A stretch of 64,000 nucleotides of DNA, taken from a virus. Lineage: Duplodnaviria; Caudoviricetes. The notes under the pieces were generated by a model, which saw only the letters and a program-made list of their open reading frames with translations, had not been told where the DNA came from and searched no databases. Within the stretch, counting starts at the first letter, position 1. Every line of letters starts with the position of its first letter. The position numbers and the translations under genes were made by a program. Of this stretch, positions 1 through 64,000 are shown one piece after another. Where the stretch lies: positions 2,400-66,399 of IMG/VR virus record IMGVR_UViG_2636416019_000001; one strand, given 5' to 3'.

Positions 1-470
1 TGATGCCTAGGACGGGCTTCGAGTAGTTCAGGCGATGATGGTCATACCAGTCGTCGCGCTGCGCCTTGGTCCAGTAGATGACGACCTCGTCTCTGATCTG
101 CGCCTTGATGTCATCAATGCCGCGATGACGATAGATATAGTCATCCGCGACTTCATCGGACATGGTGCTGCCAAACTGACCTAGTGTGATCATGCTGATC
201 GGAAGATCCTTTGATGGCGGCAACTTCTGCGCCTCTTCGCCACCGTGACCTCGGACATAAACTCTGTAGATTGTCATTGGGTAATCCTTTGGTTGAACAA
301 CTTCCTTGAACGGTTAGGTGTAGCACAGGCGTAGCTTTTCGCAAGAAGCTGAGGAAACAGAGAGTCGAATAAGAGGATGGCTACGTTTATCTGGAAAGGT
401 GCCAGGCGTTTTGGGGCTTGGAGCAGGGGGGCTGTAAATAAAACAGTCCCCCTTTTCGATCTATTCCGTA

Positions 471-821
471 TTAAACGGGAGTGAACGTTACCGTCGTACT
501 TCCAGAGTTATCGCGGACAGTGTAATGATCTACGATAAAAACATAAACCGGATAGTCACCGTCAACTTTAATTACCGTTCCTTCCGACGTGTTAACCGTA
601 TAGAACCATTTTTCATAGTTTCCATCCTTGGACGGAGTTGTACTGAAAAGAATGACCTGTTGTACATAAAGGCCCGCCCTAAATTGCATCGTATCTTCCG
701 ATAGCGTGACTGCGTACTTACCGGTCGCCAGATTTACCGGTATCGCCCCGCTGCCACTTTCTGAAAGATTCGTCAGATTTATTGCAGAAATCGCATCTAA
801 CGTAATTTTAGTAGTAGACAT
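471..821 (-). CDS. hypothetical small beta-rich protein (C-terminal DNSG motif, possibly lectin-like)
   Basis: 116-aa ORF in AT-rich DNA with AAGGAAG upstream; ends D-HYTVR-DNSGSTTVTF. Confidence 0.7.
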   Translation of the reverse strand: MSTTKITLDAISAINLTNLSESGSGAIPVNLATGKYAVTLSEDTMQFRAGLYVQQVILFSTTPSKDGNYEKWFYTVNTSEGTVIKVDGDYPVYVFIVDHYTVRDNSGSTTVTFTPV

Positions 822-1500
822 GTTGTTGACTTCCTTGTTCGACCGAAATTGGTCAAAATTAGTATAGTCGGGCTTCTATTTTTGGAAGCCTCGTTTCTTC
901 AATTTCTTCGACCATTTCCGAGAGCTCTTTGTCGGATAGCAGGCCACACCAGTGCTGGCCTTACGTCCCGGCTTTTCAAAGCTCGCAACGACGGCTCAGA
1001 GGGCGGCGTGGTATCGGGGTGCAATTTAGGGTAAAGCCGGAATCTGTAAGCGCCGGGATACGCCTAGCCCAATGGTATAAGGGGATTCGGTTGATAGTGA
1101 GGAAGGCGGGTAGGGCTAGCAATGTGATCGTGCGTACCTGCGGTGTTTACTAGCTTTAGACTAGTGATGTGCACGTATAGCTGTGGCTTTGATTGGTACA
1201 AAATTGGTACATGGGGCTTTTGGTTGGTCTGCGGTCCTTTATTCTTGAGGGCCTTAAGAAAAATGTGTCCAATTCATCATTGGATCGATTTGAACTGGTT
1301 CGTCTCTTGGCGCGGGGGTTGAGCTAGGTGCTTGTAGGGCGGCGGCTGTCACTGGGTTCTAAGCCGCTAGGAGCGCCTACGAAATCAGTTCCGCAATCAA
1401 AACCATGACCCGTGTAGGCCGTGGGTCCCAGCCTTTCTAAAGAATGGTGCTTGCGGAACGGATGTCTCATTAACTTATTGAAAATATTGAGATTTTATCT

Positions 1501-1547
1501 GGATTGCAAATCCGCCTACGCCGGTTCGATTCCGACCTCGGCCTCCA
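1501..1547 (+). repeat. 3' part of tRNA-Cys(GCA): attR-type duplication of an element integrated at tRNA-Cys left of the window
   Basis: GGATTGCAAATCCGCCTACGCCGGTTCGATTCCGACCTCGGCCTCCA gives anticodon arm (GCA), T arm and CCA; the 5' half is absent. Confidence 0.85.
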
Positions 1548-1552
1548 AACTG

Positions 1553-1587
1553 AAAACCCCGTAGATCAACGATCTACGGGGTTTTTT
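1553..1587 (+). terminator. intrinsic terminator after the tRNA-Cys 3' end
   Basis: AAAACCCCGTAGATC-AAC-GATCTACGGGGTTTTTT hairpin with T tract. Confidence 0.85.
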
Positions 1588-2038
1588 ATTGGCTGTAGGG
1601 AAGCAGGTGTTCCATCGCTTTTAATGGGGGGCAGGGCTCCGTGGTGCTTGGTCCTCCCAGAAATCTCTTGGGCGAGTTCATCGGGGCTATTTTGTGGCCT
1701 GCTATCTCCAGCAAAATGCGCAATCCCTTATCCGTCCTCCCGTGATGAGTAGGTCCAACCCGTTGTACCAATGTACCAGCTGTCTCCGGCGTCCGTGGCG
1801 TGGTTCATGGGGCTGCACGCACCTGGCGTGTCCGGCCGGATGCTCAACGAAATAGCAGAAATACTGACGATGGCGATCAAGGACTGATTGCTCTGTTGCG
1901 TATCAGGCGTTATCGCAAAGAAGCTTCCAGAGGCAAGTAGTGAAGTGCTTTTGTTTAGATGTATTGAGACATAGAGCTCAACTTAATATGAGGGCGTCTG
2001 GTGGTCGCTAGTCGGATGAGTGGTTTACTTTTTTACGG

Positions 2039-2073
2039 AAATGGCCAGCATCTTGTACGATACTGGCCATTTT
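2039..2073. terminator. probable terminator of the 2097-2393 gene
   Basis: AAATGGCCAG...CTGGCCATTTT inverted repeat just past the stop codon. Confidence 0.6.
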
Positions 2074-2096
2074 ATACACGCGCTTACTGCTAGGTA

Positions 2097-2393
2097 TTAC
2101 GCATTTGCCACTTTTCTCTTCCCGGCCGCAGCGACTGGGTTAAGAGTTCGGCCGTGATCCTTCACGAGGTTGTCTTCGATGACAATTACACTGTTGCAGG
2201 AGACGTAGTATTCAGTTGTTTGGGACTTATCCTGTATGGCCATCAAGTAACCCCTTGGGTCACTACGTTTCCAGGTGTCACCGTTGCCTTGCTCTAATGG
2301 GTAGTAAGCGTCACTGCCGTCTTTCTCCCATGTGCTGATTGCCACGTTAACTACTGTGCTTGCCCCGTTTGTGACTGTGATGCTCATCTTCAT
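2097..2393 (-). CDS. hypothetical small protein
   Basis: 98-aa ORF with AAGGAA RBS and downstream terminator. Confidence 0.75.
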   Translation of the reverse strand: MKMSITVTNGASTVVNVAISTWEKDGSDAYYPLEQGNGDTWKRSDPRGYLMAIQDKSQTTEYYVSCNSVIVIEDNLVKDHGRTLNPVAAAGKRKVANA

Positions 2394-3130
2394 ATTCCTT
2401 TTTGATTGTACATTCCATGAGTTGGCTCCCTATTCAAAATCAAGTTGCAGACTTGCCACTGCTACGGGAAATCAGTAGTTAGGTTAACTCATTGAAGATG
2501 TCGTGGAGTATTGATGGCAAAGGCGATTGATATCGGCGTCAAGGGTAGTGTCAGTTTCTTGAGCTGATATATTTCGTTTCCTCCTTCGATCATAGATAGG
2601 AATACAGTCAAGCCTGTAAACAGGTAAAAGCAAGGTACCCCCACCTTTATAAAGTGACGGTTCCGACGAGTGGTTGAATTAGTATCAGAGTCAATTATTT
2701 TTGCTGTTTTATCAATGTTCGCTCATGTGGGTTCTGCATCGAGATTTTCAATCTGGGGTAAAGGTGCTCCAACGGCGCGAAGGTCTGGCTATCGAACCCG
2801 ACAGATGACATGCGCTTGCTCGCCGAGGCGGCGGTCATTCGTTGCGCTTGGGCATATCTTCCAGCTGTGTTTTACAACGCTAAGATCATGCGGCTGATCC
2901 GTCTTGCCCTGGCCAACGGTTCCTGCCGCATGTGCGAATCAATGGAGTCCCATCCACCGCCTCGCTATCGCTGCCTGCTCAAGAGACTGGCTTGGCGGTT
3001 AAGGAAAGTGCCGCTCTCTGTCCGCCGACTTGGATAAGTAGCATCGCCAGCCCTGCCTCGAATGCTTCTGTCGATACGCTGGCCCGTCCGATTACCAGGC
3101 AGCCTTCCAGCACGACCAGGGTGCTCAAGG

Positions 3131-3325
3131 CACAACCGCTTCATCATGGCACCCTTGACCAGGTCGTTCTCGCCTGGTGGCGCCGCCACGGCACAGGTGG
3201 CGGCCTACTATCGTCGCCGCGCCGAGGGGGAGGTCGGCCTCATCATTTCGTAAGGGGCTGGCATTGCACGCCCGGCCGGCCGAACGATCCGAACGTTCCG
3301 CGTTTTCATGGCGAGCAGGCCGCGA
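3131..3325 (+). pseudogene. NADH:flavin oxidoreductase (old yellow enzyme family) N-terminal fragment
   Basis: HNRFIMAPLTRSFSPGG..VAAYYRRRAEGEVGLIIS then an in-frame TAA where E of SEG is expected; continues in another frame as NDPNVPRFHGEQA. Confidence 0.8.
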
Positions 3326-4137
3326 GTTCGGCGTGGATGATCTCCTCCATTGGATGGATGGCACCGTGGTGGATTTCGATACCCGATGACACAAGAAGGT
3401 GTAGACAAAATCGGCGCTAAGACGGCGTAGCCACAGGCGTGCTTCGCCCAGCTTCTTCAAGCCGTTCAGGTTTCTTCAGAATTGTCTTCGAGACATGCGC
3501 GACCGCTCTGGATAGAGTGGTCCCGCTTGCCCGGCCAGGTGTGTTTACGATGGATTGCTGAACGGCCAACAGCTGGTCAGGGTGGGCGCCAATTTATCAG
3601 GCATTACGCCTGGTGATCTTGTGGCACCTTTGAATAATCCCTCGTTGAAAAACTCCGGAAGAGCGATGCGGCTCTGTCTGTTTATTGCCCTTGCGTTTAG
3701 CTGATCGCGCCTTCGCAGTTTGGCCTTTGGCCTGCCTCTTCGACTTCGCTGGCTCATGGGGTTAGTGGCTTCGCGATCCCTACGCTGGCTGGGCAAATCT
3801 GCCTTCGCCTATTCGGCAAGCTGCAAGCCTTTTAAAATCAGATGGTTACGCTGTTTTTGCTGTGCTAACCTATTGAAATATCTGGTTTTATCAGTGGAAT
3901 GCGGTTCTATCTGCGCCGGTTCGGTTCTGGCTGTTGCTCCCACTTATAAAAATAGCTCTGTAGATCGATGATTTACGGAGCCTTTTTGTTTTTTGGCCGC
4001 ACTCGACATCCAGTCTTGAATTTGACGCCAACGAACTTGCTTCAAGGGTAGGGGATGTATATATTTCACCCCCTTGTCGCAAGGCGCTGAAACGGCTCAA
4101 GCAATTCAAGCCTTTCAGATTGCAACACCGCGCTACC

Positions 4138-4224
4138 GCCCGAATGGCGAAACTGGTAGACGCATGGGACTTAAAATCCCCCGCTCGTAAGGGCGTGCCG
4201 GTTCGATTCCGGCTTCGGGCACCA
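4138..4224 (+). tRNA. tRNA-Leu(UAA)
   Basis: GCCCGAA...TTCGGGC-ACCA acceptor stem, GGGA-CTTAAAA-TCCC anticodon arm, long variable arm, GTTCGATT T loop. Confidence 0.97.
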
Positions 4225-4227
4225 TCT
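4166..4227 (+). repeat. attL core (62 bp, 3' part of tRNA-Leu)
   Basis: GGGACTTAAAATCC...GGGCACCATCT identical to 60560-60621. Confidence 0.95.
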
Positions 4228-4275
4228 ATTTCAAGGGTTTGCGGCCTATAAAGCCGCAAGCACGCAACAAGTGAA

Positions 4276-4304
4276 TTGCCGCAATCCTAGATTGTTGCCG
4301 CAAT
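4276..4304 (+). promoter_or_regulatory. integrase arm-type sites
   Basis: TTGCCGCAAT at 4276 and 4295; same motif near attR at 60449 and inverted at about 60509-60518. Confidence 0.7.
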
Positions 4305-5330
4305 TCACTTGGTTGGCGAAACCTTCTTCCCCCTTCGATTCCTGATGTAATGCTCCGTCATGACAACCGTTGTGTGGCCGAGCTGGTCGCGGGCCTGGAC
4401 GATATCGCTTGACTCCTCTTTGTCTGTGCCAGCCTTGGCCCGCAGATCCCTCATCTGGAATTCAGGCTTGGCCACTCCAGCGGCTTCTCTGGCCAGGTCA
4501 AACCTTCTCCGCAACATTGCCGTCGTCATCGGCGTGCCATCTTCCAAAACGATCAGCCGCGTCGAGCGGACCTTGTGGGAAGCCTTTCTCGCCAGGATTC
4601 GATCAAGAACTACTTTCAACTCTCCCGTGATCTCGATGCGTCGTTTAGCTTTTGTCTTCCCTTGCTGAACAGAGAGACGGCCTTCGCGGATATCTCGCTC
4701 GTCCATTTTTAGAGTGTCGGCGATGCGCTGGCCAGTCAGATAAAACAAGTCCAAAGCATCCTGCAGGCCTACATCTGCCTTGTCGTACACTCGCTTAAGA
4801 AGCTCGTCCTCAACGTAGGTGTCTCGACCTGTCTCCTTGTTCCCCTTGATTCCAGAACAGGGGTTTGCCAGAGCCGTGTAGCCTTTGTCGCGCGCGTAGT
4901 TCCAAATGGCACTGAGGAGGGCTTTTTCTCGGTTGGCACGAACTGGCGCCGAGGATCGCCAGGTCAAATACTGCCTGATGTGTATGGGCTCGATGTTGTC
5001 GAGCGGCCCAGGAGGATCATCGAAGAAGGCAAGTAGGTTCTTCATTTCCCTGAGATTGTCCTTCTGGGTGTTTGAACCCTTGGTCGGAACAACCTCTACA
5101 AGGTATTTCTCGGCGACGTAGCGGAAGGTGATGACCTTCGCTGCGGCTGCAGTCGCGGTACGGTCGCGCTCCAGGCGCGCGTACTCCATGATCGCAACGC
5201 CGTAGTCCTTTCCCAGGTAGATCTCTTTGCGTGGCTTGCCTCCAAGGTCATATGTGAAGTACACCAGCTTGCCGCGCTTCCTTTCCCTTAGCCGGGATAT
5301 GCTCCCGGGCTTTGTCGGTCTACGTCCCAT
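4305..5330 (-). CDS. int: tyrosine recombinase (prophage integrase)
   Basis: 341 aa; LTGQR, RDLRAK, LGH and Y (MTEHY) catalytic motifs; adjacent to attL. Confidence 0.95.
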   Translation of the reverse strand: MGRRPTKPGSISRLRERKRGKLVYFTYDLGGKPRKEIYLGKDYGVAIMEYARLERDRTATAAAAKVITFRYVAEKYLVEVVPTKGSNTQKDNLREMKNLLAFFDDPPGPLDNIEPIHIRQYLTWRSSAPVRANREKALLSAIWNYARDKGYTALANPCSGIKGNKETGRDTYVEDELLKRVYDKADVGLQDALDLFYLTGQRIADTLKMDERDIREGRLSVQQGKTKAKRRIEITGELKVVLDRILARKASHKVRSTRLIVLEDGTPMTTAMLRRRFDLAREAAGVAKPEFQMRDLRAKAGTDKEESSDIVQARDQLGHTTVVMTEHYIRNRRGKKVSPTK

Positions 5331-5549
5331 TTATCCCGCCTTGCGTGGCTTCCAGGTTAGCTTTTCTTTCGGGTCTACTGGGCCGCCGATAAGAGCCGCC
5401 GAGATTACACATGGCCAGCCACTGCGCTTGATGGTGTGGCGGATTCCATTTCGAACGAGAACTGCGATCTGTCCGGCCTTCGTCCTTGCTCCAGTCAGTT
5501 GGCACACATCCTCGTGTGATAAAAATTCGATTGTCATAAATTGCTCCAT
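5331..5549 (-). CDS. DUF4224-type excisionase-like DNA-binding protein
   Basis: FLSHEDVCQLTG...Q...L..NGI motif; directly upstream of int. Confidence 0.75.
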   Translation of the reverse strand: MEQFMTIEFLSHEDVCQLTGARTKAGQIAVLVRNGIRHTIKRSGWPCVISAALIGGPVDPKEKLTWKPRKAG

Positions 5550-5686
5550 GCCGCGCGTGGCGCATAGGTGAGGAGATAAGCGAGGGCACCGTCTGTCAGT
5601 GGCGCAGAGCCTGAGCTTGATGGCAGGCTGCCATGGACTAGAGTTTTCAGTGCTGTAAGGAAGTTCACCTCATAAGGAGATGAGTC

Positions 5687-6073
5687 ATGCTTGATGAACA
5701 AGATTCGATTGATCCGCGCGAATCCTTTACTGCTGCAGTGCAAGCAGATCTGGATGGATTCACTTTCTTAGGCAACGGTCGTTGCGAAATCAAAAACAGT
5801 GAAGGTGAGAGGGCAGGCGCCAACTTCGTTGAGTCTGCAATTCAGCAGTACAAATCCTTCAAGCTGGTTTCGGCTGCCGGGTCGGGAACCTTCATGGTTC
5901 GACTGGATTACGCCGGCGGTTCCGACAAGAACCTTCACTACGTTGATGTGACACCCAACGCTTCCTCTGAGTCGTTTAACATCCGTTCTGTTTCGATGAA
6001 CAACCTCAGAGGTCTTTTCCCAGCCGGCAAGAGTTCGACCAATCTGAACTTTGCTGTTTATGGTCGGCCTTGA
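5687..6073 (+). CDS. hypothetical protein (antisense moron)
   Basis: 128 aa, TAAGGAG RBS, own hairpin CTCCGACTGA-ATTC-TCAGTCGGAG-TTTT at about 6098-6125. Confidence 0.8.
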   Translation: MLDEQDSIDPRESFTAAVQADLDGFTFLGNGRCEIKNSEGERAGANFVESAIQQYKSFKLVSAAGSGTFMVRLDYAGGSDKNLHYVDVTPNASSESFNIRSVSMNNLRGLFPAGKSSTNLNFAVYGRP

Positions 6074-6138
6074 TTTAGCTGGATAGTAGGCCCAGAGCTC
6101 CGACTGAATTCTCAGTCGGAGTTTTCATTTGTCGTGGC

Positions 6139-6255
6139 TCAGATCATCCGGGCCATGGTGTAAATCTTGGTGGTGCCCAGCCCAACCAGCTTCTTGACTT
6201 CTGGCAGGCGGATGTACTCGATTACTTCTGGCTCGGTGTTGCATTCGGTGTTCAT
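6139..6255 (-). pseudogene. truncated AlpA-family regulator/recombination directionality factor
   Basis: translated by hand: MNTECNTEPEVIEYIRLPEVKKLVGLGTTKIYTMARMI*; AlpA N-terminus with the C-terminal part missing. Confidence 0.7.
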
Positions 6256-6534
6256 GGGGATTCCTTGCCCGCCAACGGCAGACCTTCAGGTTTATTCAGA
6301 ATTGTGTTCGGGACAGTTGTCGCGACAGTTTGTAGAGTTGCGCCGCTCGACCGGCTCAGCGCACTTGTAAAGGGGCGAATGCGCTGGCCGGGACGAGCGC
6401 CAATTCAGATTTCGGGCGTGGGCATTTTGGAAAGCTCTGATGGTTGCCGGCGTTGCGCGCGGCTATCGTTGAGTCGTTCGCCCGGCCCGTTGTCCTGGCT
6501 ATCCGTCGACTGCAACACGGGCTGTGGCGAACTC

Positions 6535-6927
6535 CTATTGCGTGGTCAGCTCGCTGGGCACTTCGAAGAAGCCGAGCCGGCCCTTGAACGGGATGAATGG
6601 CAGCGGCTTCGGATCGCGCAGCAGGAATCCCTTCTGCCCCATGTACCAGGGCGAGTCGCTGGTATCGAGGCTATCGACCAGCTCAACCGAGCCGATGATG
6701 CCGCCCAGTAGAAGCTCGTTGATCGTCGGAACTTCCGCCGGGTGATTGATCAATCCCGCCTGTATGGCAAACGAAACCGCCTCGGTCCATTGCTTGCGCG
6801 TGCAGCCCGCCGAGGCGTGAACCAGGAACTGGCCGCGATGCTTCGTGTGCCAGCTGCGGTTTTCAATGTCCTTGCCGCCGTGAATGATCAGCCAGGCCCA
6901 GGGCTGGCGGATTGAGAGAGCTTTCAT
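6535..6927 (-). CDS. ASCH domain protein
   Basis: ALSIRQPWAWLII.GGKDIENRSW..GRLGFF signature. Confidence 0.9.
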   Translation of the reverse strand: MKALSIRQPWAWLIIHGGKDIENRSWHTKHRGQFLVHASAGCTRKQWTEAVSFAIQAGLINHPAEVPTINELLLGGIIGSVELVDSLDTSDSPWYMGQKGFLLRDPKPLPFIPFKGRLGFFEVPSELTTQ

Positions 6928-7235
6928 GGCTTCACCTTCAGGCCCTGGGCCTCGATAGCCTTCACGCAGGAATCGCGCATCCGGACTGCGGCGTGATAGG
7001 CGTCCATGTGGCTGTCGTCGATGGCGAACTCAGGCTCTTCCGGCTCGACTGGCACTGGCGGAAGTTCCACCACCACGACCTGACGGGAGGCCTGCCAAGC
7101 CCACCACGCCATGTGAACGTTGAACAGGTTTTGTTTGATCATGTGGAGCGCCGAGTCGCGGAATCCCTCTCCGCACAGCCGAACCTCCTCTTCGACGAAA
7201 GCAGCTTCGAATTGCTCGCGCATCTTGTCGTTCAT
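6924..7235 (-). CDS. phage hypothetical protein
   Basis: MNDKMREQFEA..AWWAWQASR motif common in phage early genes; stop overlaps the ASCH start. Confidence 0.7.
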   Translation of the reverse strand: MNDKMREQFEAAFVEEEVRLCGEGFRDSALHMIKQNLFNVHMAWWAWQASRQVVVVELPPVPVEPEEPEFAIDDSHMDAYHAAVRMRDSCVKAIEAQGLKVKP

Positions 7236-7506
7236 CGCTTCGGCCCTCGGTAGATGTTCCAGCCGATGAACAGCAGTGCGGGGAGGGAGAGCATGATCAT
7301 GGCTGGACCTCCACGTCGATATGCTGGATGTCTTCGATATCGCCCAGGTCTTCCTCGTCGATCTGGCCTCCAGCGAGGTCGGGGAGCCGCTGCAGTTGTT
7401 CGATCTCGTCCTCGTCCATGTCGTCCATGACCTTGCGGAAGCCTGTGGCGCGGAACGCAATAAACATGAGGTGATACGATGGGCCTTCACTGAACTGGGA
7501 AGGCCC

Positions 7507-7737
7507 ATGACAAAGCACGATATCTATGACGAGCTGGAAGGATTTCAGCTCTGGAACTACATGGAGTGCGAGAAAGACGAGGAAGGTCGGGAGACCTGGC
7601 GGATCAACGTCGAGGTGAAGCGGGGCGGGGAAGTGGTGGTGCCGGTTGTTGCTGGCGATCGCACATTCCCCGACCGGGGCCTGGCCCAGGTCGCAGGCCG
7701 GGAGCTGGGGGCGAAGTTGCTGGCCGAGCGCGGTTAA
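7507..7737 (+). CDS. hypothetical protein (antisense moron)
   Basis: MTKHDIYDELEGF..., GGAAGG upstream; converges on the MTase stop. Confidence 0.65.
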   Translation: MTKHDIYDELEGFQLWNYMECEKDEEGRETWRINVEVKRGGEVVVPVVAGDRTFPDRGLAQVAGRELGAKLLAERG

Positions 7738-9896
7738 GCTGCTCGGGACTGCTGTTCAGCCACGCGCCACGGATCATTGGCCCTGGCCAGTGCCGCCATC
7801 GGCGGCGGGCTGACGCTATTGCCGCACATGTGCACCTGCTGGGTTTTGGTGAACGGCTTGCCGTCGGCGCCGCGGTCGATGATGTAGTCGGCCGGGAAAC
7901 CCTGGGCCTTGTAGAGTTCCGACGGCTGCAGCATCCGCAGGCAGATATCGACGATCACGTAAGGAGTACCCCTGATGGTCACGGTGACCAGGCCCAGGCG
8001 GTCCTTGGTGGTGATGGTCGGCGCTGGTGCGTCGGCTCCGCTGATGTTCTCGGTTCCGTAGTAACTGATCAGGAAAGCGGCGACACGCAGGGCACCTGCC
8101 TCGACCTCTGGCGAGAGCTGCAGCTCTACCAGCGAGCTTTTGCCGCCGCCTCCCGCCGTGATGGTGGGGGCTGGCTCGTCCACGGCCTGGCCGACACTAG
8201 CGCCAAACTGGCGCTCCATGAAGGCTGTCATCAAACCGTGGTGGGTGCCGCCTGCGCTGATAGTGTGAAGCGGGTCGCCTGCGTCTCGCGCATCGCAGTG
8301 GCCGCGCAGGTGCACCAGGTTTGCCGTCACCAGCTGCTGCTGGCTCCCGGTGTTGGTCACGGTGGTCATCGGGTCCTCGATGCTCTTGGCGGCGGTGGTG
8401 TTGAAGCCGCCATTCATCTGGGCCATGAACACCGTGGATATGCCCATTGCGTGGGCGGCTCCGGCAGGGCGCTGGTAGTTCCCGCCGCTGGTAATGGTAG
8501 GCAGCGGCTCGCCGAGTGCCTTTCCTTCGTCTGCAAACCGAAACTTCACCAGGTGCGCCGCAGCGATCGCGCGGTGGTTCTGGGTCATCAGTGTCCCTGC
8601 CGGCTGATCCACGGCGGCTGGCTTGCCGGAATACTCGGGTCCGCCAGCACCGACCAGCACCGCACCAGCGAGGGCATGTTTCACTCCGCCTGCAACGACA
8701 GTGCCCAGGGGCTGGCCAAGGCCTGGCACACGCGGTTCCTGGCCGGTGCGCTCGCCATATCCCGTCTGGATAAGGGTCGGGCTGATCAGCGTCAGCTCGC
8801 CGCGGTTCGCGCAGGTCACGGTCGGTAGCGGCGAGTTCGGATCGTTCACCCGGTCGCTGCCCTGGTGCGTTGCCGGCGCAATGATCGGGCTGGCCATGGC
8901 GAATGATCCGCCACGGGGCCAGGAGGTCACCGTGCGCAGCGGCTCATGCGCTGACTGCACGCTGTCGCCGGACCAGTTCGCAATCGGCACGATGAATGGA
9001 TCGGCGGCATCGAGGACGAATTTTTTCATGCCCTTGGCAATCCGGCGCAGGGTTGCGGGGGCCAGTGGCTTCGGCCTGTCGAAGATGCTTTTGCTCGGGA
9101 TCGTCCAGTCGATGCACTCGGCGGCGGTGCGCCACTTCTTTTGGCCCTTGGCCGGGTTCTTGGCGTGGGTCGGTTCCGGCCACACGATGGGCTGGCCATC
9201 GCACCGGGCGATCATGAACAGGCGTTCACGGCTGGTCGGCGCGCCGTAGTCGCAGGCCTTCAGCACCCGCCATTCAACGGTGTAGCCGAGGCGCTGCAGC
9301 TCGGCGACGAATACGGCCCAGGTCTGGCCGCGGCGTTTCGGGTCGGGCACCAGGAACTGCTGGTGGACCGGCACAACCTCACCCGGCGCCGCTATGTCGC
9401 CGCCTAGCTTCACCACGCGGCCAGTGGCTTTGTCGCGCTTGGCCACCAGCGGCCCCCATTGCAGGATCTGTTTCACGTTCTCCAGGCTGATAACGCGGGG
9501 CTTTTTCTTGCCGGCCCACTTCAGCCCGATCCATGACAGGTTGCGGATCTCCCGTTTGCGCGGCTGGCCGCCGGCGGCCTGGCTGTGGTGGGTGCAGTCT
9601 GGCGACATGTGGAACCAGCCCACGGCCTTGCCGCCGCATTCGGTGTCCGGATCACCATCGAAAACATCGGTAGTGAAGTGCACGGCGCCCGGGTGGTTCA
9701 CAGTGTGCATGCTGATCGCGCTGGGGCTGTGGTTTTTCGCGACATTCACCGCGCGGCCCAGGCCCATCTCCAGGCCGGTACCGGCACCGCCACCACCACA
9801 GAAGAAGTCGACCACAATCTCATCGTCCTGAGTGCTGAAGCCGAGTCCATACTGGGTTTTGAAGTCGAAGGGGTGTTTCTTCTGTTGTGCGGACAT
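7734..9896 (-). CDS. DNA (cytosine-5) methyltransferase with expanded repetitive variable region
   Basis: motif I DFFCGGGG, IV SPDC, VI ENV, VIII RERLF, IX R.L..SELYKAQGFP, X CGNSV. Confidence 0.92.
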   Translation of the reverse strand: MSAQQKKHPFDFKTQYGLGFSTQDDEIVVDFFCGGGGAGTGLEMGLGRAVNVAKNHSPSAISMHTVNHPGAVHFTTDVFDGDPDTECGGKAVGWFHMSPDCTHHSQAAGGQPRKREIRNLSWIGLKWAGKKKPRVISLENVKQILQWGPLVAKRDKATGRVVKLGGDIAAPGEVVPVHQQFLVPDPKRRGQTWAVFVAELQRLGYTVEWRVLKACDYGAPTSRERLFMIARCDGQPIVWPEPTHAKNPAKGQKKWRTAAECIDWTIPSKSIFDRPKPLAPATLRRIAKGMKKFVLDAADPFIVPIANWSGDSVQSAHEPLRTVTSWPRGGSFAMASPIIAPATHQGSDRVNDPNSPLPTVTCANRGELTLISPTLIQTGYGERTGQEPRVPGLGQPLGTVVAGGVKHALAGAVLVGAGGPEYSGKPAAVDQPAGTLMTQNHRAIAAAHLVKFRFADEGKALGEPLPTITSGGNYQRPAGAAHAMGISTVFMAQMNGGFNTTAAKSIEDPMTTVTNTGSQQQLVTANLVHLRGHCDARDAGDPLHTISAGGTHHGLMTAFMERQFGASVGQAVDEPAPTITAGGGGKSSLVELQLSPEVEAGALRVAAFLISYYGTENISGADAPAPTITTKDRLGLVTVTIRGTPYVIVDICLRMLQPSELYKAQGFPADYIIDRGADGKPFTKTQQVHMCGNSVSPPPMAALARANDPWRVAEQQSRAA

Positions 9897-9949
9897 AGAT
9901 GATCCTCGCCGGTATATTGCGGATTCGTAGGGAAGTCGGATGTGATGAA

Positions 9950-10396
9950 ATGAAAATTTGGGATCGGTATCAGGAAGAGCGAAAACACCGAAAAGATATT
10001 GAGGGGCAGATAAAGCGAATTGAACAACTCAGCAAAGTTGTTCCTGAGCAAAGTCTTGATATGGAGCTTTGGGGCTATGTTCCTGAGGAGATCAAAACTC
10101 TTGAGCAAGCTGAGCAGTGGTTAGCCGTGCTGCAAACGGCACAGCTTCGGCGCAGAGCTGAGCGTTATGGAATCGAAATGCCCGATACCTCCGCGGAAGA
10201 CTTGGGGCGCCGGATGGAATGGGATGCGGATCAAAACGAACCCTACTATTTGACTAGCAAGGGCATGCGCCTCGTGAATCTCGCGCTGCGAGAGGAAGAA
10301 AAGTATCGTTGGGATAAGTGGAATACGCGCATTTCAGTAACCATTGCGCCGCTCAGTTTGATCGTGGCGATCCTCGCACTTGTCTACGGTAAGTAA
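9950..10396 (+). CDS. hypothetical protein with C-terminal TM helix (antisense moron)
   Basis: MKIWDRYQEE...; C-terminal hydrophobic ISVTIAPLSLIVAILALVY. Confidence 0.75.
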   Translation: MKIWDRYQEERKHRKDIEGQIKRIEQLSKVVPEQSLDMELWGYVPEEIKTLEQAEQWLAVLQTAQLRRRAERYGIEMPDTSAEDLGRRMEWDADQNEPYYLTSKGMRLVNLALREEEKYRWDKWNTRISVTIAPLSLIVAILALVYGK

Positions 10397-10459
10397 GGTG
10401 CTGGCTGGCGTGATTCGTTGAAGTGGGGTATTGCTGGCGACTAGACGAAGGAGTGCGCC

Positions 10460-10720
10460 ATGAACTGGGTGATGCTTGCGGATTACGGATCGATCGCTGC
10501 TGGTGCTATATCGGCGTCATGCTGGATAGTCGCTGCGTTTGTGAAGGTCGATCCACCTGAGAGCCTGAAGGGGAAACCGGACGATGAGTACTGGGATGGG
10601 ATCGTCGTTAACGGCGCTGATCTCATCAAGACGTTGCGAGCCCAGGCTCAATGGAACAGCGCTGCTGCAGTTGCTGCAGCAATCACGGCAGCGCTTCAAA
10701 TTGCAGCCAAGATGGCATAG
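10460..10720 (+). CDS. small two-TM membrane protein (antisense moron)
   Basis: 86 aa, AAGGAG RBS, two hydrophobic segments. Confidence 0.75.
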   Translation: MNWVMLADYGSIAAGAISASCWIVAAFVKVDPPESLKGKPDDEYWDGIVVNGADLIKTLRAQAQWNSAAAVAAAITAALQIAAKMA

Positions 10721-10750
10721 CGGAAGACGCTGGCGGGTTGCGCTGGAGGG

Positions 10751-11161
10751 TCAGGCCGCGCGGACTTTGAAGGTGAGCATGGCTGTTGCGTTGTCGAAGC
10801 ACTCATCCAGCTCCTGATAGGCCCTGTACTTGGCCTGGCTGCGAGTGGCCGCCCAAACGCGCCTCACGTACTGGCGTGCATCGCCAATCATGTATTTCAC
10901 GTCATCCCAGTCGTACATGCCGTCGATGAGCACTTCCCACTGCTTGAGCGGTAGCTCTTCGGCCATGTCGCCGTACTGCATCTCCCAGGTCGGGTGGTAG
11001 TTCCGGATGCGCTTCTTCGGGTCGCTGTCGAGGATGACGCCGATGTAGTGGCCGCGGTCGGCGATGATGACGCCCGGCTCTCCGCTGGCGATCACTCGGC
11101 GCCCGACCTCGGCCGGCACGTTGTAGTGGTTGCGCACGTAGGCGCAGTTGAAATTGCTCAT
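10751..11161 (-). CDS. phage hypothetical protein
   Basis: YVRNHYNVPAEVGRRV...YHPTW motif; GGAG RBS. Confidence 0.75.
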   Translation of the reverse strand: MSNFNCAYVRNHYNVPAEVGRRVIASGEPGVIIADRGHYIGVILDSDPKKRIRNYHPTWEMQYGDMAEELPLKQWEVLIDGMYDWDDVKYMIGDARQYVRRVWAATRSQAKYRAYQELDECFDNATAMLTFKVRAA

Positions 11162-11276
11162 GGCTTTCTCCATGCGTGCGCCGCCCCCCGTGACCGGATG
11201 CGCAGCGGATAGTGGCAATTTGGGTTGGGTTGGAGTATTACGAGAGTCCGGCACGGGGCCGGGTAAGGGAGCTTTG

Positions 11277-11777
11277 ATGAAAATTCGAACGGAACATCAG
11301 AACCTTGGCGCTGCATTGATGCAAATCGCTGAGGATGACAACTTCACTGCAATCAATCCGCTTCGCCTCAAAGGGGTGAAGATCAATAACGCTTTTCTCA
11401 TCAACGCTGACACTTGCCTGTTTCTCAAGTACGGCCAGGAGCCTAAGGGGACTGCAGAGGAGTACAAGTTCACATTTTCCCCTGATGTTCTTGATTCCAT
11501 CGAGCTTTCGACGGAGTTCTACAAGAAGATATACATCGGCCTTGTTTGCGTGGAAGACCAGGAAATTTGTTGTATTGACATGGAGCAGATGACCGAAATG
11601 CTCCAGGCAAGGATTAAGTCAGCAGGTCAGGAAGAAGAGACTTACCAAGTACTGGTGACCGTTCCAGAAGGAAAGAGTCTACGGGCATACACCAACGCCT
11701 CAGGTCGCAAAGGCGTGATTGCAGGTAGAGAGAAGGTCATCTCACGTAGCCGATTCCCATCCTGCTTATTTGCTTAA
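11277..11777 (+). CDS. hypothetical protein (antisense moron), possibly nuclease-like fold
   Basis: 166 aa, AAGGGAG RBS, lower GC than neighbours. Confidence 0.8.
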   Translation: MKIRTEHQNLGAALMQIAEDDNFTAINPLRLKGVKINNAFLINADTCLFLKYGQEPKGTAEEYKFTFSPDVLDSIELSTEFYKKIYIGLVCVEDQEICCIDMEQMTEMLQARIKSAGQEEETYQVLVTVPEGKSLRAYTNASGRKGVIAGREKVISRSRFPSCLFA

Positions 11778-11786
11778 ATTATCCTC

Positions 11787-12020
11787 TCAATCGCCGTGAC
11801 CGATTCGAAGGGTTTCTCGGTCGTGGGCGAGTTTCAATTTCCGCGACACGTTTTCGGGTATCACGTATTCGTGTCGCGGAGGTTCGATAAGTGGCAGGGC
11901 GCTACCCGGGCCCAGGCCATGCAGATGATGAATCATCAGCGTGATTGCCTCGCCCTGTTCCTCGATACCGGCCCAGGCCATCAGCTCAGCCAAGGCCTGG
12001 CGGGGACCGGGCAGGCAGTG
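11787..12020 (-). pseudogene. 5'-truncated paralogue of the 12332-12655 gene
   Basis: RQALAELMAW..EAI..GP..PRH..ENVSR aligns with RQMLDELMAW..EAI..GP..PRH..ENVAR. Confidence 0.65.
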
Positions 12021-12112
12021 TGGGTTTCAGGGGTTGGTCTATTATTTGAATTCAATCTCGATGCCGATTTCGGCGAACCAATTGGCTCAGGCCATTGCTC
12101 GAAAGGTCTCAT

Positions 12113-12316
12113 ATGAAACTTAATATCTTTACCCTTGGCCTGCTCGCTGTTTTGGTTGGCTGCACAACCGCTGGACCATATGTCACCAACATATCAAGTG
12201 ATGGCCGTAATGGTCTGAACATTGAGAAGTGCGCTGTGAAGATGAATGCTTTCATGGGGACAGTGAGCACAACTGAATGCACGACTCAGAATTTGCAGCT
12301 CAGCCGAGGCAACTGA
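12113..12316 (+). CDS. small lipoprotein (antisense moron)
   Basis: signal peptide with lipobox LVGC; two further cysteines. Confidence 0.85.
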   Translation: MKLNIFTLGLLAVLVGCTTAGPYVTNISSDGRNGLNIEKCAVKMNAFMGTVSTTECTTQNLQLSRGN

Positions 12317-12331
12317 TTGCAGGTATGACAT

Positions 12332-12655
12332 TCAGGGCGTGAAGTGTTCGTCACCTGGATCACGCCTCAGTTCAGCCAAGCTCTCGTCCCGAAACATCCG
12401 CGCCACGTTTTCGCTTATCTGAACTTTGTGGCGCGGGCTTTCCATTGCTTGGTAGGACAGGGTCGGACCAAGCGCGTGAGCGTTCAGGATCAGGTTTTGG
12501 ATCGCCTCGCTGATTTCCTTGATGTCGTTCCAGGCCATCAACTCATCAAGCATCTGTCGGGTGCCCAGTCGAAGCCGGTGTCGCAGCTCCTTCTCGTCGT
12601 ACTCGATCCGCTTCAGCGCAGCCTTCGCCGATCGTTCTTTTCCACTCTTGGCCAT
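12332..12655 (-). CDS. phage hypothetical protein, possibly ribbon-helix-helix DNA binder
   Basis: 107 aa; LRHRLRLGTRQMLDELM...SEAIQNLI pattern. Confidence 0.7.
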   Translation of the reverse strand: MAKSGKERSAKAALKRIEYDEKELRHRLRLGTRQMLDELMAWNDIKEISEAIQNLILNAHALGPTLSYQAMESPRHKVQISENVARMFRDESLAELRRDPGDEHFTP

Positions 12656-12724
12656 GGCCTACCTCTTCGATTCCGCTGGCCGGCAGTGCCAGCCAGGTCT
12701 GTCGTTTACGTTGTTGGGTGCGGG

Positions 12725-13195
12725 CTATGCGGCGCATGAATCGACCTTTACCTGATGCCAGGCCCCGACCGCTTCGAAGATCCGCGCTGCATGATCCTCG
12801 TCGAGCGACATCGCCTCGGGAATGGCGATCCATCCCGAGGCCACCATCTGGCTTTGGTTGGCTGAGTCACGCAGCTCCTTGTAGCAATGCTCGATCACGT
12901 CCTCCAGGTGGTCGGAGAGGTAGACGCCTTCCGGAGCCACCTCAATCGACTTGCTGTAGCGGTCGCCGCGGGCATCAATGCATAGAGCGCTGAGGTAGAT
13001 CGTCCACCAGTGTGGAATGCCGCAGACGGCCTGGCCGATCTTCCCAGGCGCGATGCTCTTCAGCGACTTGTAATTGATCATGCCCTGGCGACCGCTCGGG
13101 TCGATGTTCACCACTGCGACGTGGTTGGTGCTGAGCAGGGCCCGGCAGGATCGTTCGATCCTGGCCTTGAGGTTGTGAGGCTTGCGCTTGCTCAT
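12725..13195 (-). CDS. phage hypothetical protein
   Basis: 156-aa ORF translationally coupled in the early left operon. Confidence 0.75.
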   Translation of the reverse strand: MSKRKPHNLKARIERSCRALLSTNHVAVVNIDPSGRQGMINYKSLKSIAPGKIGQAVCGIPHWWTIYLSALCIDARGDRYSKSIEVAPEGVYLSDHLEDVIEHCYKELRDSANQSQMVASGWIAIPEAMSLDEDHAARIFEAVGAWHQVKVDSCAA

Positions 13196-13434
13196 AGTGA
13201 GTCCGCCATTTTTCGAAGGGCGCGGCGCTCGGCCAGGGTCAGCGGCCGTGGCTTTCGCTTGAGGACCGTTTCAGGGTCTACCCAGTCCCGTCGCGCAGGC
13301 TTGGGCTCCGGTCGAACAGGCGGCAACTCCTTGTATGTGCCACCGCGCCGCGTCCAGAAATCAGTCATTGCAGCAGCGATTCGATCAGACTCAGCTTGTT
13401 TCGCTCGTACTGTGTTGAGGTTGAGACTGATCAT
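13192..13434 (-). CDS. phage hypothetical protein
   Basis: 80 aa, overlapping start/stop with both neighbours. Confidence 0.7.
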   Translation of the reverse strand: MISLNLNTVRAKQAESDRIAAAMTDFWTRRGGTYKELPPVRPEPKPARRDWVDPETVLKRKPRPLTLAERRALRKMADSL

Positions 13435-14198
13435 GCTGCCTTACTCCTCAGCTTGGCCTCGTACTGATCGACTAGCAGCTTGAACTGCCAGAGGTCTTCC
13501 TCGAGCTTTTCGATGTAGTCGTCATCGCGCTTGAACTCTTGCAGCCAGAGCTGGCGGCCTACCGGCTTAAGAAGTGGGCAGTACATCCCGATGTGCCACC
13601 ACTTCTTTTCAGTGATCCACATACATCCCTGCACCTGGTCTATGACGTCGCTTGCATCGTTGTCGATGTGGAAGGCGCGGAGCTTGTCCGGAGCGAGGAA
13701 GCACTTGTACTCAGCGCCGCCATCCTCGCCGATGAAGCCGTCTGCGCTTGCGCCGAAAACTCCGTCGTCGGTTTTCACAAGTCCGACCTGATTCACAATG
13801 AGGCCGGTCTGAATTTCGTGCTCCATGCGCGCTTCCGGCTCCAGTTCGTGCCCCCGACGCATTTGCCAGGTCTCGAACCCTCCATCCAGCGGTGCGCCGC
13901 CGATTCGCTCAACGGCCAGCTCGAAGGCATAGGTCAGTGCGGCATTCGAAGGTTCGCCGACTTTCTCGCCATCTAGAGCGCGCTGCACGACTTCTGCCTT
14001 CGGTCCCGCCTTGTAGCCGGCCAAGTCGCGGGCTTTGCTTTCGCTATGGCCGGCCAGGATCGCGTCGACATACGTCCGCTGTTGGGCGGTGAGCCCATTC
14101 ACCTTTGAGCGGGCAGTGCTGAACATACTGGCGGTGATTACCCCGGCGCGGCCTTGCAGCCACTCAGCGGATCCTTGAGTGCAGCTGAGGACAATCAT
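13431..14198 (-). CDS. YqaJ/lambda-exonuclease family protein
   Basis: QGSAEWLQGRAGVITAS, RGHELEPEAR, GASADG, EYKC, QVQGCMW motifs. Confidence 0.92.
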   Translation of the reverse strand: MIVLSCTQGSAEWLQGRAGVITASMFSTARSKVNGLTAQQRTYVDAILAGHSESKARDLAGYKAGPKAEVVQRALDGEKVGEPSNAALTYAFELAVERIGGAPLDGGFETWQMRRGHELEPEARMEHEIQTGLIVNQVGLVKTDDGVFGASADGFIGEDGGAEYKCFLAPDKLRAFHIDNDASDVIDQVQGCMWITEKKWWHIGMYCPLLKPVGRQLWLQEFKRDDDYIEKLEEDLWQFKLLVDQYEAKLRSKAA

Positions 14199-14953
14199 TG
14201 TTTTGCCTCCAGTTCGTCTTTTCGCTTGGTGACTGCAATCTTCACCGTGTCGTAACCAACCTTGTCGCCACTGGCCTGCAGCACCTTCAGGGCTGCCTGC
14301 CACACATCCTTGAGTTCGTCGGGCGAGGCTGTCTGTCCAACCCGCTCGAGGATGTCCTCAATCACCTGGGATCGCATGTCCTCGCTGTCGGAGCCATCAG
14401 ATGTCTGGGCGTCATCGTCGCGGGTTTCGCTGGTGGTGATGTTCAGCAGCGCGCACATGACGTAGCGCTTGCCGTAGGTGGTAGATGAGCCAACCGCCTG
14501 TACTTCGTTTCGACCTTTGCCGATATCTGCCGGGAGAGTCATCGTGGTTTGCTCTCTATGTCCGTCGCGGTGCATCAGGATGCCGGTGACACTGATCGCC
14601 TTGTCGAGGTTTTCTACCTTGAAGGTGATCGCGAAACCGTGTCGCTGCATGATCGGCTTGATGATTCGCGTGATGTCGTCGAGGGTTGCGTAGGCGTTAC
14701 CAGTGTGAAGGTTCACAGCGGCTTCGAAGACCGTTGGTATCTCACACTGCATCTGGGCCATACCGGCGTTGAAGGCCGCTTCAGCGGCCTTGTCCTGCAT
14801 GCGTTCGTGCATGGCCAGCAGCCGTTCCATCTTTTCGATATCGCAGGACGGATCGGCGGCCGCGCGGCTGATGACCGCCATGATGCTGTTGTCCGTCGAG
14901 ATTGGCACTACAGCTTGCCGGCGCTGCTCCGGCATGATGATTTCGGTGGACAT
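14195..14953 (-). CDS. ERF-family single-strand annealing protein
   Basis: YATLDDI and QAVGSSTTYGKRY..DDDA signature. Confidence 0.9.
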   Translation of the reverse strand: MSTEIIMPEQRRQAVVPISTDNSIMAVISRAAADPSCDIEKMERLLAMHERMQDKAAEAAFNAGMAQMQCEIPTVFEAAVNLHTGNAYATLDDITRIIKPIMQRHGFAITFKVENLDKAISVTGILMHRDGHREQTTMTLPADIGKGRNEVQAVGSSTTYGKRYVMCALLNITTSETRDDDAQTSDGSDSEDMRSQVIEDILERVGQTASPDELKDVWQAALKVLQASGDKVGYDTVKIAVTKRKDELEAKQ

Positions 14954-14963
14954 GCTGGCCTCC

Positions 14964-16067
14964 TCAGAAGTGGATGGTGATGCTTGGGACTTCGCCGCGG
15001 GCGATCTTGAGGACGATGGCCTTGGCCAACTCTTCGGTGATATTCAGCGACATCAGTGCTTCTTTTGCCGCCCCCATAACCTTTGACTTGTGAGCTTTGT
15101 CAGCTTCGCGAGCCTGCTGTTGGCGCAGAATCTCGTCAGCAGCCTCGTTCTGGCGTTTGATCTCATCCAGGCGCGCTTGCTCTACCGCAGCAGCTTGTCG
15201 CTCGATTCCTTCCAGACGTTCGCGCTCCGCTTTCTGCTCTGCCTCAACCTGTTCGCGCTTTGCCTGTTCTGCACGGCGCTCGGCCTCTGCTGCCTGAAGC
15301 TTCAGATCGTTTTCGCGCTTCTCGGCAGCCTCTTTTTCATCACGGAAGCGCTTAGATTCTTCATCTCTGGCGCGCTGAGCCCTTTCTTCTGCTTCCTGAG
15401 TAGCGCGCTCTGCGGCCTCTCGGGCGATCTGGTCATCACGATCCTTCTTGTCGCGAGCTTCTTTCTCCTCGCGGAGCCGAGTCAATTCGGCCTGTTCTGC
15501 CTCGAACCTAGCGCGTTCAGCGTGCAGCCCGCGCAGGACGATCAGTGTTTGATCCTTGGCCAGGGCTGCCTCGGGCAAGAACTCCTCCCAGGAGTCGTCG
15601 AGAGCCAGCAGTTCCAGGTCGGCGATGACCTGGGCGACATGGGCGGCTGTCGGTGGCTCGTCGAAGCTGGCCATGTCCTTGATGCTCTGGATGCCGTCGA
15701 TGTGCTTGTCGGTCCTGGCCAGTTCTTTTTGCTCCCAGTCCGTCAGAGGCTGGCGGGTGGCATCGCGAAGGGCGTCCATCTTGTTGACGAACTCGCGCAG
15801 CTCGGCCTCCACTACCTTGGGCATTTCCTTCAGGCGCTTGAGGTAGTCGCGACCCGGCTTTTCAACGGCCGTCTTCGACTTGCTGACCTTTGCCGCCAGA
15901 GAGGCGATGCGCTCGCGGCCTTTGCGAGTGGTCAGGTCTGGAACCTCGGCGGTGACCTCAGCGGCTACCGCGTCGAAGAACTGGCCAAGGCCGCCGGCGA
16001 CATAGATGGCCGGTGCGTTTTCTTCGCTAATGTCGTCGATCTTGATGACTTGCTGTTGTGCGGACAC
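14964..16067 (-). CDS. coiled-coil phage protein
   Basis: 367 aa; KGRERIASLAAKVSKSK N-terminus and long E/R/A-rich helix. Confidence 0.85.
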   Translation of the reverse strand: MSAQQQVIKIDDISEENAPAIYVAGGLGQFFDAVAAEVTAEVPDLTTRKGRERIASLAAKVSKSKTAVEKPGRDYLKRLKEMPKVVEAELREFVNKMDALRDATRQPLTDWEQKELARTDKHIDGIQSIKDMASFDEPPTAAHVAQVIADLELLALDDSWEEFLPEAALAKDQTLIVLRGLHAERARFEAEQAELTRLREEKEARDKKDRDDQIAREAAERATQEAEERAQRARDEESKRFRDEKEAAEKRENDLKLQAAEAERRAEQAKREQVEAEQKAERERLEGIERQAAAVEQARLDEIKRQNEAADEILRQQQAREADKAHKSKVMGAAKEALMSLNITEELAKAIVLKIARGEVPSITIHF

Positions 16068-16111
16068 GGGGAATCCTTGGCCGCGACGTGCGCAGCGCTT
16101 GAAATTGAAGG

Positions 16112-16347
16112 TCAGGAGGTGATGCGGTCGGCCAGGGCGCCGAGCAACATCAGGAAGCTACAAAGGGAGAGGGTGATTGCAGATCCGCGCCAGTAGGCCG
16201 CGCGGCGGGCGCTTTGGAGGCGGCTCACCGCCGCATCTCTGTCGAAAGGACAGGGAGCTGGCAGGTTCCAGCGCTTTCCCGCGCGACGATTTGAGCAATG
16301 AGCACCACCGTCAAGAAAACCGCCAAGATCCAGTAGGTGCTCTTCAT
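16112..16347 (-). CDS. two coupled small hydrophobic ORFs (16225-16347, 40 aa; 16112-16228, 38 aa)
   Basis: translated by hand: MKSTYWILAVFLTVVLIAQ... and VSRLQSARRAAYWRGSAITLSLCSFLMLLGALADRITS; ATGA/GTGA overlaps. Confidence 0.55.
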
Positions 16348-16532
16348 GGTCGAACCCTCACCGCGACCCGTCCGTCTTTCATCGTGGGCTCAAGCTGCTT
16401 TGGCAGCATGGCAATCGGGAACTCGCGAGACGCCAGTTCATCAGGTGCGGCAACGTAGCCAATGATTTGCAGCTTGCGCTCGATGTCCTCGATCTGCTCG
16501 TCGATCAAGGTTTTTACCGGTGGAGTACTCAC
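16344..16532 (-). CDS. phage hypothetical protein
   Basis: VSTPPVKTLIDEQIEDIERKL, coupled to neighbours. Confidence 0.6.
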   Translation of the reverse strand: MSTPPVKTLIDEQIEDIERKLQIIGYVAAPDELASREFPIAMLPKQLEPTMKDGRVAVRVRP

Positions 16533-16723
16533 ATTGCCTCCTTGCGCCGCTGACAGGCAGTCATCAAGCGCTTGCAGTAGTGATTGAATTCGTCGGTGGT
16601 GATTGCGCCGTCGGTGAACAGGCGGGTGATCAGGCCCTGTACAAGGACATCGATGTCCGACTGACTGTTTTGATCTGCTACACCATCGAGAGCCTGGTCG
16701 ATGAGGATGTGCGGGCTCACCAC
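16529..16723 (-). CDS. phage hypothetical protein
   Basis: 64 aa, coupled ORF. Confidence 0.65.
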   Translation of the reverse strand: MVSPHILIDQALDGVADQNSQSDIDVLVQGLITRLFTDGAITTDEFNHYCKRLMTACQRRKEAM

Positions 16724-17148
16724 CCAGCCTCCCGTTCGAGTTCGTCCTGCTCGGCCTGCAGGGCGATGGCTTTCGCCGCGTGCGGACGCAGCAGTTCAAG
16801 GGCAACTTCCTTTCGAGCAGTCTTGGAGCCCAGCAGGTATACCTGCAGGTCAAACATCCGGCCGCTACTGCCGAAGTTGCCGGCCAGGGCCAGAAGCTCG
16901 CCGAAGGCGTCGATCTGGTCGCGTCCATCTTTCTGGCGTTGATTGGCCAGGTCCTGAAGTGCTTGCCAGTAGTGAGCCTGGGTGACTTCGCCGCGGTCAG
17001 CCTTGCGGTAGCCCCACTCAATGCGATACCCGAGAGTCAGGCGCTCAGCGTTCGTCCCAAGCCATTCCGCTTCCGCTGGGTTTTCATCGCTCACCGGAGG
17101 CGGCTGGCGGTTGTCGTACTCAAACTGCGCTTTGCGTAGTGCGCTCAT
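16717..17148 (-). CDS. phage hypothetical protein
   Basis: 143 aa, GGAGG RBS. Confidence 0.75.
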   Translation of the reverse strand: MSALRKAQFEYDNRQPPPVSDENPAEAEWLGTNAERLTLGYRIEWGYRKADRGEVTQAHYWQALQDLANQRQKDGRDQIDAFGELLALAGNFGSSGRMFDLQVYLLGSKTARKEVALELLRPHAAKAIALQAEQDELEREAGW

Positions 17149-17169
17149 GGCGACCTCCAGTGTTTGGGG

Positions 17170-17679
17170 TTAGGCGGCACGCGACTGGCGCCCGTGATTT
17201 GGGTGGAAGCCGAAGCTCAGCTCGGCAGACTTCCGCGCAGCGACTGCATCCAGCAAAGTGCCGAATGTGCCCAGAGTGATTAGGGTTCTATTTGCGCGAA
17301 TGCGGGCGGTGAAGTTGCCGTGCTTTTGATTGAACTGAATCCCAAGCACGCCGATTCGGTTTGCATCGCTCAGCGCGAGGTTTTTGTTGTTCTCTGCAGC
17401 CGTTACTGCCCGCAAGTTTTCAATTCGGTTGTCCAGCCTGTTTCCGTTGATGTGGTCAATGTGCATCCCATCCAGCAGTTCGCCGTGATGAAGACACCAG
17501 ATCACGCGGTGCACGTAGTACTGAACCTTGAACTTGTTCACGATTCGATAGCCATCAGGCCGAGGGCTGCCGGCTTCTTTGCCTTTGTTGAAACCGCCCG
17601 ACCAAAGAAGTTGGCCGTTGGCGTAGCTGAAGTATTCGGCGAGCTGGTGCTCTTTAAGGCGCATACGCTCTCCTGCCAT
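17170..17679 (-). CDS. HNH homing endonuclease with AP2-like C-terminus
   Basis: VHRVIW..IDHINGNRLDNRIENLR; LGTF..AVAARK. Confidence 0.9.
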   Translation of the reverse strand: MAGERMRLKEHQLAEYFSYANGQLLWSGGFNKGKEAGSPRPDGYRIVNKFKVQYYVHRVIWCLHHGELLDGMHIDHINGNRLDNRIENLRAVTAAENNKNLALSDANRIGVLGIQFNQKHGNFTARIRANRTLITLGTFGTLLDAVAARKSAELSFGFHPNHGRQSRAA

Positions 17680-17711
17680 GAGGCTAAGTGCGTTTGTCGG
17701 GGAGGGTGGGT

Positions 17712-17903
17712 GCAGATGGCCGGAGCTGATCCCGGCATGACTATTAGCGGCCTTAGTGACACCGGAGTTTCACCGGGGCGAAGGTTTCAGCCGCTTATTC
17801 TTGGACTCGCCGTGGCCATCTGGGCGCTTACTCACTCTACCAGCCACGATTCCCGCGATCCCTCAGGTCTTACACTTGCCCGTCAGTCCGGGCATTCATC
17901 TGC
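17712..17903 (-). ncRNA. putative structured RNA A (cloverleaf-like, kissing loops)
   Basis: closing stem GCAGATG/CATCTGC; hairpins GCCCG-GACTGA-CGGGC and GCCGG-GATCAGCT-CCGGC. Confidence 0.55.
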
Positions 17904-17948
17904 TTGTTGCGGTGATGCAGGTGGGCGGTTATAGGCCGCAGTTTCGTC

Positions 17949-18109
17949 CGCATCGGGGTGTGATCTAGCCGGTGCTGATCTCCGACTTGTTAGTCTGGTT
18001 GCTTTGCAGACTTTTAAACGGCGTCTTTTCAAGAGTTTCCCAAGCAACTGGGGCTGCTGTAGCCGCTATCAACGCATCAGCCTGCGTATTCAGATCACAC
18101 CCCGATGCG
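17949..18109 (-). ncRNA. putative structured RNA B (same architecture as A)
   Basis: perfect 18-bp closing stem; hairpins ACGCA-GGCTGA-TGCGT and GTCGG-AGATCAGCA-CCGGC. Confidence 0.6.
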
Positions 18110-18162
18110 CTCTCATAGAGAGGATCGGGCAGTTAACGACAGGCTGTCGTGGCGCTGGTTGT

Positions 18163-18942
18163 TCAGTCGTCGAACCCGTAAGAGAAATCGCTTTCCTCGC
18201 AGTCGATCAGCAGGACGGCTTCACCGAAATAAAGCGAAGCCAGGATGCGCTCCCATTTCGAGCGGATATTCATTTTGATCGAAACCTTTTTCGCGTCGAG
18301 CTGGGCGCTATACACCTTCCCGAATTCGACTTTCGGTCTCCAGTGGTCGCCGGTTTCGCGCTCACCTTCAACCATCACATGGATGTTGTGTTTAAGGCTG
18401 TAGTCGCTACGGCGCTCATTGCTGTAGCTGTACCGACTCCCACCTTCTGGCTGCGGATCGAAGTAGATGTGGTAGAACTTGTGAGAATGGCTGTCGTCTT
18501 CAATGATGCGGATTTCCGGGGCGCTCCATCGCTCGTCCGCAGCCTCTTCTTTGTGTTCATCAATGAATGCGTCGAGCAAATCCTTCAGCGAAATCTCACC
18601 TGTGAGCAGACCTTCACCGGTCAACACCTCAGTGATGGATGCGTCGGCCTGCTTCATGATTGCCGACTCCATGCCCGCTGCCTCCCAGCGCTCCCGCAAA
18701 GCATTGGCGATCAGTGCGTTGTAGCGCTGAAGCTCAAACATGTCGGTGACATTGGCCGGAAAGGCTTCCTTCACGGCCGTTTTTATTGACTCGCCGATGG
18801 TGCCATAAGATCTGAAGGCGTCTTCGACGACGCTTTTGAACATCTTGTCGATGCCCTCATCGATCAGCTCGCGAGGGCGATCAGACAGGGCGTAGGTGCT
18901 GACACGTTCGGCCAGCAGTTGCTGAAGCGTTTGTTCGCTCAT
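18163..18942 (-). CDS. phage hypothetical protein
   Basis: 259-aa ORF, GGAG RBS. Confidence 0.8.
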   Translation of the reverse strand: MSEQTLQQLLAERVSTYALSDRPRELIDEGIDKMFKSVVEDAFRSYGTIGESIKTAVKEAFPANVTDMFELQRYNALIANALRERWEAAGMESAIMKQADASITEVLTGEGLLTGEISLKDLLDAFIDEHKEEAADERWSAPEIRIIEDDSHSHKFYHIYFDPQPEGGSRYSYSNERRSDYSLKHNIHVMVEGERETGDHWRPKVEFGKVYSAQLDAKKVSIKMNIRSKWERILASLYFGEAVLLIDCEESDFSYGFDD

Positions 18943-19011
18943 TTGATGCTCCGTGCTTGATCGGTTGATTTCCCGTCTGGCCCTGTCGCCAAGGCCAGCC
19001 AGTGAAATCGC

Positions 19012-19554
19012 TCAGTACGGTTTTTCGACCTTTCCTTGGTCTTGCAGGCTTTTGATTTTGAAAAGGTCGTTCAGCATGTGGTCCATTTGATTGGCAAGCT
19101 GATTGCGCAAGCCGTCTTTCAGGGCGCCGGTTACGTTCGCCACGCTTTGCTGCATTTGCTTGCTGAAGTCTTCGGCGCAGATCTTGGTCATAAGCCACTG
19201 AGCCCGTGTAACAGTGTTGTAGTCACTGGTAGCTGGCTTGCCGTCACTAGGATTCACCTTGCCGTTCCAATAGGCAGTGACCGTCCTCTCCAGCTCTTTG
19301 CGCAGAGTGGTGGCAGGGCCTTCCTGATCGCCCCACTGATTCACGCGGCGATATTCACGCTCGAACGAGCCATTGATGGTTTCGTCGATCGCCATCTGGA
19401 TCTGCGAGGTAACGCGCTCATCGAAGATTTTGTCGATGCGCTTTTTCACCTCTTTCGCGACTAGTTCAGATAGATCTTCGTCTTCTCGCAGCAACTGGTC
19501 GGCGACATTCGCCACGATGGATTTTTTAAGTTCGGCTTCGTTGATGTTGAGCAT
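19012..19554 (-). CDS. phage hypothetical protein (first gene of the pL operon)
   Basis: 180-aa helical ORF, GGGAG RBS. Confidence 0.8.
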   Translation of the reverse strand: MLNINEAELKKSIVANVADQLLREDEDLSELVAKEVKKRIDKIFDERVTSQIQMAIDETINGSFEREYRRVNQWGDQEGPATTLRKELERTVTAYWNGKVNPSDGKPATSDYNTVTRAQWLMTKICAEDFSKQMQQSVANVTGALKDGLRNQLANQMDHMLNDLFKIKSLQDQGKVEKPY

Positions 19555-19821
19555 TTTGTGACTCCCGTTGATTTCCAATGCCGCCTCCTCGAAGCGGCAT
19601 CAGTAAATCTTTGGTCTTTCTCCGCACCCGCTTACCAGGTCATTCACTCAGTTCGGTCAACACCTCGTCCGCCGTCGCAGTGGGCTGCGCGTGGGCAGGC
19701 TTTCGGGCCTGTCGGATCGCCGGTCGCCAGTAGAGGCAAGTGCGGTTTTGTTCATCGGTTTACTGACCTCCCACCGATGGAGCCGGGAGTGACCTAACCG
19801 GACTGGCCGGGTAGTCGTTCA

Positions 19822-19843
19822 TGGCGCTGGTTGTTAAAGAGCG
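19822..19843 (-). promoter_or_regulatory. boxA antitermination (nut-like) site
   Basis: CGCTCTTTA-ACAACCAGCGCCA on the minus strand just downstream of pL. Confidence 0.75.
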
Positions 19844-19886
19844 GCGCGGCTTTCGCTGCTGGGCCTGTGTCGTTGGCTTGGATGCA

Positions 19887-19928
19887 AATATAGGCACTCC
19901 CATATTTATCGTCAATGGGTATTCCCAT
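19887..19928 (-). promoter_or_regulatory. pL promoter with two repressor operators
   Basis: TTGACG-N17-TATATT; operators ATAGGCACTCCCAT (19890-19903) and ATGGGTATTCCCAT (19915-19928). Confidence 0.85.
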
Positions 19929-19974
19929 ATTTTTTATAGGAGGCGATAAAAAGCCCGCTCAAAGGCGGGCTCAT

Positions 19975-20226
19975 TTACGCGTCGCAGTATTCTCGCCAGC
20001 CGATCCTGACGGCCCCGTCATGTAGATGCTCTATGCGTATGCCGGCGGTATCGCCAATGTCCTGAATCACCTGCTGCCATGCCTCCTGGCTCTCGTCGTC
20101 GCGTCTTGAGACGACAACCATTTGGATCTTCTGTACACCAGGGGAGGCGATTATTCCCTGTATGCGTCGACCTACCAGCTCATAGGAGTTTCTTAGTTTT
20201 GGTTTTTGGGAGGGGGCTTGATCCAC
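19975..20226 (-). CDS. DUF1654-like protein
   Basis: SYELVGRRIQGIIASP..Q..V..DDE..AW..GAVRIGW pattern. Confidence 0.75.
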   Translation of the reverse strand: MDQAPSQKPKLRNSYELVGRRIQGIIASPGVQKIQMVVVSRRDDESQEAWQQVIQDIGDTAGIRIEHLHDGAVRIGWREYCDA

Positions 20227-20245
20227 GGTTCGCTCCTTGTTTTAG

Positions 20246-20261
20246 CTGTATGGATATACAG
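20246..20261. promoter_or_regulatory. LexA (SOS) box
   Basis: CTGTATGGATATACAG = CTGT-N8-ACAG, just upstream of the DUF1654-like gene. Confidence 0.85.
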
Positions 20262-20397
20262 TATTTGTGCTGCCATAAATTGGCAAGAGGGAAGTGAAAC
20301 TAACCGTTTGAATGACCAGGAACCTCGAACGAATACCTCTCCGGCGGACACAAAAAAGCCCGCACTTGGCGGGCTCTGCTCTGCTTGGGCTGGCGGA

Positions 20398-20970
20398 TCA
20401 ATCAATGATTGGAGGGTACTTCCCGCTCACTGAGTCTCTGTAGACGATGTCGCCATAGAACTTGTAGGTTTCATGGAGCGTAGCTAGAGCGTCGCGGGCC
20501 TCGCTTTTTGATTCGTAAGGCCCGACACCCCATTGACCTTCCGCCATATTGACGAGGGGCAAAGCCAGGGAGCGGATAGCTTCGTGAAGTCGATCAACAT
20601 CTTCCGGCTTGCAAGGGATTGAGGCCACCCATCCATTCCTAAGTCTTGGTGCTGCAATTGGCTCAACATCGGCCCCGCAGTGCTTGCATTTTATGGCTGC
20701 TAGCTTGATTGGCTCTGCACACAACGGGCAGGGCCTTGTAGCTGCTCCAGCAGCATCTGCCTGGGTAATCTGGTTGCGACGCCCAAGCATCGTCATCAGC
20801 AAACCCGCAATTAGCAGTACGCCGCCGATGATGGTGTAGTTCTGGCGGTCAGCCATTAGACCCAAGTTATTCACTCGCCCCATGCCTGACGAAACAGAAA
20901 CATCCATGACCATCGCGCCGAGCATGACAAGTATTCCGATCACAACTGCCAGAACGCCAAATCCGCGCAT
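20398..20970 (-). CDS. membrane protein with zinc ribbon and SPOR-like C-terminus
   Basis: two TM helices, CPLCAEPIKLAAIKCKHCG, VGPYESKSEA; extended -10 TGGTAGAAT at 20998-21006. Confidence 0.8.
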   Translation of the reverse strand: MRGFGVLAVVIGILVMLGAMVMDVSVSSGMGRVNNLGLMADRQNYTIIGGVLLIAGLLMTMLGRRNQITQADAAGAATRPCPLCAEPIKLAAIKCKHCGADVEPIAAPRLRNGWVASIPCKPEDVDRLHEAIRSLALPLVNMAEGQWGVGPYESKSEARDALATLHETYKFYGDIVYRDSVSGKYPPIID

Positions 20971-21109
20971 AGGTATCCCTCCCGAAATAAAGTCGCAATT
21001 CTACCACTCTGGCCCCGCGCCATCACCCAACAGAAAGCCCGCTCAGTGGCGGGCTACGGGGAGGAGGGAAGAGCGGAAACAAAAAGCCCGGCGCTGGGCC
21101 GGGCATGGG

Positions 21110-22024
21110 TCATTGAATTTTTTTCGGTGAATACATCGTGCCGATCTGTATGGCTTCGTCTTTCCCACCTTTGAGCATCGTTGCTTTTTTCAGTATGTAT
21201 TCTGGGAATTTAGTGACCAAGTAATCATATCTGAACCACCTACGAAACTCAGCTAAGGCGTGGTTTGGGTATGCGCTGGCTTCTTGCGGATTGCTCTTGG
21301 ACTGCGGATATCTTGCCGGATAGTTGTGCTGACAAGGGACCCGATCGCCAAAAATCGAGGAATAATTGAATTCTTTCCAATGCTTAGCCCACATCTGGCC
21401 AACGCTAATATCTGGGATGGTTTTGTGGTTGACAGTCAGGTCGGCGTTAATCAAGTCCACGATCAGGCCCGTTATCTCATTGAAAACTATGAAATAGCCT
21501 ATGGGGGCCGCGTTATTGAGGATTGAAACCCTTTCGTGGTGGAACTGCCATCTGTCCCCTGGGGTATAGTTAAGCGAGTCATAGATAAACTTTTGCAGAC
21601 CGTAGGCTGCAAAACTTCTGTAGCTATCGATGGCTACTTGGTTCGTCGTACGGGACTCAAACGCATAGAACTCCAGGATGGCCATGCACACGATGTCTGG
21701 ATAGGCATAGTGAGGACTCCCATCTCGCATGGTTTCAATGTAAAGCTTTCGATCTGTGAAGCCTCTTTCCGACAGATACTGTTTAACGAAAGAGATCCTG
21801 TCTTTCGTAAGGACTTCGTCGTCGAAGTGATCTTCCCATTCCTGGGTAATGTCCTGAATTGCGCTGCGATGGGCGCCAGTTACTAGCGCCAGGCCGCGTT
21901 GCGTTAGAAAGGGGATGCCGTTTTCTAGAACCCCCATTTCGATGCCGTTTACGTCTCTCTGCACCTCAACCCCAAGGTCAAGCGCAATCTGTTTTGAGGT
22001 GGCCTTCAGTGAACCGTCTTTCAT
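21110..22024 (-). CDS. bstA: BstA-family abortive-infection phage defence protein
   Basis: MGVLENGIPFLTQRGLA, HYAYPDIVCMAILEFYAF, IPDISVG..WA.HWK and YP..ALAEFRRW match recalled Salmonella BTP1 BstA motifs; about 304 aa; downstream of cI. Confidence 0.85.
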   Translation of the reverse strand: MKDGSLKATSKQIALDLGVEVQRDVNGIEMGVLENGIPFLTQRGLALVTGAHRSAIQDITQEWEDHFDDEVLTKDRISFVKQYLSERGFTDRKLYIETMRDGSPHYAYPDIVCMAILEFYAFESRTTNQVAIDSYRSFAAYGLQKFIYDSLNYTPGDRWQFHHERVSILNNAAPIGYFIVFNEITGLIVDLINADLTVNHKTIPDISVGQMWAKHWKEFNYSSIFGDRVPCQHNYPARYPQSKSNPQEASAYPNHALAEFRRWFRYDYLVTKFPEYILKKATMLKGGKDEAIQIGTMYSPKKIQ

Positions 22025-22071
22025 ATCTATCTCCTTGATATATAACAATATTCACCCGGCCACCAATAGGC

Positions 22072-22314
22072 CTATTCGGCTTGGCTTCCCGGCTTCGCCC
22101 GCACAATCCTTCCTGCCTTCACCTCGTCCGCATAAGCCATGAGCTTGTCCTCGGCATCTGGGAAGCTTGCAATGATCGTCAGCAGCTCCCTGGCGCCAGC
22201 CTCAAACCCTGCCTCTGAAAGCCGCACAGCCATCTTCATCAGGTCGACGCCTGACCATTTGAGCAGGGCGGCAACCTCTTTCAGGTCGCGCCTTAGCTCG
22301 TTGCCCTGTCTCAT
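22072..22314 (-). CDS. phage hypothetical protein
   Basis: ELRRDLKEVAALLKWSGVDL helical ORF. Confidence 0.65.
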   Translation of the reverse strand: MRQGNELRRDLKEVAALLKWSGVDLMKMAVRLSEAGFEAGARELLTIIASFPDAEDKLMAYADEVKAGRIVRAKPGSQAE

Positions 22315-22318
22315 CAAC

Positions 22319-22963
22319 TCACCCAAAAAGGGCGCGCTGCCATTGCTGTTCACCGATAATAGCGATAGGGGTTCCAGCTTCTCTCAATTCGACCGCCTTC
22401 ATAATTTTTGTCCCATAGGAACTGTGGCGCCATTGGTCATTTCCAATGCTACCAACTACTAGGTAGTGAATTTTCTTGCTCACCCCTCCACCGATGATGC
22501 CGCCACGCTGTTCCACTAAGGCCTGACAGTCTTTTCGAGGTCCGTAGGCCATGATTCCAGTGAAAACGAACAATCTGCCGTCCCAAGTGAGATCTGGCTC
22601 TGGGCGATTGAAGGGAAGGTCGTTGGGCGCGCTGAAGGTTTGATCGCTAGCCTTTGGCTTTTCGGCACTCAGGCCCGAAAAGCTCTGCAGCAAGCCGATA
22701 AGCTCAATAGATTCCTCTGGGTCTAACACACCATCCAAGAGCATGTTGGAGAGCCGCGAATACAGCAGGTTAATGACTGGATCATCAAGGTGAGCGAGAT
22801 TCGTTTCAAGCCAGTCCTTGAGGAATAAGCCTTCAGCGGTAGACACGATACCGTCGGCGGCGAGGCCTGCTGCCAAGCCAACGAGGGCGTCAGCTGAGCG
22901 TCTATCTATCCTAGAGCTATGGAAGTACTTGCTCCGCTCGAATTCACCGTGAATGTCAGTCAT
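22319..22963 (-). CDS. TerB-like + BRCT domain protein
   Basis: GLAADGIVSTAE N-terminus; FVFTG..R..GG..VSKKIHYLVVG..K..KA..IIGEQQW BRCT. Confidence 0.85.
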   Translation of the reverse strand: MTDIHGEFERSKYFHSSRIDRRSADALVGLAAGLAADGIVSTAEGLFLKDWLETNLAHLDDPVINLLYSRLSNMLLDGVLDPEESIELIGLLQSFSGLSAEKPKASDQTFSAPNDLPFNRPEPDLTWDGRLFVFTGIMAYGPRKDCQALVEQRGGIIGGGVSKKIHYLVVGSIGNDQWRHSSYGTKIMKAVELREAGTPIAIIGEQQWQRALFG

Positions 22964-23074
22964 CTCAATTCCTTTTTAGATAATGTGCGCTAGTGGCTTG
23001 CAGCGGCAGATGATTCCGCTCGGTAGTGGGAATCTTTCAGCCTCAGTGCTTTTAACTATGTTGAGTCACGCTCC

Positions 23075-23284
23075 TTAATGAAGCGTCCTAACCTTGCTAC
23101 TTTCGCCGATCCTGATCCGATCGAGCGCCCGGTTTAGCGCGTCCAGGGCATTGAGGAGGGCTTTCGCTTCAGTCTCCCGCCCATCACCCCAAAGCCGCTC
23201 AGCCATTTTATTGAGGGCCTGGATGGATCGCTCGATATCAGCAGCAGTTGCTGCCTTGGCATCCGCCGGTTGTTTCTTTGGCAT
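23075..23284 (-). CDS. phage hypothetical protein
   Basis: 69 aa, directly downstream of cI. Confidence 0.65.
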   Translation of the reverse strand: MPKKQPADAKAATAADIERSIQALNKMAERLWGDGRETEAKALLNALDALNRALDRIRIGESSKVRTLH

Positions 23285-23950
23285 CTAGTAGAACTTCTGC
23301 AGAGCCTGCACCACGACGCCCACAATCCGGCAGTTCTCGTCGACCGGCTCGATCGGGTAACCAGGATTCAACGGCTTCAAGAACAGTCTGCCGCCATCGC
23401 TCACCAGCTTCTTGAACGTCGCCTCATTGCTGTCTGGCAGCTTGGCCACGACCAATTTGCCTGGAGAGACCTCCACCTCGGTATCGACCAGAATCAACGT
23501 TCCTTCCGTGATGCTCTGGCCGGCAGGGGCGGTCATCGAATCGCCTTTGACTTTCAGCCAGAACGCCGGGCCTTTCGAGTCGTATTCGGAAAACTCGTAG
23601 GTGTCGGAAATTCCGGCCGGGTAGGGCTCCACAGCCTCTGCCCAGGCGCCGGCGGCGACCCAGCTGATGACGGGGTATCGGAAGGACCGGGATGGTTGGA
23701 CGGCCATCGAGACATTGGACTCAGCCGGTCCGCTCCCCGCGGTCGATGTCATTGGGCCGATCTCATCTGACAGCCACTTGGCACTCACACCGCAAGCGTC
23801 AGCAATCTTTACAACGTGCGCAGTCGCTTTCGACTTCCCGCGCTCGAGGTCAGAAATCGATGTTTGCGTGATACCCGCCTTGGCGGCCAGTTCAGCCTGG
23901 TTGAGCTGCGCGTGCCGGCGTGCGGCTTTTAAACGGTCTTTGAATTCCAT
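23285..23950 (-). CDS. cI: CI-like repressor (HTH_3 + S24 peptidase)
   Basis: LNQAELAAKAGITQTSISDLERG HTH; AG cleavage site (VAAG), GDSM serine, TFKKL lysine. Confidence 0.95.
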   Translation of the reverse strand: MEFKDRLKAARRHAQLNQAELAAKAGITQTSISDLERGKSKATAHVVKIADACGVSAKWLSDEIGPMTSTAGSGPAESNVSMAVQPSRSFRYPVISWVAAGAWAEAVEPYPAGISDTYEFSEYDSKGPAFWLKVKGDSMTAPAGQSITEGTLILVDTEVEVSPGKLVVAKLPDSNEATFKKLVSDGGRLFLKPLNPGYPIEPVDENCRIVGVVVQALQKFY

Positions 23951-23956
23951 TGCGGG

Positions 23957-24024
23957 AGTATTACGGGCGCTCCCATATCCTTGCAAATCGGTATTCCCAT
24001 AACCTACTATATGGGTATTCCCGT
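23957..24024. promoter_or_regulatory. OR region: three operators, pR and pRM
   Basis: ACGGGCGCTCCCAT (23963), ATCGGTATTCCCAT (23987), ATGGGTATTCCCGT (24011) at 24-bp pitch; TTGCAA-N18-TACTAT. Confidence 0.85.
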
Positions 24025-24037
24025 ATGGAGGGGCATC

Positions 24038-24253
24038 ATGAACGCAATATACAAGGGCCTCGTTGACTATTTCGGCACGCAGGAGGCCACCGCCGAAAAG
24101 CTCAAGGTTGATCAAAGCACCGTTTCCGGATGGGTTCGGGGGAAGCACGGCATGTCTCCAGTTATTGCCAAGCGAGCGGAGGCGTTGACCGAAGGTGCTT
24201 TCAAAAAAGAATCCCTATGTCCGTCGTTTCCTTGGGCCGAAATGGCCGCCTGA
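24038..24253 (+). CDS. cro: Cro-like regulator
   Basis: 71-aa HTH (GTQEATAEKLKVDQSTVSGW), divergent from cI. Confidence 0.9.
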   Translation: MNAIYKGLVDYFGTQEATAEKLKVDQSTVSGWVRGKHGMSPVIAKRAEALTEGAFKKESLCPSFPWAEMAA

Positions 24254-24335
24254 TCAGGCTCTCGCTGATTCGATGAACAAATGATCGCCCACCACCCAGG
24301 CAGGGCGCCACGGAAACAGAAGTGAGGTTTTACGA

Positions 24336-24758
24336 ATGGAAGATTTTCTGCGGTCCTGCCAAAGCGCTGTGCTGGACAACGAGGCAAAGGCCCTGGCGGC
24401 AAAGATGGGCGTTCCTCACGTCAGTCTGTTGCAGCGCGCCAACCCGGACAACGACGCTCACCACCTGACGGTTGAGCACCTGTTCGGGATTTTGCTGCAC
24501 ACCGGCGATATGCGCCCGCTCGCAGCCCTGGCCAATGAGTTTGGTTTTGACTTGGTTGCGCGGAAGGCGCCAGAGCCTCAAGCCCTGACTAAGTCCCTGA
24601 TCAATGTCGGCAAGGAAGTGGCCGACCTGACGATCGCTGTCCACGAGGCCCTGGACGACGACCACGTCAGCACCTTTGAGAAATCCCAGATCCGCCAAGA
24701 GATCAACCATGTCCGCCATAGCCTTGACGTGATGGATGCGTCGGTGAGAGCGGCCTGA
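24336..24758 (+). CDS. CII-like phage regulatory protein
   Basis: position after cro; LLQRANPDNDAHHLTV motif. Confidence 0.8.
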   Translation: MEDFLRSCQSAVLDNEAKALAAKMGVPHVSLLQRANPDNDAHHLTVEHLFGILLHTGDMRPLAALANEFGFDLVARKAPEPQALTKSLINVGKEVADLTIAVHEALDDDHVSTFEKSQIRQEINHVRHSLDVMDASVRAA

Positions 24759-24908
24759 TTGTCCGCGTATGCGCGGACTTTTTGTAATGGGACCCCACAG
24801 ATTGGGGGCTTCGGGTTCGCACTAGTAATTAGCAGACCCAGAAACACAGGCACAAAAAAGCCGACGGTCGAGGGTCGGCTGATTCGTTAACACTTTGTGA
24901 GGCCGATT

Positions 24909-25760
24909 ATGCAGAGCCAAACCCATTCAATCAACACCCAGACAAATGTCGCGACACGTTTTCAGAATAAGCAAAACGTGCCGCGTACTTCTTCAGTGAT
25001 TCCTTTCGACTTCGACGGTGGTGCCATTCGGGTTATCACCGACGAACTTGGTGATCCATGGTTCGTTGCTCGGGACGTTGCCGACGTTTTGGGATATGCG
25101 AAGCCGGAGAACGCAATTTCCCGCCACTGCAAGGCTGCGACCACTACCCCGAAACAGGGTGGTGGGTTCATGACCATTATCCCTGAGCGCGATGTGTATC
25201 GCCTGGTTATGCGCTCCAAGCTGGCCGGCGCCGAGCGCTTCGAAGAGTGGGTTGTCGGTGAGGTCCTGCCAAGCATCCGCAAGACCGGAAAGTTTGAAGT
25301 GGCCAGCTCAAGTAGTTCGAAGGTTGTCGGCGAGTTGGCAATCATGGAGTGCTACACGCGCCTCCTGAAACCTGCACCGTCCAGCCAAATGATGATGCTG
25401 GCCAAGATCGCCGCGAACAACGGGCTGGAGTCGAGCTTTCTCCCAGGCTACGCCGTGGATGCAGCCCCGGATGCCGCCGGCGGCAGTTCAATGCCGACCA
25501 AGGCCGTTACCACCCTGATCAAAGAAAACGGCATTGCCTGTACTGCCGCGGCGTTCAATCTCGCCCTGGCAGGTCATGGGTTCCTCAAACAGCTTCAGCG
25601 TAAAAACTCGAAGCAGGTGATGGTCGACTTCTGGTCGGTGACTGATAAGGGCCTGGCCTACGGTAAGAACCTCACCAGCCCGCAATCCCCACGCGAAACC
25701 CAGCCTCACTGGTACGTGGATCGTTTCCTTGAGCTGGCCGCACTGGTCGGGAAGGCCTGA
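24909..25760 (+). CDS. Bro-N antirepressor-like protein
   Basis: PWFVARDVADVLGY..IPERDVYRLVMRSKL..AERFEEWVVGEVLPSIRKTGKF. Confidence 0.9.
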   Translation: MQSQTHSINTQTNVATRFQNKQNVPRTSSVIPFDFDGGAIRVITDELGDPWFVARDVADVLGYAKPENAISRHCKAATTTPKQGGGFMTIIPERDVYRLVMRSKLAGAERFEEWVVGEVLPSIRKTGKFEVASSSSSKVVGELAIMECYTRLLKPAPSSQMMMLAKIAANNGLESSFLPGYAVDAAPDAAGGSSMPTKAVTTLIKENGIACTAAAFNLALAGHGFLKQLQRKNSKQVMVDFWSVTDKGLAYGKNLTSPQSPRETQPHWYVDRFLELAALVGKA

Positions 25761-25761
25761 A

Positions 25762-26733
25762 ATGCAATTCACCATCACGATCAACCAGGTGAAGGCGCTC
25801 GAGTGGGGGCTGAACTCTCAACAGGCCCTACTGTTCGCCTTCATCTACGGCTGCCCGAGCTGGACCAAGCCGGTAAAGACCGATGACGGGATCTTCTTCG
25901 CGCTGAGCAAGGCCAAGATCGTCGAGGAGCTGCCGCTTCTAACCGACAAGCCAGACACTGCCTATCGCATGCTGAAGGCCCTGGACGAGGCCGGTTTGAT
26001 CGAGCTTTCCAGCACTTCCAATATCACGCTTTTCCGGCTGACCGAAAAGGCCATCGAGTGGAACCAGAAGCTTGATGGGTCGGAAAAATATCCGACCCCA
26101 GCAGAGAACAAAGGTCGGAAAAAAATCCGATCTACCTCGGAAAAATCTCCGAGCAAGGTCGGAAAAAAATCCGGGCTAGGGTCGGAAAAAAATCCGACAA
26201 ATCAGGATACCAATCATCAGGATACCAATCAGGGTACAAGTCAGGACTTGCAGGACGGTCCGGACAAGCCGGCTCCGTCCAGCGGCTTGGTGGTTCTGGA
26301 TCGCCTCGAAGTGCCGCGGGTTGAGATCCCGGCCGACATGCCAGGCCCCAAAGACCAAGCCTGCAAGACCTTCAAGGTCTGGGCGAACTACGCCATGGCT
26401 TACCGCAAGCGCTACAACGCCTGGCCGGTGTGGAACGCCAAGGTCGGTGGCCAGCTCGGCCAACTTGTCGACCGCCTCGGATCCGATGTCGCCCACCACG
26501 TCGCCGCTCACTTCCTGAAGAACAGCGATGCCGGTGTCGTGCGCAAGTGCCACAGCCTCAACGAGCTGCTGGCCAACGCCGAGAGCTACCACACCCAATG
26601 GGTCACTAATCGCCAGATGAACTCGACCACTGCCCAGCAGATCGAGCGCAAGCAGGCGAACCTGAACGCTGGCATGGAAGCAGCACAGCGGATCATGCAG
26701 CGCGCGGGAGGGCAGCCCAATGAGTTCCTCTGA
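25762..26733 (+). CDS. replication initiator (O-like)
   Basis: N-terminal wHTH, internal iterons, position in the operon. Confidence 0.85.
   Translation: MQFTITINQVKALEWGLNSQQALLFAFIYGCPSWTKPVKTDDGIFFALSKAKIVEELPLLTDKPDTAYRMLKALDEAGLIELSSTSNITLFRLTEKAIEWNQKLDGSEKYPTPAENKGRKKIRSTSEKSPSKVGKKSGLGSEKNPTNQDTNHQDTNQGTSQDLQDGPDKPAPSSGLVVLDRLEVPRVEIPADMPGPKDQACKTFKVWANYAMAYRKRYNAWPVWNAKVGGQLGQLVDRLGSDVAHHVAAHFLKNSDAGVVRKCHSLNELLANAESYHTQWVTNRQMNSTTAQQIERKQANLNAGMEAAQRIMQRAGGQPNEFL
26080..26230. repeat. replication origin iterons
   Basis: five palindromic TCGGA-N6-TCCG(A/G) at 26080, 26115, 26137, 26159, 26182, then ATCAGGATACCAATC x2. Confidence 0.85.
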
Positions 26734-27520
26734 GCGCATGGCACCTGACCAAATCGCCCGCCTGACCTTGGCGATCACCGCCACCGCGGAAGTGCTGGGC
26801 CAGACCATCACGTCCGAAGCCGCCGAAATGATGGCTGACGACCTGGCCGACTATCCCGCAGAGGCGGTGGCCGGCGCGCTGAAGGCCTGTCGCCGCGAGC
26901 TGACCGGCAAGCTGACCTTGGCCGCCATTCTCCAGCGGGTGCAGGCCGCTGACGGCCGTCCGGGCAAGGACGAAGCCTGGGCGATCGCCATGACCACCAA
27001 CGACGAGTTCGAAACCGTGGTGCTGACCGACGAGATTCAGCTGGCCCTGGCCGCTGCAAAGCCTGTTCTCGACGCCGGCGACAAGGTGGGGGCGCGCATG
27101 GCGTTCATCAGCGCCTACGAGCGGTTCGTCAGCCAGGCCCGGGAAGATGCCAAACCTGTCAACTGGCATGTCTCAGTGGGCTTCGACGCCAATCGCCGCA
27201 TCCAGGCAGTCACCAAGGCCGTGGAGATGCAGCGTATCCCGCAGGAGCGAGGGCGGTTGTACCTGGCCGACCTGAGCGTCACGCCAGTTACCGAAGACGG
27301 CCGGGCCGTCGTAGCACTGCTCACCGGTGAGGTGGCCAGGCCATCGCCAAAGCTGCGGGCAAAGCTCGAGGCCGTGAGGAACTCGATGCTGGAAATGCGA
27401 GCGGCATCAGCCAAAAGGAAGGACGAAATGCGGATTGAAGCAGCCAACGAGTTGGCGGATCGCCGGGCGATGCTGGTTCGGCAGGCCCAGGAACTGGAAG
27501 CTGGGAGGGCGGCGCAATGA
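26720..27520 (+). CDS. replication protein (P-like/helicase loader position)
   Basis: follows the initiator; 266 aa. Confidence 0.65.
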   Translation: MSSSERMAPDQIARLTLAITATAEVLGQTITSEAAEMMADDLADYPAEAVAGALKACRRELTGKLTLAAILQRVQAADGRPGKDEAWAIAMTTNDEFETVVLTDEIQLALAAAKPVLDAGDKVGARMAFISAYERFVSQAREDAKPVNWHVSVGFDANRRIQAVTKAVEMQRIPQERGRLYLADLSVTPVTEDGRAVVALLTGEVARPSPKLRAKLEAVRNSMLEMRAASAKRKDEMRIEAANELADRRAMLVRQAQELEAGRAAQ

Positions 27521-27897
27521 TCATCGACAAGGAAAAGCTGAAGTCTCTGCTGTGGTCCGTAGTGGCCTCATGGAAGGCTGAGGATTGCGACCTGCAGCGT
27601 CACACCGCTGCTCTGGATGAGCTCCTGGGCGACAAGACGGTAGAGGAGGTAGCGCTGCAGCTGATTGGGGAGAACGATCGGCTTGAGGTGGAACGCGACA
27701 GTTCGAAGCTATTGCTGAGGGACGTAATCGCACGTGATGACCAGCTCAAGGCCGAAAACGAGGCGCTGCGCAAGGTGCTTGCCGAGGCCGGCGCCGAGCT
27801 TCACGAGCTGAAAGCCTCGGTTGGCTTTCGTGCCCACACCCTGGAAGTGCTGCGGCAGATCGACGGCGTTATGAGCAAGGAGGCGGCCCATGGCTGA
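27517..27897 (+). CDS. phage hypothetical protein
   Basis: 126 aa, coupled. Confidence 0.7.
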   Translation: MIIDKEKLKSLLWSVVASWKAEDCDLQRHTAALDELLGDKTVEEVALQLIGENDRLEVERDSSKLLLRDVIARDDQLKAENEALRKVLAEAGAELHELKASVGFRAHTLEVLRQIDGVMSKEAAHG

Positions 27898-28477
27898 GCT
27901 CGCATTGATTCGCACCGCCCAGGGCCTGGTACCGGCCACTGAGGCTGACCGTGAAGTCACCCAGCGCTGGAAGCTTGGCCAGGTGGTGCACGGCAAATTC
28001 ACCAAGATGCGCAACGCCAAGTTCCACGGGAAGTTCTTCTCGATGCTTGATCTGGCGTGGGAGTACTGGGAGCCCGTCGGCGGCCTGATCCCTCGCCAGG
28101 AGATGCGCGGCATCCGCGGCCTGGCCAAGTTCTTCGAAGCTCAGAGCGGCAAGCCAGGGCAGCTATCGAATGCGGTAGACGCTTACATCTCTGGGCTTGA
28201 GCAAGTTCGTTCCGAGCGCTTCCCTGCGGTCGACAAGTCCCGCGAAGCCTTCCGCGAGTGGGTGACCATTGAGGCTGGTCACTTCCATCTGGTGCGCACC
28301 CCCGACGGTGTACGCAAAGAAGCCAAGTCCATCAGTTGGGCCAACATGGACGACACCCAATTCGAGCCGCTGTACCGGGACGTCTTCAACGCCTGTTGGC
28401 GGCTGGTGCTGTCGGCGCATTTCGAGAGCGAGGAGCAGGCCTTAGCTGCGGCAGACATGATCGGGAGCTATGCATGA
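27890..28477 (+). CDS. DUF1367/NinB-like protein
   Basis: RNAKFHGKFF..AFREWVTIEAG..KSISWANMD. Confidence 0.8.
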   Translation: MAELALIRTAQGLVPATEADREVTQRWKLGQVVHGKFTKMRNAKFHGKFFSMLDLAWEYWEPVGGLIPRQEMRGIRGLAKFFEAQSGKPGQLSNAVDAYISGLEQVRSERFPAVDKSREAFREWVTIEAGHFHLVRTPDGVRKEAKSISWANMDDTQFEPLYRDVFNACWRLVLSAHFESEEQALAAADMIGSYA

Positions 28478-28806
28478 AAAGTTTTTACTGGCGTTGGGCT
28501 ACTTCCACTCTTTTCGGGGCGTATTACGGGAAAAAATATTGTGCCGAATGGGATGCCGCTCTCAACCGGTTGATAGACAAGCACTGGGAGTCGGTCGAGG
28601 TAGGGGCTCACACGGCGAAGCTTGGCGGTGCGCAAGTGTGGATCAGCAACGCGTTCTATTCATACGGCAACCAGTACGGCGGTGTCGCTGAATTCCGGCC
28701 TTCAGTCAGGACCATGCGCCGCCTGGACAGCCTTGTTCGGTATGTGCAGGACAAACAGGAAGACGAGAAGCGTCAGGAACACCTAAAGCAAATGGGTGGC
28801 TTCTAA
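28474..28806 (+). CDS. phage hypothetical protein
   Basis: 110 aa, ATGA overlap. Confidence 0.7.
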   Translation: MKSFYWRWATSTLFGAYYGKKYCAEWDAALNRLIDKHWESVEVGAHTAKLGGAQVWISNAFYSYGNQYGGVAEFRPSVRTMRRLDSLVRYVQDKQEDEKRQEHLKQMGGF

Positions 28807-29414
28807 TGCTCACTGCCAAACAACCCAAGCCGAAGAAATGCCGCGTTCCAGAGTGTGGGGCCTCATTCGTCCCTTCACGCCTGGGCCAGGCCGTATGCAG
28901 CCCGGCTTGCGCAATCATCGATGCGCCACGCAACCAGGAGAAGGCGCGCAAGTCGCTGGCCCAGGTTGAGCGCCGGGAGATCAAAGTTCGCAAGGAGAAG
29001 CTGAAGAGTAGGGCGGATCATGCCAAGGAGGCCCAGGCGGTCATCAACCGGTATGTCCGCCTGCGTGATGCTCACCTGGGCTGCATCAGCTGCGACAAGC
29101 CGGCGAGCTGGGGCGGTCAATGGCACTGCTCTCACTTTCGCAGCGTTGGGGCTGCCGCACACCTGCGCTTCAACCTATGGAACATGAATAAATCCTGTTC
29201 CCAGTGCAATGCGCACCTGAGCGGAAACATCATGGTTTATCGGCCTCGCCTGGTAGAGAAGATCGGCGTGGAAAAGGTGCAGTGGCTGGAGTGCAATCAG
29301 GAGTTGGTCCGCCATGAGATCCCCTACCTGAAGCGCTTGAAGGCTGTCTTCACAAAGAAGGCGAGACGCCTTGAGAAGCGATACGAGGAGGCCTACTCAT
29401 GTGCAGCGATGTGA
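28806..29414 (+). CDS. ninG: NinG/Rap recombination endonuclease
   Basis: KKCRV..VCSP.CA, YVRLRD..CISC, HFRSVGAA.HLRF..C..CN.HLSGN. Confidence 0.9.
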   Translation: MLTAKQPKPKKCRVPECGASFVPSRLGQAVCSPACAIIDAPRNQEKARKSLAQVERREIKVRKEKLKSRADHAKEAQAVINRYVRLRDAHLGCISCDKPASWGGQWHCSHFRSVGAAAHLRFNLWNMNKSCSQCNAHLSGNIMVYRPRLVEKIGVEKVQWLECNQELVRHEIPYLKRLKAVFTKKARRLEKRYEEAYSCAAM

Positions 29415-30031
29415 TTCTTCTGCGCAAATTCACTGAAGTCCGCTCTGGGGGGCGTAGGTCTATCGGGGTATTTCAGTGCCGCGACTGTCTTGGGGAGTTT
29501 GAGACTCGGACGGAGCGAGCAAAGGTCATGACCGGACTTTGTATCCCGTGCGCAAACAAGCGAGGTGCAGTGAAGCGGTCCACCCACGGCTTCAACAACA
29601 CCAACAGCCGGCTTCACGTCACCTGGTCAAACATGAAGCGAAGGTGCCTGAGCCCGCGCGGCAAAGAGATTGAGGTTTACGAGGGCGTGACGCTCTGCAA
29701 TGAGTGGATGAGCTTCAAGCCATTTATGGAATGGTCCCTGGCGAACGGTTACACCGACCGCATGACCATTGACCGAATTGAGACCAGCAAAGGCTATGAG
29801 CCGGGCAACTGCCGGTATGTGGACTACAGCGTGCAGGCAGCAAACCGACGTATCACCGACAAGAACACGAGCGGCCACGTAGGCGTCTCTTGGGATCGGG
29901 GGAAATGGTGCGCCAAGGTCCAGTGGAAGAAAAAGCAGATACACCTCGGTCGGTTCGACGAAATCAAGGATGCGGTGAAGGCCAGGAACGATTACCTGGA
30001 CGCCAACAACCTGCCGCACTTGAGGGCCTAG
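29399..30031 (+). CDS. homing-endonuclease-like protein (degenerate HNH + AP2)
   Basis: W.NMKRRC, W.SF..F, TIDRI..GYEPGNCR, NTSG.VGVSW, HLGRF..A..ARN. Confidence 0.85.
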   Translation: MCSDVILLRKFTEVRSGGRRSIGVFQCRDCLGEFETRTERAKVMTGLCIPCANKRGAVKRSTHGFNNTNSRLHVTWSNMKRRCLSPRGKEIEVYEGVTLCNEWMSFKPFMEWSLANGYTDRMTIDRIETSKGYEPGNCRYVDYSVQAANRRITDKNTSGHVGVSWDRGKWCAKVQWKKKQIHLGRFDEIKDAVKARNDYLDANNLPHLRA

Positions 30032-30035
30032 ATCG

Positions 30036-30119
30036 ATGAAATTCGACAACAAGATCAAAGCCATCAAGGCCGAATACCGGGACAAGACCCGAGAACTGAA
30101 AAAGGGGCAGGCAGCATGA
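30036..30119 (+). pseudogene. displaced original ninG 3' end (27-codon mini-ORF)
   Basis: MKFDNKIKAIKAEYRDKTRELKKGQAA*; stop overlaps the Q start (ATGA). Confidence 0.6.
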
Positions 30120-30802
30120 AACTGATCAACGCACGTCAGGCATGGACTGACGCTCAACACGAATCGAATGCCTCGATTACCGCGGCGGCCATCGACTCGG
30201 CACAGTCGGCCAAGGTCAAGACCGGCGGCCGCATTGGAAAGCGCGAAGTTCAATTCCCGGCCATGGGCAGCGAGAAGGGGGAAGAGGCGGCACGTTTCTC
30301 GGTGCCAGGCCAGCGCATCAGCATCAGCGAGACGCGTCGGGCGCCGATCGGGCGCTCTACGGCCCGAGCTGCCCACCTGGCGACCATGGGTAAGGTCCAG
30401 CGCGCAATTGGGACGTTGCCGTTCCAGGTGCAGCAGTTCGGGCACTACCTGTATCACCCCTGCATGACTGTGGTGCACATGCTCAATGCCGAGAAGCTGA
30501 TCTGGGCCGATACCGATTTTTCATCGCTGACCGATGCCAAGGCGGCCAAGGTGCATTGCCTGATCACCTGCGCATTGCAGTCGTACAAGGCTGAGGCAAA
30601 TGGCGGAACTCCATGGGGGCCGGCGCGGGTAGCTGAAGGGATGCTGAAGCTCTACGGTATCGCCATTGAGCCCAAGCATTGGGATCGGGACTGGAAGGAA
30701 GTTTGGGAGTTCCTTCGTGCCGCCATCCAGGACGTGGATATTCAGGCTCAACAGCCAGTTTGGCAGGTGATTCACGCGGAAAAAGAAGAAAGTGCAGCGT
30801 AA
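30116..30802 (+). CDS. late antiterminator (Q-like)
   Basis: last early gene, followed at once by a strong promoter and terminator. Confidence 0.75.
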   Translation: MKLINARQAWTDAQHESNASITAAAIDSAQSAKVKTGGRIGKREVQFPAMGSEKGEEAARFSVPGQRISISETRRAPIGRSTARAAHLATMGKVQRAIGTLPFQVQQFGHYLYHPCMTVVHMLNAEKLIWADTDFSSLTDAKAAKVHCLITCALQSYKAEANGGTPWGPARVAEGMLKLYGIAIEPKHWDRDWKEVWEFLRAAIQDVDIQAQQPVWQVIHAEKEESAA

Positions 30803-30806
30803 TTAG

Positions 30807-30835
30807 TTGACATGGTGGGGTTTTGTAGGTACTTT
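30807..30835 (+). promoter_or_regulatory. late promoter pR'
   Basis: TTGACA-N17-TACTTT. Confidence 0.85.
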
Positions 30836-30877
30836 TTCTACATTGCGCAACGTGACTCCAGCGCAGACAGTCATTTG

Positions 30878-30907
30878 AAACCCGGCCACCGAGCCGGGTT
30901 TTTATTG
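30878..30907 (+). terminator. tR'-like terminator
   Basis: AAACCCGGC-CACCGA-GCCGGGTTTTTATT. Confidence 0.85.
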
Positions 30908-31212
30908 TCCGCAAGAAACCATCCACCGTACCCAGGGCGGCCCTCGGGAACACCTGGGCACTGATAAGCCGGCAAGTGCAGTGCTACGAGAAAACTCCGG
31001 CAGCCCGCGCACCCTGACCTCACATGCTTTCAGGGTGGCGCGAGGCCTGAGCGGCGAGACCGATGCAGCAGGGTGTCGGCGCAGCGATGGCTACGGCAGA
31101 CGGCGGGAAAGACCGCGCACCTATTCAGGGCCTCAGCATTCGCTGGGGCCTTTTTGTTTTGGGCAATGCCCGGGCCAACGCAGGCCCTTTTTTATCCCCA
31201 TGGAGACACCTA

Positions 31213-31536
31213 ATGGCAGAACCAACGAGCACTGCCGCCAGCGTATTGCTGGTCAAGTACGGCGTGGTCATGGCTGCTTTCATTGGCTCGATACTGTCCC
31301 TCGGCTTCCTGAAGGACCTGACTCGGGGCCAGGCGGCCGCGGCTGTGGCTACTGGCTTCTTTTTCTCGGTGTACCTGACTCAGCCTGTTACCGCTTGGCT
31401 CGCTACAAAGCTGAGCCTGGTAGTGGATGACAACCTCCTGTGTGGGGTGGCGTTCGTGCTGGGCCTGACCGCGATGAACATCATCCCGGCCATCAAGAAG
31501 GTCATCGGGTCGTTCCCTGCGACGCGAGGCGCCTGA
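31213..31536 (+). CDS. holin
   Basis: MAEPTS start, three TM helices, first late gene. Confidence 0.75.
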   Translation: MAEPTSTAASVLLVKYGVVMAAFIGSILSLGFLKDLTRGQAAAAVATGFFFSVYLTQPVTAWLATKLSLVVDDNLLCGVAFVLGLTAMNIIPAIKKVIGSFPATRGA

Positions 31537-31537
31537 C

Positions 31538-31810
31538 ATGAGCAGCATCCTTGTAACGGCGCTGGGTGTGATCGATGCGGTCTTGTGCATCCTGGTCGCC
31601 CTGGCTGCCTGTGACTACCTGCGCCGAGTTCGGCCGATCGACCAGCCCCTGCTGAGCATCGCCTTCTACCTGGTGGCCATCGGCGCCTTCGGTTCGTTCG
31701 TGACGGCCATGCAAGGCCAGTGGGTGAACCCCTTTGGCGTAATGCTGCATGGCGGGGTCGTGGCGTATGCCTGGGCTCGCCGCGGGCATGTGTTCGATGT
31801 GAAGGGGTAG
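31538..31810 (+). CDS. holin/antiholin-like membrane protein
   Basis: 90 aa, three hydrophobic segments. Confidence 0.65.
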   Translation: MSSILVTALGVIDAVLCILVALAACDYLRRVRPIDQPLLSIAFYLVAIGAFGSFVTAMQGQWVNPFGVMLHGGVVAYAWARRGHVFDVKG

Positions 31811-31814
31811 GGCG

Positions 31815-32111
31815 GTGGAGTACCTGATAGGCAGCAACCACTACTCGGCGAGCTACCAGGACCTACGCGAGGAGCACGCCCGATTCGCCGGGATGACCGA
31901 CAAGCGCTTCCTGAAGGAGCTTCCCGCGGCGCTGCACTTCGCCGTGTTCGTGTGCTGGTTCAAGGAGCTGCCGTCGAGCCAGGTCCTTTCTGATGAAGGG
32001 ATCGTTCACCAGCTGGCCCACCTGATTCACCTAAAGGGCGAGCCGCTGGTGATGACCAGGCTTGGCGAGATCCGCGAGCTCTTCAACAAGCAGCTGCAGC
32101 TTGCAGCGTAG
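31815..32111 (+). CDS. phage hypothetical protein
   Basis: 98-aa ORF with phage-like codon usage. Confidence 0.7.
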   Translation: MEYLIGSNHYSASYQDLREEHARFAGMTDKRFLKELPAALHFAVFVCWFKELPSSQVLSDEGIVHQLAHLIHLKGEPLVMTRLGEIRELFNKQLQLAA

Positions 32112-32171
32112 GTCGCGACACGTTTCGCGAATCATCAAATTGTGTCGCGTAATGCGGCAAAGGAGAAAGGC

Positions 32172-32459
32172 ATGAGCAGTGGTTACTCGAACCCGGTTTG
32201 CAAAGGCGATTGGGCGCTGGGCTCTGCGTGCGGTCGGTGCGAGCGCTGTGTAGCGGGTCGCCCTGGTACAGCCAGCGTCACGCGCTTACACCATGTCTTG
32301 CCGATAAGCACAGACGTCAACAAGGCTCTGACTGATCTGGATGGCGCGATCGCCAAGGCCATCGATGCCGCCAAGGCTGCTGGTCTGCCCCAGGGCCTGA
32401 TCGTCGCAGAGCTGCATGGGCATGCCCACGCACAGACCCACAGCATGGTAATTCGATGA
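32172..32459 (+). CDS. phage hypothetical protein
   Basis: AAGGAG RBS; Cys-rich N-terminus. Confidence 0.65.
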   Translation: MSSGYSNPVCKGDWALGSACGRCERCVAGRPGTASVTRLHHVLPISTDVNKALTDLDGAIAKAIDAAKAAGLPQGLIVAELHGHAHAQTHSMVIR

Positions 32460-32647
32460 CCGCAGACATCCATGACATCGCTGACCAGCGCCCGCACCTG
32501 ACGGTTGCGGCTGATGACGGTGTCCATGTGCTGCCCTGCGACCTGGTGCGCTCAGTGATCGCCGGCGACAAACCATCAGCCATCCTGACTGAGCCGGTTC
32601 TGCGCCGGATCATTGAAGAGTGGTTCGAAAAGGTGACGGCGCAGTAG
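32456..32647 (+). CDS. phage hypothetical protein
   Basis: 63 aa, ATGA overlap. Confidence 0.65.
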   Translation: MTADIHDIADQRPHLTVAADDGVHVLPCDLVRSVIAGDKPSAILTEPVLRRIIEEWFEKVTAQ

Positions 32648-32677
32648 GTGTGCCGCAGGTGAGTGCGGCACTATTAC

Positions 32678-32893
32678 TTAGGAGACTTTCAATGCGGCTT
32701 GTATCAAGTCTGCGTATCCGGAAAGCCTGTCCATCTCCCAGGGGAGCTGGCCATCATTACTTGGTGAGTTTGAGACCTTCTCTGCTATCAGTTCTAAGGC
32801 AGCAGAAACAGCAAATGCCCTTTGAGCTGCTGGTGGGAGGCTGTGGTATGCACCTCCACCAACCGTAGTTAATGCCTTGATTGCTTCTGACAT
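32678..32893 (-). CDS. hypothetical protein (antisense moron in the late operon)
   Basis: 71 aa, AAGGAG RBS, lower GC. Confidence 0.75.
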   Translation of the reverse strand: MSEAIKALTTVGGGAYHSLPPAAQRAFAVSAALELIAEKVSNSPSNDGQLPWEMDRLSGYADLIQAALKVS

Positions 32894-32967
32894 GATTGCG
32901 CTCCTTGCGTTGAGTTGAAACCCACCAATACCGGCAACCAGCCACTATTTCAAGTATCAGGTGACCT

Positions 32968-33582
32968 ATGGGCAGGCCTATGCCTCCAGAGTCGCTGCTG
33001 GACCTGTCTGACATCGGTATCTACCTAGCTCCAGCCCCGGAAGTATGGGAGTGGCTCCAAGCCGAGATCCTTGCCGACACCGGCAGCATCTACAACGAAG
33101 ACCATGCCCACTTACTGGATGCAGACATTCAGGTCATGTGGGCATCGTCGAGCTTCGAGAAACAGGGCCGGACGGTCCTTGGCCAGGCTGAGCAGGTGGC
33201 CTTCCGTGCCGGTGGTTGGCAGAAGGCCCGGATGGAACAGCAGATGCATGACTGGTTCGGTGATGTGCCGGCCTTCATCATCACCCTGGCGGCCGACTAC
33301 TGCGCCCAGTGCTCCGACGTTGAGTTCTGCGCGCTGGTTGAGCACGAGCTCTATCACATTGCCCAGGCCACCGATAAATACGGTCAGCCGGCCTTCACTG
33401 AAGAAGGCGCTCCCAAGCTGAAGCTGCGCGGACACGACGTCGAGGAGTTCGTCGGCGTGGTCCGGCGCTACGGTGCAAGCCGAGAAGTGCAGGCCCTGGT
33501 GGACGCTGCAAACAATCCTGCCGAGGTGGGGAAATTGAATATATCGAGGGCCTGCGGAACCTGTCTGCTCAAGTCGGCCTGA
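32968..33582 (+). CDS. putative phage metallopeptidase
   Basis: LVEHELYH (HExxH) and HDVEEF..VVRRYG. Confidence 0.85.
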   Translation: MGRPMPPESLLDLSDIGIYLAPAPEVWEWLQAEILADTGSIYNEDHAHLLDADIQVMWASSSFEKQGRTVLGQAEQVAFRAGGWQKARMEQQMHDWFGDVPAFIITLAADYCAQCSDVEFCALVEHELYHIAQATDKYGQPAFTEEGAPKLKLRGHDVEEFVGVVRRYGASREVQALVDAANNPAEVGKLNISRACGTCLLKSA

Positions 33583-33613
33583 TTCTGGACAGGCTCTGGA
33601 CGGATGAAAATCT

Positions 33614-34075
33614 ATGGCAGCCCTTCAAAACGACGTGAAGGCCTTTATTGTTCAGGCCCTGGCGTGCTTTGACACGCCATCACAGGTGGTTGAAGCAGTC
33701 CAGAAAGAATATGGGTTGACGGTTACTCGCCAACAGGTGGAGACGCACGACCCAACCAAGACGTCAGGCAAAGGCCTGGCAGCCAAGTGGCAAACCCTTT
33801 TCCATGACACCCGCAAGCGCTTTCGCGAAGAGACGGCCGAGATCCCGATCGCCAACCGTGCGTACCGACTGCGCGCCATGAATCGCTTTGTCGAACGCGC
33901 CGAGGGGATGAAAAACATCTCCCTGGCTATGCAGATCCTGGAACAGGCTGCCAAGGAGTGCGGCGACGTCTACGTGAATCGCCAACGGAAGGACGAGCCT
34001 GACGACGAGCCGGCGATCCCGACCCGAATCCAGGTCGACGTAGTGGATGCGAGGAAGCCGAATGCCGAGCCTTAA
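33614..34075 (+). CDS. terminase small subunit (DUF2280-like)
   Basis: FIVQALACFDTPSQV..HDPTK..IPIANRAYRL..LEQAAKE. Confidence 0.85.
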   Translation: MAALQNDVKAFIVQALACFDTPSQVVEAVQKEYGLTVTRQQVETHDPTKTSGKGLAAKWQTLFHDTRKRFREETAEIPIANRAYRLRAMNRFVERAEGMKNISLAMQILEQAAKECGDVYVNRQRKDEPDDEPAIPTRIQVDVVDARKPNAEP

Positions 34076-35363
34076 CGTTCCGCAGGCTCAGTTCCTCACG
34101 CTACCCCACAAGTTCCGCGCATTTGTTGCTGGCTTCGGCTCGGGGAAGACCTGGGTTGGGTGCTCGGCACTGAGCAAGCATTTCATGGAGTGGCCTGGCG
34201 TCAACGCTGGTTACTTCGCACCGACTTACCCTCAGATCCGGGACATCTTCTATCCAACCATGGATGAGGTGGCCTATGACTGGGGACTGAAGACCAAGAT
34301 CAATCAGGCGAACCATGAGGTTCACATCTACAGCGGCCGGCAGTACCGCGGCACTGTGATCTGCAGGTCGATGGAGAAGCCGCAGACCATCGTCGGCTTC
34401 AAGATCGGCCATGCCCTGGTGGATGAGTTGGACGTGCTGACGTCGATCAAGGCGCAGCAAGCCTGGCGCAAGATCATCGCCCGGATGCGTTACAACCTGC
34501 CGGGCCTGAAGAACGGCGTGGACGTCACCACGACGCCGGAAGGCTTCAAGTTCGTGTTCCAGCAGTTCGTGAAGCAGCTGCGCGACAAGCCGGCGCTCAA
34601 GGAAATGTACGGCCTGGTCCAGGCCAGCACCTTCGACAACGAACTGAACCTGCCGGACGACTACATCTCATCGCTGATGGAGTCGTACCCCGAGCAGCTG
34701 ATCAGGGCCTACCTGAACGGCCAGTTCGTCAACCTGACCTCTGGCTCGATCTACCACGCTTACGACCGCAAGCTGAACCAGTGCTTCGACACTGTTCAGC
34801 CGGGCGAGCCGCTGTTCATCGGCATGGACTTCAACGTCGGCAAGATGGCGGCGATCACCCACGTCAAGCGCGAGCAGGGGCTGCCCAGGGCAGTGGATGA
34901 GCTCATGGATGGCTACGACACGCCGGACATGATCCGCCGCATCAAGGAGCGCTACTGGCGCCACAACGGCAACGACTTCGAAAAGACCTGCGAGATCCGA
35001 ATCTACCCGGACGCCTCTGGCGACTCGCGCAAGTCGGTCAACGCCAGCATGACGGACATCGCCATGCTCAAGCAGGCCGGCTTTTCCGTCATCGCGCCCG
35101 CGGCGAACCCGCCGGTGAAGGATCGGATCAACGCTATGAACGCCATGTTCTGCAACGCCCAGGGCGAGCGGCGTTACCTGGTCAACCCGTTCACCTGTCC
35201 GACCTACGCGGACGGCCTGGAGCAGCAGATCTGGGCGCCCAATGGCGAGCCGGACAAGACGCAAGGCAACGACCACGCCAATGATGGCGGCGGTTACTTC
35301 ATTCACCGCGAGTACCCGATCATCAAACCGGTCACCGCTATCAAAATGGGATACGCCCGATGA
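34062..35363 (+). CDS. terL: terminase large subunit
   Basis: Walker A AGFGSGKT, Walker B LVDE, TTTPEG, GMDFN nuclease. Confidence 0.95.
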   Translation: MPSLNVPQAQFLTLPHKFRAFVAGFGSGKTWVGCSALSKHFMEWPGVNAGYFAPTYPQIRDIFYPTMDEVAYDWGLKTKINQANHEVHIYSGRQYRGTVICRSMEKPQTIVGFKIGHALVDELDVLTSIKAQQAWRKIIARMRYNLPGLKNGVDVTTTPEGFKFVFQQFVKQLRDKPALKEMYGLVQASTFDNELNLPDDYISSLMESYPEQLIRAYLNGQFVNLTSGSIYHAYDRKLNQCFDTVQPGEPLFIGMDFNVGKMAAITHVKREQGLPRAVDELMDGYDTPDMIRRIKERYWRHNGNDFEKTCEIRIYPDASGDSRKSVNASMTDIAMLKQAGFSVIAPAANPPVKDRINAMNAMFCNAQGERRYLVNPFTCPTYADGLEQQIWAPNGEPDKTQGNDHANDGGGYFIHREYPIIKPVTAIKMGYAR

Positions 35364-36778
35364 GCAACGACGTCTCCTTCAAGCGGGCGGACTACCTCGA
35401 GGCGCTCGATCGCTGGTCTACAGTGCGCGACGTGTGCGCCGGCCAGCACCGGGTTGTCGACCGACTGCCGTACATCAACGCACACGACAAGTCGCCAGAG
35501 AATCAGGACCGCAACAAGGCATACCGCGAACGGGCAGTGTTCAAGAACGCTACCGGGCACACCCGTAACGGGCTGCTTGGTCTGGCCTTCCACAAAGACC
35601 CGACGTTGACGGTACCGAAGAAGCTGGAGTACCTACAGGACAACGCCAACGGCTCCGGCGTGAGCATCTACCAGCACTCGCAGGGCACGCTTGAGAAGGT
35701 GCTTGAGGCGGGGCGTCATGGCCTGTATGTCGACTACCACCAGGATGACGGCGTCGGCGGCCACTCTGTGATCCTGTCGTACTGCGCCGAGGAAATCATC
35801 AACTGGCGCACCGGCATGGTGAATGGGCACAGCGTTCTAACCCTGGTGGTGCTGCGAGAGGCTCCGGAGGTGGAGGACGGCTTCGGCTTCAAGGTGATTG
35901 AGCAGTATCGCGAGCTGGCACTTGAGCCTGACGGCTTTGTCTGTCGGGTCTGGCGACGGTCTGGTCCTAAAGGTGGAGGCCCGCTGGCCGTCGTTGAGGA
36001 GTTCAGGCCTGAGGGCATCACTGGACGCCTGAAAGAGATCCCGTTCACCTTCGTCGGCGCGCAAAACAACGACCCCAGCATCGACGAGTCGCCGCTCTAC
36101 GACATCGCCATGATCAACCTGGGCCATTACCGGAACAGCGCTGACTATGAGGACAGTGTCTTCTGGTGTGGCCAGGCCCAACCGTGGATCTCCGGCCTGG
36201 ATGAACAGTGGCGCGACTGGATGGAGAAGAACGGCGTCTATGTTGGTTCCCGTGCTCCGATGATGCTGCCTGTTGGTGGCGCATTCGGTTACGCGCAGCC
36301 ACTGCCGAACACGCTGGTCAAGGAGGCGATGGCCGACAAGAACCAGATGATGATCGAGCTGGGTGCTCGCATGGTGGTGGCTTCGCTTTCGTCCAAGACG
36401 GCGACAGAGGCCCGCGGCGATCAATCAGCATCTACTTCGGTGCTGGCTGGTTGCGTGGCCAACGTCAGCGAGGCTTACACCCGGGCAATCATGTGGTGCT
36501 GTGCCTACATGGGCGTCACGGACAGCAAGGTCGCCTACCAGGTCAATCAGGAGTTCGTTGAGCTGACGGCTGATCCGCAGATGATCACCGCGCTGGTTGG
36601 GCTCTGGCAGAACGGAGGGTTCGCGAAGGCTGACTTGCGGGCCTACCTGCGCAAGCTGGGCCTGATTGCTCCAGAGCGCACGGACCTGCAGATCGACGAT
36701 GAACTGCAGGAGCAGGGCGACGGCCTGGGCCTGGATGACGAGGACGCACCAAATGGCGGTAAACCAGGCAATCCTTGA
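35360..36778 (+). CDS. portal protein (DUF4055-like)
   Basis: position after terL; Y.ERAVF.NAT, PLYDIA..N..HY. Confidence 0.85.
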   Translation: MSNDVSFKRADYLEALDRWSTVRDVCAGQHRVVDRLPYINAHDKSPENQDRNKAYRERAVFKNATGHTRNGLLGLAFHKDPTLTVPKKLEYLQDNANGSGVSIYQHSQGTLEKVLEAGRHGLYVDYHQDDGVGGHSVILSYCAEEIINWRTGMVNGHSVLTLVVLREAPEVEDGFGFKVIEQYRELALEPDGFVCRVWRRSGPKGGGPLAVVEEFRPEGITGRLKEIPFTFVGAQNNDPSIDESPLYDIAMINLGHYRNSADYEDSVFWCGQAQPWISGLDEQWRDWMEKNGVYVGSRAPMMLPVGGAFGYAQPLPNTLVKEAMADKNQMMIELGARMVVASLSSKTATEARGDQSASTSVLAGCVANVSEAYTRAIMWCCAYMGVTDSKVAYQVNQEFVELTADPQMITALVGLWQNGGFAKADLRAYLRKLGLIAPERTDLQIDDELQEQGDGLGLDDEDAPNGGKPGNP

Positions 36779-37838
36779 TGCCACAATCCGGCACGCGGTT
36801 TTCCTTGAGCAGTTGAAGGCGGGGGAGGCGGGTAAGTTCGCTCCCTTCCTCAAGGAGATTGACCGGTCGATCCGGGATCGCCTCACTCAGTCGGACCTGA
36901 CCGAGTACAACGTCAAGCGATTAGAGGCGCTGCTGAAGGAGGTCGATAGCCTGCTGCTGGGCATCTTCGACCGCTACAGCGCGCAACTGAACCTCGACCT
37001 GATCGACATTGCCAACTACGAGGCCGAGTTTGAGGCTACGAGCTTGGCCAGGTCGGCACCGGTCGGTGTCTCGCTGGATGTCGTGGCGCCGACGGCAGCA
37101 GCGATCCGCACAGCGGTGCTGACAAACCCGCTCAGCGTGCGTGGCACTGGCGGTGGCAAGCTGCTGAAGTCCTTCATCAAGGGCTGGACCAGTGCAGAGC
37201 GCGACCGCGTCACTGGCACGATCCGGCAAGGCTTCTTCGAAGGGCAGACCAACTTCCAGATCATCCGAAACATCCGTGGCACTAAGGCCGCGGGCTATAA
37301 GGACGGCATTCTCGCCACCACCAACCGCAATGCCAGCACAGTGGTGCATACAGCGATCCAGCATGTGTCGTCCCAGGCGCGCATGGAGGTGGCCAAGGCC
37401 AACACGGACATCGTGTCCGAGGTCGAGATGGTCGCCACGCTGGACAGCAAGACCAGTCAGCAATGCCGGTCGATGGACAAGCGCCGGTTCCCGGTCGACT
37501 CCGGGCCCAGGCCGCCGTTTCATCCAAATTGCCGAACCACGTTTGTGCTGCTGACCAAGCTCAGTGAGATATTTACCAAGGGCGCTACGCGTGCCTCGGT
37601 GGGGGCAGATGGAGCAGGGCAGGTCAGCGCGAGCCTCGACTATTACCACTGGCTCCAGCAACAGCCAGCATCGTTCCAGGACGTCGCGATTGGCCCTATC
37701 CGAGGCAAGCTGTTCCGGGAGGGTGGCCTGACCGTGGAGCGCTTCGCTGAGCTGCAGCTTGATCGCAACTTCGCACCGCTGACGTTGGTGCAGATGAAGG
37801 TCCTGGAGCCGCTAGCGTTTGAGCGCGCGAGCCTTTGA
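36753..37838 (+). CDS. minor head protein (SPP1 gp7/Mu F family)
   Basis: ATLDSKTS..C..PPFHPNCRT. Confidence 0.9.
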   Translation: MAVNQAILDATIRHAVFLEQLKAGEAGKFAPFLKEIDRSIRDRLTQSDLTEYNVKRLEALLKEVDSLLLGIFDRYSAQLNLDLIDIANYEAEFEATSLARSAPVGVSLDVVAPTAAAIRTAVLTNPLSVRGTGGGKLLKSFIKGWTSAERDRVTGTIRQGFFEGQTNFQIIRNIRGTKAAGYKDGILATTNRNASTVVHTAIQHVSSQARMEVAKANTDIVSEVEMVATLDSKTSQQCRSMDKRRFPVDSGPRPPFHPNCRTTFVLLTKLSEIFTKGATRASVGADGAGQVSASLDYYHWLQQQPASFQDVAIGPIRGKLFREGGLTVERFAELQLDRNFAPLTLVQMKVLEPLAFERASL

Positions 37839-37914
37839 AACTCGTGCAAACCACTGGATTTTGCCGTTTCAAAAGAGCCTTACCATGTCACCTCAATTAA
37901 CAACGAGGTGTTGC

Positions 37915-38157
37915 ATGAGCATGGAATTTGAACGGAGTGTAAGAGTGACGGGTGATCTGATTGAGTCCTTTCTCAGCATGTTGGCGCGTCATCCAAGCGG
38001 TACAGGCGGTTTTGATGACTTCCCAATCGATGGACCAGCAGGTCGCGAAGAGGAGATTTTCCAACTGGTGAATCAGCGACTACAGAAAAGCTACCCCTGG
38101 GTAGCGCTCGCTCTCACTCCGGAAGCAAAGATTCGATGCTCTGGCATCACACCGTAG
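37915..38157 (+). CDS. hypothetical protein (moron in the head operon)
   Basis: 80 aa, GAGGTG RBS, lower GC, terminator at about 38176-38202. Confidence 0.65.
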   Translation: MSMEFERSVRVTGDLIESFLSMLARHPSGTGGFDDFPIDGPAGREEEIFQLVNQRLQKSYPWVALALTPEAKIRCSGITP

Positions 38158-38245
38158 CTTTCCAGCCGACTCACTAGCCCTGGCATCAGCTGGGGCTTTT
38201 TTATGCCCGCCAGGCGGGCCGACCAAACCCAAGGGGTGCATCATC

Positions 38246-38974
38246 GTGGCAGAAGAAAACGAAATCGACCTGGAAAACCCGGCAATCAAGGCCGCTATCG
38301 CGACTGCCGTTGAAGCATCCGTTTCCGGGCTGAAAACCAAGAACACCGAACTGCTGGGCAAGCTGAAGGAAACCTCTGGCAAGCTCAGCCAGTTCGAGAC
38401 CCAGTTTGAAGGCATCGACATCGACGCTGTCAAAGGCTTGCTCAGCCGGGCTGGCCAAGACGAAGAAACCAAGCTGCTGACTGAGGGCAAGGTGGATGAG
38501 GTCTTCAATCGCCGTACCGAGCGCCTGCGTGGTGACTACGATAAGCAGTTGAAGACAGTCACTGCGCGAGCCGAGAAGGCAGAGGCGTTCGCCGCCAAGT
38601 TCCAGGGCAAGGTCCTGGGCGACTCGGTGCGCGGTGCAGCACTGAAAGCCGGCGCACTGCCGGAAGCAACCGACGACATCATCCTGCGCGCCAAAGGCGT
38701 GTTCTCGCTGAACGAAGAGGGCGAAGCGGTTGCCGTTGATGAGTCTGGTCAGGTCATCCTCGGCAAAGACGGCAAGACCCCTCTGACGCCGCTCGAATGG
38801 GCGGAATCTCTGCGCGAAAGCGCACCTCACCTGTGGCCAAGGGCTTCAGGCACACAAGCCCCGGGCGGGGGTAGCGGCCAGGCTGCATTCAAGCGCTCCG
38901 AAATGACTGCCGAGCAGAAGCGCGACTACCAGCGCAAGCACGGCCAAACCGCATTCCTGCAATTGCCCAAGTAA
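38246..38974 (+). CDS. capsid scaffold protein
   Basis: helical, directly upstream of the major capsid gene. Confidence 0.8.
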   Translation: MAEENEIDLENPAIKAAIATAVEASVSGLKTKNTELLGKLKETSGKLSQFETQFEGIDIDAVKGLLSRAGQDEETKLLTEGKVDEVFNRRTERLRGDYDKQLKTVTARAEKAEAFAAKFQGKVLGDSVRGAALKAGALPEATDDIILRAKGVFSLNEEGEAVAVDESGQVILGKDGKTPLTPLEWAESLRESAPHLWPRASGTQAPGGGSGQAAFKRSEMTAEQKRDYQRKHGQTAFLQLPK

Positions 38975-38986
38975 GGGGATTCACCC

Positions 38987-39949
38987 ATGGCAACGACTGT
39001 TAATAGCGACCTGATCATCTACAACGATGAGGCGCAAACCGCATACCTGGAGCGTGTCCAGGACAACCTCGATGTGTTCAACGCATCGTCCAATGGTGCG
39101 ATCGTGCTCGACAACGAGCTGATTGAAGGCGACTTCCGCAAGCGTGCCTTCTACAAGATCGGTGGTTCGTTGGAGCATCGCGATGTCAACTCCACCAGTA
39201 AGGTGACCGCGAAGAAGATCGGCGCCGGCGAGGCTGTTGGCGTCAAGGCTCCGTGGAAATATGGCCCGTACCAGACCACCGAAGAGTTGTTCAAGCGCCG
39301 CGGCCGTCCGGTAGACGAGTTCTCCCAAATCATCGGTGCCGATGTTGCTGATGCCACTCTGGAAGGCTTCATCCAGTACGCCGCCGCGGCGCTGCGTGCC
39401 GCCATCGGCTCCAACGCCGGCATGGTGGTTACTGCCAACATCGAAACCGATGGCAAGAAGACTCTGACCCGTGGCATGCGCAAGTTCGGTGACAAGTTCG
39501 GCCGTATCGCCCTGTGGGTCATGCACTCCAGCGCCTACTTCGACATTGTCGACGAGGCCATCACCAACAAGATCTACGAGGAAGCCGGTGTTGTCATCTA
39601 TGGCGGCCTGCCAGGCACCCTCGGCAAACCGGTGCTGGTGACCGACACCGCGCCGGCCGATGTGATCTTCGGCCTGCTGCCCAATGCGGTGGTGATCACC
39701 GAGTCCCAGGCCCCGGGCTTCCGCTCCTACACCGTCGACGATGAGGAGAACCTGGCTATCGGCTACCGCGCCGAAGGCACCGTCAATATCGACGTGTTGG
39801 GCTACAGCTGGAAGGACGCAGTCGGTGGCTCGAACCCAACGCTGGCTGCGGTCGGCTCGGCGGCCAACTGGATCAAGCATGCCGGCAGCGACAAGGTCAC
39901 TGCCGGCGTAATGATTACTCTGACCACCACGCCACCAGCCGGCGGCTGA
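38987..39949 (+). CDS. major capsid protein
   Basis: 320 aa; GDK..WVMHS..LGKPVLVTD HK97-fold pattern. Confidence 0.9.
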   Translation: MATTVNSDLIIYNDEAQTAYLERVQDNLDVFNASSNGAIVLDNELIEGDFRKRAFYKIGGSLEHRDVNSTSKVTAKKIGAGEAVGVKAPWKYGPYQTTEELFKRRGRPVDEFSQIIGADVADATLEGFIQYAAAALRAAIGSNAGMVVTANIETDGKKTLTRGMRKFGDKFGRIALWVMHSSAYFDIVDEAITNKIYEEAGVVIYGGLPGTLGKPVLVTDTAPADVIFGLLPNAVVITESQAPGFRSYTVDDEENLAIGYRAEGTVNIDVLGYSWKDAVGGSNPTLAAVGSAANWIKHAGSDKVTAGVMITLTTTPPAGG

Positions 39950-39994
39950 TGCTGGCCCTGACAGCGGCCAGCGATGGCCGCTATGGAGACTTTT

Positions 39995-40588
39995 ATGGAA
40001 CTGGTTTACTCCACTCAGAATTCGGACTTCGATCCGGAAAAGCGGTACCGCAATCCAGCTCACTTTGATCGACCAGAGGCAGGTGTGACCCATGCAGTCG
40101 TGTTTGGTGATTGGCCGAAGGTGGTCGAGGCCTATGAGGCGTTGGGCGTCGAGGTCTCGGTGATGAAGCCTTTGATCAGCCAGTCGGTTGATTCGGGCGG
40201 CGCCGACGTCATTGCCGGTCTGGAGCAGGAGAACGACAACCTCCGTACCGAGCGCGCCGGAATCCTGCGACTGATCGTAGCTGCTGAAGACAAGTCGACC
40301 CTGGAACACCCAGGTGATGGCGAGCTGCCGATCCGGCTGTTCGACGCACTGAAGGTCATTCGCGAAGGTAACGTCTCCCTTAAGGGCGAGCGCGACAACC
40401 TGGCCGGCGAGGCTGAATCGCTCCGAGCCGAAGTCGCACGCCTCAAGGCGGCAGCAGATCAGCCGGGTGACAGCGCCGAGAAGATCGCCGGCCTCAAAGC
40501 GCAGCTCGATGCGGCTGGAGTGCAATACCGGGCGAATGCTTCGGTAGAATCGCTGGAAAAGGCGGTTGCTGATCTGCAAAAGGCGTAA
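39995..40588 (+). CDS. phage hypothetical protein
   Basis: 197 aa; C-terminal LKAQLDAAGVQYRANAS..L HeH-like motif. Confidence 0.75.
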   Translation: MELVYSTQNSDFDPEKRYRNPAHFDRPEAGVTHAVVFGDWPKVVEAYEALGVEVSVMKPLISQSVDSGGADVIAGLEQENDNLRTERAGILRLIVAAEDKSTLEHPGDGELPIRLFDALKVIREGNVSLKGERDNLAGEAESLRAEVARLKAAADQPGDSAEKIAGLKAQLDAAGVQYRANASVESLEKAVADLQKA

Positions 40589-40644
40589 CAATTCGGGCGC
40601 TTGGAAACCGGTGCCCGATCCCCAAACATACAGCGAGCTGATTC

Positions 40645-41148
40645 ATGACACTCATCATCGAGGACGGTACCGGTAAGCCTGACGCAGAAAGCTACGCCTC
40701 CGCCGAGGACCTGGCCATGTACGCCGTGAAGTTCGGCGTGACCATCCCAGCGGAAGTGCCAGCACAGGAAGCGCTGCTGCGTCGGGCCGCCTTGGCGATG
40801 GATGGTATGACCTGGAAGGGCCGCAAGATGGATAGCGACCAGGCGCTGGCCTGGCCGCGCCGCGGCGTCGAACTGGATCGCGAGATCAAGCCCGACAACT
40901 ACCTGCCGGCGCGCATCCAGTACGGCCAGATGGCCCTGGCTGCTGAGATCCACACCGACGACATCGACCCGATCGAGAAGCGCAAAGGTGCGGTCACCCG
41001 GGAGCGGGTTGAAGGCGCGGTTGATCGCGAGTACGCGACGATCCCGAACACAAGCGGCCGACTTTTGCCGGCGGCGCCGGATCGGCCGAGCGCTACGCAG
41101 TTTGCCGACTACCTACAGAAACGCGGGCTGTTCGCAGTGCGCGCATAA
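40645..41148 (+). CDS. head-tail adaptor (DnaT-like annotation family)
   Basis: LIIEDGTG..AESYAS..WKG..QALAWPR. Confidence 0.8.
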   Translation: MTLIIEDGTGKPDAESYASAEDLAMYAVKFGVTIPAEVPAQEALLRRAALAMDGMTWKGRKMDSDQALAWPRRGVELDREIKPDNYLPARIQYGQMALAAEIHTDDIDPIEKRKGAVTRERVEGAVDREYATIPNTSGRLLPAAPDRPSATQFADYLQKRGLFAVRA

Positions 41149-41164
41149 CCGAAACGGAGCCCTC

Positions 41165-41533
41165 ATGGCCTTTTACGACGAAATGGCCGTGATGGCTCTG
41201 GAGATGATCACGGAGTTCGGCCAGCCTGTGCTGATCCGCGACATCAAGCCCGGCGAGTACGACCCGAGCACTGGAACAGCAGGTCCCGACACCGTTACCG
41301 AGCAAACCGCAAAAGGCATCTTGCTCGACTTCACCGGCCAGGAGTTCCAGGCCAACAGCCTGATCAAGGTCGGCGACAAGAAACTCAAGATCGCTGCCCG
41401 CGGGCTTGAGTGGGCGCCGAGCCTACTGAACAAGGTCGTTGTCCAGGGTCGCACCTGGTCAATCGTTCCGCCGCTGAAAGAGATCAACCCGGCCGGCACG
41501 CCCATCCTGTACGAGCTGCAGGTGAGGTCGTGA
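41165..41533 (+). CDS. head closure protein
   Basis: position; GEYDP.TG..IKVGDKK..YELQVR. Confidence 0.75.
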   Translation: MAFYDEMAVMALEMITEFGQPVLIRDIKPGEYDPSTGTAGPDTVTEQTAKGILLDFTGQEFQANSLIKVGDKKLKIAARGLEWAPSLLNKVVVQGRTWSIVPPLKEINPAGTPILYELQVRS

Positions 41534-42126
41534 GCAGGGCGGGTGCCGGCCAGTCCGGCAGCTTTGCCCTAAGCCTTGCCGAGCTCGCAGCCCAGGCCAC
41601 GGAAGCCATCGATGCCAGCCTGCGCGAGATCATCATCGAGGTCGGTAGCAGCCTGATCCGCATGTCGCCCGTGGGCAACCCTGAGATCTGGGCGCAGAAC
41701 GCCGTGGCGACTCAGTACAACAAGGCAGTCGACGAGCACAACACCGCGCTGCGTAGCGACCCGGCCAATCTGACGAAGGCCGGCCGGCTGAAGCCTGGGC
41801 GTAAGCTGAACGACGGCATGGATATCGTTGCACCTGAAGGCTACGTCGGCGGCCGGTTCCGGGCGAACTGGCACCTCTCGATAGACGTGGTCGAGAACGT
41901 CACCTTCGACGAGGTTGACCCGGGCGGCCAAGAGACGATAGCTGCGCTGGTTTCGGCGGTGAGCGACTTCACCGCCGGCCAGGTTGCCTACCTCATCAAC
42001 AACCTGCCATATGCCATCCCGCTGGAGTTCGGGCACTCGACCCAGGCTCCCAAGGGGATGGTCCGTGTCACCGTCGCTCGCTTCCAGCAGATCGTGCAGG
42101 AAGCCATCAGGAACAACCAGGTATGA
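41530..42126 (+). CDS. HK97 gp10-like tail completion protein
   Basis: SPV..GRFRANW..NNLPYA..LEFGHSTQAP.GMV. Confidence 0.85.
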   Translation: MSRAGAGQSGSFALSLAELAAQATEAIDASLREIIIEVGSSLIRMSPVGNPEIWAQNAVATQYNKAVDEHNTALRSDPANLTKAGRLKPGRKLNDGMDIVAPEGYVGGRFRANWHLSIDVVENVTFDEVDPGGQETIAALVSAVSDFTAGQVAYLINNLPYAIPLEFGHSTQAPKGMVRVTVARFQQIVQEAIRNNQV

Positions 42127-42539
42127 GCCACAACGTGATTGCCTCGATCTACGAGGCCAGGGTCATCGGCTGGGCGAAGGCTTTGCCTGCACCGCTGAAG
42201 GTTGTGGTCGAGAACGAGGCCTACCAGCCTGCTGATGGAGAAACCTATCTACGGGTATTCACATTGCCCGCTGACACTGCGAGCAGCACGCTCGGCGGCG
42301 ATCATCGGCTATACACCGGAGTGTTTCAGGTCAGTATTGTGACGCCGTCAGGGACGTACCGGGGCGCTGCCGGTGCGCTGGCAGACCAGATCGCCGCATT
42401 GTTTCCGCTATACGAGCGGAATACGAAAGGCTCGCTGGCAGTGCTGACCATGACGCCAGCGAGCCAGGGGCCAGGAATCTCGGCCGACACCACATACACG
42501 GTCCCGGTCTCGTTTCAGTACCGCTCCGACACCAACTAA
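42123..42539 (+). CDS. tail terminator (DUF4128-like)
   Basis: G.FQVSI..P.G..A..IAALFP. Confidence 0.8.
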   Translation: MSHNVIASIYEARVIGWAKALPAPLKVVVENEAYQPADGETYLRVFTLPADTASSTLGGDHRLYTGVFQVSIVTPSGTYRGAAGALADQIAALFPLYERNTKGSLAVLTMTPASQGPGISADTTYTVPVSFQYRSDTN

Positions 42540-42609
42540 TCCGCCCGTTGGGCAAACCCAGAACCCGCCATTGAGCGGGTTTTGTCATTTCTGCAAAGAG
42601 GAAAACCCG

Positions 42610-43263
42610 ATGAGCTTCAAACTCCCCAACGGCTCGACCTTCGAAATCGCAGCAGCCTACGGCACTGCGGTCCTTGTCACTGTCCTGAGCAATGCCAATC
42701 CAGCTGTAGCAACCGCTGCCGCCCACGGCCTGGCCGAGGGTGACGTCGTCGCCGTGACGTCCGGCTGGACCCGTCTGAATGGGCGTGCTGCGCGCGTTTC
42801 TGACATCACCAGCGGCACTTTCGGCCTGGAGAACATCAACACCACCAGTACCCAGGCATACCCGGCAGGCTCCGGTGCTGGCTCGGTGCGTGAGGTGACC
42901 AGCTTTGCCGAGATCTCGCAGATCACCGACATGACGTCGAGTGGTGGCGACCAGCAGTTCCTGACCTTCGGCTTCCTGGCTGACGACGATGACCGCCAGA
43001 TCCCGACCACCAAGAACCCGATCAGCCTGTCGGTGACCGTGGCTGACGATCAGTCGCTGCCGTATGTGGCCATCGTCGAGGCTGCTGACGAGGACAAGGA
43101 GCCGCGCGTGCTGCGCCTGAACCTGCCAAATGGCGACTCGATCCTCTACAACGCCTACGTCTCGATCACCTCGACGCCGGCGCTGTCCCGCAACAACCTG
43201 ATGACCCGAACCATCAGCATCTCGCTGACCGGCCGCCCAACCCGTTACAGCGCCGCGGCGTAA
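42610..43263 (+). CDS. major tail (tube) protein
   Basis: KLPNGST..SNANPAVAT..SGGDQQF. Confidence 0.9.
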   Translation: MSFKLPNGSTFEIAAAYGTAVLVTVLSNANPAVATAAAHGLAEGDVVAVTSGWTRLNGRAARVSDITSGTFGLENINTTSTQAYPAGSGAGSVREVTSFAEISQITDMTSSGGDQQFLTFGFLADDDDRQIPTTKNPISLSVTVADDQSLPYVAIVEAADEDKEPRVLRLNLPNGDSILYNAYVSITSTPALSRNNLMTRTISISLTGRPTRYSAAA

Positions 43264-43272
43264 GGAAGTCTC

Positions 43273-43656
43273 ATGGCTACGTTCAAGATTGCTCAAGCCG
43301 CCACATTCAAGGCGGGGGTGATGATTCCCCGAGTGGGCGCCGATCCGCTGAAGGTGGATTTCGAGTTCAGGCACCGCGACCGTGTCGACCTGGCGGCGCT
43401 GTTCGATACCTGGAACGAGCAGCGCAAGGAAGTGCAGGAGCGCTTCAAGGGTGGCGAACCATCGCTCTCCGAAGTGATCGCTGCCGACATCGAGCAGCAA
43501 ACCCAGCAGATCAAGGATCTGGTTGTTGGCTGGGGCTTCGATGATCCGTTCTGCGACGAGTCCATTGTTGAACTGGTGAAGACCTGCAGCGGCTCCGCCG
43601 AGGCTGTCGTCGATGCCTACCAGGAGGCATACAAGAAGGCGCGCCTGGGAAACTGA
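43273..43656 (+). CDS. tail assembly chaperone (G-like)
   Basis: position; ends RLGN with slippery G-GGA-AAC. Confidence 0.85.
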   Translation: MATFKIAQAATFKAGVMIPRVGADPLKVDFEFRHRDRVDLAALFDTWNEQRKEVQERFKGGEPSLSEVIAADIEQQTQQIKDLVVGWGFDDPFCDESIVELVKTCSGSAEAVVDAYQEAYKKARLGN

Positions 43657-43979
43657 CCAGCGCCGCCCGCGCACTGTACGAACCTGGCCCATCGGATGCC
43701 GAGCTTCAGGCTTTCGGCATGCTCCGCAAGGATCTTCCTGAAGAGGTGATCGAGGTCTTTCCAGAGAACTGGAAAGCCTTTGTCGTCATGGAATCGATGG
43801 GTACCCAGTGGCGTACAGGCTCTGGCGGCGCGATTGGCCTGGATTACGGCGTGCTGCCCAGCGTGATGCGATTGACCGGTGTTCCAGCAAAGGAACGAGT
43901 CGCGATTTTCCAAGACATCCGCGTCATGGAGGCCGAAGCCCTCGCCGTAATGGCTGAGGCCAGAGAAACCAGCCCGTGA
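43647..43979 (+). CDS. -1 frameshift extension of the tail chaperone (GT-like, DUF1799)
   Basis: GGGAAAC at 43647-43653; the -1 frame is open to 43979 (TQWR..GLDY..IRVME). Confidence 0.85.
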   Translation, partial: GKLTSAARALYEPGPSDAELQAFGMLRKDLPEEVIEVFPENWKAFVVMESMGTQWRTGSGGAIGLDYGVLPSVMRLTGVPAKERVAIFQDIRVMEAEALAVMAEARETSP

Positions 43980-44006
43980 CCGCGGGCAACTATTCAAGGT
44001 GAGTCG

Positions 44007-47003
44007 ATGAACATCGCTGAACTGGGGATCCGCGTCGACTCCGCTGATGCTGCTCAGGCTGCAACCGACCTCGACAAGATGACGAAGGCCGGCACCCGGG
44101 CTGAACAGTCTGCTGTCGGCCTGATGAACGAGATGCAGGCGCTGGAGAAGTCGCTGTCATCTGGAGCTAAGTCCACCCAGGAGTTGGCCAAGCAGCGTGA
44201 CGCGCTGGCCAGGCTGACCAAGACCGGCGCCTACGGCGAGGCAGAGTTTGCGAAGATCACCGCGCAACTCGACAAGCAGCAAGCCGCGCTGGTCAAGTCC
44301 ACCCTGGACGAGCAGAAGGCTCTCAACAGCCTGTTGGGAGCCATCAACCCGGCCATGGCGGCGGTAGCCAAGCTCGACAAGCAGATCGAGGACCTGGGCA
44401 AGCACCTGGATGCTGGCCGTATCAGCCAAGAGCAGTACAACTCCGCGCTGAGCAAGATCGACAAGGACTACGCCAAGCTCGAGAAGACCGCCTCCGGCTT
44501 CGACAAGCTGCGCCTCGGCACCCGCCAGGCCCAGGAAAACGTTGTGCAACTCGGCAACGCGCTGTCGTCCGGTGACTGGGGCAGCGGTGTTCGCGCCGTG
44601 GCTCAGTTGGGCGCTGGTGCTGGCGCTTCGGCGGCGGGGTTGCTGGCCATTCTGGCGCCTATCGCTTTGGTCACTGCTGCAGTCACTGCTCTCGGATTCA
44701 GTTATTACAAGGGCACCAAAGAGCAGGATAAGTACAACGAATCGCTGATTGGGACCGGCAACTTTGCCGGGGTGAGCGCTGGGCAGCTTGGCGATATGGC
44801 GCGCCAGGTCGGCGCAACCGTCGGCACTACCGGGCAGGCCGCTGAAGTCCTGGCGCTGTTGGCAGGGAACGGCAAGATCGCGGGCGAGAGCTTCCTGGGT
44901 ATTACCCAGGCTGCCGTGTCGATGCAAGAAGCTACCGGCAAGGCGGTCAAGGACACGGTCGCCGAATTCGCGAAGATCGCCGATGAGCCCGTGAAAGCCT
45001 CGGCTGCGCTCAACGAGCAATACCACTACCTGACGGCTTCGGTTTACTCGCAGATCGCCGCGCTTGAAGAGCAGGGCGATCATGCCGGCGCGGTAAAGCT
45101 GGCGACTGAGCAATACGCCGACGCGATCAACGAGCGTACGCCGCGGATCCTCGAAAACCTCAGCTTCTGGGAGAAGGGCTACAACGCAGTAGCGCGGGCA
45201 GCGGACAACCTGAAGAACCTGGGCCGCCCCGATATCGACGCCGATATCGAACAGGCCCGGCGAAATCTGGAGCAGGCTCAGTCCGGAAATGTTGGAGCGT
45301 TCCAGAACCAGAAGGAGATGGTCGAGCTCTACAGCAACCAGCTCAATATGCTGGAGGATCAGAAGGCCGCAGCGGCGGACATTGCCAAGTGGGAAGGCGA
45401 ACAGGCTAAAGCCCAGCAGGATGCTGTCACCGCGATGGGCAAGGTCGATGCCCTGACCAAGTCCTCCTGGACGAATGAGCAGAAGCGCGCCGATGCACTG
45501 AAGGAGTACAAGCGGCAGCTCGACGATATCCGCAAGGTCAGCCCCAACGATGCACGCCTGAATCAGGCGGTGGTCGACAAAAACATCGCGAATATCAACG
45601 ACAAGTTCAAGGACTCGAAAGCACCCGCGGGCACCGTCGACCTGACCAGCTTCAACGACTCGAAAAACGCGCTCACCGGCATCTTGTCCGAGTACAAAAA
45701 CGCCCAGAAGGAACTGGACGCAGCGCAGAAGGCCGGCCTAGTCTCCCAGGCCGACTACCTGCTCAAGCGTCAGGCCATGATCGGCAACGAGCGCGACGAG
45801 GTTACCGCGGCTTACGAGGCGGAAATCTCGGCGCTCGAGGCGACCAAGGGCAAGGCCGGTACCTCGGCGGCCCAACGCATCCAGCTGGACCAGAAGATCG
45901 CCGACGCTCGCGCCTCCATGGTCAAGGCGCAGAAGGATGCCGACTCGGAACTCGCTGTGCTGGCCTCGAATGAGGAAGGCAGGCTCAAGAAACAGGCCCT
46001 GGCCGTCAGCACCTATACCGGTGCCCTGCAGCAGCAAGTCGACACTTTGCGACGGCAGGGGCAGCGTGCGGCCGCCGGCCTTGGGCAAGGTGACCGGCAG
46101 CGCGGCCTGACCGACCAGCAGAATGCCATCGACGATCGCGTCAATCAGCAGCGCCTGGACTTGGCCAACCAGTATGGTGACGGCTCCCGCGGCATGAGTC
46201 TCGACGAGTACAACCAGAAACTGGCAGCCCTGGATAAGACGCAGCGGGACCTGCAGGAAACGGCGATCGCCAACTACGACGAGATGACCGCTGCCCAGGG
46301 CAGCTGGAGTGCCGGCGCTACGTCGGCGTGGCAGAACTACCTGGAATCAGCTCGGGACGTCGCAGGGCAGACGAAAAGCTTGTTCACCAATGCCTACAGC
46401 TCCATGGAGGACGCAGCCGTCAACTTCGCTATGACCGGGAAGTTCTCGTTCTCCGACTTCACCAAGTCGGTGCTGGCGGATATGGCGCGGATTGCCACCC
46501 GTCAGGCCAGTTCGGCGCTGCTGGGCAGCTTGGTAGGGGCAGCAACCAGTTATTTCACCGGTAGTGGTAGCGGCGCCGGGGCGACCTCGGCTGGTAGTAC
46601 ACAGGCTGGTTATACCGGGGTCGATTTCTCTGGATATCGAGCTGCTGGTGGTCCTGTCGCGCCAAATTCTCTGTACGAGGTCAACGAACTCGGGCCTGAG
46701 TTGTACAACGAGGGCGGCCGGTCATTCCTGATGACCGGGGCAAATGGAGGCAGCGTTACGCCCTTGAGCTCTGGAGGTGGGGCTGGAATAGCGGCTATGA
46801 GTGGTAGCGGCGGGCCAAACATCCAGATCAACGCACCGGTGAGCATCGTCACGCAGGACCGTAGCGGGGAGGGCATGCAGCTCGACCAGCAAGCTCTTCA
46901 GCAAAGCCTTCAGGCTCAGATGAAAGCGGTAGCCGAAAAGGCTGTGGCGGATTCGTGGCGCGCCGGTGGTACCAGTTTCAGGAACACAAACGGGAGGGCC
47001 TGA
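44007..47003 (+). CDS. tape measure protein
   Basis: 998 aa, Ala-rich helical; LNEQYHYLT and lambda-type C-terminus. Confidence 0.95.
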   Translation: MNIAELGIRVDSADAAQAATDLDKMTKAGTRAEQSAVGLMNEMQALEKSLSSGAKSTQELAKQRDALARLTKTGAYGEAEFAKITAQLDKQQAALVKSTLDEQKALNSLLGAINPAMAAVAKLDKQIEDLGKHLDAGRISQEQYNSALSKIDKDYAKLEKTASGFDKLRLGTRQAQENVVQLGNALSSGDWGSGVRAVAQLGAGAGASAAGLLAILAPIALVTAAVTALGFSYYKGTKEQDKYNESLIGTGNFAGVSAGQLGDMARQVGATVGTTGQAAEVLALLAGNGKIAGESFLGITQAAVSMQEATGKAVKDTVAEFAKIADEPVKASAALNEQYHYLTASVYSQIAALEEQGDHAGAVKLATEQYADAINERTPRILENLSFWEKGYNAVARAADNLKNLGRPDIDADIEQARRNLEQAQSGNVGAFQNQKEMVELYSNQLNMLEDQKAAAADIAKWEGEQAKAQQDAVTAMGKVDALTKSSWTNEQKRADALKEYKRQLDDIRKVSPNDARLNQAVVDKNIANINDKFKDSKAPAGTVDLTSFNDSKNALTGILSEYKNAQKELDAAQKAGLVSQADYLLKRQAMIGNERDEVTAAYEAEISALEATKGKAGTSAAQRIQLDQKIADARASMVKAQKDADSELAVLASNEEGRLKKQALAVSTYTGALQQQVDTLRRQGQRAAAGLGQGDRQRGLTDQQNAIDDRVNQQRLDLANQYGDGSRGMSLDEYNQKLAALDKTQRDLQETAIANYDEMTAAQGSWSAGATSAWQNYLESARDVAGQTKSLFTNAYSSMEDAAVNFAMTGKFSFSDFTKSVLADMARIATRQASSALLGSLVGAATSYFTGSGSGAGATSAGSTQAGYTGVDFSGYRAAGGPVAPNSLYEVNELGPELYNEGGRSFLMTGANGGSVTPLSSGGGAGIAAMSGSGGPNIQINAPVSIVTQDRSGEGMQLDQQALQQSLQAQMKAVAEKAVADSWRAGGTSFRNTNGRA

Positions 47004-47341
47004 TGGCTATCGAAACATTCATTTGGCCAACCCAGAACGGGGATGCGCCCGAGATCACCTATCGGGTGCGAACCGCGCAGTTCGGAGACGGCTACAAACA
47101 GGAGGCCGGCGACGGCCCCAACAACAAAGAGGACTCCTATCCGATCACCACCAGTGGCACCAAGGCCAAGGTGACGGAAATCATGGACTTTCTCGACCGG
47201 CATGCCGGCGCGAAGGCTTTCCTCTGGACAACACCGCTTGGCCAGCTCGGCCTGTTCACCTGCAAGAATCCTGTTCCCACCCCGGTGGGCGGGGGCGTTT
47301 TCAAACTCACGGCCACCTTTGACCGTGCCTTTCACCCATAA
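47003..47341 (+). CDS. minor tail protein M-like
   Basis: QFGDGYKQ..FLDRHAGAKAFLWT.P. Confidence 0.9.
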   Translation: MAIETFIWPTQNGDAPEITYRVRTAQFGDGYKQEAGDGPNNKEDSYPITTSGTKAKVTEIMDFLDRHAGAKAFLWTTPLGQLGLFTCKNPVPTPVGGGVFKLTATFDRAFHP

Positions 47342-47350
47342 GGGGCAACC

Positions 47351-48100
47351 ATGCCACTGATCAGCGATATCCAGTCCCTTGAGCCTGGCAGTGAGGTGCT
47401 GCTCTTCGAGTTGGACGGTTCCGACTACGGGGCGGACGTGCTGCGCTTCCATGGGCATGCAATCCCGCATACGCCGGAGGAGCTGCTGGCAGCGGGGCCA
47501 AACGCCGACCAGATGCCGGCCAAGGCGATCTGGTGGCAGGGCAATGAGTACGGCGCCTGGCCTATGCAAATCGACGGCATCGAAGCCAACGGAGACGGCA
47601 CCGCGGTACGCCCGACGCTGTCGGTCGGCAACGTCAACGGCCGCATCACGGCCCTGTGCCTGGCCTTCGATGATCTGCTCGAGTTCAAGCTGACGATGCG
47701 GCACACGCTGGGCAGCTACCTGGACGCGCAGAACTTCCCGGGCGGCAACCCAACGGCTGACCCCACCCAGGAAACAATCGAGGTCTGGTACATCGACCAG
47801 AAGACCAACGAAGACGGGGAAACGGTCAGCTGGGAGCTGGCCAGCCCGGGCGACGTTGGTGGCGAATCCATCGGTCGGCAGGCGACCACGCTTTGCCACT
47901 GGTGCCTCACCGGTGGTTACCGCGGGCCGAACTGCGGCTACACCGGCGGCTACGTCGACAAAGACGGCTTACCCACGAACGATCCGGAAAAGGATGAGTG
48001 CGATGCCACCCTGGGGCGGGGATGTATTCCGCGTTTCGGCGAGGGTAACGAGCTGCCTTTCGGTGGCTTCCCCGCTGTTTCCATCATTGCCCGGAGCTGA
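47351..48100 (+). CDS. minor tail protein L-like
   Basis: RPTLSVGN, C.W..YRG..CGY..C..C..FGGFP Fe-S cysteines. Confidence 0.92.
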   Translation: MPLISDIQSLEPGSEVLLFELDGSDYGADVLRFHGHAIPHTPEELLAAGPNADQMPAKAIWWQGNEYGAWPMQIDGIEANGDGTAVRPTLSVGNVNGRITALCLAFDDLLEFKLTMRHTLGSYLDAQNFPGGNPTADPTQETIEVWYIDQKTNEDGETVSWELASPGDVGGESIGRQATTLCHWCLTGGYRGPNCGYTGGYVDKDGLPTNDPEKDECDATLGRGCIPRFGEGNELPFGGFPAVSIIARS

Positions 48101-48102
48101 CC

Positions 48103-48867
48103 ATGCGCAAACACATCCTGAGCGCGATTCAGGCGCACGCGGCGGCCGAGTACCCGAAAGAGTGCTGCGGCCTGCTGCTGGCCGTTGGGCGCAAGCAGCA
48201 GTACTTCCCATGTCGCAACATTGCCATGGAGCCGAACGAGGAGTTCCGGCTGGATCCAGAGGACTACGCCGCGGCCGAGGATCAGGGTGAGGTGATCGGC
48301 ATCGTGCATTCGCACCCAGACGCTACCAGCCGGCCGTCGCCACGCGACCTTGCCATGTGCGAGGCCACGGCGCTGCCCTGGCACATCCTGAGCTGGCCCG
48401 AAGGGGATCTGCGCACCATCGCGCCTGCGGGCAACACGCCGCTGCTCAAGCGCCCCTTCGTCCACGGCGCCTGGGACTGCTGGCAGGTCTGCGCAGACTG
48501 GTTCAAGCGTGAGTGGGGGCTGGAGTTCGAAGCTTTCCAGCGCGCTGATGGCTGGTGGGAAGACCCGGCCGGGCCGAGCCTCTACGAGCAGGCCTATGAA
48601 GCGGCGGGATTTGTGCGGGTTGACCAGCCGCAGCGTGGCGACATGATCGTCATGTCCGTGGGGCGCACGGCACACCCGAACCATGCCGGGATCTACCTTG
48701 GCGCCGATCCGGAACTGCCTGGGGAGTCTGCCGAGGTATTTGGCCCCGGGCCTTTCCTGTTGCACCACCTGTATGGCCGGCCAAGCGAAATCATCGTTTT
48801 CGGCGGCCCCTGGCTCGATCGAACGCGCCTGATCCTCAGGCATAAAGATGCACAATCAATCACATGA
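48103..48867 (+). CDS. tail assembly protein K-like (JAB + NlpC/P60)
   Basis: ECCG, HSHP..PS..D, DCW, HAGIYLG. Confidence 0.92.
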   Translation: MRKHILSAIQAHAAAEYPKECCGLLLAVGRKQQYFPCRNIAMEPNEEFRLDPEDYAAAEDQGEVIGIVHSHPDATSRPSPRDLAMCEATALPWHILSWPEGDLRTIAPAGNTPLLKRPFVHGAWDCWQVCADWFKREWGLEFEAFQRADGWWEDPAGPSLYEQAYEAAGFVRVDQPQRGDMIVMSVGRTAHPNHAGIYLGADPELPGESAEVFGPGPFLLHHLYGRPSEIIVFGGPWLDRTRLILRHKDAQSIT

Positions 48868-48892
48868 TGCGGCAGGGCCGCGGGAGAGAGAA

Positions 48893-49030
48893 ATGAAAAA
48901 GGCAATTTGCAGCGATGCGAAGGATTCGGCCGGCAAGCCGATGTGGTGTTTGATGCCGGATGGCAGCTTTTTCATCAGCCAAGAGTCTGTCGATCAGGCC
49001 AGCATCCAGCACTTGAAACTTAAAAGGTAG
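48893..49030 (+). CDS. 45-aa peptide resembling the J C-terminal (DUF1983-like) segment
   Basis: GGAGAG RBS; GSFFISQESVDQASIQHLKL vs J GQTFIRSTFIEDGTITNAKI. Confidence 0.6.
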   Translation: MKKAICSDAKDSAGKPMWCLMPDGSFFISQESVDQASIQHLKLKR

Positions 49031-49054
49031 TTTGCTTTGGCGCTTCCATACTAC

Positions 49055-49276
49055 TCAGTCAACAACTGTTGGAAGGTTTTTGCCTGGAAAGACCTTTTTA
49101 TAAACCTCTAGCGGATAGTGGTCGCCAACACCCTGCTGCCGGCAGGCGTAAACAGCAGCTCCAATTCGCTGCATTGCATGCTCTGGGTTGGCTGAAGCCT
49201 GGGTGTGCGCGAGCGCGAGTACCAAGGCGGTGAGCTGAGCAATTGTGTGTTCAACGCTTATTTCTTGCTGTGACAT
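49055..49276 (-). CDS. 73-aa hypothetical protein (antisense moron between K and I)
   Basis: GGAGG RBS; MSQQEISVEHTIAQLTALVLALA... Confidence 0.75.
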   Translation of the reverse strand: MSQQEISVEHTIAQLTALVLALAHTQASANPEHAMQRIGAAVYACRQQGVGDHYPLEVYKKVFPGKNLPTVVD

Positions 49277-49494
49277 TGTAACCTCCAGGTCATAAAGCGC
49301 CGAAATTGGCGCAATCCCAGTCCTTGGGCTTGCAGGCAAAGGGCTGGGAAATCCGTTGCGTGTGGCAGGAGGCTACTATCCGGCGGGAGAGGGGCGTTAC
49401 TGGGGATTCGTACAGGCGGGTTTTGGCGCTGAAATTTCGCCAAGCAACTTGGCAGTGGTAGAGTTTCCCGACTTAGAACAGGGATGCTCTTGAT

Positions 49495-50343
49495 GTGAAC
49501 ACGCTGAAGTTGGTTCAACCTTATCTGCTTGAGCCTGGTGATTCGGTGAACCCTACCGATCGAGAGTGTTACCGCTTGACGAGCGATGATAAGCGACAGA
49601 TTGAAGCCGCGATTGAAAAACATGGTGCTGGCGCTCTTGAAAACGTTACCAAGGGTGGAGCAATGCTCTACTTGCGGTTTCCCATGCGATTTGCCGGCGA
49701 GGATGAAGAATACCTGAGGTCATTGTTCGCACCTGAAACCTTGAAGCAAAGGCCCTGGGATGGCCCTGAGCAAATTGCTCTCAATGTGCGAGACACGGGA
49801 AAGATCGGAGTCGACGGAAAGCGTATCCAGTTGGTTGAAACGTTTAATCCCTTTGTTGAGCGATATTACCGACTGCCATACAGGAATATGCTTCCTCCCT
49901 CTGGAGACATCGTTGGTTATCGCTTTATGGCCATGCCCTGGAGAAAAAACAGGCTTCATGTTCTTCAGCAGCATGGGCGCATTGAATGTATTCCGCCGGG
50001 AATGTTGCCGATCTTTATCGAGGAAGATTGGCAGGGCGGCTGGATAGGAATCACGAAGCACCAGATCGAGTTTAAAGACTGGCAGCAAATGTCATCCGAC
50101 ATAGGCACCATCCCTGCGAATGGTGGTGATTACCTACGGTTTTTGCTTATGGCTAAGACCATTGGCGCCACCAGGTGCAGCTACCAGGAGAAGCTTGGCC
50201 TTCTTGAGGGCATGAGGATTATGTGCGGCGCTGACGGGCATTTCTTTGATGAGTTCATTGAAAGAGTCGGCGGTTTCCGTGGCCTGGCTGGGATAATGGA
50301 GACAGAATGTGAGAACGATGATGAAGAAGGTGAGGATGAGTGA
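49495..50343 (+). CDS. hypothetical protein (moron)
   Basis: 282 aa, lower GC, extended -10 TGGTAGAGT at 49456-49464. Confidence 0.8.
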   Translation: MNTLKLVQPYLLEPGDSVNPTDRECYRLTSDDKRQIEAAIEKHGAGALENVTKGGAMLYLRFPMRFAGEDEEYLRSLFAPETLKQRPWDGPEQIALNVRDTGKIGVDGKRIQLVETFNPFVERYYRLPYRNMLPPSGDIVGYRFMAMPWRKNRLHVLQQHGRIECIPPGMLPIFIEEDWQGGWIGITKHQIEFKDWQQMSSDIGTIPANGGDYLRFLLMAKTIGATRCSYQEKLGLLEGMRIMCGADGHFFDEFIERVGGFRGLAGIMETECENDDEEGEDE

Positions 50344-50767
50344 TTTGAGAGCTTTCGGGCTTATGGTAGTGGTGGCGCTGCTGGCAGGGTGTGCCACATC
50401 TCCAACACCTTCAGGAGAGGCCCGCCAGGCGCCACAGAGCCAGGTGCTCGCGTACCAAAGCAAACCATCAGGTGCGCATGGCATCCTTCAAGTCATTCGC
50501 GACTCTGGCCATACCGGCAGCTTTTGTTCGATGGCAGTTTTCATTGACGGAAAGCAGGTTGCTAGGCTCGATCCAGGCCAGAAGGCATCCTTCTATCTGC
50601 CGCCTGAACCTGTATCGGTTGGTGCGGCCTACACCGGATCAGGCATCTGCTCAATGGGTGCCGCCAGAGTAGAGCGCGAAGCAACTGTGAAGGACGGTGT
50701 TGTTAAAAAGTATCGAGTATTCACTGGCGGTGATGGGCAGATCGACATACTCCCCACAACGCTTTAA
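50336..50767 (+). CDS. lipoprotein (moron)
   Basis: lipobox LAGC; RDSG..C...VFIDG domain; terminator at about 50772-50796. Confidence 0.85.
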   Translation: MSDLRAFGLMVVVALLAGCATSPTPSGEARQAPQSQVLAYQSKPSGAHGILQVIRDSGHTGSFCSMAVFIDGKQVARLDPGQKASFYLPPEPVSVGAAYTGSGICSMGAARVEREATVKDGVVKKYRVFTGGDGQIDILPTTL

Positions 50768-50810
50768 ACACAACCGCCTCCGGGCGGTTTTTTATTGCCT
50801 GGAGAATGGC

Positions 50811-51419
50811 ATGTGCTCAGCTATCACTTACACCCCAACGACGAAAGTCATGCTCTCAGGCTCGCTAGCGAAAAAATTCTTTCGTAGTAAACCCTACCTC
50901 TTAGATGGAGGCTCTGCTGTAGAAGTGTTCCGCGCGCTGAATGCAACAGTTGCTGGATTTGCTGAAGAAATAAGGCGCCTTGAGCGCCTGGGGTTGAAGT
51001 TCGCGATCTTTCGCAATCGCAAGAATGTCGGAGTGGATGGATTCGATCTCGGCGGCACAAGAGAGATCCGCATTGCCCCGGTCATCGGTGGCAGCAAGAG
51101 GGCTGGTGGCTTACAGACGATCATTGGCACGGTAATGATCGCTGCTGCATATGTGCTTTCGTTCACGCCCTTTGCTGCTGCGTCGCCATTTCTGTACGCG
51201 GCGGGTACGTCTATGGCAATTGGCGGCGTGATCCAAATGCTTAGCCCCCAGCAGAATGGTCTTTCGCAAAGCGCATCCCCCGAGAACCTACCGTCCTATG
51301 CCTTCGGCAGCGCCAAGAATACCACCGCCAGCGGCAACCCTGTCCCGATCTGCATCGGCAAGCGCCGCTGGGGCGGGATGATCATTTCTGCATCGATCCA
51401 CGCCGAAGACAAAACGTAA
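50811..51419 (+). CDS. tail assembly protein I-like
   Basis: IRIAPVIGGSK..QTIIG..SYAF..NTTASGNPVP. Confidence 0.9.
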   Translation: MCSAITYTPTTKVMLSGSLAKKFFRSKPYLLDGGSAVEVFRALNATVAGFAEEIRRLERLGLKFAIFRNRKNVGVDGFDLGGTREIRIAPVIGGSKRAGGLQTIIGTVMIAAAYVLSFTPFAAASPFLYAAGTSMAIGGVIQMLSPQQNGLSQSASPENLPSYAFGSAKNTTASGNPVPICIGKRRWGGMIISASIHAEDKT

Positions 51420-51476
51420 CCAGAACACCGCACACAGGCCGCCCATGAGGCGGTTTTTTTATGCCTGGAGGAAAGC

Positions 51477-54400
51477 ATGGGCGCAGCAGCACAAATCGAG
51501 ATCCGCGGGGAAAAGGGCGGCAGCAGCAAGCCGAAGTCGCCGACCGAAGCCAACGACAGCCTGCGCTCGACCAACCTGGCCAAGATGCTGATCGCGGTGG
51601 GCGAGGGTGAATTCGACGGTACACCGACCGACTACGACATTTATCTGGACAACACGCCGATCAAGGATGCGAGCGGGAACATCAACTTCCCGAACGTGAA
51701 ATGGGACTGGCGCTCGGGCTCCGTGGATCAGTCGTACATCCCAGGCATCCCCTCGGTCGAAAACGAGACCACGCTGAACATCGAGCTGCGCAGCGATACC
51801 CCATGGGTGCGATCGATCACCAACACCCAGCTTTCGGCCGCGCGCATTCGGTTCGCTTGGCCGGCCCTGCAGCGCCAGGACGACGAAGGTAACGTCGGTG
51901 GCTATCGCATCGAGTATGCGATCGATGTGGCCACCGATGGCGGTGCCTATCAGCAGGTGCTGCTCGAGGCGGTGGATGGCAAGACCACCACCCGTTACGA
52001 GCGGTCCCGCCGTGTTGATCTGCCGCCTGCCACCAGCGGTTGGCTGATTCGTGTGCGCCGGCTGACGCCAAACCAGAACAGCAACAAGGTCGCCGACACC
52101 ATGCTGATCGCCGGCCTGACTGAGGTGATCGACGCGAAGTTGCGGTACCCAAACACCGCGCTGCTGTACATCGAGTTCGACGCCGAGCAGTTCACCAACA
52201 TTCCGGCCGTCACCGTGAAGTGCAAGGCGCGCAAGTGGCAGGTTCCGAGCAACTACGACCCTGTGGCCCGAACCTACACCGGGACCTGGGACGGCACCAT
52301 GAAACAGGCCTGGACCAACAACCCGGCGTGGATCACCTTCGGGGTCTGCACTGAGGATCGTTTCGGCCTGGGCAAGCGCATCAAGCCCTGGATGGTCGAC
52401 AAGTGGGAGTTGTACCGGATCTCGCAATACTGCGACCAGAACGTGCCTAACGGCCTCGGTGGCCAGGAGCCGCGCTTCCTCTGCGACATGAACTTGCAGG
52501 GCAAGGCCGACGCCTGGTCGCTGCTGCGCGATATCGCCGGCATCTACCGGGGCATGACCTATTGGGCCCAGGGCCAGCTGGTGATGCAGGCCGACATGCC
52601 GCGCGCCCAGGACTACGACTACGTTTTCACCCGGGCCAACGTCATCGATGGGAAGTTCTCCTACGGCAGCGCCTCGGCCAAGACCCGGTACACCCGGGCC
52701 CTGGTCAGCTACGACAACCCGGCGAACAACTACGACACCGACGTCATTCCGTTCGCGGATCTGGAGCTGCAGCGCCGCTTTGGCGACAAGCCCACGGAAC
52801 TGACGGCCATTGGCTGCACCCGCGCTTCGGAGGCACAGCGCCGCGGTAAGTGGGTGATCCTGAGCAACAACCAGGACCGGACCATCAGCTTCAAAACCGG
52901 TATGGAAGGGGTGATTCCGTTGCCTGGCCACATCATCCCTGTGGCGGACTCGCTGCTCGCCGGTCGGGCCGTTGGCGGGCGGATCTCGGCGTCTGCTGGC
53001 CGCGTGGTAACGCTCGACCGCGATACCCAGGCCAAAGCCGGCGATCGGCTGATCATCAACCTACCAGGTGGGCGCGCCGAAGGCCGGACCGTGCAAAGCG
53101 TCACCGGGCGCGCCGTCACAGTGACCACGGCCTACAGCGAGCAGCCTTTGCCTCAGTTGCAGTGGGCTCTGGATGCCGACGACCTGGCGATCCCGCTTTA
53201 CCGGGTGCTGAGCACCAAACGCACCACCGAGGGCGATTTCGAGATCAGCGCGCTGCAGTACGAGCCCGGCAAGTTCGCTTTCATCGACACCGGCGCCCGC
53301 CTGGAGGAGCGGCCGATCAGCGTGATCCCGATCACTGTCGTTCCGCCGCCGGCGAGCGTGACCCTGACCTCGAACTACGCGGTCGACCAGGGCATCGCCG
53401 TCAGCACCATGAACATCTCCTGGCCAGCCGTGAATGGCGCTGTGGCCTATGACGTGGAGTGGCGCAAGGACAACGGGAACTGGATCAAGGTGCAGCGCAC
53501 TGGTGCGACCAGTGTGGACGTGACCGGGATCTACGCCGGCGCCTATCTGGCCCGGGTGCGGGCGGTGAGCGCCTTCGATATCTCGTCGATCTGGAAGGCG
53601 TCCAACCTGACCCAGCTCAACGGCAAGGAAGGTCTACCACCGTCGGTATCGTTCCTGGCTACCACCAGTGAGCTGTTCGGGATCGGCATCAAGTGGGGAT
53701 TCCCGGCCGGCGCCGAGGACACCCAACGGACCGAGGTCTGGTATGGGCCTGCGAACGACCTTGGCACCGCCACGAAGCTAGCCGACCTGGCGTATCCGCA
53801 GGCCGACTACCGCATGCAGAGCTTGCTGGCAGGCGCAACCTTCTTCTTCTGGGCGCGTCTGGTAGATCGGACCGGCAACGTCGGGCCGTTTTATCCGGTC
53901 GTGAACGGGGTAATGGGCCAGGCCAGTTCGGAGGCCGGGCCGATCCTCGACATGCTCGCGGGCAAAATCAGCCGCACGGAGCTGGGTCAGGACCTGATAT
54001 CGGAGATCGACGGCCTGCAGGACCAGATCGACGCCCTGGACAACATCCTGCTGTACGACGCTGAGAAGACGTACATCAAGGACGATATTGTCCAGCAGGG
54101 GCAGCGGCTGTACCAGGCCCTGCAAGCGGTGCCTCTCAACACTCCACCGCCGAACCCGACCTACTGGCTGGACGTTGGTCAGTCGATCGAGACGGCCAAC
54201 GGCCTGGCTCAGCAGGTGGCGACCAATACCGCCGATATCACCGAGCTGGACGGGGTGGTAACGGCGCAGGCGGCCTCTACCAACACGCTCCGCGCGTCCT
54301 GGCGGGAAGATGATGGCGCCGGCGATCTGGCCGATGCCATGAAGGGCTGGGACAACACCGCGGCAATTGTTACCGAGGAGAAGGTCCGAGCTTCTGCGAT

Positions 54401-54935
54401 CGAGGCCGAGGCCACTCGCACCACACAGCTGCAGGCCACGGTGGGTGCGAACACTTCGGCGATCCAGGAAACGTCTTCAGCCCTGGCGAACACCAACGGC
54501 CAACTGTCTACCATCTGGTCGGTGAAGATGGAGACCACCGCCGGCGGCCAGAAGTACGCGGCCTCGTTTGGCCTGGGCCTGCAGGTCGATCCTTCCGGGG
54601 TTTCGTCGCAGTTCGTTGTGCGTGCCGACACTTTCATGCTGCTGAACCTAGCCAATGGCACGCCGGTGTCGCCGTTTGCGGTAACCGGCGGCCAGACGTT
54701 CATCAGGTCGACGTTCATCGAAGACGGCACGATCACGAACGCCAAGATCGGCAACTACATCCAGTCGAACAACTACGTCGCCGGCAGTACCGGGTGGCGG
54801 CTGTGGTTTGACGGGACGTTCGAGATCAACAGCGCCCTGGGCGCCGGTGCTCGCCAGGTCATCAACAACAACGGTGGCAAGGTGTTCGATGAGAACGGCG
54901 TGAAGCGCTATCAGTGGGGGAACTTGGCCGCATGA
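51477..54935 (+). CDS. central tail fibre / tip attachment protein J-like
   Basis: 1152 aa; EGE, RYPNTA, WTNNPAW, FnIII-like region and DUF1983-like C-terminus. Confidence 0.95.
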   Translation: MGAAAQIEIRGEKGGSSKPKSPTEANDSLRSTNLAKMLIAVGEGEFDGTPTDYDIYLDNTPIKDASGNINFPNVKWDWRSGSVDQSYIPGIPSVENETTLNIELRSDTPWVRSITNTQLSAARIRFAWPALQRQDDEGNVGGYRIEYAIDVATDGGAYQQVLLEAVDGKTTTRYERSRRVDLPPATSGWLIRVRRLTPNQNSNKVADTMLIAGLTEVIDAKLRYPNTALLYIEFDAEQFTNIPAVTVKCKARKWQVPSNYDPVARTYTGTWDGTMKQAWTNNPAWITFGVCTEDRFGLGKRIKPWMVDKWELYRISQYCDQNVPNGLGGQEPRFLCDMNLQGKADAWSLLRDIAGIYRGMTYWAQGQLVMQADMPRAQDYDYVFTRANVIDGKFSYGSASAKTRYTRALVSYDNPANNYDTDVIPFADLELQRRFGDKPTELTAIGCTRASEAQRRGKWVILSNNQDRTISFKTGMEGVIPLPGHIIPVADSLLAGRAVGGRISASAGRVVTLDRDTQAKAGDRLIINLPGGRAEGRTVQSVTGRAVTVTTAYSEQPLPQLQWALDADDLAIPLYRVLSTKRTTEGDFEISALQYEPGKFAFIDTGARLEERPISVIPITVVPPPASVTLTSNYAVDQGIAVSTMNISWPAVNGAVAYDVEWRKDNGNWIKVQRTGATSVDVTGIYAGAYLARVRAVSAFDISSIWKASNLTQLNGKEGLPPSVSFLATTSELFGIGIKWGFPAGAEDTQRTEVWYGPANDLGTATKLADLAYPQADYRMQSLLAGATFFFWARLVDRTGNVGPFYPVVNGVMGQASSEAGPILDMLAGKISRTELGQDLISEIDGLQDQIDALDNILLYDAEKTYIKDDIVQQGQRLYQALQAVPLNTPPPNPTYWLDVGQSIETANGLAQQVATNTADITELDGVVTAQAASTNTLRASWREDDGAGDLADAMKGWDNTAAIVTEEKVRASAIEAEATRTTQLQATVGANTSAIQETSSALANTNGQLSTIWSVKMETTAGGQKYAASFGLGLQVDPSGVSSQFVVRADTFMLLNLANGTPVSPFAVTGGQTFIRSTFIEDGTITNAKIGNYIQSNNYVAGSTGWRLWFDGTFEINSALGAGARQVINNNGGKVFDENGVKRYQWGNLAA

Positions 54936-55255
54936 GCTACGGAATCAGGATCTGGGGCGCCGACGGCGCGCTCCAGGTCGACGAGAACTCCTTCACCATT
55001 CGTGTGGCGTTGTCGACGCTGGTCACCTTCGCGGTGGGGGCTCCCAAGAGCAGTCAGGATTTTGCCGTGCCTGGCGTTGGGCCGAGTAACGGAACGGCCA
55101 TCGTCGTTCCTGTCGGCACCTACGGCGACAGCAACCTTCAGTTTGAAACCGAGGTACTGAACGGGGTGGTTCGGGTCTACAACCACACCCGCACCTTTGC
55201 CGCGAGCACCACTTCCTCTGGGACTATGCGCTTGATCGTGATGAGGTGGAGCTGA
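54932..55255 (+). CDS. tail tip accessory protein
   Basis: MSYGIRIW, coupled to J. Confidence 0.75.
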   Translation: MSYGIRIWGADGALQVDENSFTIRVALSTLVTFAVGAPKSSQDFAVPGVGPSNGTAIVVPVGTYGDSNLQFETEVLNGVVRVYNHTRTFAASTTSSGTMRLIVMRWS

Positions 55256-55935
55256 TGAGCTATGGAATGCAGTTCACGAACAACGGCGACGTGGTGGCGC
55301 TCGACTCGGAGTTCGCACGGCTGATGGTGATCTCCACGGGGCGCTATGCACCTACAGAGGAGGGCGGGCTTGGCTCAACCACAACCTTTGTCAGGCCTGT
55401 TACGTCCCAGGAGCCGCCGCTGGTGTTCATCAGGCCCGATACTGTGAATGGCGTTGCTGGCCTCTGCCGGATGCGCCTGACGGGATCTGCGGGGAACTGG
55501 ACCGGCTTCTATGTCCGGGCCTACAGCGCAGACACCGCGCAGCCGAACGGGCGCTACTTCGTTGCGGCCTTCGCGGCTCAGCCAGTGGCGCAGTACGGGG
55601 CTCGTCTATGGGATGGTGCCGGGAAGTTGCTGTTCGACTCTGGCACCTCCGCGGCGACCTTCACCCGTGCATTCCAGAACTGGAGCTACGTCAAGGACGA
55701 CCACGACCCTCAGGGCCTGACGCGGATCTACTACACCGTGCCGTTCAACTTCCCACAGAACGAGTTCCTGCTGCTGAACAACTTCGGTATGAACATGACC
55801 TCGGGTAGTGGCATTCCTCGGAACCTCTACTGCTGGTGGGACTTCCCGAACAACACGCTGTACGCGATCACGATTTCCTCGGCGAACCCGATCGCCTTCT
55901 TCCTCCCGGCGGTCTTCGCCAAGATGAACAACTGA
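55255..55935 (+). CDS. tail tip accessory protein
   Basis: MSYGMQF..YGARLWDG.GKLLFDS. Confidence 0.75.
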   Translation: MSYGMQFTNNGDVVALDSEFARLMVISTGRYAPTEEGGLGSTTTFVRPVTSQEPPLVFIRPDTVNGVAGLCRMRLTGSAGNWTGFYVRAYSADTAQPNGRYFVAAFAAQPVAQYGARLWDGAGKLLFDSGTSAATFTRAFQNWSYVKDDHDPQGLTRIYYTVPFNFPQNEFLLLNNFGMNMTSGSGIPRNLYCWWDFPNNTLYAITISSANPIAFFLPAVFAKMNN

Positions 55936-55998
55936 CAACAACCCGATAACCAGCCGCCCATGAGGCGGTTTTTTATTGCCCAACGAAAGGATAAACCC

Positions 55999-56757
55999 AT
56001 GGCTTGGCTTCGAGCGGGGACCGTGGCCGTCACGAACGGCTCAACGACGGTTACCGGAACCGGAACTGGTTTTGCTGCAAATACCCGGGTGGGGGATGCG
56101 TTCATCGGCCCTGATGGCCGCCAGTACGAACTGGCCAACGTCGCAAGCGATACGGTGATCTCGATCACCCCGGCTTACCAGGGTGCCACGGCTTCCGGCG
56201 CCTCCTACGCGATCATGCCGGTACAGGGTTACCAGAAAGGCCTGGCCGACCAGGTGCGCGATTGGGTTAACACCTACGGCGCGAAAATGGCAGCGCTTGG
56301 CACAACCGGCAACTACGATATTTTGCCTCTGACCAAGGGTGGCACCGGCAATACCACCGGCACCGCGACAAAGCTGGCCGCAGCTGCAATTGTTGGCCCT
56401 GTCTCCCAAAGCGGCGGGGTTCCTACCGGCGCGATCATCGAGTCGGGGAATGGGGTGAACGGGCGGTACGTGCGCTGGGCAGATGGGGCTCAGCATTGCT
56501 GGATCACCATGAACTATTACACCGCGATCGATGCCCCACAGATGGGCGTGTATGTGTCTGGATGGATTACCTGGAGTTTCCAGGCTCCCTTCATCGCCCG
56601 GCCGAATGTGCTCATCACTGCTCGCGACGACACGTTCCTTTTCGGCTCAAGCGTAAGCGGGACCACTGCGGGGGAGGTCGTAAGATTTGCATCGGCAACC
56701 CCGCTTGCTGCTGGCGCAAAGCTTGCGACTCTTTTTGCCGTTGGGAGGTGGTTCTGA
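55999..56757 (+). CDS. side tail fibre protein
   Basis: MAWLRAGTVAVTNGS..LPLTKGGTG..GAIIESG..NGRYVRWADG..AVGRW. Confidence 0.88.
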   Translation: MAWLRAGTVAVTNGSTTVTGTGTGFAANTRVGDAFIGPDGRQYELANVASDTVISITPAYQGATASGASYAIMPVQGYQKGLADQVRDWVNTYGAKMAALGTTGNYDILPLTKGGTGNTTGTATKLAAAAIVGPVSQSGGVPTGAIIESGNGVNGRYVRWADGAQHCWITMNYYTAIDAPQMGVYVSGWITWSFQAPFIARPNVLITARDDTFLFGSSVSGTTAGEVVRFASATPLAAGAKLATLFAVGRWF

Positions 56758-57464
56758 TGATTATTAAACTCTGCCCACAGCGCGGCGATGAGCCGTACAA
56801 CGTAGTGAAGGATGGCAACACGCTGACGATCAACGGGGTTCTTTTCGATTTCTCGAGGATGAAGCCAGGCGACACGCTGCCATGCGAAGCCATTGACTCC
56901 ATGTGGTTCAAGCCCGGCCCGGTCGAGATGATCGACGGTGAGCTGGTGGTCACGCTGCGTTTCCCGTTCCCTGCGAACTTCAGCCAGGAGCAGATGTTTC
57001 CGCGAGACCTGATTGCTGTACCGGACGGGAAGGTTGCATTCCCTGAGCCGCTGCCAGGTGGCGAGCCCGTGGCCGTAGATGACACGTCGACACCATCAGT
57101 TGGGCAGATTGATTGGTCCCAGCTGATCACAGCAGAAATGAAGGCGGCGGAGGCCCTGGCGGAGCGCTTGGCTGAATCTAAGGCGCAGCTGGCTGCAAGA
57201 AACGCCACGGCCGCGGCGCAGATCGACCGCATCACCGATCGGATCGAAACCCTGGGCTACGGCATCGAAGCCGGCGAAGCCACGCCCGACGATGAGACCG
57301 AACAAGCCGCATTGATCGTGAACCTGAAAACCTGGAAGGCCTACAAGTTCGCTTTGGGGAAAGTCACCGCCCAGACGACATGGCCAACCGCGCCGGCCTG
57401 GCCAGCGGAACCACCCATCCCGGAGATTACAGCCGCGCCAATGCTGGCCGCCGAAGCCGAGTAG
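56757..57464 (+). CDS. tail fibre assembly/associated protein
   Basis: IKLCPQR.D..LTING..FDFS..WKAYK..WP..P. Confidence 0.8.
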   Translation: MIIKLCPQRGDEPYNVVKDGNTLTINGVLFDFSRMKPGDTLPCEAIDSMWFKPGPVEMIDGELVVTLRFPFPANFSQEQMFPRDLIAVPDGKVAFPEPLPGGEPVAVDDTSTPSVGQIDWSQLITAEMKAAEALAERLAESKAQLAARNATAAAQIDRITDRIETLGYGIEAGEATPDDETEQAALIVNLKTWKAYKFALGKVTAQTTWPTAPAWPAEPPIPEITAAPMLAAEAE

Positions 57465-57523
57465 CGCAATACCGAATGCAAAGCGCCCGCCTTGAGCGGG
57501 CTTTTTTTCGCCTGGAGAAAAGT

Positions 57524-57949
57524 ATGCCGAACACCGAAACGCGCGGGGTGCGCAATAGAAACCCCGGCAACATCGACTACAACCCAGCCAACCAGTGGAA
57601 GGGCCAGCTCCCGCACAATCCAGCGCTTGAGAAGCGGTTCGCGCGGTTCGACACGCCAGAGAATGGCATCCGTGCACTGGGCAAACTGCTGCTGACCTAC
57701 CAGCGAAAGCATGGGCTCAAGACGGTGAAGGCGATTATCAGTCGCTGGGCGCCGGCAGTAGAGAACGACACGGCTGCTTACGTGCGGGCCGTCGAGGCTA
57801 ACACCGGCACCCGGCCGGGGGCGGAGATCGATCTGACTCAGGCCCCGATCATGACCGGGTTCGTCAGGGCGATTATCCATCATGAAAACGCAGGGTACAC
57901 ATACCCGGACGCCGTACTGGCCGAAGGCGTGCGGCGGGCGCTGGCATGA
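57524..57949 (+). CDS. endolysin (lysozyme-like)
   Basis: RGVRNRNPGNI..F..PENGIRA..RWAP..END T..Y; followed by spanins. Confidence 0.8.
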   Translation: MPNTETRGVRNRNPGNIDYNPANQWKGQLPHNPALEKRFARFDTPENGIRALGKLLLTYQRKHGLKTVKAIISRWAPAVENDTAAYVRAVEANTGTRPGAEIDLTQAPIMTGFVRAIIHHENAGYTYPDAVLAEGVRRALA

Positions 57950-58467
57950 GCTCGGCACAGAAGCTGCTCGGCGCGCTGGTGCTGGCCGCTCTGCTGGTCG
58001 CCGTCGGCGCGGGCGGGGCTTGGAAGGTGCAGGACTGGCGCTACGGCAAGCAGCTGGCCGAGCAGGCGCAGCTTCACCAGGATGATCTGGCCGCTATCAG
58101 TAGAGCGGCAGCAACTCAGCAGCGCGCCGATCAGGATAAACGCCTTGCGCTCGAGCAGCGCCTGGCCATCGCCGACAAATCCCACTACCAGGAACTGACC
58201 AATGCTCAGAAAGACCAAGCTCGCCTGCGTGACCGCCTTGCTACTGCCGATCTACGGCTGTCAGTCCTTGTCGACGCCGCGGATACAGCCAGTGGCTGCG
58301 CAGTGCCTGCCGCCACCGGCACCGGCGGCCTGGTTCATGGAGCCCCGCGCGCCCGACTTGACCCAGCGCATGCTCAACGAATTGTCGGTATCACCGACGA
58401 CGGCGACCAAGGACTGATCGCGCTGGCGGCATGCCAAGCCTATGTAACTAAAGTCACTAAGGATTGA
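57946..58467 (+). CDS. i-spanin (Rz-like)
   Basis: N-terminal TM, coiled coil, L.ACQAY end. Confidence 0.88.
   Translation: MSSAQKLLGALVLAALLVAVGAGGAWKVQDWRYGKQLAEQAQLHQDDLAAISRAAATQQRADQDKRLALEQRLAIADKSHYQELTNAQKDQARLRDRLATADLRLSVLVDAADTASGCAVPAATGTGGLVHGAPRARLDPAHAQRIVGITDDGDQGLIALAACQAYVTKVTKD
58202..58417 (+). CDS. o-spanin (Rz1-like) lipoprotein nested in Rz
   Basis: +1 frame; lipobox IYGC; Pro-rich CLPPPAPAAWFM. Confidence 0.85.
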   Translation: MLRKTKLACVTALLLPIYGCQSLSTPRIQPVAAQCLPPPAPAAWFMEPRAPDLTQRMLNELSVSPTTATKD

Positions 58468-58678
58468 AGTGGTGAGTAACAAACACTAGGTGAGAACTAT
58501 TGCTGTGCTGAAGACTTGTATGTTTAAGTTTGCACGAGTTCTATAGCTTTTCATGTTTCGCGGGATTGGGTGCGAACTATTTGGTGATGTGGTTGTGTGG
58601 CTGTTTTTGAAATAGTGCCCCCCCCTCCAGAAAAATCCAGGTGGCTTAGGGGGGGGCGTTAAACATAGTTAGATTGGA

Positions 58679-59014
58679 TCAGTTTGAAGAAAAAGTTGCA
58701 ATGATTTGGTCGATGTATGTGACGTCTTTTTCTGTTCCGTCTTTGACTGTGCCATTGAATACAATGGTGAAATAATCTTTTTGGGCCAGAAGTCTAACTG
58801 AACCATTAGTTATTGTGACGCTGCCTGCGCCTTTTACTGGTTCAAAGCCTGGGTTTTCTAGCGTTAGATTTGCAGTGGTGCTGGTTAGGCCGAATAAAGA
58901 AAATACGATCGCGGTATTTTTATTGGAAGAATCTGCGGATGCATTATATGTGCTTTCTACGGAAAGATTGGTGGTGAGGTTTGTTGTGTTGCTGATTGAA
59001 TGGGTAGCAGCCAT
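58679..59014 (-). CDS. hypothetical Thr/Ser/Asn-rich protein (AT-rich moron)
   Basis: 111 aa, AAGGA RBS; GCCCCCCCCT/AGGGGGGGC stem downstream. Confidence 0.7.
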   Translation of the reverse strand: MAATHSISNTTNLTTNLSVESTYNASADSSNKNTAIVFSLFGLTSTTANLTLENPGFEPVKGAGSVTITNGSVRLLAQKDYFTIVFNGTVKDGTEKDVTYIDQIIATFSSN

Positions 59015-59299
59015 GTTGAAATCCTTCTCGAGTGGTTGTTGTGAATCAAATGTCTGATTCAACTTCGAGTCTAATCATTATTTCTCAGTTTTATAGGTGC
59101 AGTTTCTAGATTGAAGTGCGGTGCAGATATTGGATACCTTATAAATATCTAGTCTGCTCTGGTGCGCACAAGGCCTCTAGCCTGCGTATCTAGAGTGAAA
59201 TGGCGTTAAGAAAAGTGAGCCGGAATTATGATGACCGCTGGTCGGGCTTCTAGGGCCATGAACCAGCGTCCTTCTTCAGTCGGTGCTACTTACCGGAAG

Positions 59300-59974
59300 T
59301 CAGGTTTCAGGCTGAATCAGTTTCCCTCCTTGATTCCGCACATTGCCCACCTCCAACCCGACCCGAAACCACTCGAAAACCTCGGACGGCTCTCCCTGGC
59401 GCACCATCATTTCCTCTGCTCGCTCTTTGGGCGTGGCCAGGTCAAGCCACTCCCGGGCTAGCTCTGGTGCCAGGACCACCGGTCGCCGGTCGTGAATATC
59501 GACCATGCCGCCGGCGGAGTCCGCAGTGATGATCACAAAGCCATCGTGCTCCCGAGGAGGCTCATCAGCATGTGGCCAGTGACCAATCGACGCGCACAGG
59601 CTGGGCAAACCATCACGTCTCCGGATGTAGTAGGGCTGTTTTCCGTTTTCATCTGCGAGCCATTCAAACCATCCGTCTATTGGCGTGATCGCTCGATTTG
59701 GCCAGGCTGCGCGGTAATAGGGGTTGTGCGCGACTTTTTCGGAGCGGGCGTTGGGTTCGGCTCGATTGGTTGCCCAATGCGGCTTCCAGGACCACCTGAG
59801 AAGGTCGGCATGTAGCGCGCCGTTCTCCATGTGGAGCAGGGCGACCAGAGTTGTCGGTGGCACGTTGTGCCGCCCCAGCGGCTGATCGCCGACGGTGTTG
59901 ACCAGGGCCCCGGGCATGCTGAGCACCGCAACAAAGTCGTGGATGCCGTGGTACTGAGCGATACGTCCGCACAT
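59300..59974 (-). CDS. SRAP (YedK/HMCES) abasic-site protein
   Basis: MCGR start, NARSE, FEW, IHDRRPV. Confidence 0.93.
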   Translation of the reverse strand: MCGRIAQYHGIHDFVAVLSMPGALVNTVGDQPLGRHNVPPTTLVALLHMENGALHADLLRWSWKPHWATNRAEPNARSEKVAHNPYYRAAWPNRAITPIDGWFEWLADENGKQPYYIRRRDGLPSLCASIGHWPHADEPPREHDGFVIITADSAGGMVDIHDRRPVVLAPELAREWLDLATPKERAEEMMVRQGEPSEVFEWFRVGLEVGNVRNQGGKLIQPET

Positions 59975-60073
59975 GCTCGCCTCCGAAGTGATGGCCCACT
60001 TCTTTCAACGTAGACCAACGGGCGGGCCATTCGTCAGTGCCCGATTGATGGTCGGAGCACCGTGGGTAATATG

Positions 60074-60089
60074 CTGTATTTTTATACAG
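60074..60089. promoter_or_regulatory. LexA (SOS) box
   Basis: CTGTATTTTTATACAG between the divergent SRAP and 60104-60400 genes. Confidence 0.85.
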
Positions 60090-60103
60090 CATTGAGGCTT
60101 GCG

Positions 60104-60400
60104 ATGTACTTCAAGATTGTCCCGATGAGAGATCGAGGGATAGCGAGATCCTGGGAGGTGATAGGCAGGGATAGGCCGATCCGTGGCGACGTAAATATCC
60201 GCCACGAGATGTGCAAGATCATGAACCGTGACAGCAACATAGCCAGGATCCGACCGGTAATGCCGCTCGACCCTGAGTTGCTTCCGCCTTTGATTGACGC
60301 GTTTCTGTCCGGGATGGCAACCAACGCTTTCACGCTTAGCGGTATCGAAGAGGTAGACGGGCGCCTGTATGCGCAGTCGTGGTACTGCAGGCCAGAGTAG
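60104..60400 (+). CDS. hypothetical SOS-regulated phage protein
   Basis: 98 aa; L.PL.DA..M..F.LSGIE..YAQSW. Confidence 0.75.
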   Translation: MYFKIVPMRDRGIARSWEVIGRDRPIRGDVNIRHEMCKIMNRDSNIARIRPVMPLDPELLPPLIDAFLSGMATNAFTLSGIEEVDGRLYAQSWYCRPE

Positions 60401-60530
60401 GGGGGGGATTGTGTTCGGTCGGCAGGACGCCGGAGGAGGGTGATTTTCTTGCCGCAAAAATAATAGACGCCTTGATTCTATTGGCTTCCAATGCGCCTAT
60501 TTTTCTTCAATTGCGGCACGAAAATTAATC

Positions 60531-60543
60531 TAAGTTGTTGATT
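60531..60543 (-). promoter_or_regulatory. IHF site in the att arm
   Basis: AATCAACAACTTA fits WATCAANNNNTTR. Confidence 0.7.
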
Positions 60544-60559
60544 TACATGCTGTCGCCAA

Positions 60560-60621
60560 GGGACTTAAAATCCCCCGCTCGTAAGGGCGTGCCGGTTCGA
60601 TTCCGGCTTCGGGCACCATCT
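60560..60621 (+). repeat. attR core (62 bp)
   Basis: identical to 4166-4227. Confidence 0.95.
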
Positions 60622-60661
60622 TGCATTCCACAGAGCGCTTTTGAGTTCTTTGGAAGCCTTG

Positions 60662-60690
60662 AAAAACCTGCCTTCTGGCGGGTTTTTTCG
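60662..60690 (+). terminator. terminator after the tRNA-Leu 3' end
   Basis: AAAAACCTGCC-TTCT-GGCGGGTTTTTT. Confidence 0.75.
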
Positions 60691-60790
60691 TTTTAGCATT
60701 CCGTCGGAATCTTGCCCATTCTTCTCGAATCCAGTCATTTAGAGGGTAAAGTTAGGGGTAGTCTTTGGTTCGATTAAGGATAGTACCCTT

Positions 60791-62113
60791 ATGTCGCGCA
60801 CAACTGCTCCGCTTACCGACGCTGCTTGCCGTTTAGCCAAGCCAACAGACCGTCCCTACAAGCTTTTCGACGGCGACGGTCTCTATCTCCTAATCCAACC
60901 CAATGGCCGTAAAGGCTGGCGTCTCAGGTACGTAAAGCCTGACGGCCGGGAGGGGTTGACCTCCCTCGGCAGCTATCCGGTGATTGGCCTTGCCGATGCG
61001 CGCCAGAAGCGTTTAGATGCGAAGCGGATGCTCGCAGACGGCATTGATCCCGTTGAGAACAAGCGTAAAGCCAAAACGGAAAATGCTGTCAACGGCCGTA
61101 CCTTTGAAAGCGTTGCGTTGGACTGGCACAAGAACATGTCGGCCAGATGGACACCCGACCATTCCAAAAATGTGTTCAACCGTCTGAATAACTATGTGTT
61201 CCCGTTTATCGGTGCTCGCGCGATTGCTGATCTCGATACTTATGATCTGATGCAACCTTTGGAGGCGATCAGAAAACGTGGAACGATTGACGTCGCCTTA
61301 AGGGTACAAAGATACCTGCAAAGTATTATGCGTGAGGCAAAACGCCTTCGTCTTATTCCGATAAACCCTGCGTACGATCTTCAGGGCTTGATCAAAGCGC
61401 CGCGAGTCTCTCATCGGCCTGCATTGCCCCTTTCACGCCTGCCTGAATTGCTGACACGAATCTATGCCTACAAGGGCCGAGAGCTGACCCGGCTAACGCT
61501 CATGCTCTCGCTGCACGTGTTTGTTCGCTCGAGTGAGTTACGTTTCGCTCGTTGGTGTGAGTTCGACCTCAAGCGTGGCGTATGGGAGATCCCGGATACT
61601 CGGCCGGAGCTGGAGGACGTACGCCATTCAACACGGGGGACGAAAATGGCGGGCGATGTTCATCTTGTGCCTTTATCGCCGCAAGTTGTGGCCGTGCTTG
61701 AACAGATCCACACCCTCACTGGCACATTCGACCTGGTGTTTGCCGGTGATGCTAGGGCCTGGAAGCCGATGTCAGAAAACACCGTGAACAAAGCGTTGCG
61801 CACCATGGGATACGACACGAAGACAGACATTTGTGGCCACGGATTCCGCTCAATGGCCTGTAGCGCACTGATCGAGTCAGGTCTGTGGTCTGAGACGGCC
61901 ATCGAAAGGCAAATGAGTCATAGAGAGCGCAACAGCGTTCGAGCTGCCTACATTCACAAGGCAGAGTTCATTGAGGAGCGTCGGTTGATCATGAACTGGT
62001 GGAGCCGATACCTTACGGCGAATCTTCAGGAGCATGTCACGCCTCATGAGTTTGCGAATCTGGCCGGCGAGAATGTCACTCGATTGGCGACAAAAAGATC
62101 GTTCGCCAATTGA
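60791..62113 (+). CDS. P4-type integrase of a second island at tRNA-Leu
   Basis: arm-binding N-terminus (KLFDGDGLYL..LGSYP..LADAR), RSSELR, HGFRS, QMSH, AAY. Confidence 0.93.
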   Translation: MSRTTAPLTDAACRLAKPTDRPYKLFDGDGLYLLIQPNGRKGWRLRYVKPDGREGLTSLGSYPVIGLADARQKRLDAKRMLADGIDPVENKRKAKTENAVNGRTFESVALDWHKNMSARWTPDHSKNVFNRLNNYVFPFIGARAIADLDTYDLMQPLEAIRKRGTIDVALRVQRYLQSIMREAKRLRLIPINPAYDLQGLIKAPRVSHRPALPLSRLPELLTRIYAYKGRELTRLTLMLSLHVFVRSSELRFARWCEFDLKRGVWEIPDTRPELEDVRHSTRGTKMAGDVHLVPLSPQVVAVLEQIHTLTGTFDLVFAGDARAWKPMSENTVNKALRTMGYDTKTDICGHGFRSMACSALIESGLWSETAIERQMSHRERNSVRAAYIHKAEFIEERRLIMNWWSRYLTANLQEHVTPHEFANLAGENVTRLATKRSFAN

Positions 62114-62639
62114 TGCCCTCACTTCGGATAATTTCGACGTGACCAAGCGGATCGTGTGTAGTGCCCTGGGATGACGCGCTTGAGTTGAATGCGCCACCAT
62201 CCAGCCCTGACGCCGGTACTGCCGATTGTCTCTGTAAGTCCAGCTATGGCTCTTGCTCCGCGTACAAAGCGCTGCGAGTCTAGAATCTGTTATTTACAGT
62301 CAAACTCTTGCTCTCCGAAGAACATTTTGACTTAGCTCTAGGACGGTAGTTTCACAACAAAAAAAGTGCATTGTGCCCCCATTTTTGCCCCCAGTCGCGT
62401 CGAGTGTGCGAGCGACTGCGAATGGCGATTTATGAAAGCTACTAATACGGCACTTGCTGGCTTTCAATGTGTCCACCCACTATGAGGGGGAGTGGCGGCT
62501 ACGCGCTTGCGATGAGCTGGGCCCCCCTGATTTCAAGGCTACAATACGGCCTTCTCATGGTACCGACGGGACAAATAAGCGTAACCCAGATGTGATAACG
62601 TCTCGCACCTCAGCAAGCCGCGTAGACAAAGGAGTTCGT

Positions 62640-63596
62640 GTGGATAGGGATTGGGTAAGAGATCTGATTGAGAATTTTTCTTCGGCCACTATCGGTGACA
62701 TGGACATCCCGAAGCTAATTAACGACAAGTACCTGCACACACCCAATCGACTGTTCAAAATCAGAACCTGCAGCAAGCTCGCGCTGAAGAATCTGGCTGA
62801 GAAAACACTCTATCTGAGCGTAGCCAATGGATTCAACGATCCCTACGACACGGCTTTCTGGGTTGACTACCGAAAGCTCGCCGCTTGGGAAAAACTCGAC
62901 GAATTGGGTTTTAGCGAAGATCAAATCGCCACTACGCTTAAATCCGAGGATCCCATCGCAGCTGCAATAGCACTGGCTTCGGCTCAGGAGCCACCCACCC
63001 TGAACGTTAAGCACTGGCTTCATGAAGTCGGAGTATTGGCGCCAAATCACCAGGCTGGGCAGCTCCCATGGCTAATTGACCAACTCAAAAGCAGCTACAA
63101 AATCTGCAGCCTGAGCGAACGTGTGGATTCGGTGCTGATGTGGAGCCACTATGGCCTTGACCACACCGGATTCGCCATGGAGTACGACTTCACAGGCCTT
63201 CATCGAAATCACCTTTCGACCCTTACTCTATGGCCCGTCGCATACTCAAATCAACTGTTCGACATCACGCACATTCTCAGAGCTCAACGCCGGGAGAAAA
63301 ACTACAACGAGCTTTATGGAATTGCCGCCTCTCTGTGCAAGGCTGTCGATTGGCAGTACGAGCGAGAGTGGCGTTTAGTGGTTCCAGACGACGATAGAGA
63401 AGTCAAAGGATTCAATGTCCCCGCGCCCCTGAAGGCCGTTCATCTCGGGGCCAAAATCTCGGATCATGATGGGCTCAAGATCTTGAAGATCTGTAGTGAA
63501 ATCGACATCCCTGTCTACAGGGTCAGGCTTGCACCCCACGAGTACCGGATGATCTCGGAGCTTACTAGCCTGGACGATTGGTGTTCCTATCGTTGA
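62640..63596 (+). CDS. DUF2971 domain protein
   Basis: FNDPYD, CSLSE..LMWSHYG..HTGFAMEY, K..DWQYEREWR; AAGGAG RBS before the GTG at 62640. Confidence 0.85.
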   Translation: MDRDWVRDLIENFSSATIGDMDIPKLINDKYLHTPNRLFKIRTCSKLALKNLAEKTLYLSVANGFNDPYDTAFWVDYRKLAAWEKLDELGFSEDQIATTLKSEDPIAAAIALASAQEPPTLNVKHWLHEVGVLAPNHQAGQLPWLIDQLKSSYKICSLSERVDSVLMWSHYGLDHTGFAMEYDFTGLHRNHLSTLTLWPVAYSNQLFDITHILRAQRREKNYNELYGIAASLCKAVDWQYEREWRLVVPDDDREVKGFNVPAPLKAVHLGAKISDHDGLKILKICSEIDIPVYRVRLAPHEYRMISELTSLDDWCSYR

Positions 63597-63712
63597 AGGA
63601 AAGGTGCCAACGTACCTGGTAGACACCATTGTCCCTAGTCTCTAAATTTTGAAGGGGTCTCTGCGAGACCCTTACGCATCAATTCACGGAAAATCACAAT
63701 CAGGAGACTTGC

Positions 63713-64000
63713 ATGGACGTGAAGTGGGAACCGTTGGTTGTAAAAAACACAGGACTAGGCACCCTTCGGGGCTACCTGACAGAAGAAGGGAAGCTGTTTG
63801 TGGAGAACACGCCGGACGCTAACCTAGTAGGCTTTATGCCGGGAGGAATGCGCCCGGTGGGCGAAGCTGTGAAAAATCCTGAAAATGCCCTTATCGTCGC
63901 GGGCCCACAGGCGTTTGTGGGGGAATGGCTGTGGGAAGGTCGGGACAATAGTGCGAGAAATCCATTTACGCATCCCCCATTCATTTTCTGCCGAAAATGA
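63713..64000 (+). CDS. hypothetical protein
   Basis: 95 aa, AGGAG RBS. Confidence 0.6.
   Translation: MDVKWEPLVVKNTGLGTLRGYLTEEGKLFVENTPDANLVGFMPGGMRPVGEAVKNPENALIVAGPQAFVGEWLWEGRDNSARNPFTHPPFIFCRK

Follow-up and report, generated by a model that had tools for sequence, protein, structure and literature searches.

Tandem tRNA-like elements with complementary hairpin loops in a Pseudomonas prophage belong to a widespread family of structured RNAs that is carried by phages and apparently unannotated

Introduction

In a lambdoid prophage of Pseudomonas, two tandem elements of the same plan occupy a gap between genes of the leftward early operon, and the question raised by this locus is what kind of molecule they encode and what it would do for the phage. 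A preliminary description of the sequence had claimed two structured, tRNA-shaped RNAs in the pL transcript, each with complementary hairpin loops and an interchangeable interior (the cargo). The whole stretch of DNA that was analysed, 64,000 nt of IMG/VR record IMGVR_UViG_2636416019_000001, is referred to below as the window.

The locus and its two elements

Both elements are present on the minus strand exactly as had been described, A at 17712-17903 and B at 17949-18109. The gap that holds them, earlier put at about 480 bp without a credible gene, measures 483 nt between the flanking minus-strand open reading frames. The gene layout fits a place in a pL-like operon, the leftward early one, as had been proposed; the repressor-proximal end of this operon is about 4 kb away. 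No sigma-70-like promoter was found within the 483-nt gap, and the three terminator-like matches all lie outside it. The features of the region, read along the minus strand, are the following.

18163-18942, minus strand: upstream gene, PHROG match to phrog_2600, function unassigned
18110-18162, minus strand: conserved leader of the Pseudomonas-phage module, beginning directly 3' of the stop codon of the upstream gene
18136-18150, minus strand: hairpin H1 of the leader, ACGACAG-C-CTGTCGT
18110-18122, minus strand: hairpin H2 of the leader, CTCTC-TAT-GAGAG
18092-18109, minus strand: 5' arm of the outer ("holder") stem of B, CGCATCGGGGTGTGATCT, pairing with 17949-17966
17961-18097, minus strand: kissing-loop scaffold of B including the inner closing stem, from the R1 search (cmsearch) and the parser
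18072-18087, minus strand: hairpin 1 of B, ACGCA-GGCTGA-TGCGT, loop GGCUGA at 18077-18082
17987-18071, minus strand: cargo of B, 85 nt, the interior between the hairpins
17968-17986, minus strand: hairpin 2 of B, GTCGG-AGATCAGCA-CCGGC, loop AGAUCAGCA at 17973-17981
17949-17966, minus strand: 3' arm of the holder stem of B, AGATCACACCCCGATGCG, pairing with 18092-18109
17925-17939, minus strand: hairpin H3, GCGG-CCTATAA-CCGC, part of the conserved spacer that separates B from A
17712-17903, minus strand: kissing-loop scaffold of A, from the parser and partial R1 matches
17897-17903 with 17712-17718, minus strand: closing stem of A, GCAGATG/CATCTGC, 7 bp
17894-17896, minus strand: linker AAU of A
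17878-17893, minus strand: hairpin 1 of A, GCCCG-GACTGA-CGGGC, loop GACUGA
17737-17877, minus strand: cargo of A, 141 nt, the interior between the hairpins
17719-17736, minus strand: hairpin 2 of A, GCCGG-GATCAGCT-CCGGC, loop GAUCAGCU
17708-17711, minus strand: A-CCC directly 3' of the 7-bp closing stem of A
17170-17679, minus strand: downstream gene, homing-type endonuclease HNH_3 (Pfam PF13392, E=9e-20; phrog_99, E=3e-56)

The outer stem of B is a perfect 18-bp helix, followed by G18091 and then by AAU at 18088-18090. The A-CCC that follows element A resembles a discriminator base and CC, a likeness that is suggestive only. The thermodynamic fold of the whole region has a z-score of only -2.15, which is weak taken alone; the case for a structured RNA is carried by comparative evidence. 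One RNA sequencing run matched the region (0.29 of the sampled words); its contigs, which have no starts, ends or depth usable for defining an RNA species, contain a different cargo within the same stem flanks.

The family and the covariation of its stems

The elements belong to a family with a common plan: closing stem, AAU, a hairpin with the loop GGCUGA, an insert, a hairpin with the loop AGAUCAGCA, and the closing stem again. Inserts range from 19 to 188 nt and whole elements from 70 to 243 nt. R1, a covariance model based on 32 elements from other genomes and none from the window, matches B over the full length (48.6 bits, E=2.3e-10) and A in two parts (E=5e-4 and 2e-3), the split being due to the long insert; a structural parser recovered both. 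By the definition of the family, a GRCUGA loop together with a loop containing (U)CAGC, B is a member over its full length and A is one through the parser and the partial R1 matches.

The search of phage genomes with a covariance model, proposed in the preliminary description, yielded numerous homologues in which all three stems covary, and the claim of structured minus-strand RNAs with pairing stems is thereby upheld. Each set of loci had been gathered with patterns in which one of the two hairpins is fixed, and it is therefore informative only for the parts that were left free. In alignments fitted to R1's own structure, the IMG/VR set gave 66 matches from 100 loci with 98.2% of the cells paired, a value that none of 500 shuffles reached; both-sided changes were seen in 15 of 22 stem pairs, and slid controls were 19-50% paired. 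The genome set, fitted in the same manner, gave 101 matches from 100 loci, 97.9% paired, with both-sided change in all five pairs of hairpin 2. The second IMG/VR scan had yielded 117 new loci, of which 100 were used for these numbers, and the genome set comprised 100 of 120 loci. Left out of the latter were four true elements (L363, L365, L366 and L367) and 16 loci in which the parser found no second hairpin. Most of those 16 represent a single match of the 20-mer to a coding gene, which recurs in Xanthomonadales-like contigs. The loop-variant set comprised 32 of 46 loci after 14 duplicates of two coding-type matches had been dropped.

The stems of the family contain 60 G.U or U.G pairs as against 10 A.C or C.A pairs, an excess which points to RNA of this strand. 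In the window, in P1 and in E. coli prophages alike, the elements also share the orientation of the operons around them. Element lengths show no preference modulo 3 (64/45/51, with the loci L018, L221, L329 and L348, judged false by eye, excluded here and from the stem-length counts), which argues against coding. Conservation is much stronger in the scaffold than in the insert; the loops and hairpins of the scaffold are near-invariant across phyla, beyond what pairing needs.

The loop-loop interaction

The complementarity that had been described for the loops of the two hairpins is confirmed (element B, GCUGA:UCAGC; element A, CUGA:UCAG), and the pairing of these loops covaries in the family. 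When the loop of hairpin 1 is GGCUGA, hairpin 2 carries CAG in 133 elements and CGG in one; when it is GGCCGA, hairpin 2 carries CGG(C/U) in six distinct elements and CAG in one (Fisher 5e-9). The six distinct elements have the loop pairing GCCGA:UCGGC. Two further variants are also matched: a GGUUGA loop pairs with UCAAC in L401, and both loops are short by one base in L105, where GCGA pairs with UCGC. Uncompensated loop variants occur in L049, in L385, L386 and L387 (GGCUUA), and in L394, L395 and L416 (GGAUGA).

The leader and the outer stem in Pseudomonas phages

The 18-bp stem of B represents a second, nested family of covarying hairpins, which is specific to Pseudomonas phages. It was found in 114 of 136 occurrences of the leader, with 64 distinct pairs of arms. 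Positions 9-18 of this holder stem covary, and positions 8-18 are jointly 93% paired, compared with 59% after shuffling. In the strand test, A.C pairs (44) are not rarer than G.U pairs (34), because A.C recurs at positions 5 and 8. The leader itself is found 3' of the stop codons of differing upstream genes in seven of nine phage records, the exceptions being Aurca01, which is without it, and Orimi01, which has only the 3' part; the leader pattern matched at least 120 IMG/VR stretches. Hairpins H1 and H2 show compensatory changes between phages when read by eye, and H3 is exchanged for CCGC-GAAA-GCGG in other phages.

The cargo

The interiors of A and B are unrelated: in a BLAST comparison against all loci, B had no matches and A had 14, none of them mutual. 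Kin of cargo A are found at 12 loci with 75-99% identity, and a 32-nt core, 97-100% identical, occurs in two further loci, one of them in Kluyvera. At least three different closing stems and slots hold this cargo, and its internal hairpins show compensatory changes among loci. Judged from such conservation and compensation across slots and stems, the cargo is probably functional and not filler. The interchangeability that had been claimed is observed in both directions, with the same cargo in different stems and slots and different cargos in one slot; where strains differ by a swap, the exchange falls exactly at the stem boundaries.

Relation to tRNA

The tRNA shape proposed in the preliminary description gains support from the HK620-type cargo. 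In a tRNA-like gene of Kuttervirus phages, a segment homologous to this cargo takes the place of the anticodon arm, the two being equal at 29 of 33 central bases. The Kuttervirus gene, annotated as tRNA-OTHER or tRNA-Leu, has the acceptor stem and the D and T arms of a true tRNA; its D arm is 16 nt long, as is hairpin 1 of the family, and the two can be aligned. Because this cargo sits at the anticodon-arm position of a real tRNA body, the scaffold is the equivalent that replaces such a body. The family resembles tRNA in its four-way junction, its terminal stem with a mode of 7 bp, the short linker, the 16-nt first hairpin, the central arm, and the position of the last hairpin directly against the terminal stem. 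NCC often follows, a likeness that is suggestive only. The family differs in that the elbow is formed by Watson-Crick loop-loop pairing and in that many terminal stems are 8-22 bp long.

No tRNA was recognized at 17712-18109 by the Rfam tRNA model (E<=10) or by ARAGORN, the sole tRNA in the window being a tRNA-Leu at 4138-4224. Canonical D and T loops (GTTCRANYC) are absent from the elements, the loops being GGCUGA/GACUGA and AGAUCAGCA/GAUCAGCU. The anticodon stem-loop (5 bp, 7-nt loop) is also absent and is replaced by the inserts of 85 nt and 141 nt. Across the family the closing stem is 7 bp long in 48 of 154 elements and longer in 101, and stems of the latter kind would bury the RNase P site. 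Recognition by RNase P is uncertain, since a 5-bp kissing helix need not form a tRNA-like elbow. CC is found at 3' positions 9-10, that is, after the first base 3' of a 7-bp stem, in 44 of the 154, and CCA at positions 9-11 in eight of the 48 with exactly 7 bp; in the HK620 element the stem is followed by G-CCA.

The elements are associated with tRNA genes and with long operons. Among 164 candidates (a number that includes L018, L221, L329 and L348), only 12 have a tRNA gene no more than 500 nt away, always on the same strand, compared with 4.8 +/- 1.8 for random positions. In the ban operon of P1, trnA-trnT (tRNA-Asn, tRNA-Thr) are followed by a long-stem element and a kissing-loop element.

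Distribution and annotation

Exact copies of hairpin 1 occur across Pseudomonadota, for example in phages HK620 and P1, and the family is also present in T1-like Klebsiella phages and in many Pseudomonas phages. Near-identical 20-mers are found across phyla, and copies lie at differing genome positions and in tandem. Mis-binning may account for the single metagenome-assembled contigs with the labels Flavobacterium, Coriobacteriia and Phycisphaerales. Of 5426 complete E. coli genomes, 1043 match an element-bearing query of 161 nt over at least part of its length. In E. coli prophages the elements are located between Q and holin, in the late leader; that of E. coli HS is downstream of a terminator-like hairpin after Q (read by eye), and prophage DLP12 of E. 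coli K-12 (571-581 kb) has no element. The P1 element occupies 69819-69916 in the ban operon, beside the tRNA genes, and the P1 open reading frames plp and upl, which are antisense to this strongly conserved RNA element, may be mis-called.

None of the copies found is annotated, and none matches Rfam 15. The cmscan comparison with Rfam, a check named in the preliminary description, left the element region without a family match even at E<=10: between 17300 and 18500 it returned only SNOR75 and PVT1_7, both at chance level. At the gathering score the window contains only Proteo-phage-1 (30926-31005) and the tRNA-Leu. The elements were likewise unmatched in nine phage loci (E<=1), in three E. 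coli loci and, at the gathering score, in 18 genome loci. The scan of the nine phage loci did not list the tRNA-Met of Medea1 that ARAGORN finds. No description of the motif, including its 16-17-nt sequence strings, was found in the literature within reach, which excluded subscription journals and supplements. The family is apparently a very widespread phage-borne structured RNA that has gone unannotated.

Proposed function and alternative explanations

The explanation favoured here, with about even confidence, is that A and B are non-coding RNA genes of the early-left transcript, which adopt a tRNA-like fold, are excised enzymatically and carry an exchangeable payload that acts in trans. In the proposed fold, the terminal stem (mostly 7-10 bp) would take the acceptor position and be followed by the 3-nt linker AAU. 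The 16-nt hairpin would stand at the position of the D arm, the variable structured insert at that of the anticodon arm, and the 17-19-nt hairpin, abutting the terminal stem, at that of the T arm. The elbow of D loop and T loop would be replaced by a Watson-Crick kissing helix of 4-6 bp (GCUGA with UCAGC). Transcription would start from pL, and the conserved scaffold would serve as a folding and, presumably, stability module. It is probably recognized by tRNA-processing enzymes; the Pseudomonas variant, enclosed in an outer stem of 18-25 bp, is probably recognized by RNase III as well. By either route a small stable RNA would be cut from the polycistronic phage transcript, and the exchangeable insert would then act in trans, during lytic growth, on a partner of the host or of a rival phage.

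The same processing might serve only in cis, with RNase P, Z or III punctuating and stabilizing long transcripts around an insert that has no function. Mitochondrial transcripts are punctuated by tRNAs in a like manner, the elements always lie within long co-oriented operons (early-left, the Q-holin late leader, ban), the gap in the window lacks a promoter or terminator of its own, and the insert is much less conserved than the scaffold. This explanation is nevertheless unlikely, because cargo families are conserved across genera with compensatory changes of their own and because one cargo is retained on moving between the kissing scaffold and a genuine tRNA body, which would not be expected of neutral filler. 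A regulatory role in cis, as a put- or nut-like antitermination site or a kissing-loop riboswitch, is exceedingly improbable. Purine riboswitches do contain kissing-loop junctions, and the elements are found in early and late operon leaders; however, the insert varies tenfold in size and is unrelated between copies, the E. coli HS element stands 3' of the terminator-like hairpin that follows Q, those in the window are far from the repressor-proximal operon end, and no riboswitch or leader family of Rfam is matched.

Two further readings are each held to be very unlikely. If the unit were a miniature mobile cassette or recombination linker, its inverted ends and hairpins would act as DNA, which would suit the near-identical 20-mers across phyla, the tandem copies at varied positions, the replacement of cargo between strains exactly at the stem boundaries, the adjoining homing endonuclease gene in the window and the Pseudomonas module, whose start coincides exactly with stop codons of genes that are unrelated to one another. 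The terminal stems, however, are free to covary in sequence, unlike conserved transposon ends; G.U pairs far outnumber A.C pairs, which matters only for RNA of this strand; loop-loop covariation has no rationale in DNA; and the 12 tRNA genes nearby all share the strand of the elements. A mobile cassette that carries an RNA gene would, moreover, be compatible with the main explanation. The scaffold could also be a ribonucleoprotein platform, comparable to Y RNA-Ro or tmRNA-SmpB, instead of a substrate of tRNA enzymes. The near-invariance of loops and hairpins beyond the pairing requirement would fit a bound protein, and Y RNAs, in the available text of PMC4201824, likewise join a long terminal stem to a tRNA-like domain. 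Against this, the layout of YrlA in that text is the opposite one, the provirus record contains no TROVE/Ro gene, and neither Rfam nor ARAGORN gives a YrlA or tmRNA match.

Returning to excised RNAs with a trans-acting payload, a wider generalization is tentative and on balance doubtful: that a hitherto unrecognized class of phage RNA genes, spread across phyla, provides a natural "display scaffold", with the shape of a tRNA, a Watson-Crick kissing elbow and excision by tRNA- or dsRNA-processing enzymes of the host, for rapidly exchanged payloads such as aptamers, decoys and antisense segments in phage-host and phage-phage conflict. If it is true, P1 and HK620 have carried the family unnoticed. 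If the family is undescribed, as the searches suggest, it ranks with the most widespread of the structured RNAs that have been left unannotated in proteobacterial phages, with an architecture that combines a tRNA-type fold, a kissing helix for the elbow and exchangeable structured inserts for the anticodon arm. It bears on whether phages deploy RNA payloads on a common scaffold against their hosts, and it offers a handle on the role of non-tRNA RNAs in phage tRNA clusters, a question since species 1 and 2 of T4.

Comparison with known systems

The species 1 and species 2 RNAs of T4 (rnaC and rnaD), which are cut by tRNA-processing enzymes, are the parallel in context. They form a tandem pair of small stable RNAs that closes a tRNA gene cluster, in which the homing endonuclease gene segB also lies, and rnaC has a canonical T arm (read by eye); the counterpart in the window is the tandem pair followed by the HNH gene, and the layout of P1 is also parallel. 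The likeness is one of context only, as rnaC and rnaD show no similarity in sequence to the family and have no GGCUGA/AUCAGC loop pair, and R1 has no match in the T4 tRNA region at E<=1. The P1 C4 and P4 CI immunity RNAs are alike in being small phage RNAs cut from longer transcripts, and they are processed by RNase P. A C4-type RNA was rejected, there being no C4-type Rfam match at 17300-18500 up to E<=10; the P1 kissing-loop element presumably lies outside the immunity region of P1. The function of rnaC and rnaD is still unknown, according to the part of PMC9697503 that was available.

Like the family, tmRNA has a tRNA-like body in which the anticodon-arm position opens into a large variable interior; in contrast to it, the family has a T-like loop that is not canonical. 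ARAGORN found no tmRNA in the window, and the tmRNA families of Rfam were unmatched at 17300-18500 (E<=10) and, at the gathering score, in the window. YrlA, as presented in the accessible portion of PMC4201824, combines a long terminal stem with a tRNA-mimicking domain and is present in some phages; there the T arm precedes the D arm and the long stem is in the anticodon position, whereas the order in the family is D-like hairpin, cargo and T-like hairpin. A Y RNA or YrlA was rejected on this reversed order, on the lack of an Rfam match and on the lack of a Ro gene (PF05731, 0 matches in the 66-kb provirus record). A retron msr-msd was rejected as well, the neighbours being HNH and phrog_2600 and PF00078 having 0 matches in the provirus record. 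The Pas sRNA, confined to Escherichia/Shigella in the portion of 10.64898/2026.05.13.724894 that was available, is unrelated.

A parallel in design to an RNA that holds out exchangeable inserts comes from the laboratory. In engineered tRNA scaffolds for the expression of recombinant RNA, an insert of any kind is placed at the anticodon arm of a body with the shape of a tRNA, which shields and displays it. Those scaffolds are constructs, whereas the design of the family appears to be natural and has a kissing-loop elbow, and it would provide a natural scaffold for RNA engineering.

The two elements and their genetic setting

Both RNA elements, A and B, lie in a 483-nt gap on the minus strand, between the stop codon of the open reading frame (ORF) 18163-18942 and the start of the ORF 17170-17679. 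They are present exactly as the preliminary description had them: two minus-strand elements with a common plan in a gap with no credible gene.

Features of the gap and its surroundings (position, strand, identity)
18109 to 17949, minus strand: element B (perfect 18-bp stem, G, AAU, hairpin 1, interior, hairpin 2, stem arm)
17903 to 17712, minus strand: element A, same plan, closing stem of 7 bp
17170-17679, minus strand: gene of a homing-type HNH_3 endonuclease, downstream of and directly after element A
18163-18942, minus strand: phrog_2600 gene, upstream of the gap
23285-24148, minus strand: cI-like repressor gene, with CII-like and O-like genes to its right on the plus strand
13431-14953, minus strand: Erf and exonuclease genes

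As read from the sequence, hairpin 1 of element B is ACGCA-GGCTGA-TGCGT, its interior is 85 nt long and its hairpin 2 is GTCGG-AGATCAGCA-CCGGC. The corresponding parts of element A are GCCCG-GACTGA-CGGGC, 141 nt and GCCGG-GATCAGCT-CCGGC. By the layout of the cI-like, CII-like, O-like, Erf and exonuclease genes, the gap belongs to the leftward early operon, in agreement with the pL-type transcript proposed earlier. The 483 nt contain no promoter-like and no terminator-like sites.

The source record is a 66-kb IMG/VR provirus whose nearest DNA matches are Pseudomonas phages. A BstA-like abortive-infection gene (21110-22048, minus strand; phrog_6287, E=4e-115) is part of this early operon too, some 3 kb upstream of A and B. 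A further structured phage RNA, Proteo-phage-1 (RF03044, 75.4 bits; 30926-31005, plus strand), is found downstream of the replication genes of the prophage, and a tRNA-Leu(taa) gene near the left end of the record (4138-4224, plus strand) is possibly the integration site of the provirus.

Pairing of the stems and loops

The kissing-loop scaffold (closing stem, AAU linker, hairpin 1, a variable insert or cargo, hairpin 2, closing stem) was modeled from an alignment of 32 elements with three stems, none of them from the window. The resulting covariance model, R1, matches element B over its full length (48.6 bits, E=2.3e-10) and element A in two partial matches, the split being due to the long insert and a scaffold-like stretch, GAAUAAGCGGCUGAAACC, inside cargo A. 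This stretch (17780-17806, minus strand) resembles the scaffold linker and hairpin-1 loop, possibly as the remains of a scaffold that was nested or duplicated.

In 66 R1 matches from 100 IMG/VR loci gathered via hairpin 2, 98.2% of the cells are paired. Fitting the alignments of this set and the next to the model favors pairing somewhat, with less influence on the slide control, the G.U excess and the variety of pair types. Two-sided changes occur at 7/7 closing-stem and 5/5 hairpin-1 pairs of the IMG/VR set; no shuffle out of 500 attains such values, and with slid partners 19-50% are paired. The 101 matches in 100 genome loci gathered via hairpin 1 have two-sided changes at 6/7 closing-stem and 5/5 hairpin-2 pairs. 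The stems of both sets together contain 60 G.U or U.G against 10 A.C or C.A oppositions, as expected for an RNA of this strand. The structure proposed in the preliminary description is thus borne out by covariation in both sets.

Since both loops are conserved in most copies and hence uninformative, IMG/VR was scanned for copies with a changed hairpin-1 loop. Of the elements with the loop GGCCGA, six distinct ones (L093, L375, L377, L380, L381, L383) have CGG(C/U) as the partner and one (L049) keeps the usual CAG, and the loop GGCUGA has CAG in 133 and CGG in one (Fisher 5e-9, which overstates independence because the six compensated copies may share one or few origin events). With the loop GGUUGA, L401 has UCAAC, and L402 and L417 have UCAGC, which can still pair by wobble; in L105 each loop lacks one base, giving GCGA with UCGC. 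Uncompensated variants are GGCUUA (L385, L386, L387) and GGAUGA (L394, L395, L416). The complementary kissing loops noticed in the window therefore have compensated counterparts in relatives, with some exceptions.

Likeness to tRNA

Hairpin 1, the cargo, hairpin 2 and the closing stem take the positions of the D arm, anticodon arm, T arm and acceptor stem. The interior of the HK620-type element matches a Kuttervirus phage gene, annotated as tRNA-OTHER or tRNA-Leu, which directly follows tRNA-Tyr and tRNA-Ser and whose acceptor stem, D arm and T arm are normal. At its anticodon-arm position is a segment identical to the HK620-type cargo at 29/33 bases; when the two are aligned as a pair, hairpin 1 (16 nt) lies opposite the D arm of the gene, also 16 nt long, and hairpin 2 opposite the T arm. 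One cargo is therefore presented, in one and the same position, by either a true tRNA body or a kissing scaffold. The most frequent closing-stem length is 7 bp (48/154), followed by 8-10 bp, and CC stands as the second and third bases after a 7-bp stem in 44/154; the trailer is G-CCA in HK620 and A-CCC in element A. Of the 164 candidate elements, 12 have a tRNA gene no more than 500 nt away, in every case on the same strand, against 4.8 +/- 1.8 (maximum 10) in 200 trials of random placement.

The tRNA shape proposed in the preliminary description is supported by layout, cargo equivalence and tRNA neighbors. Against membership among true tRNAs, tRNA finders do not recognize the elements, the loops lack the D/T consensus and an anticodon arm is absent. 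In L105, a Pseudomonas phage contig, and L296, a Geobacteraceae MAG, the scaffold cargo has a tRNA-like unit, with both a D arm and a T arm, nested within it (83% identity between the two).

The holder module and the cargo

Comparison of nine Pseudomonas phage records revealed that the outer stem of element B and its flanks form a conserved module, the holder: a leader with two small hairpins, the long stem, the cargo at the top and a further small hairpin. In 7/9 records the leader begins at the stop codon of the upstream gene, whichever gene that is. The base of the stem is always GCATCGG/CCGATGC, and the top is entirely different from phage to phage. The leader pattern matched at least 120 IMG/VR stretches; the hairpin is present in 114 of 136 leader occurrences, with 14 or more of its 18 positions paired, giving 64 distinct arm pairs. 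Positions 9-18 each have 4-6 standard pair types, and positions 8-18 are jointly 93% paired versus 59% +/- 2% when shuffled. Position 5 is recurrently C.A (13/64) and position 8 recurrently A.C (18/64) in relatives, whereas the window has pairs at both (18103-18105 and 18102 with their partners). The pattern points to a conserved mismatch or else to a role for the opposite strand.

By crude motif classes, the 106 distinct holder hairpins comprise 12 with kissing-loop, 13 with T-loop-type GTTCGA and 81 with other cargos. Two of the 13 have a D-arm-like motif, one being a tRNA of undetermined type by ARAGORN. In Pseudomonas phage Medea1 (L008), a genuine tRNA-Met (2083-2160) shares the non-coding gap with the holder hairpin, whose cargo contains an anticodon-loop-like CUCGUAA hairpin.

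The cargo is exchangeable, as had been proposed. Contigs of other strains have identical holder flanks with different cargos of differing length. Cargo A has relatives in 14 loci. Five of these have it in slot A, three in the holder slot and three within other closing stems, a Pelagibacterium MAG among the last; one further copy has 75% identity. In the remaining two only a 32-nt core of cargo A recurs, with 100% identity in a Kluyvera contig and 97% in the other locus. The internal hairpins of cargo A, judged by eye, have compensatory changes between copies. Cargo B has no relatives in any fetched locus, and no cargo in 18 loci matches an Rfam family at gathering score. Element lengths range from 70 to 243 nt with no modulo-3 bias.

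Distribution

The kissing-loop scaffold is much wider in spread than the holder. A hairpin-2 pattern followed by a structural parser yielded, from IMG/VR contigs, 71 distinct copies whose closing stems are of many kinds. At least 120 genome contigs contain the exact 20-mer of linker and hairpin 1, about 16 of them through an unrelated coding-gene match. Among the genera are Kosakonia, Citrobacter, Klebsiella, Enterobacter, Erwinia, Pantoea, Pseudomonas, Xanthomonas, Stenotrophomonas, Burkholderia, Cupriavidus, Massilia, Thauera, Rhizobium, Methylobacterium, Pelagibacterium and Desulfocarbo, with a Geobacteraceae MAG and a few MAGs of other phyla.

Of 5426 complete E. coli genomes, 1043 match at least part of a 161-nt query from an element-bearing Pseudocitrobacter contig, at 988 chromosomal places and 246 on plasmids; none of the 25 matches listed has an annotated feature beneath it. 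The element of E. coli HS, O26:H11 11368 and CE10 is on the late-operon strand, with the Q antiterminator gene on one side and the holin gene on the other; phage HK620 has an identical copy. The plasmid matches are mostly on non-mobilizable replicons of about 90-105 kb, taken as P1-like because the P1-like phage RCS47 has two copies.

The P1 copy (record 69819-69916; L420, NC_005856, 19820-19917; tRNA strand; 71.4 bits) belongs to the ban operon, which C1 controls, and comes after trnA and trnT. It overlaps the annotated hypothetical ORFs plp and upl, antisense to both, and these ORF calls may be wrong. Right after trnT, upstream of the element, is a 10-bp-stem element with a GGGTTCGAATCCC hairpin, and remnants of further scaffolds follow.

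In the Pseudocitrobacter locus L256, an isrJ sRNA (RF01393, 58.9 bits; 3517-3593) lies about 100 nt upstream of the element on the same strand. In Halomonas olivaria TYRC17 (L312, around 1066-1164) a CRISPR spacer contains the 20-mer; the array is type I-E-like, and the repeat GTTCCCCGCAGGCGCGGGGATGAACCG flanks the spacer on both sides. A host has therefore gained immunity to a phage via the conserved element. In phage phi1 (L005) a 924-nt gap after the element holds, by eye, an unannotated HNH-like ORF, and the T4 homing endonuclease gene segB is inside the tRNA cluster. Conserved RNA genes of this kind may be targets of homing endonucleases.

Possible function and comparison with known systems

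The scaffold is most likely a conserved folding module with a tRNA layout and a Watson-Crick elbow. It sits within long phage operons of lytic growth, with which it would be transcribed, and host tRNA-processing enzymes would, as the most likely mechanism, excise a small stable RNA, with RNase III as an added contributor for the Pseudomonas variant in its 18-25-bp stem. The insert would be the active, exchangeable part of the excised RNA, perhaps acting in trans. What the analysis establishes is structure, strand, exchangeability and tRNA equivalence, with transcription, cleavage, stability and trans action inferred from them. The main rival holds that the scaffold is purely a cis-acting processing signal. 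A DNA-level element, an RNP platform and a cis-regulatory RNA fit the data less well.

No characterized family of Rfam 15 matches the elements, and a search of the open-access literature found no description of the motif. The nearest counterparts are T4 rnaC/rnaD, tmRNA, YrlA and laboratory tRNA scaffolds, none of which has sequence or model similarity to the elements. The T4 stable RNAs rnaC and rnaD are, like A and B, arranged in tandem; they stand at the end of a tRNA cluster with an adjoining homing endonuclease gene, and according to PMC9697503 their function is still not known. tmRNA and YrlA (the latter described in PMC4201824) are analogues in being tRNA mimics with large non-tRNA parts. 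On these comparisons, the elements are rated as belonging among the tRNA-mimicking phage RNAs.

What the first reader, a model, noticed from the sequence alone, without database searches (positions are those of the whole stretch)
48893..49276. Candidate tail-assembly-inhibitor / J-mimic decoy pair between tail genes K and I
Seen: a 45-aa ORF in late-operon orientation with its own RBS. Its core GSFFISQESVDQASIQHLKL aligns without gaps to GQTFIRSTFIEDGTITNAKI near the C-terminus of this phage's central tail fibre J (about 54690-54749): G, FI, I and K are identical; V/I, D/E, S/T and L/I are conservative. It converges, 24 bp apart, on a 73-aa helical ORF on the opposite strand with a GGAGG RBS and a structured leader. 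Known: Tai (E. coli prophages, PICIs and satellites) and Tab (P. aeruginosa) defences block tail assembly of invading phages and have an adjacent counter-defence gene expressed only in the lytic cycle. Inference: the antisense protein binds the J C-terminal segment of superinfecting phages, and the peptide is a self-protecting decoy mimicking that epitope.
Basis: partly seen in the sequence, partly recalled or inferred. Interest (0 to 1): 0.85.

Follow-up and report, generated by a model that had tools for sequence, protein, structure and literature searches.

The report
Prophage tail-gene cassette with J-like partner
Between two tail genes of a Pseudomonas prophage sits a backwards-facing small gene behind a widely shared RNA leader, paired with a tiny forward gene that resembles part of the phage's own tail fibre, which looks like a defence gene with its built-in antidote.

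Summary
Both ORFs are real, conserved genes with dN/dS below 1. They sit in a low-GC island between tail genes K and I and converge 24 bp apart.

Taken alone, the 45-aa peptide's likeness to J is not significant. Its family profile does match J residues 1065-1096: hhalign P 5e-7, 0 of 200 column shuffles reach the score, and 5 of 14 members hit Pfam Phage_Tail_Tip.

The "structured leader" of the 73-aa gene is a roughly 85-nt two-hairpin element. I found it 176 times, almost all in Pseudomonas prophages. It stands in front of at least 24 unrelated small "cargo" genes, and 136 of the 176 copies lie antisense beside K and/or I. Most cargo families have their own small late-strand partner ORF. 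The 73/45 pair also occurs together in a different tail slot.

The layout copies Tab/anti-Tab of phage JBD26, but there is no sequence similarity to Tab, anti-Tab, Tai or Ati.

Best reading: a lysogen-expressed tail-assembly blocker aimed at J, with a J-mimicking late antidote. This is plausible but unproven.

The parts
48103..48867 (+). Tail gene K (Prok-JAB plus NlpC/P60). It is the conserved late gene onto whose 3' end the cassette abuts.
   Evidence: Pfam PF14464 at 5.7e-21 and PF00877 at 1.3e-9; phrog_30. A K homologue lies antisense and downstream of the leader in 118 of 176 instances.
48893..49030 (+). 45-aa partner ORF in late-operon orientation. It is a J-like mini-protein and the candidate antidote or decoy.
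   Evidence: phrog_33126 at 4.6e-5. 6 homologues at 82-100% identity. More distant partners lie in the same position in all 10 K-adjacent loci of this cargo family. dN/dS is 0.23-0.49. The family matches J 1065-1096. AlphaFold2 gives pLDDT 85.7, a beta-hairpin plus a short helix.
49055..49276 (-). 73-aa cargo gene, antisense to the tail operon. It is a three-helix protein and the candidate lysogen-expressed effector.
   Evidence: 12 homologues at 67-100% identity. The profile finds only 26 representatives among 1.84 billion proteins. dN/dS is 0.06-0.36. AlphaFold2 gives pLDDT 88.8 and three helices. There is no Pfam, PHROG or PADLOC family.
49277..49354 (-). Conserved leader. On the minus strand it reads GGATT, hairpin 1 (49316-49348, 10-bp stem with a 13-nt loop), hairpin 2 (49297-49312), then SD GGAGG (49282-49286) before the ATG.
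   Evidence: Exact-pattern matches in more than 120 IMG/VR contigs and 52 genome stretches. 176 instances were analysed. No Rfam family matches. Model R1 hits 40 of 151 genomes of the genus. 95% of cells are paired, and 8 cells have changes on both sides. Short contigs of RNA library X17 lie on 49297-49354 at depths up to 8000.
49366..49405 (-). Conserved two-part upstream motif, CAGTAAC then 15-16 nt then TAGTAGCCTCC. It is a candidate promoter. It contains a CCTCC that can pair with the SD.
   Evidence: Present in 56 of 155 distinct leader contexts. It is kept in divergent copies L213, L214 and L216. The sigma-70 scan finds no site here. The minimum-energy fold pairs it with the SD region.
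49495..50343 (+). 282-aa ORF of the same low-GC island, of unknown function.
   Evidence: phrog_22882 at 1.2e-31 and phrog_21762 at 5.4e-27, both unnamed. No Pfam or PADLOC hit. Homologues are in 4 searched sequences, the window itself included.
50309..50767 (+). 152-aa lipoprotein of the island, followed by a terminator-like hairpin at 50772-50789.
   Evidence: phrog_890 'lipoprotein' at 4.6e-41. Terminator-like site. Homologues are in 52 searched sequences, the window itself included.
50838..51419 (+). Tail assembly gene I, the conserved late gene on the other side of the island.
   Evidence: phrog_32 at 1.4e-58, from residue 48 of the long ORF. An I homologue lies antisense and upstream of the leader in 109 of 176 instances.
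54669..54764 (+). J residues 1065-1096 (SPFAVTGGQTFIRSTFIEDGTITNAKIGNYI), the segment that the 45-aa family resembles. It lies inside the Phage_Tail_Tip domain.
   Evidence: PF09327 covers J 995-1132 at 1.7e-45. hhalign places the match here. Translation confirmed. J's C-terminus matches the solved F2-pyocin tail fibre 25vf_A at E 2.3e-46.

Best explanation
The finding is one copy of a two-gene accessory module that lambda-like prophages of the Pseudomonas fluorescens group carry inside their tail operon, most often between K and I.

Shown:
- A conserved two-hairpin leader of about 85 nt, with a fixed ribosome-binding site, stands in front of a very variable small cargo gene that reads against the late operon.
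- Between K and the 3' end of the cargo gene lies a small late-strand ORF. It is specific to the cargo family.
- Here the cargo is a 73-aa three-helix protein. Its partner is a 45-aa protein whose family resembles residues 1065-1096 of the central tail fibre J.

Inferred:
- In the lysogen the cargo is made from its own promoter and leader. It binds that J segment in related phages that superinfect, and so blocks trimerisation or tail-tip assembly, giving tailless particles as Tai and Tab do.
- When the prophage itself is induced, late transcription from K produces the J-like partner. The partner soaks up the cargo protein as a decoy. The same transcription also gives antisense RNA across the cargo gene. 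Together these protect the phage's own tails.
- The leader is an RNA-level expression element: a hairpin at or near the 5' end, a possible processing or attenuation point, and a strong SD. It lets any cargo be swapped in.
For: Both are genes:
- The relatives are conserved and dN/dS is below 1.

The island is foreign:
- GC is about 50% against about 64% in the flanks.

The two genes are linked:
- tblastn finds 45-aa relatives only where a 73-aa relative is present, 6 of 6.
- All 10 K-adjacent loci of this cargo family carry a partner-like ORF.
- In L084 and L100 the same pair sits after the tail-chaperone genes instead of K.
- The 3' ends overlap by 5-23 nt in 6 of the 8 other loci listed (8 of 9 paired loci have a 3' gap under 10 nt or an overlap; the window's gap is 24 nt).

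Cognate pairing is general:
- All 13 cluster-1 cargos have partner family pp2.
- All 4 cluster-10 cargos have pp3, and all 3 cluster-11 cargos have pp4.

J-likeness:
- See the observation check.
- Partner-family HMMs searched against all window ORFs hit only J: pp1 at 1.7e-4 and pp5 at 7.8e-5.
- Two further small partner families match the J 'GLGL' motif at P 3-5e-5.

Precedent (passages read):
- In JBD26, anti-Tab gp30 (+) converges on Tab gp31 (-) with a 47-nt overlap, directly after a late gene (PMC10884400).
- Tai escape mutants map to the C-terminal region of J (PMC11364771).

Leader:
- 176 instances. 167 have an ORF of at least 30 aa downstream, and in 111 of those the start lies exactly 21 nt after hairpin 2.
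- There are at least 24 unrelated cargo families.
- The leader sequence appears in RNA libraries, in X17 as very deep short contigs ending at the GGATT.

No homology to known systems:
- Nothing links the pair to Tab, anti-Tab, Tai or Ati.
- No PADLOC model matches either protein.

No structural support:
- Foldseek finds nothing for either model, so mimicry at the level of structure is not shown.

The J-likeness is limited:
- The window's own peptide alone does not reach significance against J or PF09327.
- J-likeness is not general. Of 81 partner candidates from other families, only 4 touch PF09327 at E up to 1, which is as many as hit an unrelated family.
- The large partner families pp0, pp2, pp3 and pp4 show no J match.

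The precedent does not use mimicry:
- Anti-Tab does not resemble its system's target, the tape measure protein. A decoy is therefore not how the known case needs to work.

Pair divergence is not strict:
- Cargo L132 against L157 has pN 0.46, while their partners have pN 0.22.

Expression is not shown for this gene:
- RNA evidence comes from contigs of other strains. Contigs cannot give strand, ends or levels with certainty, and they say nothing about this cargo gene.

The promoter is weakly supported:
- It is only a conserved motif, and it is not sigma-70-like.
Confidence: 0.42

Rival explanations
1. The pair is a cognate effector and neutraliser module, as in the best explanation. However, the effector's target is not J, and the partner simply binds the effector as anti-Tab and Ati do. 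The J-like motif of the partner reflects only its evolutionary origin: a scrap of J recruited as a small beta-hairpin scaffold.
For: - Anti-Tab binds Tab and does not resemble the target TMP (PMC10884400, passages read).
- Most partner families are not J-like.
- Cargo families are unrelated to one another, so they probably have different targets.
Against: - At least three or four independent partner families resemble three different J segments.
- No partner family matches any other window protein at E below 0.2.
- This is hard to explain unless J matters functionally.
Confidence: 0.22
2. The 73-aa gene is a stand-alone moron, for example for exclusion, host modulation or regulation. The 45-aa ORF is a decaying or incidental J-derived remnant with no function of its own.
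For: - The peptide is tiny.
- L141 lacks a partner, and L092 has only a truncated one.
- Partner dN/dS (0.23-0.49) is higher than that of the cargo.
Against: - Start codon, SD and reading frame are kept across relatives that are only 12-40% identical.
- dN/dS is below 1 in all 5 pairs tested.
- Each cargo family keeps its own partner.
- The pair moves as a unit.
- None of the 46 J C-terminus/cargo pairs examined puts the cassette next to J's 3' end, so no source for a remnant was seen. The nearest J end is at least 5 kb away.
- The match is to an internal J segment, not to J's last residues.
Confidence: 0.15
3. The roles are reversed. The late J-like peptide is the active agent: either a helper of the phage's own tail-fibre assembly or a dominant-negative poison of a co-infecting rival's J trimer. 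The antisense gene and its transcript keep the peptide silent or neutralised in the lysogen.
For: - A fragment of a trimerising fibre could co-assemble with J. This is an inference from the likeness.
- The convergent, overlapping arrangement gives mutual antisense control.
Against: - Late genes are already silent in lysogens, so a dedicated protein antidote would be superfluous.
- The conserved leader and upstream motif are invested in the antisense gene, not in the peptide.
- Many partners are not fibre-like.
Confidence: 0.08
4. The leader is the main functional product: a small regulatory RNA or an attenuator of about 58 nt. The downstream ORFs are secondary passengers.
For: - In RNA library X17, short contigs on 49297-49354 have depths of 700-8000. 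The contig that runs on to the SD has depth 87.
- Hairpin 2 is followed by a short U-rich run.
- Both loops and stems are nearly invariant.
Against: - 167 of 176 copies are followed at fixed spacing by an ORF with a strong SD.
- Divergent copies lose hairpin 2 but keep the SD and the ORF.
- Contig depths are a poor measure of level, and small structured fragments are enriched in short-insert libraries (notes).
Confidence: 0.1

Closest known systems
Tab / anti-Tab of Pseudomonas phage JBD26 (PMC10884400, passages read; record JN811560)
   Same: - Both have a small protein (83 aa there, 73 aa here) on the minus strand inside the late operon.
- Both have a small late-strand gene placed directly after a late gene, converging on the minus-strand gene and often overlapping its 3' end.
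- Both occur in Pseudomonas temperate siphophages.
- By the paper, the minus-strand gene is constitutive and blocks tail assembly, and the late gene protects the phage itself.
   Different: - There is no sequence similarity.
[quoted passage not shown]
- The reported target there is the tape measure protein, and anti-Tab does not resemble it.
- JBD26 did not appear among the 3 phage records that matched the leader-containing query.
Tai / Ati of phi80 and relatives (PMC11364771, passages and section 7 read; record JX871397)
   Same: - Both are prophage morons in a 'noncontiguous operon'.
[quoted passage not shown] That is the protein region the 45-aa family resembles here.
- The counter-defence gene is made from the late transcript.
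   Different: - Tai is 204 aa and Ati is 76 aa. They are arranged divergently, upstream of the packaging genes.
- There is no sequence similarity.
- Ati is reported to bind Tai, not to mimic J.
Classical lambdoid morons (term as used in PMC10884400 and PMC11364771; further background recalled)
   Same: - An extra gene with its own expression signals is inserted between conserved late genes.
- Its base composition differs from the flanks.
   Different: - Here one conserved leader of about 85 nt serves at least 24 unrelated cargo genes at one preferred slot.
- Most cargos come with a cognate late-strand partner.
Pfam PF09327 Phage_Tail_Tip (the C-terminal fibre domain of J)
   Same: 5 of 14 members of the 45-aa family match it, best E 5.6e-4. 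It is the only Pfam family hit by more than one member.
   Different: - The match covers about 30 residues of a 139-position model.
- The window's own copy does not match on its own.
- These are free-standing mini-proteins, not fibres.

Membership tests
Tab / anti-Tab | Sequence homology to JBD26 gp31 (Tab) and gp30 (anti-Tab) | tested here: not met
   hhalign probability is 0.2% for the 73-aa family against Tab and 0.1% for the 45-aa family against anti-Tab.
Tab / anti-Tab | Minus-strand small gene inside the late operon, converging with a late-strand small gene that directly follows a late gene | tested here: met
   JBD26 has gp30 at 1878-2129 (+) and gp31 at 2083-2334 (-). The window has 48893-49030 (+) and 49055-49276 (-), directly after K. 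Relatives overlap by 5-23 nt.
Tab / anti-Tab | [quoted passage not shown] | tested here: not met
   Here the pair lies between K and I. 136 of 176 leader copies lie beside K and/or I.
Tab / anti-Tab | Blocks tail assembly of invading phages; the partner binds and neutralises it | not testable with these tools
   This needs plating, EM and interaction assays.
Tai / Ati | Sequence homology to phi80 orf63 (Tai) and orf64 (Ati) | tested here: not met
   hhalign probabilities are 0.3% and 0.1%. Tai is 204 aa against 73 aa here.
Tai / Ati | [quoted passage not shown] | tested here: inconclusive
   The only evidence is indirect: the partner family resembles J 1065-1096. No binding test was possible.
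PF09327 Phage_Tail_Tip (for the 45-aa protein) | A match to the Pfam model at its curated threshold | tested here: not met
   The window copy has no hit at E up to 10. 5 of 14 relatives hit, with best E 5.6e-4, over a short part of the model. This is likeness to a segment, not domain membership.
Any Rfam family (for the leader) | A covariance-model match | tested here: not met
   cmscan of 48500-51500, both strands, at E up to 1 gives only a weak P9 hit elsewhere, at 51378-51458.
Known anti-phage defence systems (PADLOC-DB 2.0) | An HMM match of either protein | tested here: not met
   No family matches the 45-, 60-, 73- or 94-aa forms. Of 24 cargo representatives, only the 234-aa PDDEXK cargo of L174 matches candidate systems, PDC-S02 at 1.1e-16.

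The most novel reading that the evidence does not exclude
Pseudomonas siphophage prophages keep a plug-in 'immune cassette'. One conserved RNA leader and promoter motif sits antisense in the tail operon and drives an exchangeable library of at least 24 unrelated small effector proteins. Most of these come with a cognate antidote encoded on the late strand. In several families the antidote is a molecular mimic of the very tail-fibre segment that the effector attacks. That would be a decoy-based self-protection principle not described for Tab or Tai. The leader itself would be a new, abundant structured RNA.
Probability: 0.3. Interest if true: 0.88.

Novelty: new variant of a known kind. Interest (0 to 1): 0.78.

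Why it matters
- Only two tail-assembly-blocking prophage defences with a built-in counter-defence are described in the papers I read (Tab and Tai). If the reading holds, this locus adds a whole hot spot of such pairs that can be recognised computationally from one conserved leader. The leader was found in 40 of 151 sampled genomes of the genus.
- It suggests a simple rule for guessing targets: the antidote may look like the target.
- The leader is a candidate new RNA motif. It has no Rfam family, it is present in RNA libraries, and it could also serve as a portable expression element.
- The module gives testable material on how prophages avoid autoimmunity, and on how accessory genes are exchanged inside essential operons.

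Tried and rejected
- Chance similarity: rejected at family level, although the single window peptide is not significant.
- Homology to Tai, Ati, Tab or anti-Tab: none.
- Anti-Tab as a mimic of the tape measure protein: none, best E 2.9.
- Fold matches: Foldseek against the PDB gave nothing below E 4 for the 73-aa model and nothing below E 0.3 for the 45-aa model.
- Rfam: no family for the leader.
- Sigma-70 promoter scan: 0 sites in 48700-51600.
- J-remnant origin: none of the 46 J C-terminus/cargo pairs examined has the cassette next to J's 3' end.
- One cargo superfamily: rejected. Only clusters 6 and 9, and 0 and 12, join at hhalign probability 80% or more.
- General J-mimicry of all partners: rejected.
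- 'Enteric' origin of the three GenBank 'Bacteriophage sp.' hits from faecal samples: not assumed, because 50 of 52 genome stretches with the pattern are Pseudomonas.
- RNA runs: parts of the stretch without cover mean nothing. Runs X1-X20 hold only about 4% of the words.
- Literature: two word searches found no description of this cassette or of a tail-fibre decoy. The terms were moron/antisense/tail assembly/prophage/Pseudomonas/hotspot, and central tail fiber/decoy/counter-defense/prophage/mimic. The supplements of the Tai and Tab papers, which list the homologues, could not be seen and may bear on whether any listed homologue lies in a K-I slot.
Full report
**What is at the coordinates**

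The window is a provirus record with a lambda-like tail module:
- L at 47351-48100.
- K at 48103-48867 (Prok-JAB plus NlpC/P60).
- I from about 50838 to 51419.
- J at 51477-54935.

Between K and I lies a stretch of about 2 kb with about 50% GC, against about 64% on both sides. It holds:
- the 45-aa ORF, 48893-49030 on the + strand;
- the 73-aa ORF, 49055-49276 on the - strand;
- a 282-aa ORF of unknown function;
- a lipoprotein gene followed by a terminator-like hairpin.

These are the start codons, the SD sequences, the 24-nt gap between the stops, and the J stretch at 54690-54749 with 5 of 20 identities.

**Are the two ORFs genes?**

- The 73-aa protein has 12 relatives at 67-100% identity, the named ones from Pseudomonas.
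- A profile of the family finds only 26 representatives among 1.84 billion proteins, all but two of them 70-89 aa long.
- The 45-aa protein has 6 close relatives and matches phrog_33126.
- Nei-Gojobori dN/dS is 0.06-0.36 for the five cargo pairs where dS could be estimated, of seven compared. It is 0.23-0.49 for all five partner pairs.
- AlphaFold2 models are confident. The 73-aa protein gives three helices at pLDDT 88.8. The 45-aa protein gives a beta-hairpin plus a short helix at pLDDT 85.7.
- Neither model has a Foldseek match in the PDB.

**The leader**

A BLAST search of the island against phage records matched only about 85 nt directly upstream of the 73-aa start codon, in three otherwise unrelated records. 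Alignment showed two hairpins and an SD in front of different ORFs.

A 32-nt pattern from this element matched:
- 52 stretches of species-representative genomes. 50 of these are Pseudomonas, one is Janthinobacterium and one is a Methylotenera MAG.

I analysed 176 instances:
- 167 are followed by an ORF of at least 30 aa.
- In 111 of those the start lies exactly 21 nt after hairpin 2.
- The 161 complete ORFs have a median length of 82 aa and comprise 132 distinct proteins.
- They fall into 26 BLAST clusters. Only two pairs of clusters join at hhalign probability 80% or more.

The window's gene belongs to a cluster of 14. Of 24 cargo representatives, only one has a defence-database match. It is a 234-aa PDDEXK protein that hits PADLOC candidate PDC-S02.

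Further points on the leader:
- No Rfam family matches it.
- A covariance model built from 62 copies finds 1-2 copies in each of five complete genomes.
- The model hits 40 of 151 sampled genomes of the genus at E up to 0.01. This tally includes one genome flagged unpublished.
- Divergent copies lack hairpin 2. They keep hairpin 1 with G-U and compensatory changes, the SD, the ORF and the upstream motif.
- On 39 copies, 95% of pair cells are paired. Four pairs (8 cells) show changes on both sides, and 0 of 500 shuffles reach the observed number of such cells or the covariation score. The alignment was fitted to the model and diversity is low, so this is modest support.

**Where the cassette sits**

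- In 84 of 176 instances K lies downstream and I upstream, both antisense.
- 34 more show only K downstream, and 18 show only I. The locus is often cut in these cases.
- 31 show neither gene, and 9 have K on the other side.

So at least 136 of 176 copies lie antisense beside K and/or I, and the 84 with both genes on the expected sides lie between them.

**The partner ORF**

The gap between the K stop and the cargo stop is 93-268 nt in nearly all K-adjacent loci. It usually holds a small late-strand ORF that differs between cargo clusters but is conserved within them. For example:
- all 13 cluster-1 cargos have partner family pp2;
- all 4 cluster-10 cargos have pp3;
- all 3 cluster-11 cargos have pp4;
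- all 10 K-adjacent members of the window's cluster have the 45-aa-like family pp1.

For the window's own family:
- tblastn finds 45-aa relatives only in loci that also hold a 73-aa relative, 6 of 6.
- ORF inspection adds more distant partners.
- In L084 and L100 the same pair lies after the tail-chaperone genes rather than K.
- L092 has a truncated partner and L141 has none.
- In 6 of the 8 other paired loci listed, the two genes overlap at their 3' ends by 5-23 nt.

These results make the pair a unit.

**Likeness to J**

The window peptide alone is not significantly similar to J. The family is:
- An HMM built without the window copy and the L115/L166 copies closest to it ranks J first among 924 window ORFs, after the peptide itself. 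E is 0.0025.
- hhalign against 42 J C-termini gives 92% probability and P 5e-7 over 32 columns, at J 1065-1096.
- The real score is 39.9. The maximum over 200 column shuffles is 19.5, and the reversed alignment scores 9.2.
- The tool's own hhalign against the single window J gives P 0.001 at J 1071-1093.
- 5 of 14 members hit Pfam Phage_Tail_Tip, best E 5.6e-4. It is the only family hit by more than one member.

Some members are strikingly close to J variants seen in other loci.

Other partner families:
- pp5 also has J as its only hit among window ORFs, at 7.8e-5.
- Two small families match the J 'GLGL' motif at P 3-5e-5.
- The large families pp0, pp2, pp3 and pp4 show no J match.
- Only 4 of 81 other partner candidates touch PF09327 at E up to 1.

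J-likeness is therefore real for this family and recurs in a few others, but it is not universal. None of the 46 J C-terminus/cargo pairs examined has the cassette beside J's 3' end, so a simple carried-over remnant is unlikely. J's C-terminus is closely related to the solved F2-pyocin fibre.

**RNA evidence**

Sequencing runs hold only about 4% of the words of the stretch. Laying four of them shows that this part is the leader:
- In RNA library X1, a 1162-nt contig covers 49281-49354 and differs on both sides. It is another cargo in another strain.
- In RNA library X17, short contigs of 32-48 nt lie on 49297-49354 at depths of 700-8000.
- In X17, adapter sequence follows directly after 49326, 49334, 49340, 49353 and 49354.
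- A contig that runs on towards the SD has depth 87.

This hints at an abundant short RNA that starts at the conserved GGATT and spans both hairpins. However, contigs do not give strand, true ends or levels, and none of this concerns the window's own cargo gene.

**Comparison with known systems**

- In JBD26, anti-Tab (gp30, + strand) follows the small terminase gene. It converges on Tab (gp31, - strand) with a 47-nt overlap. The paper reports that Tab is constitutive, blocks tail assembly through the tape measure protein, and is bound by anti-Tab (PMC10884400, passages read). The layout here is the same. The sequences are unrelated, the slot differs, and anti-Tab does not resemble the tape measure protein.
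- Tai and Ati of phi80 are 204 and 76 aa, arranged divergently, and unrelated in sequence. Tai escape mutations lie in the C-terminal region of J (PMC11364771, passages read).
- Two literature searches found no description of this cassette.

**Verdict**

Shown:
- a real, linked gene pair;
- a widespread conserved leader that serves many unrelated cargos at a K-I hot spot;
- family-level likeness of the partner to a defined J segment.

Inferred:
- a lysogen-expressed blocker of tail assembly that targets J, with a late-made J-mimicking antidote. I put this specific mechanism at about 0.4.

The more general claim is a cognate effector-plus-neutraliser module of the Tab/anti-Tab kind. It covers both the best explanation and the 'plain neutraliser' rival, and I put it at about 0.65.

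Noticed in passing
window 49366-49405 (minus strand): A two-part motif, CAGTAAC then 15-16 nt then TAGTAGCCTCC, lies upstream of the leader. It is present in 56 of 155 distinct contexts and is kept in divergent copies. It is not sigma-70-like. Its CCTCC can pair with the SD in the minimum-energy fold, so it may be a promoter, an anti-SD, or both.
   Followed up: partly
L004:1906-2349 (-) and 40 other loci: In 41 of 176 instances the leader is intercistronic. Directly upstream lies a conserved ORF of about 115-148 aa with a CxxC...H motif and a C-terminus ...W(R/Q)L(I/V)V.TQTKG. It has no Pfam family.
   Followed up: partly
window 49495-50343: A 282-aa ORF in the same island matches only the unnamed families phrog_22882 and phrog_21762. 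Homologues are in just 4 of the sequences searched, the window itself included.
   Followed up: no
window 50309-50767 and 50772-50789: A lipoprotein (phrog_890) with a lipobox-like N-terminus, followed by a terminator-like hairpin. Homologues are in 52 of the sequences searched, the window itself included. It is a candidate receptor-masking or exclusion lipoprotein.
   Followed up: no
window 51378-51458: A terminator-like hairpin with a T-run lies between I and J, inside the late operon. It gives a weak match to Rfam P9 (19.1 bits, E 0.66, far below the gathering score).
   Followed up: no
window 48848-48892: The partner's reading frame is open back into the end of K, giving MHNQSHDAAGPRERE before the ATG. 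The same prefix recurs in many loci, and even in L084, where K is absent. This suggests the module carried a scrap of K's 3' end with it. A frameshift fusion to K was not examined.
   Followed up: no
L174:7020-7721 (+): One cargo behind the same leader is a 234-aa protein with NucS/YhcG-type PDDEXK nuclease domains. It matches PADLOC candidate system PDC-S02 at 1.1e-16. This shows that the slot can hold a recognisable defence-type gene.
   Followed up: partly
run X17 laid on window 49297-49354: Very deep short contigs with adapter directly at their ends lie exactly on the two hairpins. This could be a stable small RNA, a processing product or an attenuated transcript.
   Followed up: partly
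window 4138-4224: A tRNA-Leu (anticodon TAA) gene lies near the left end of the provirus record. It may be the attachment-site tRNA.
   Followed up: no
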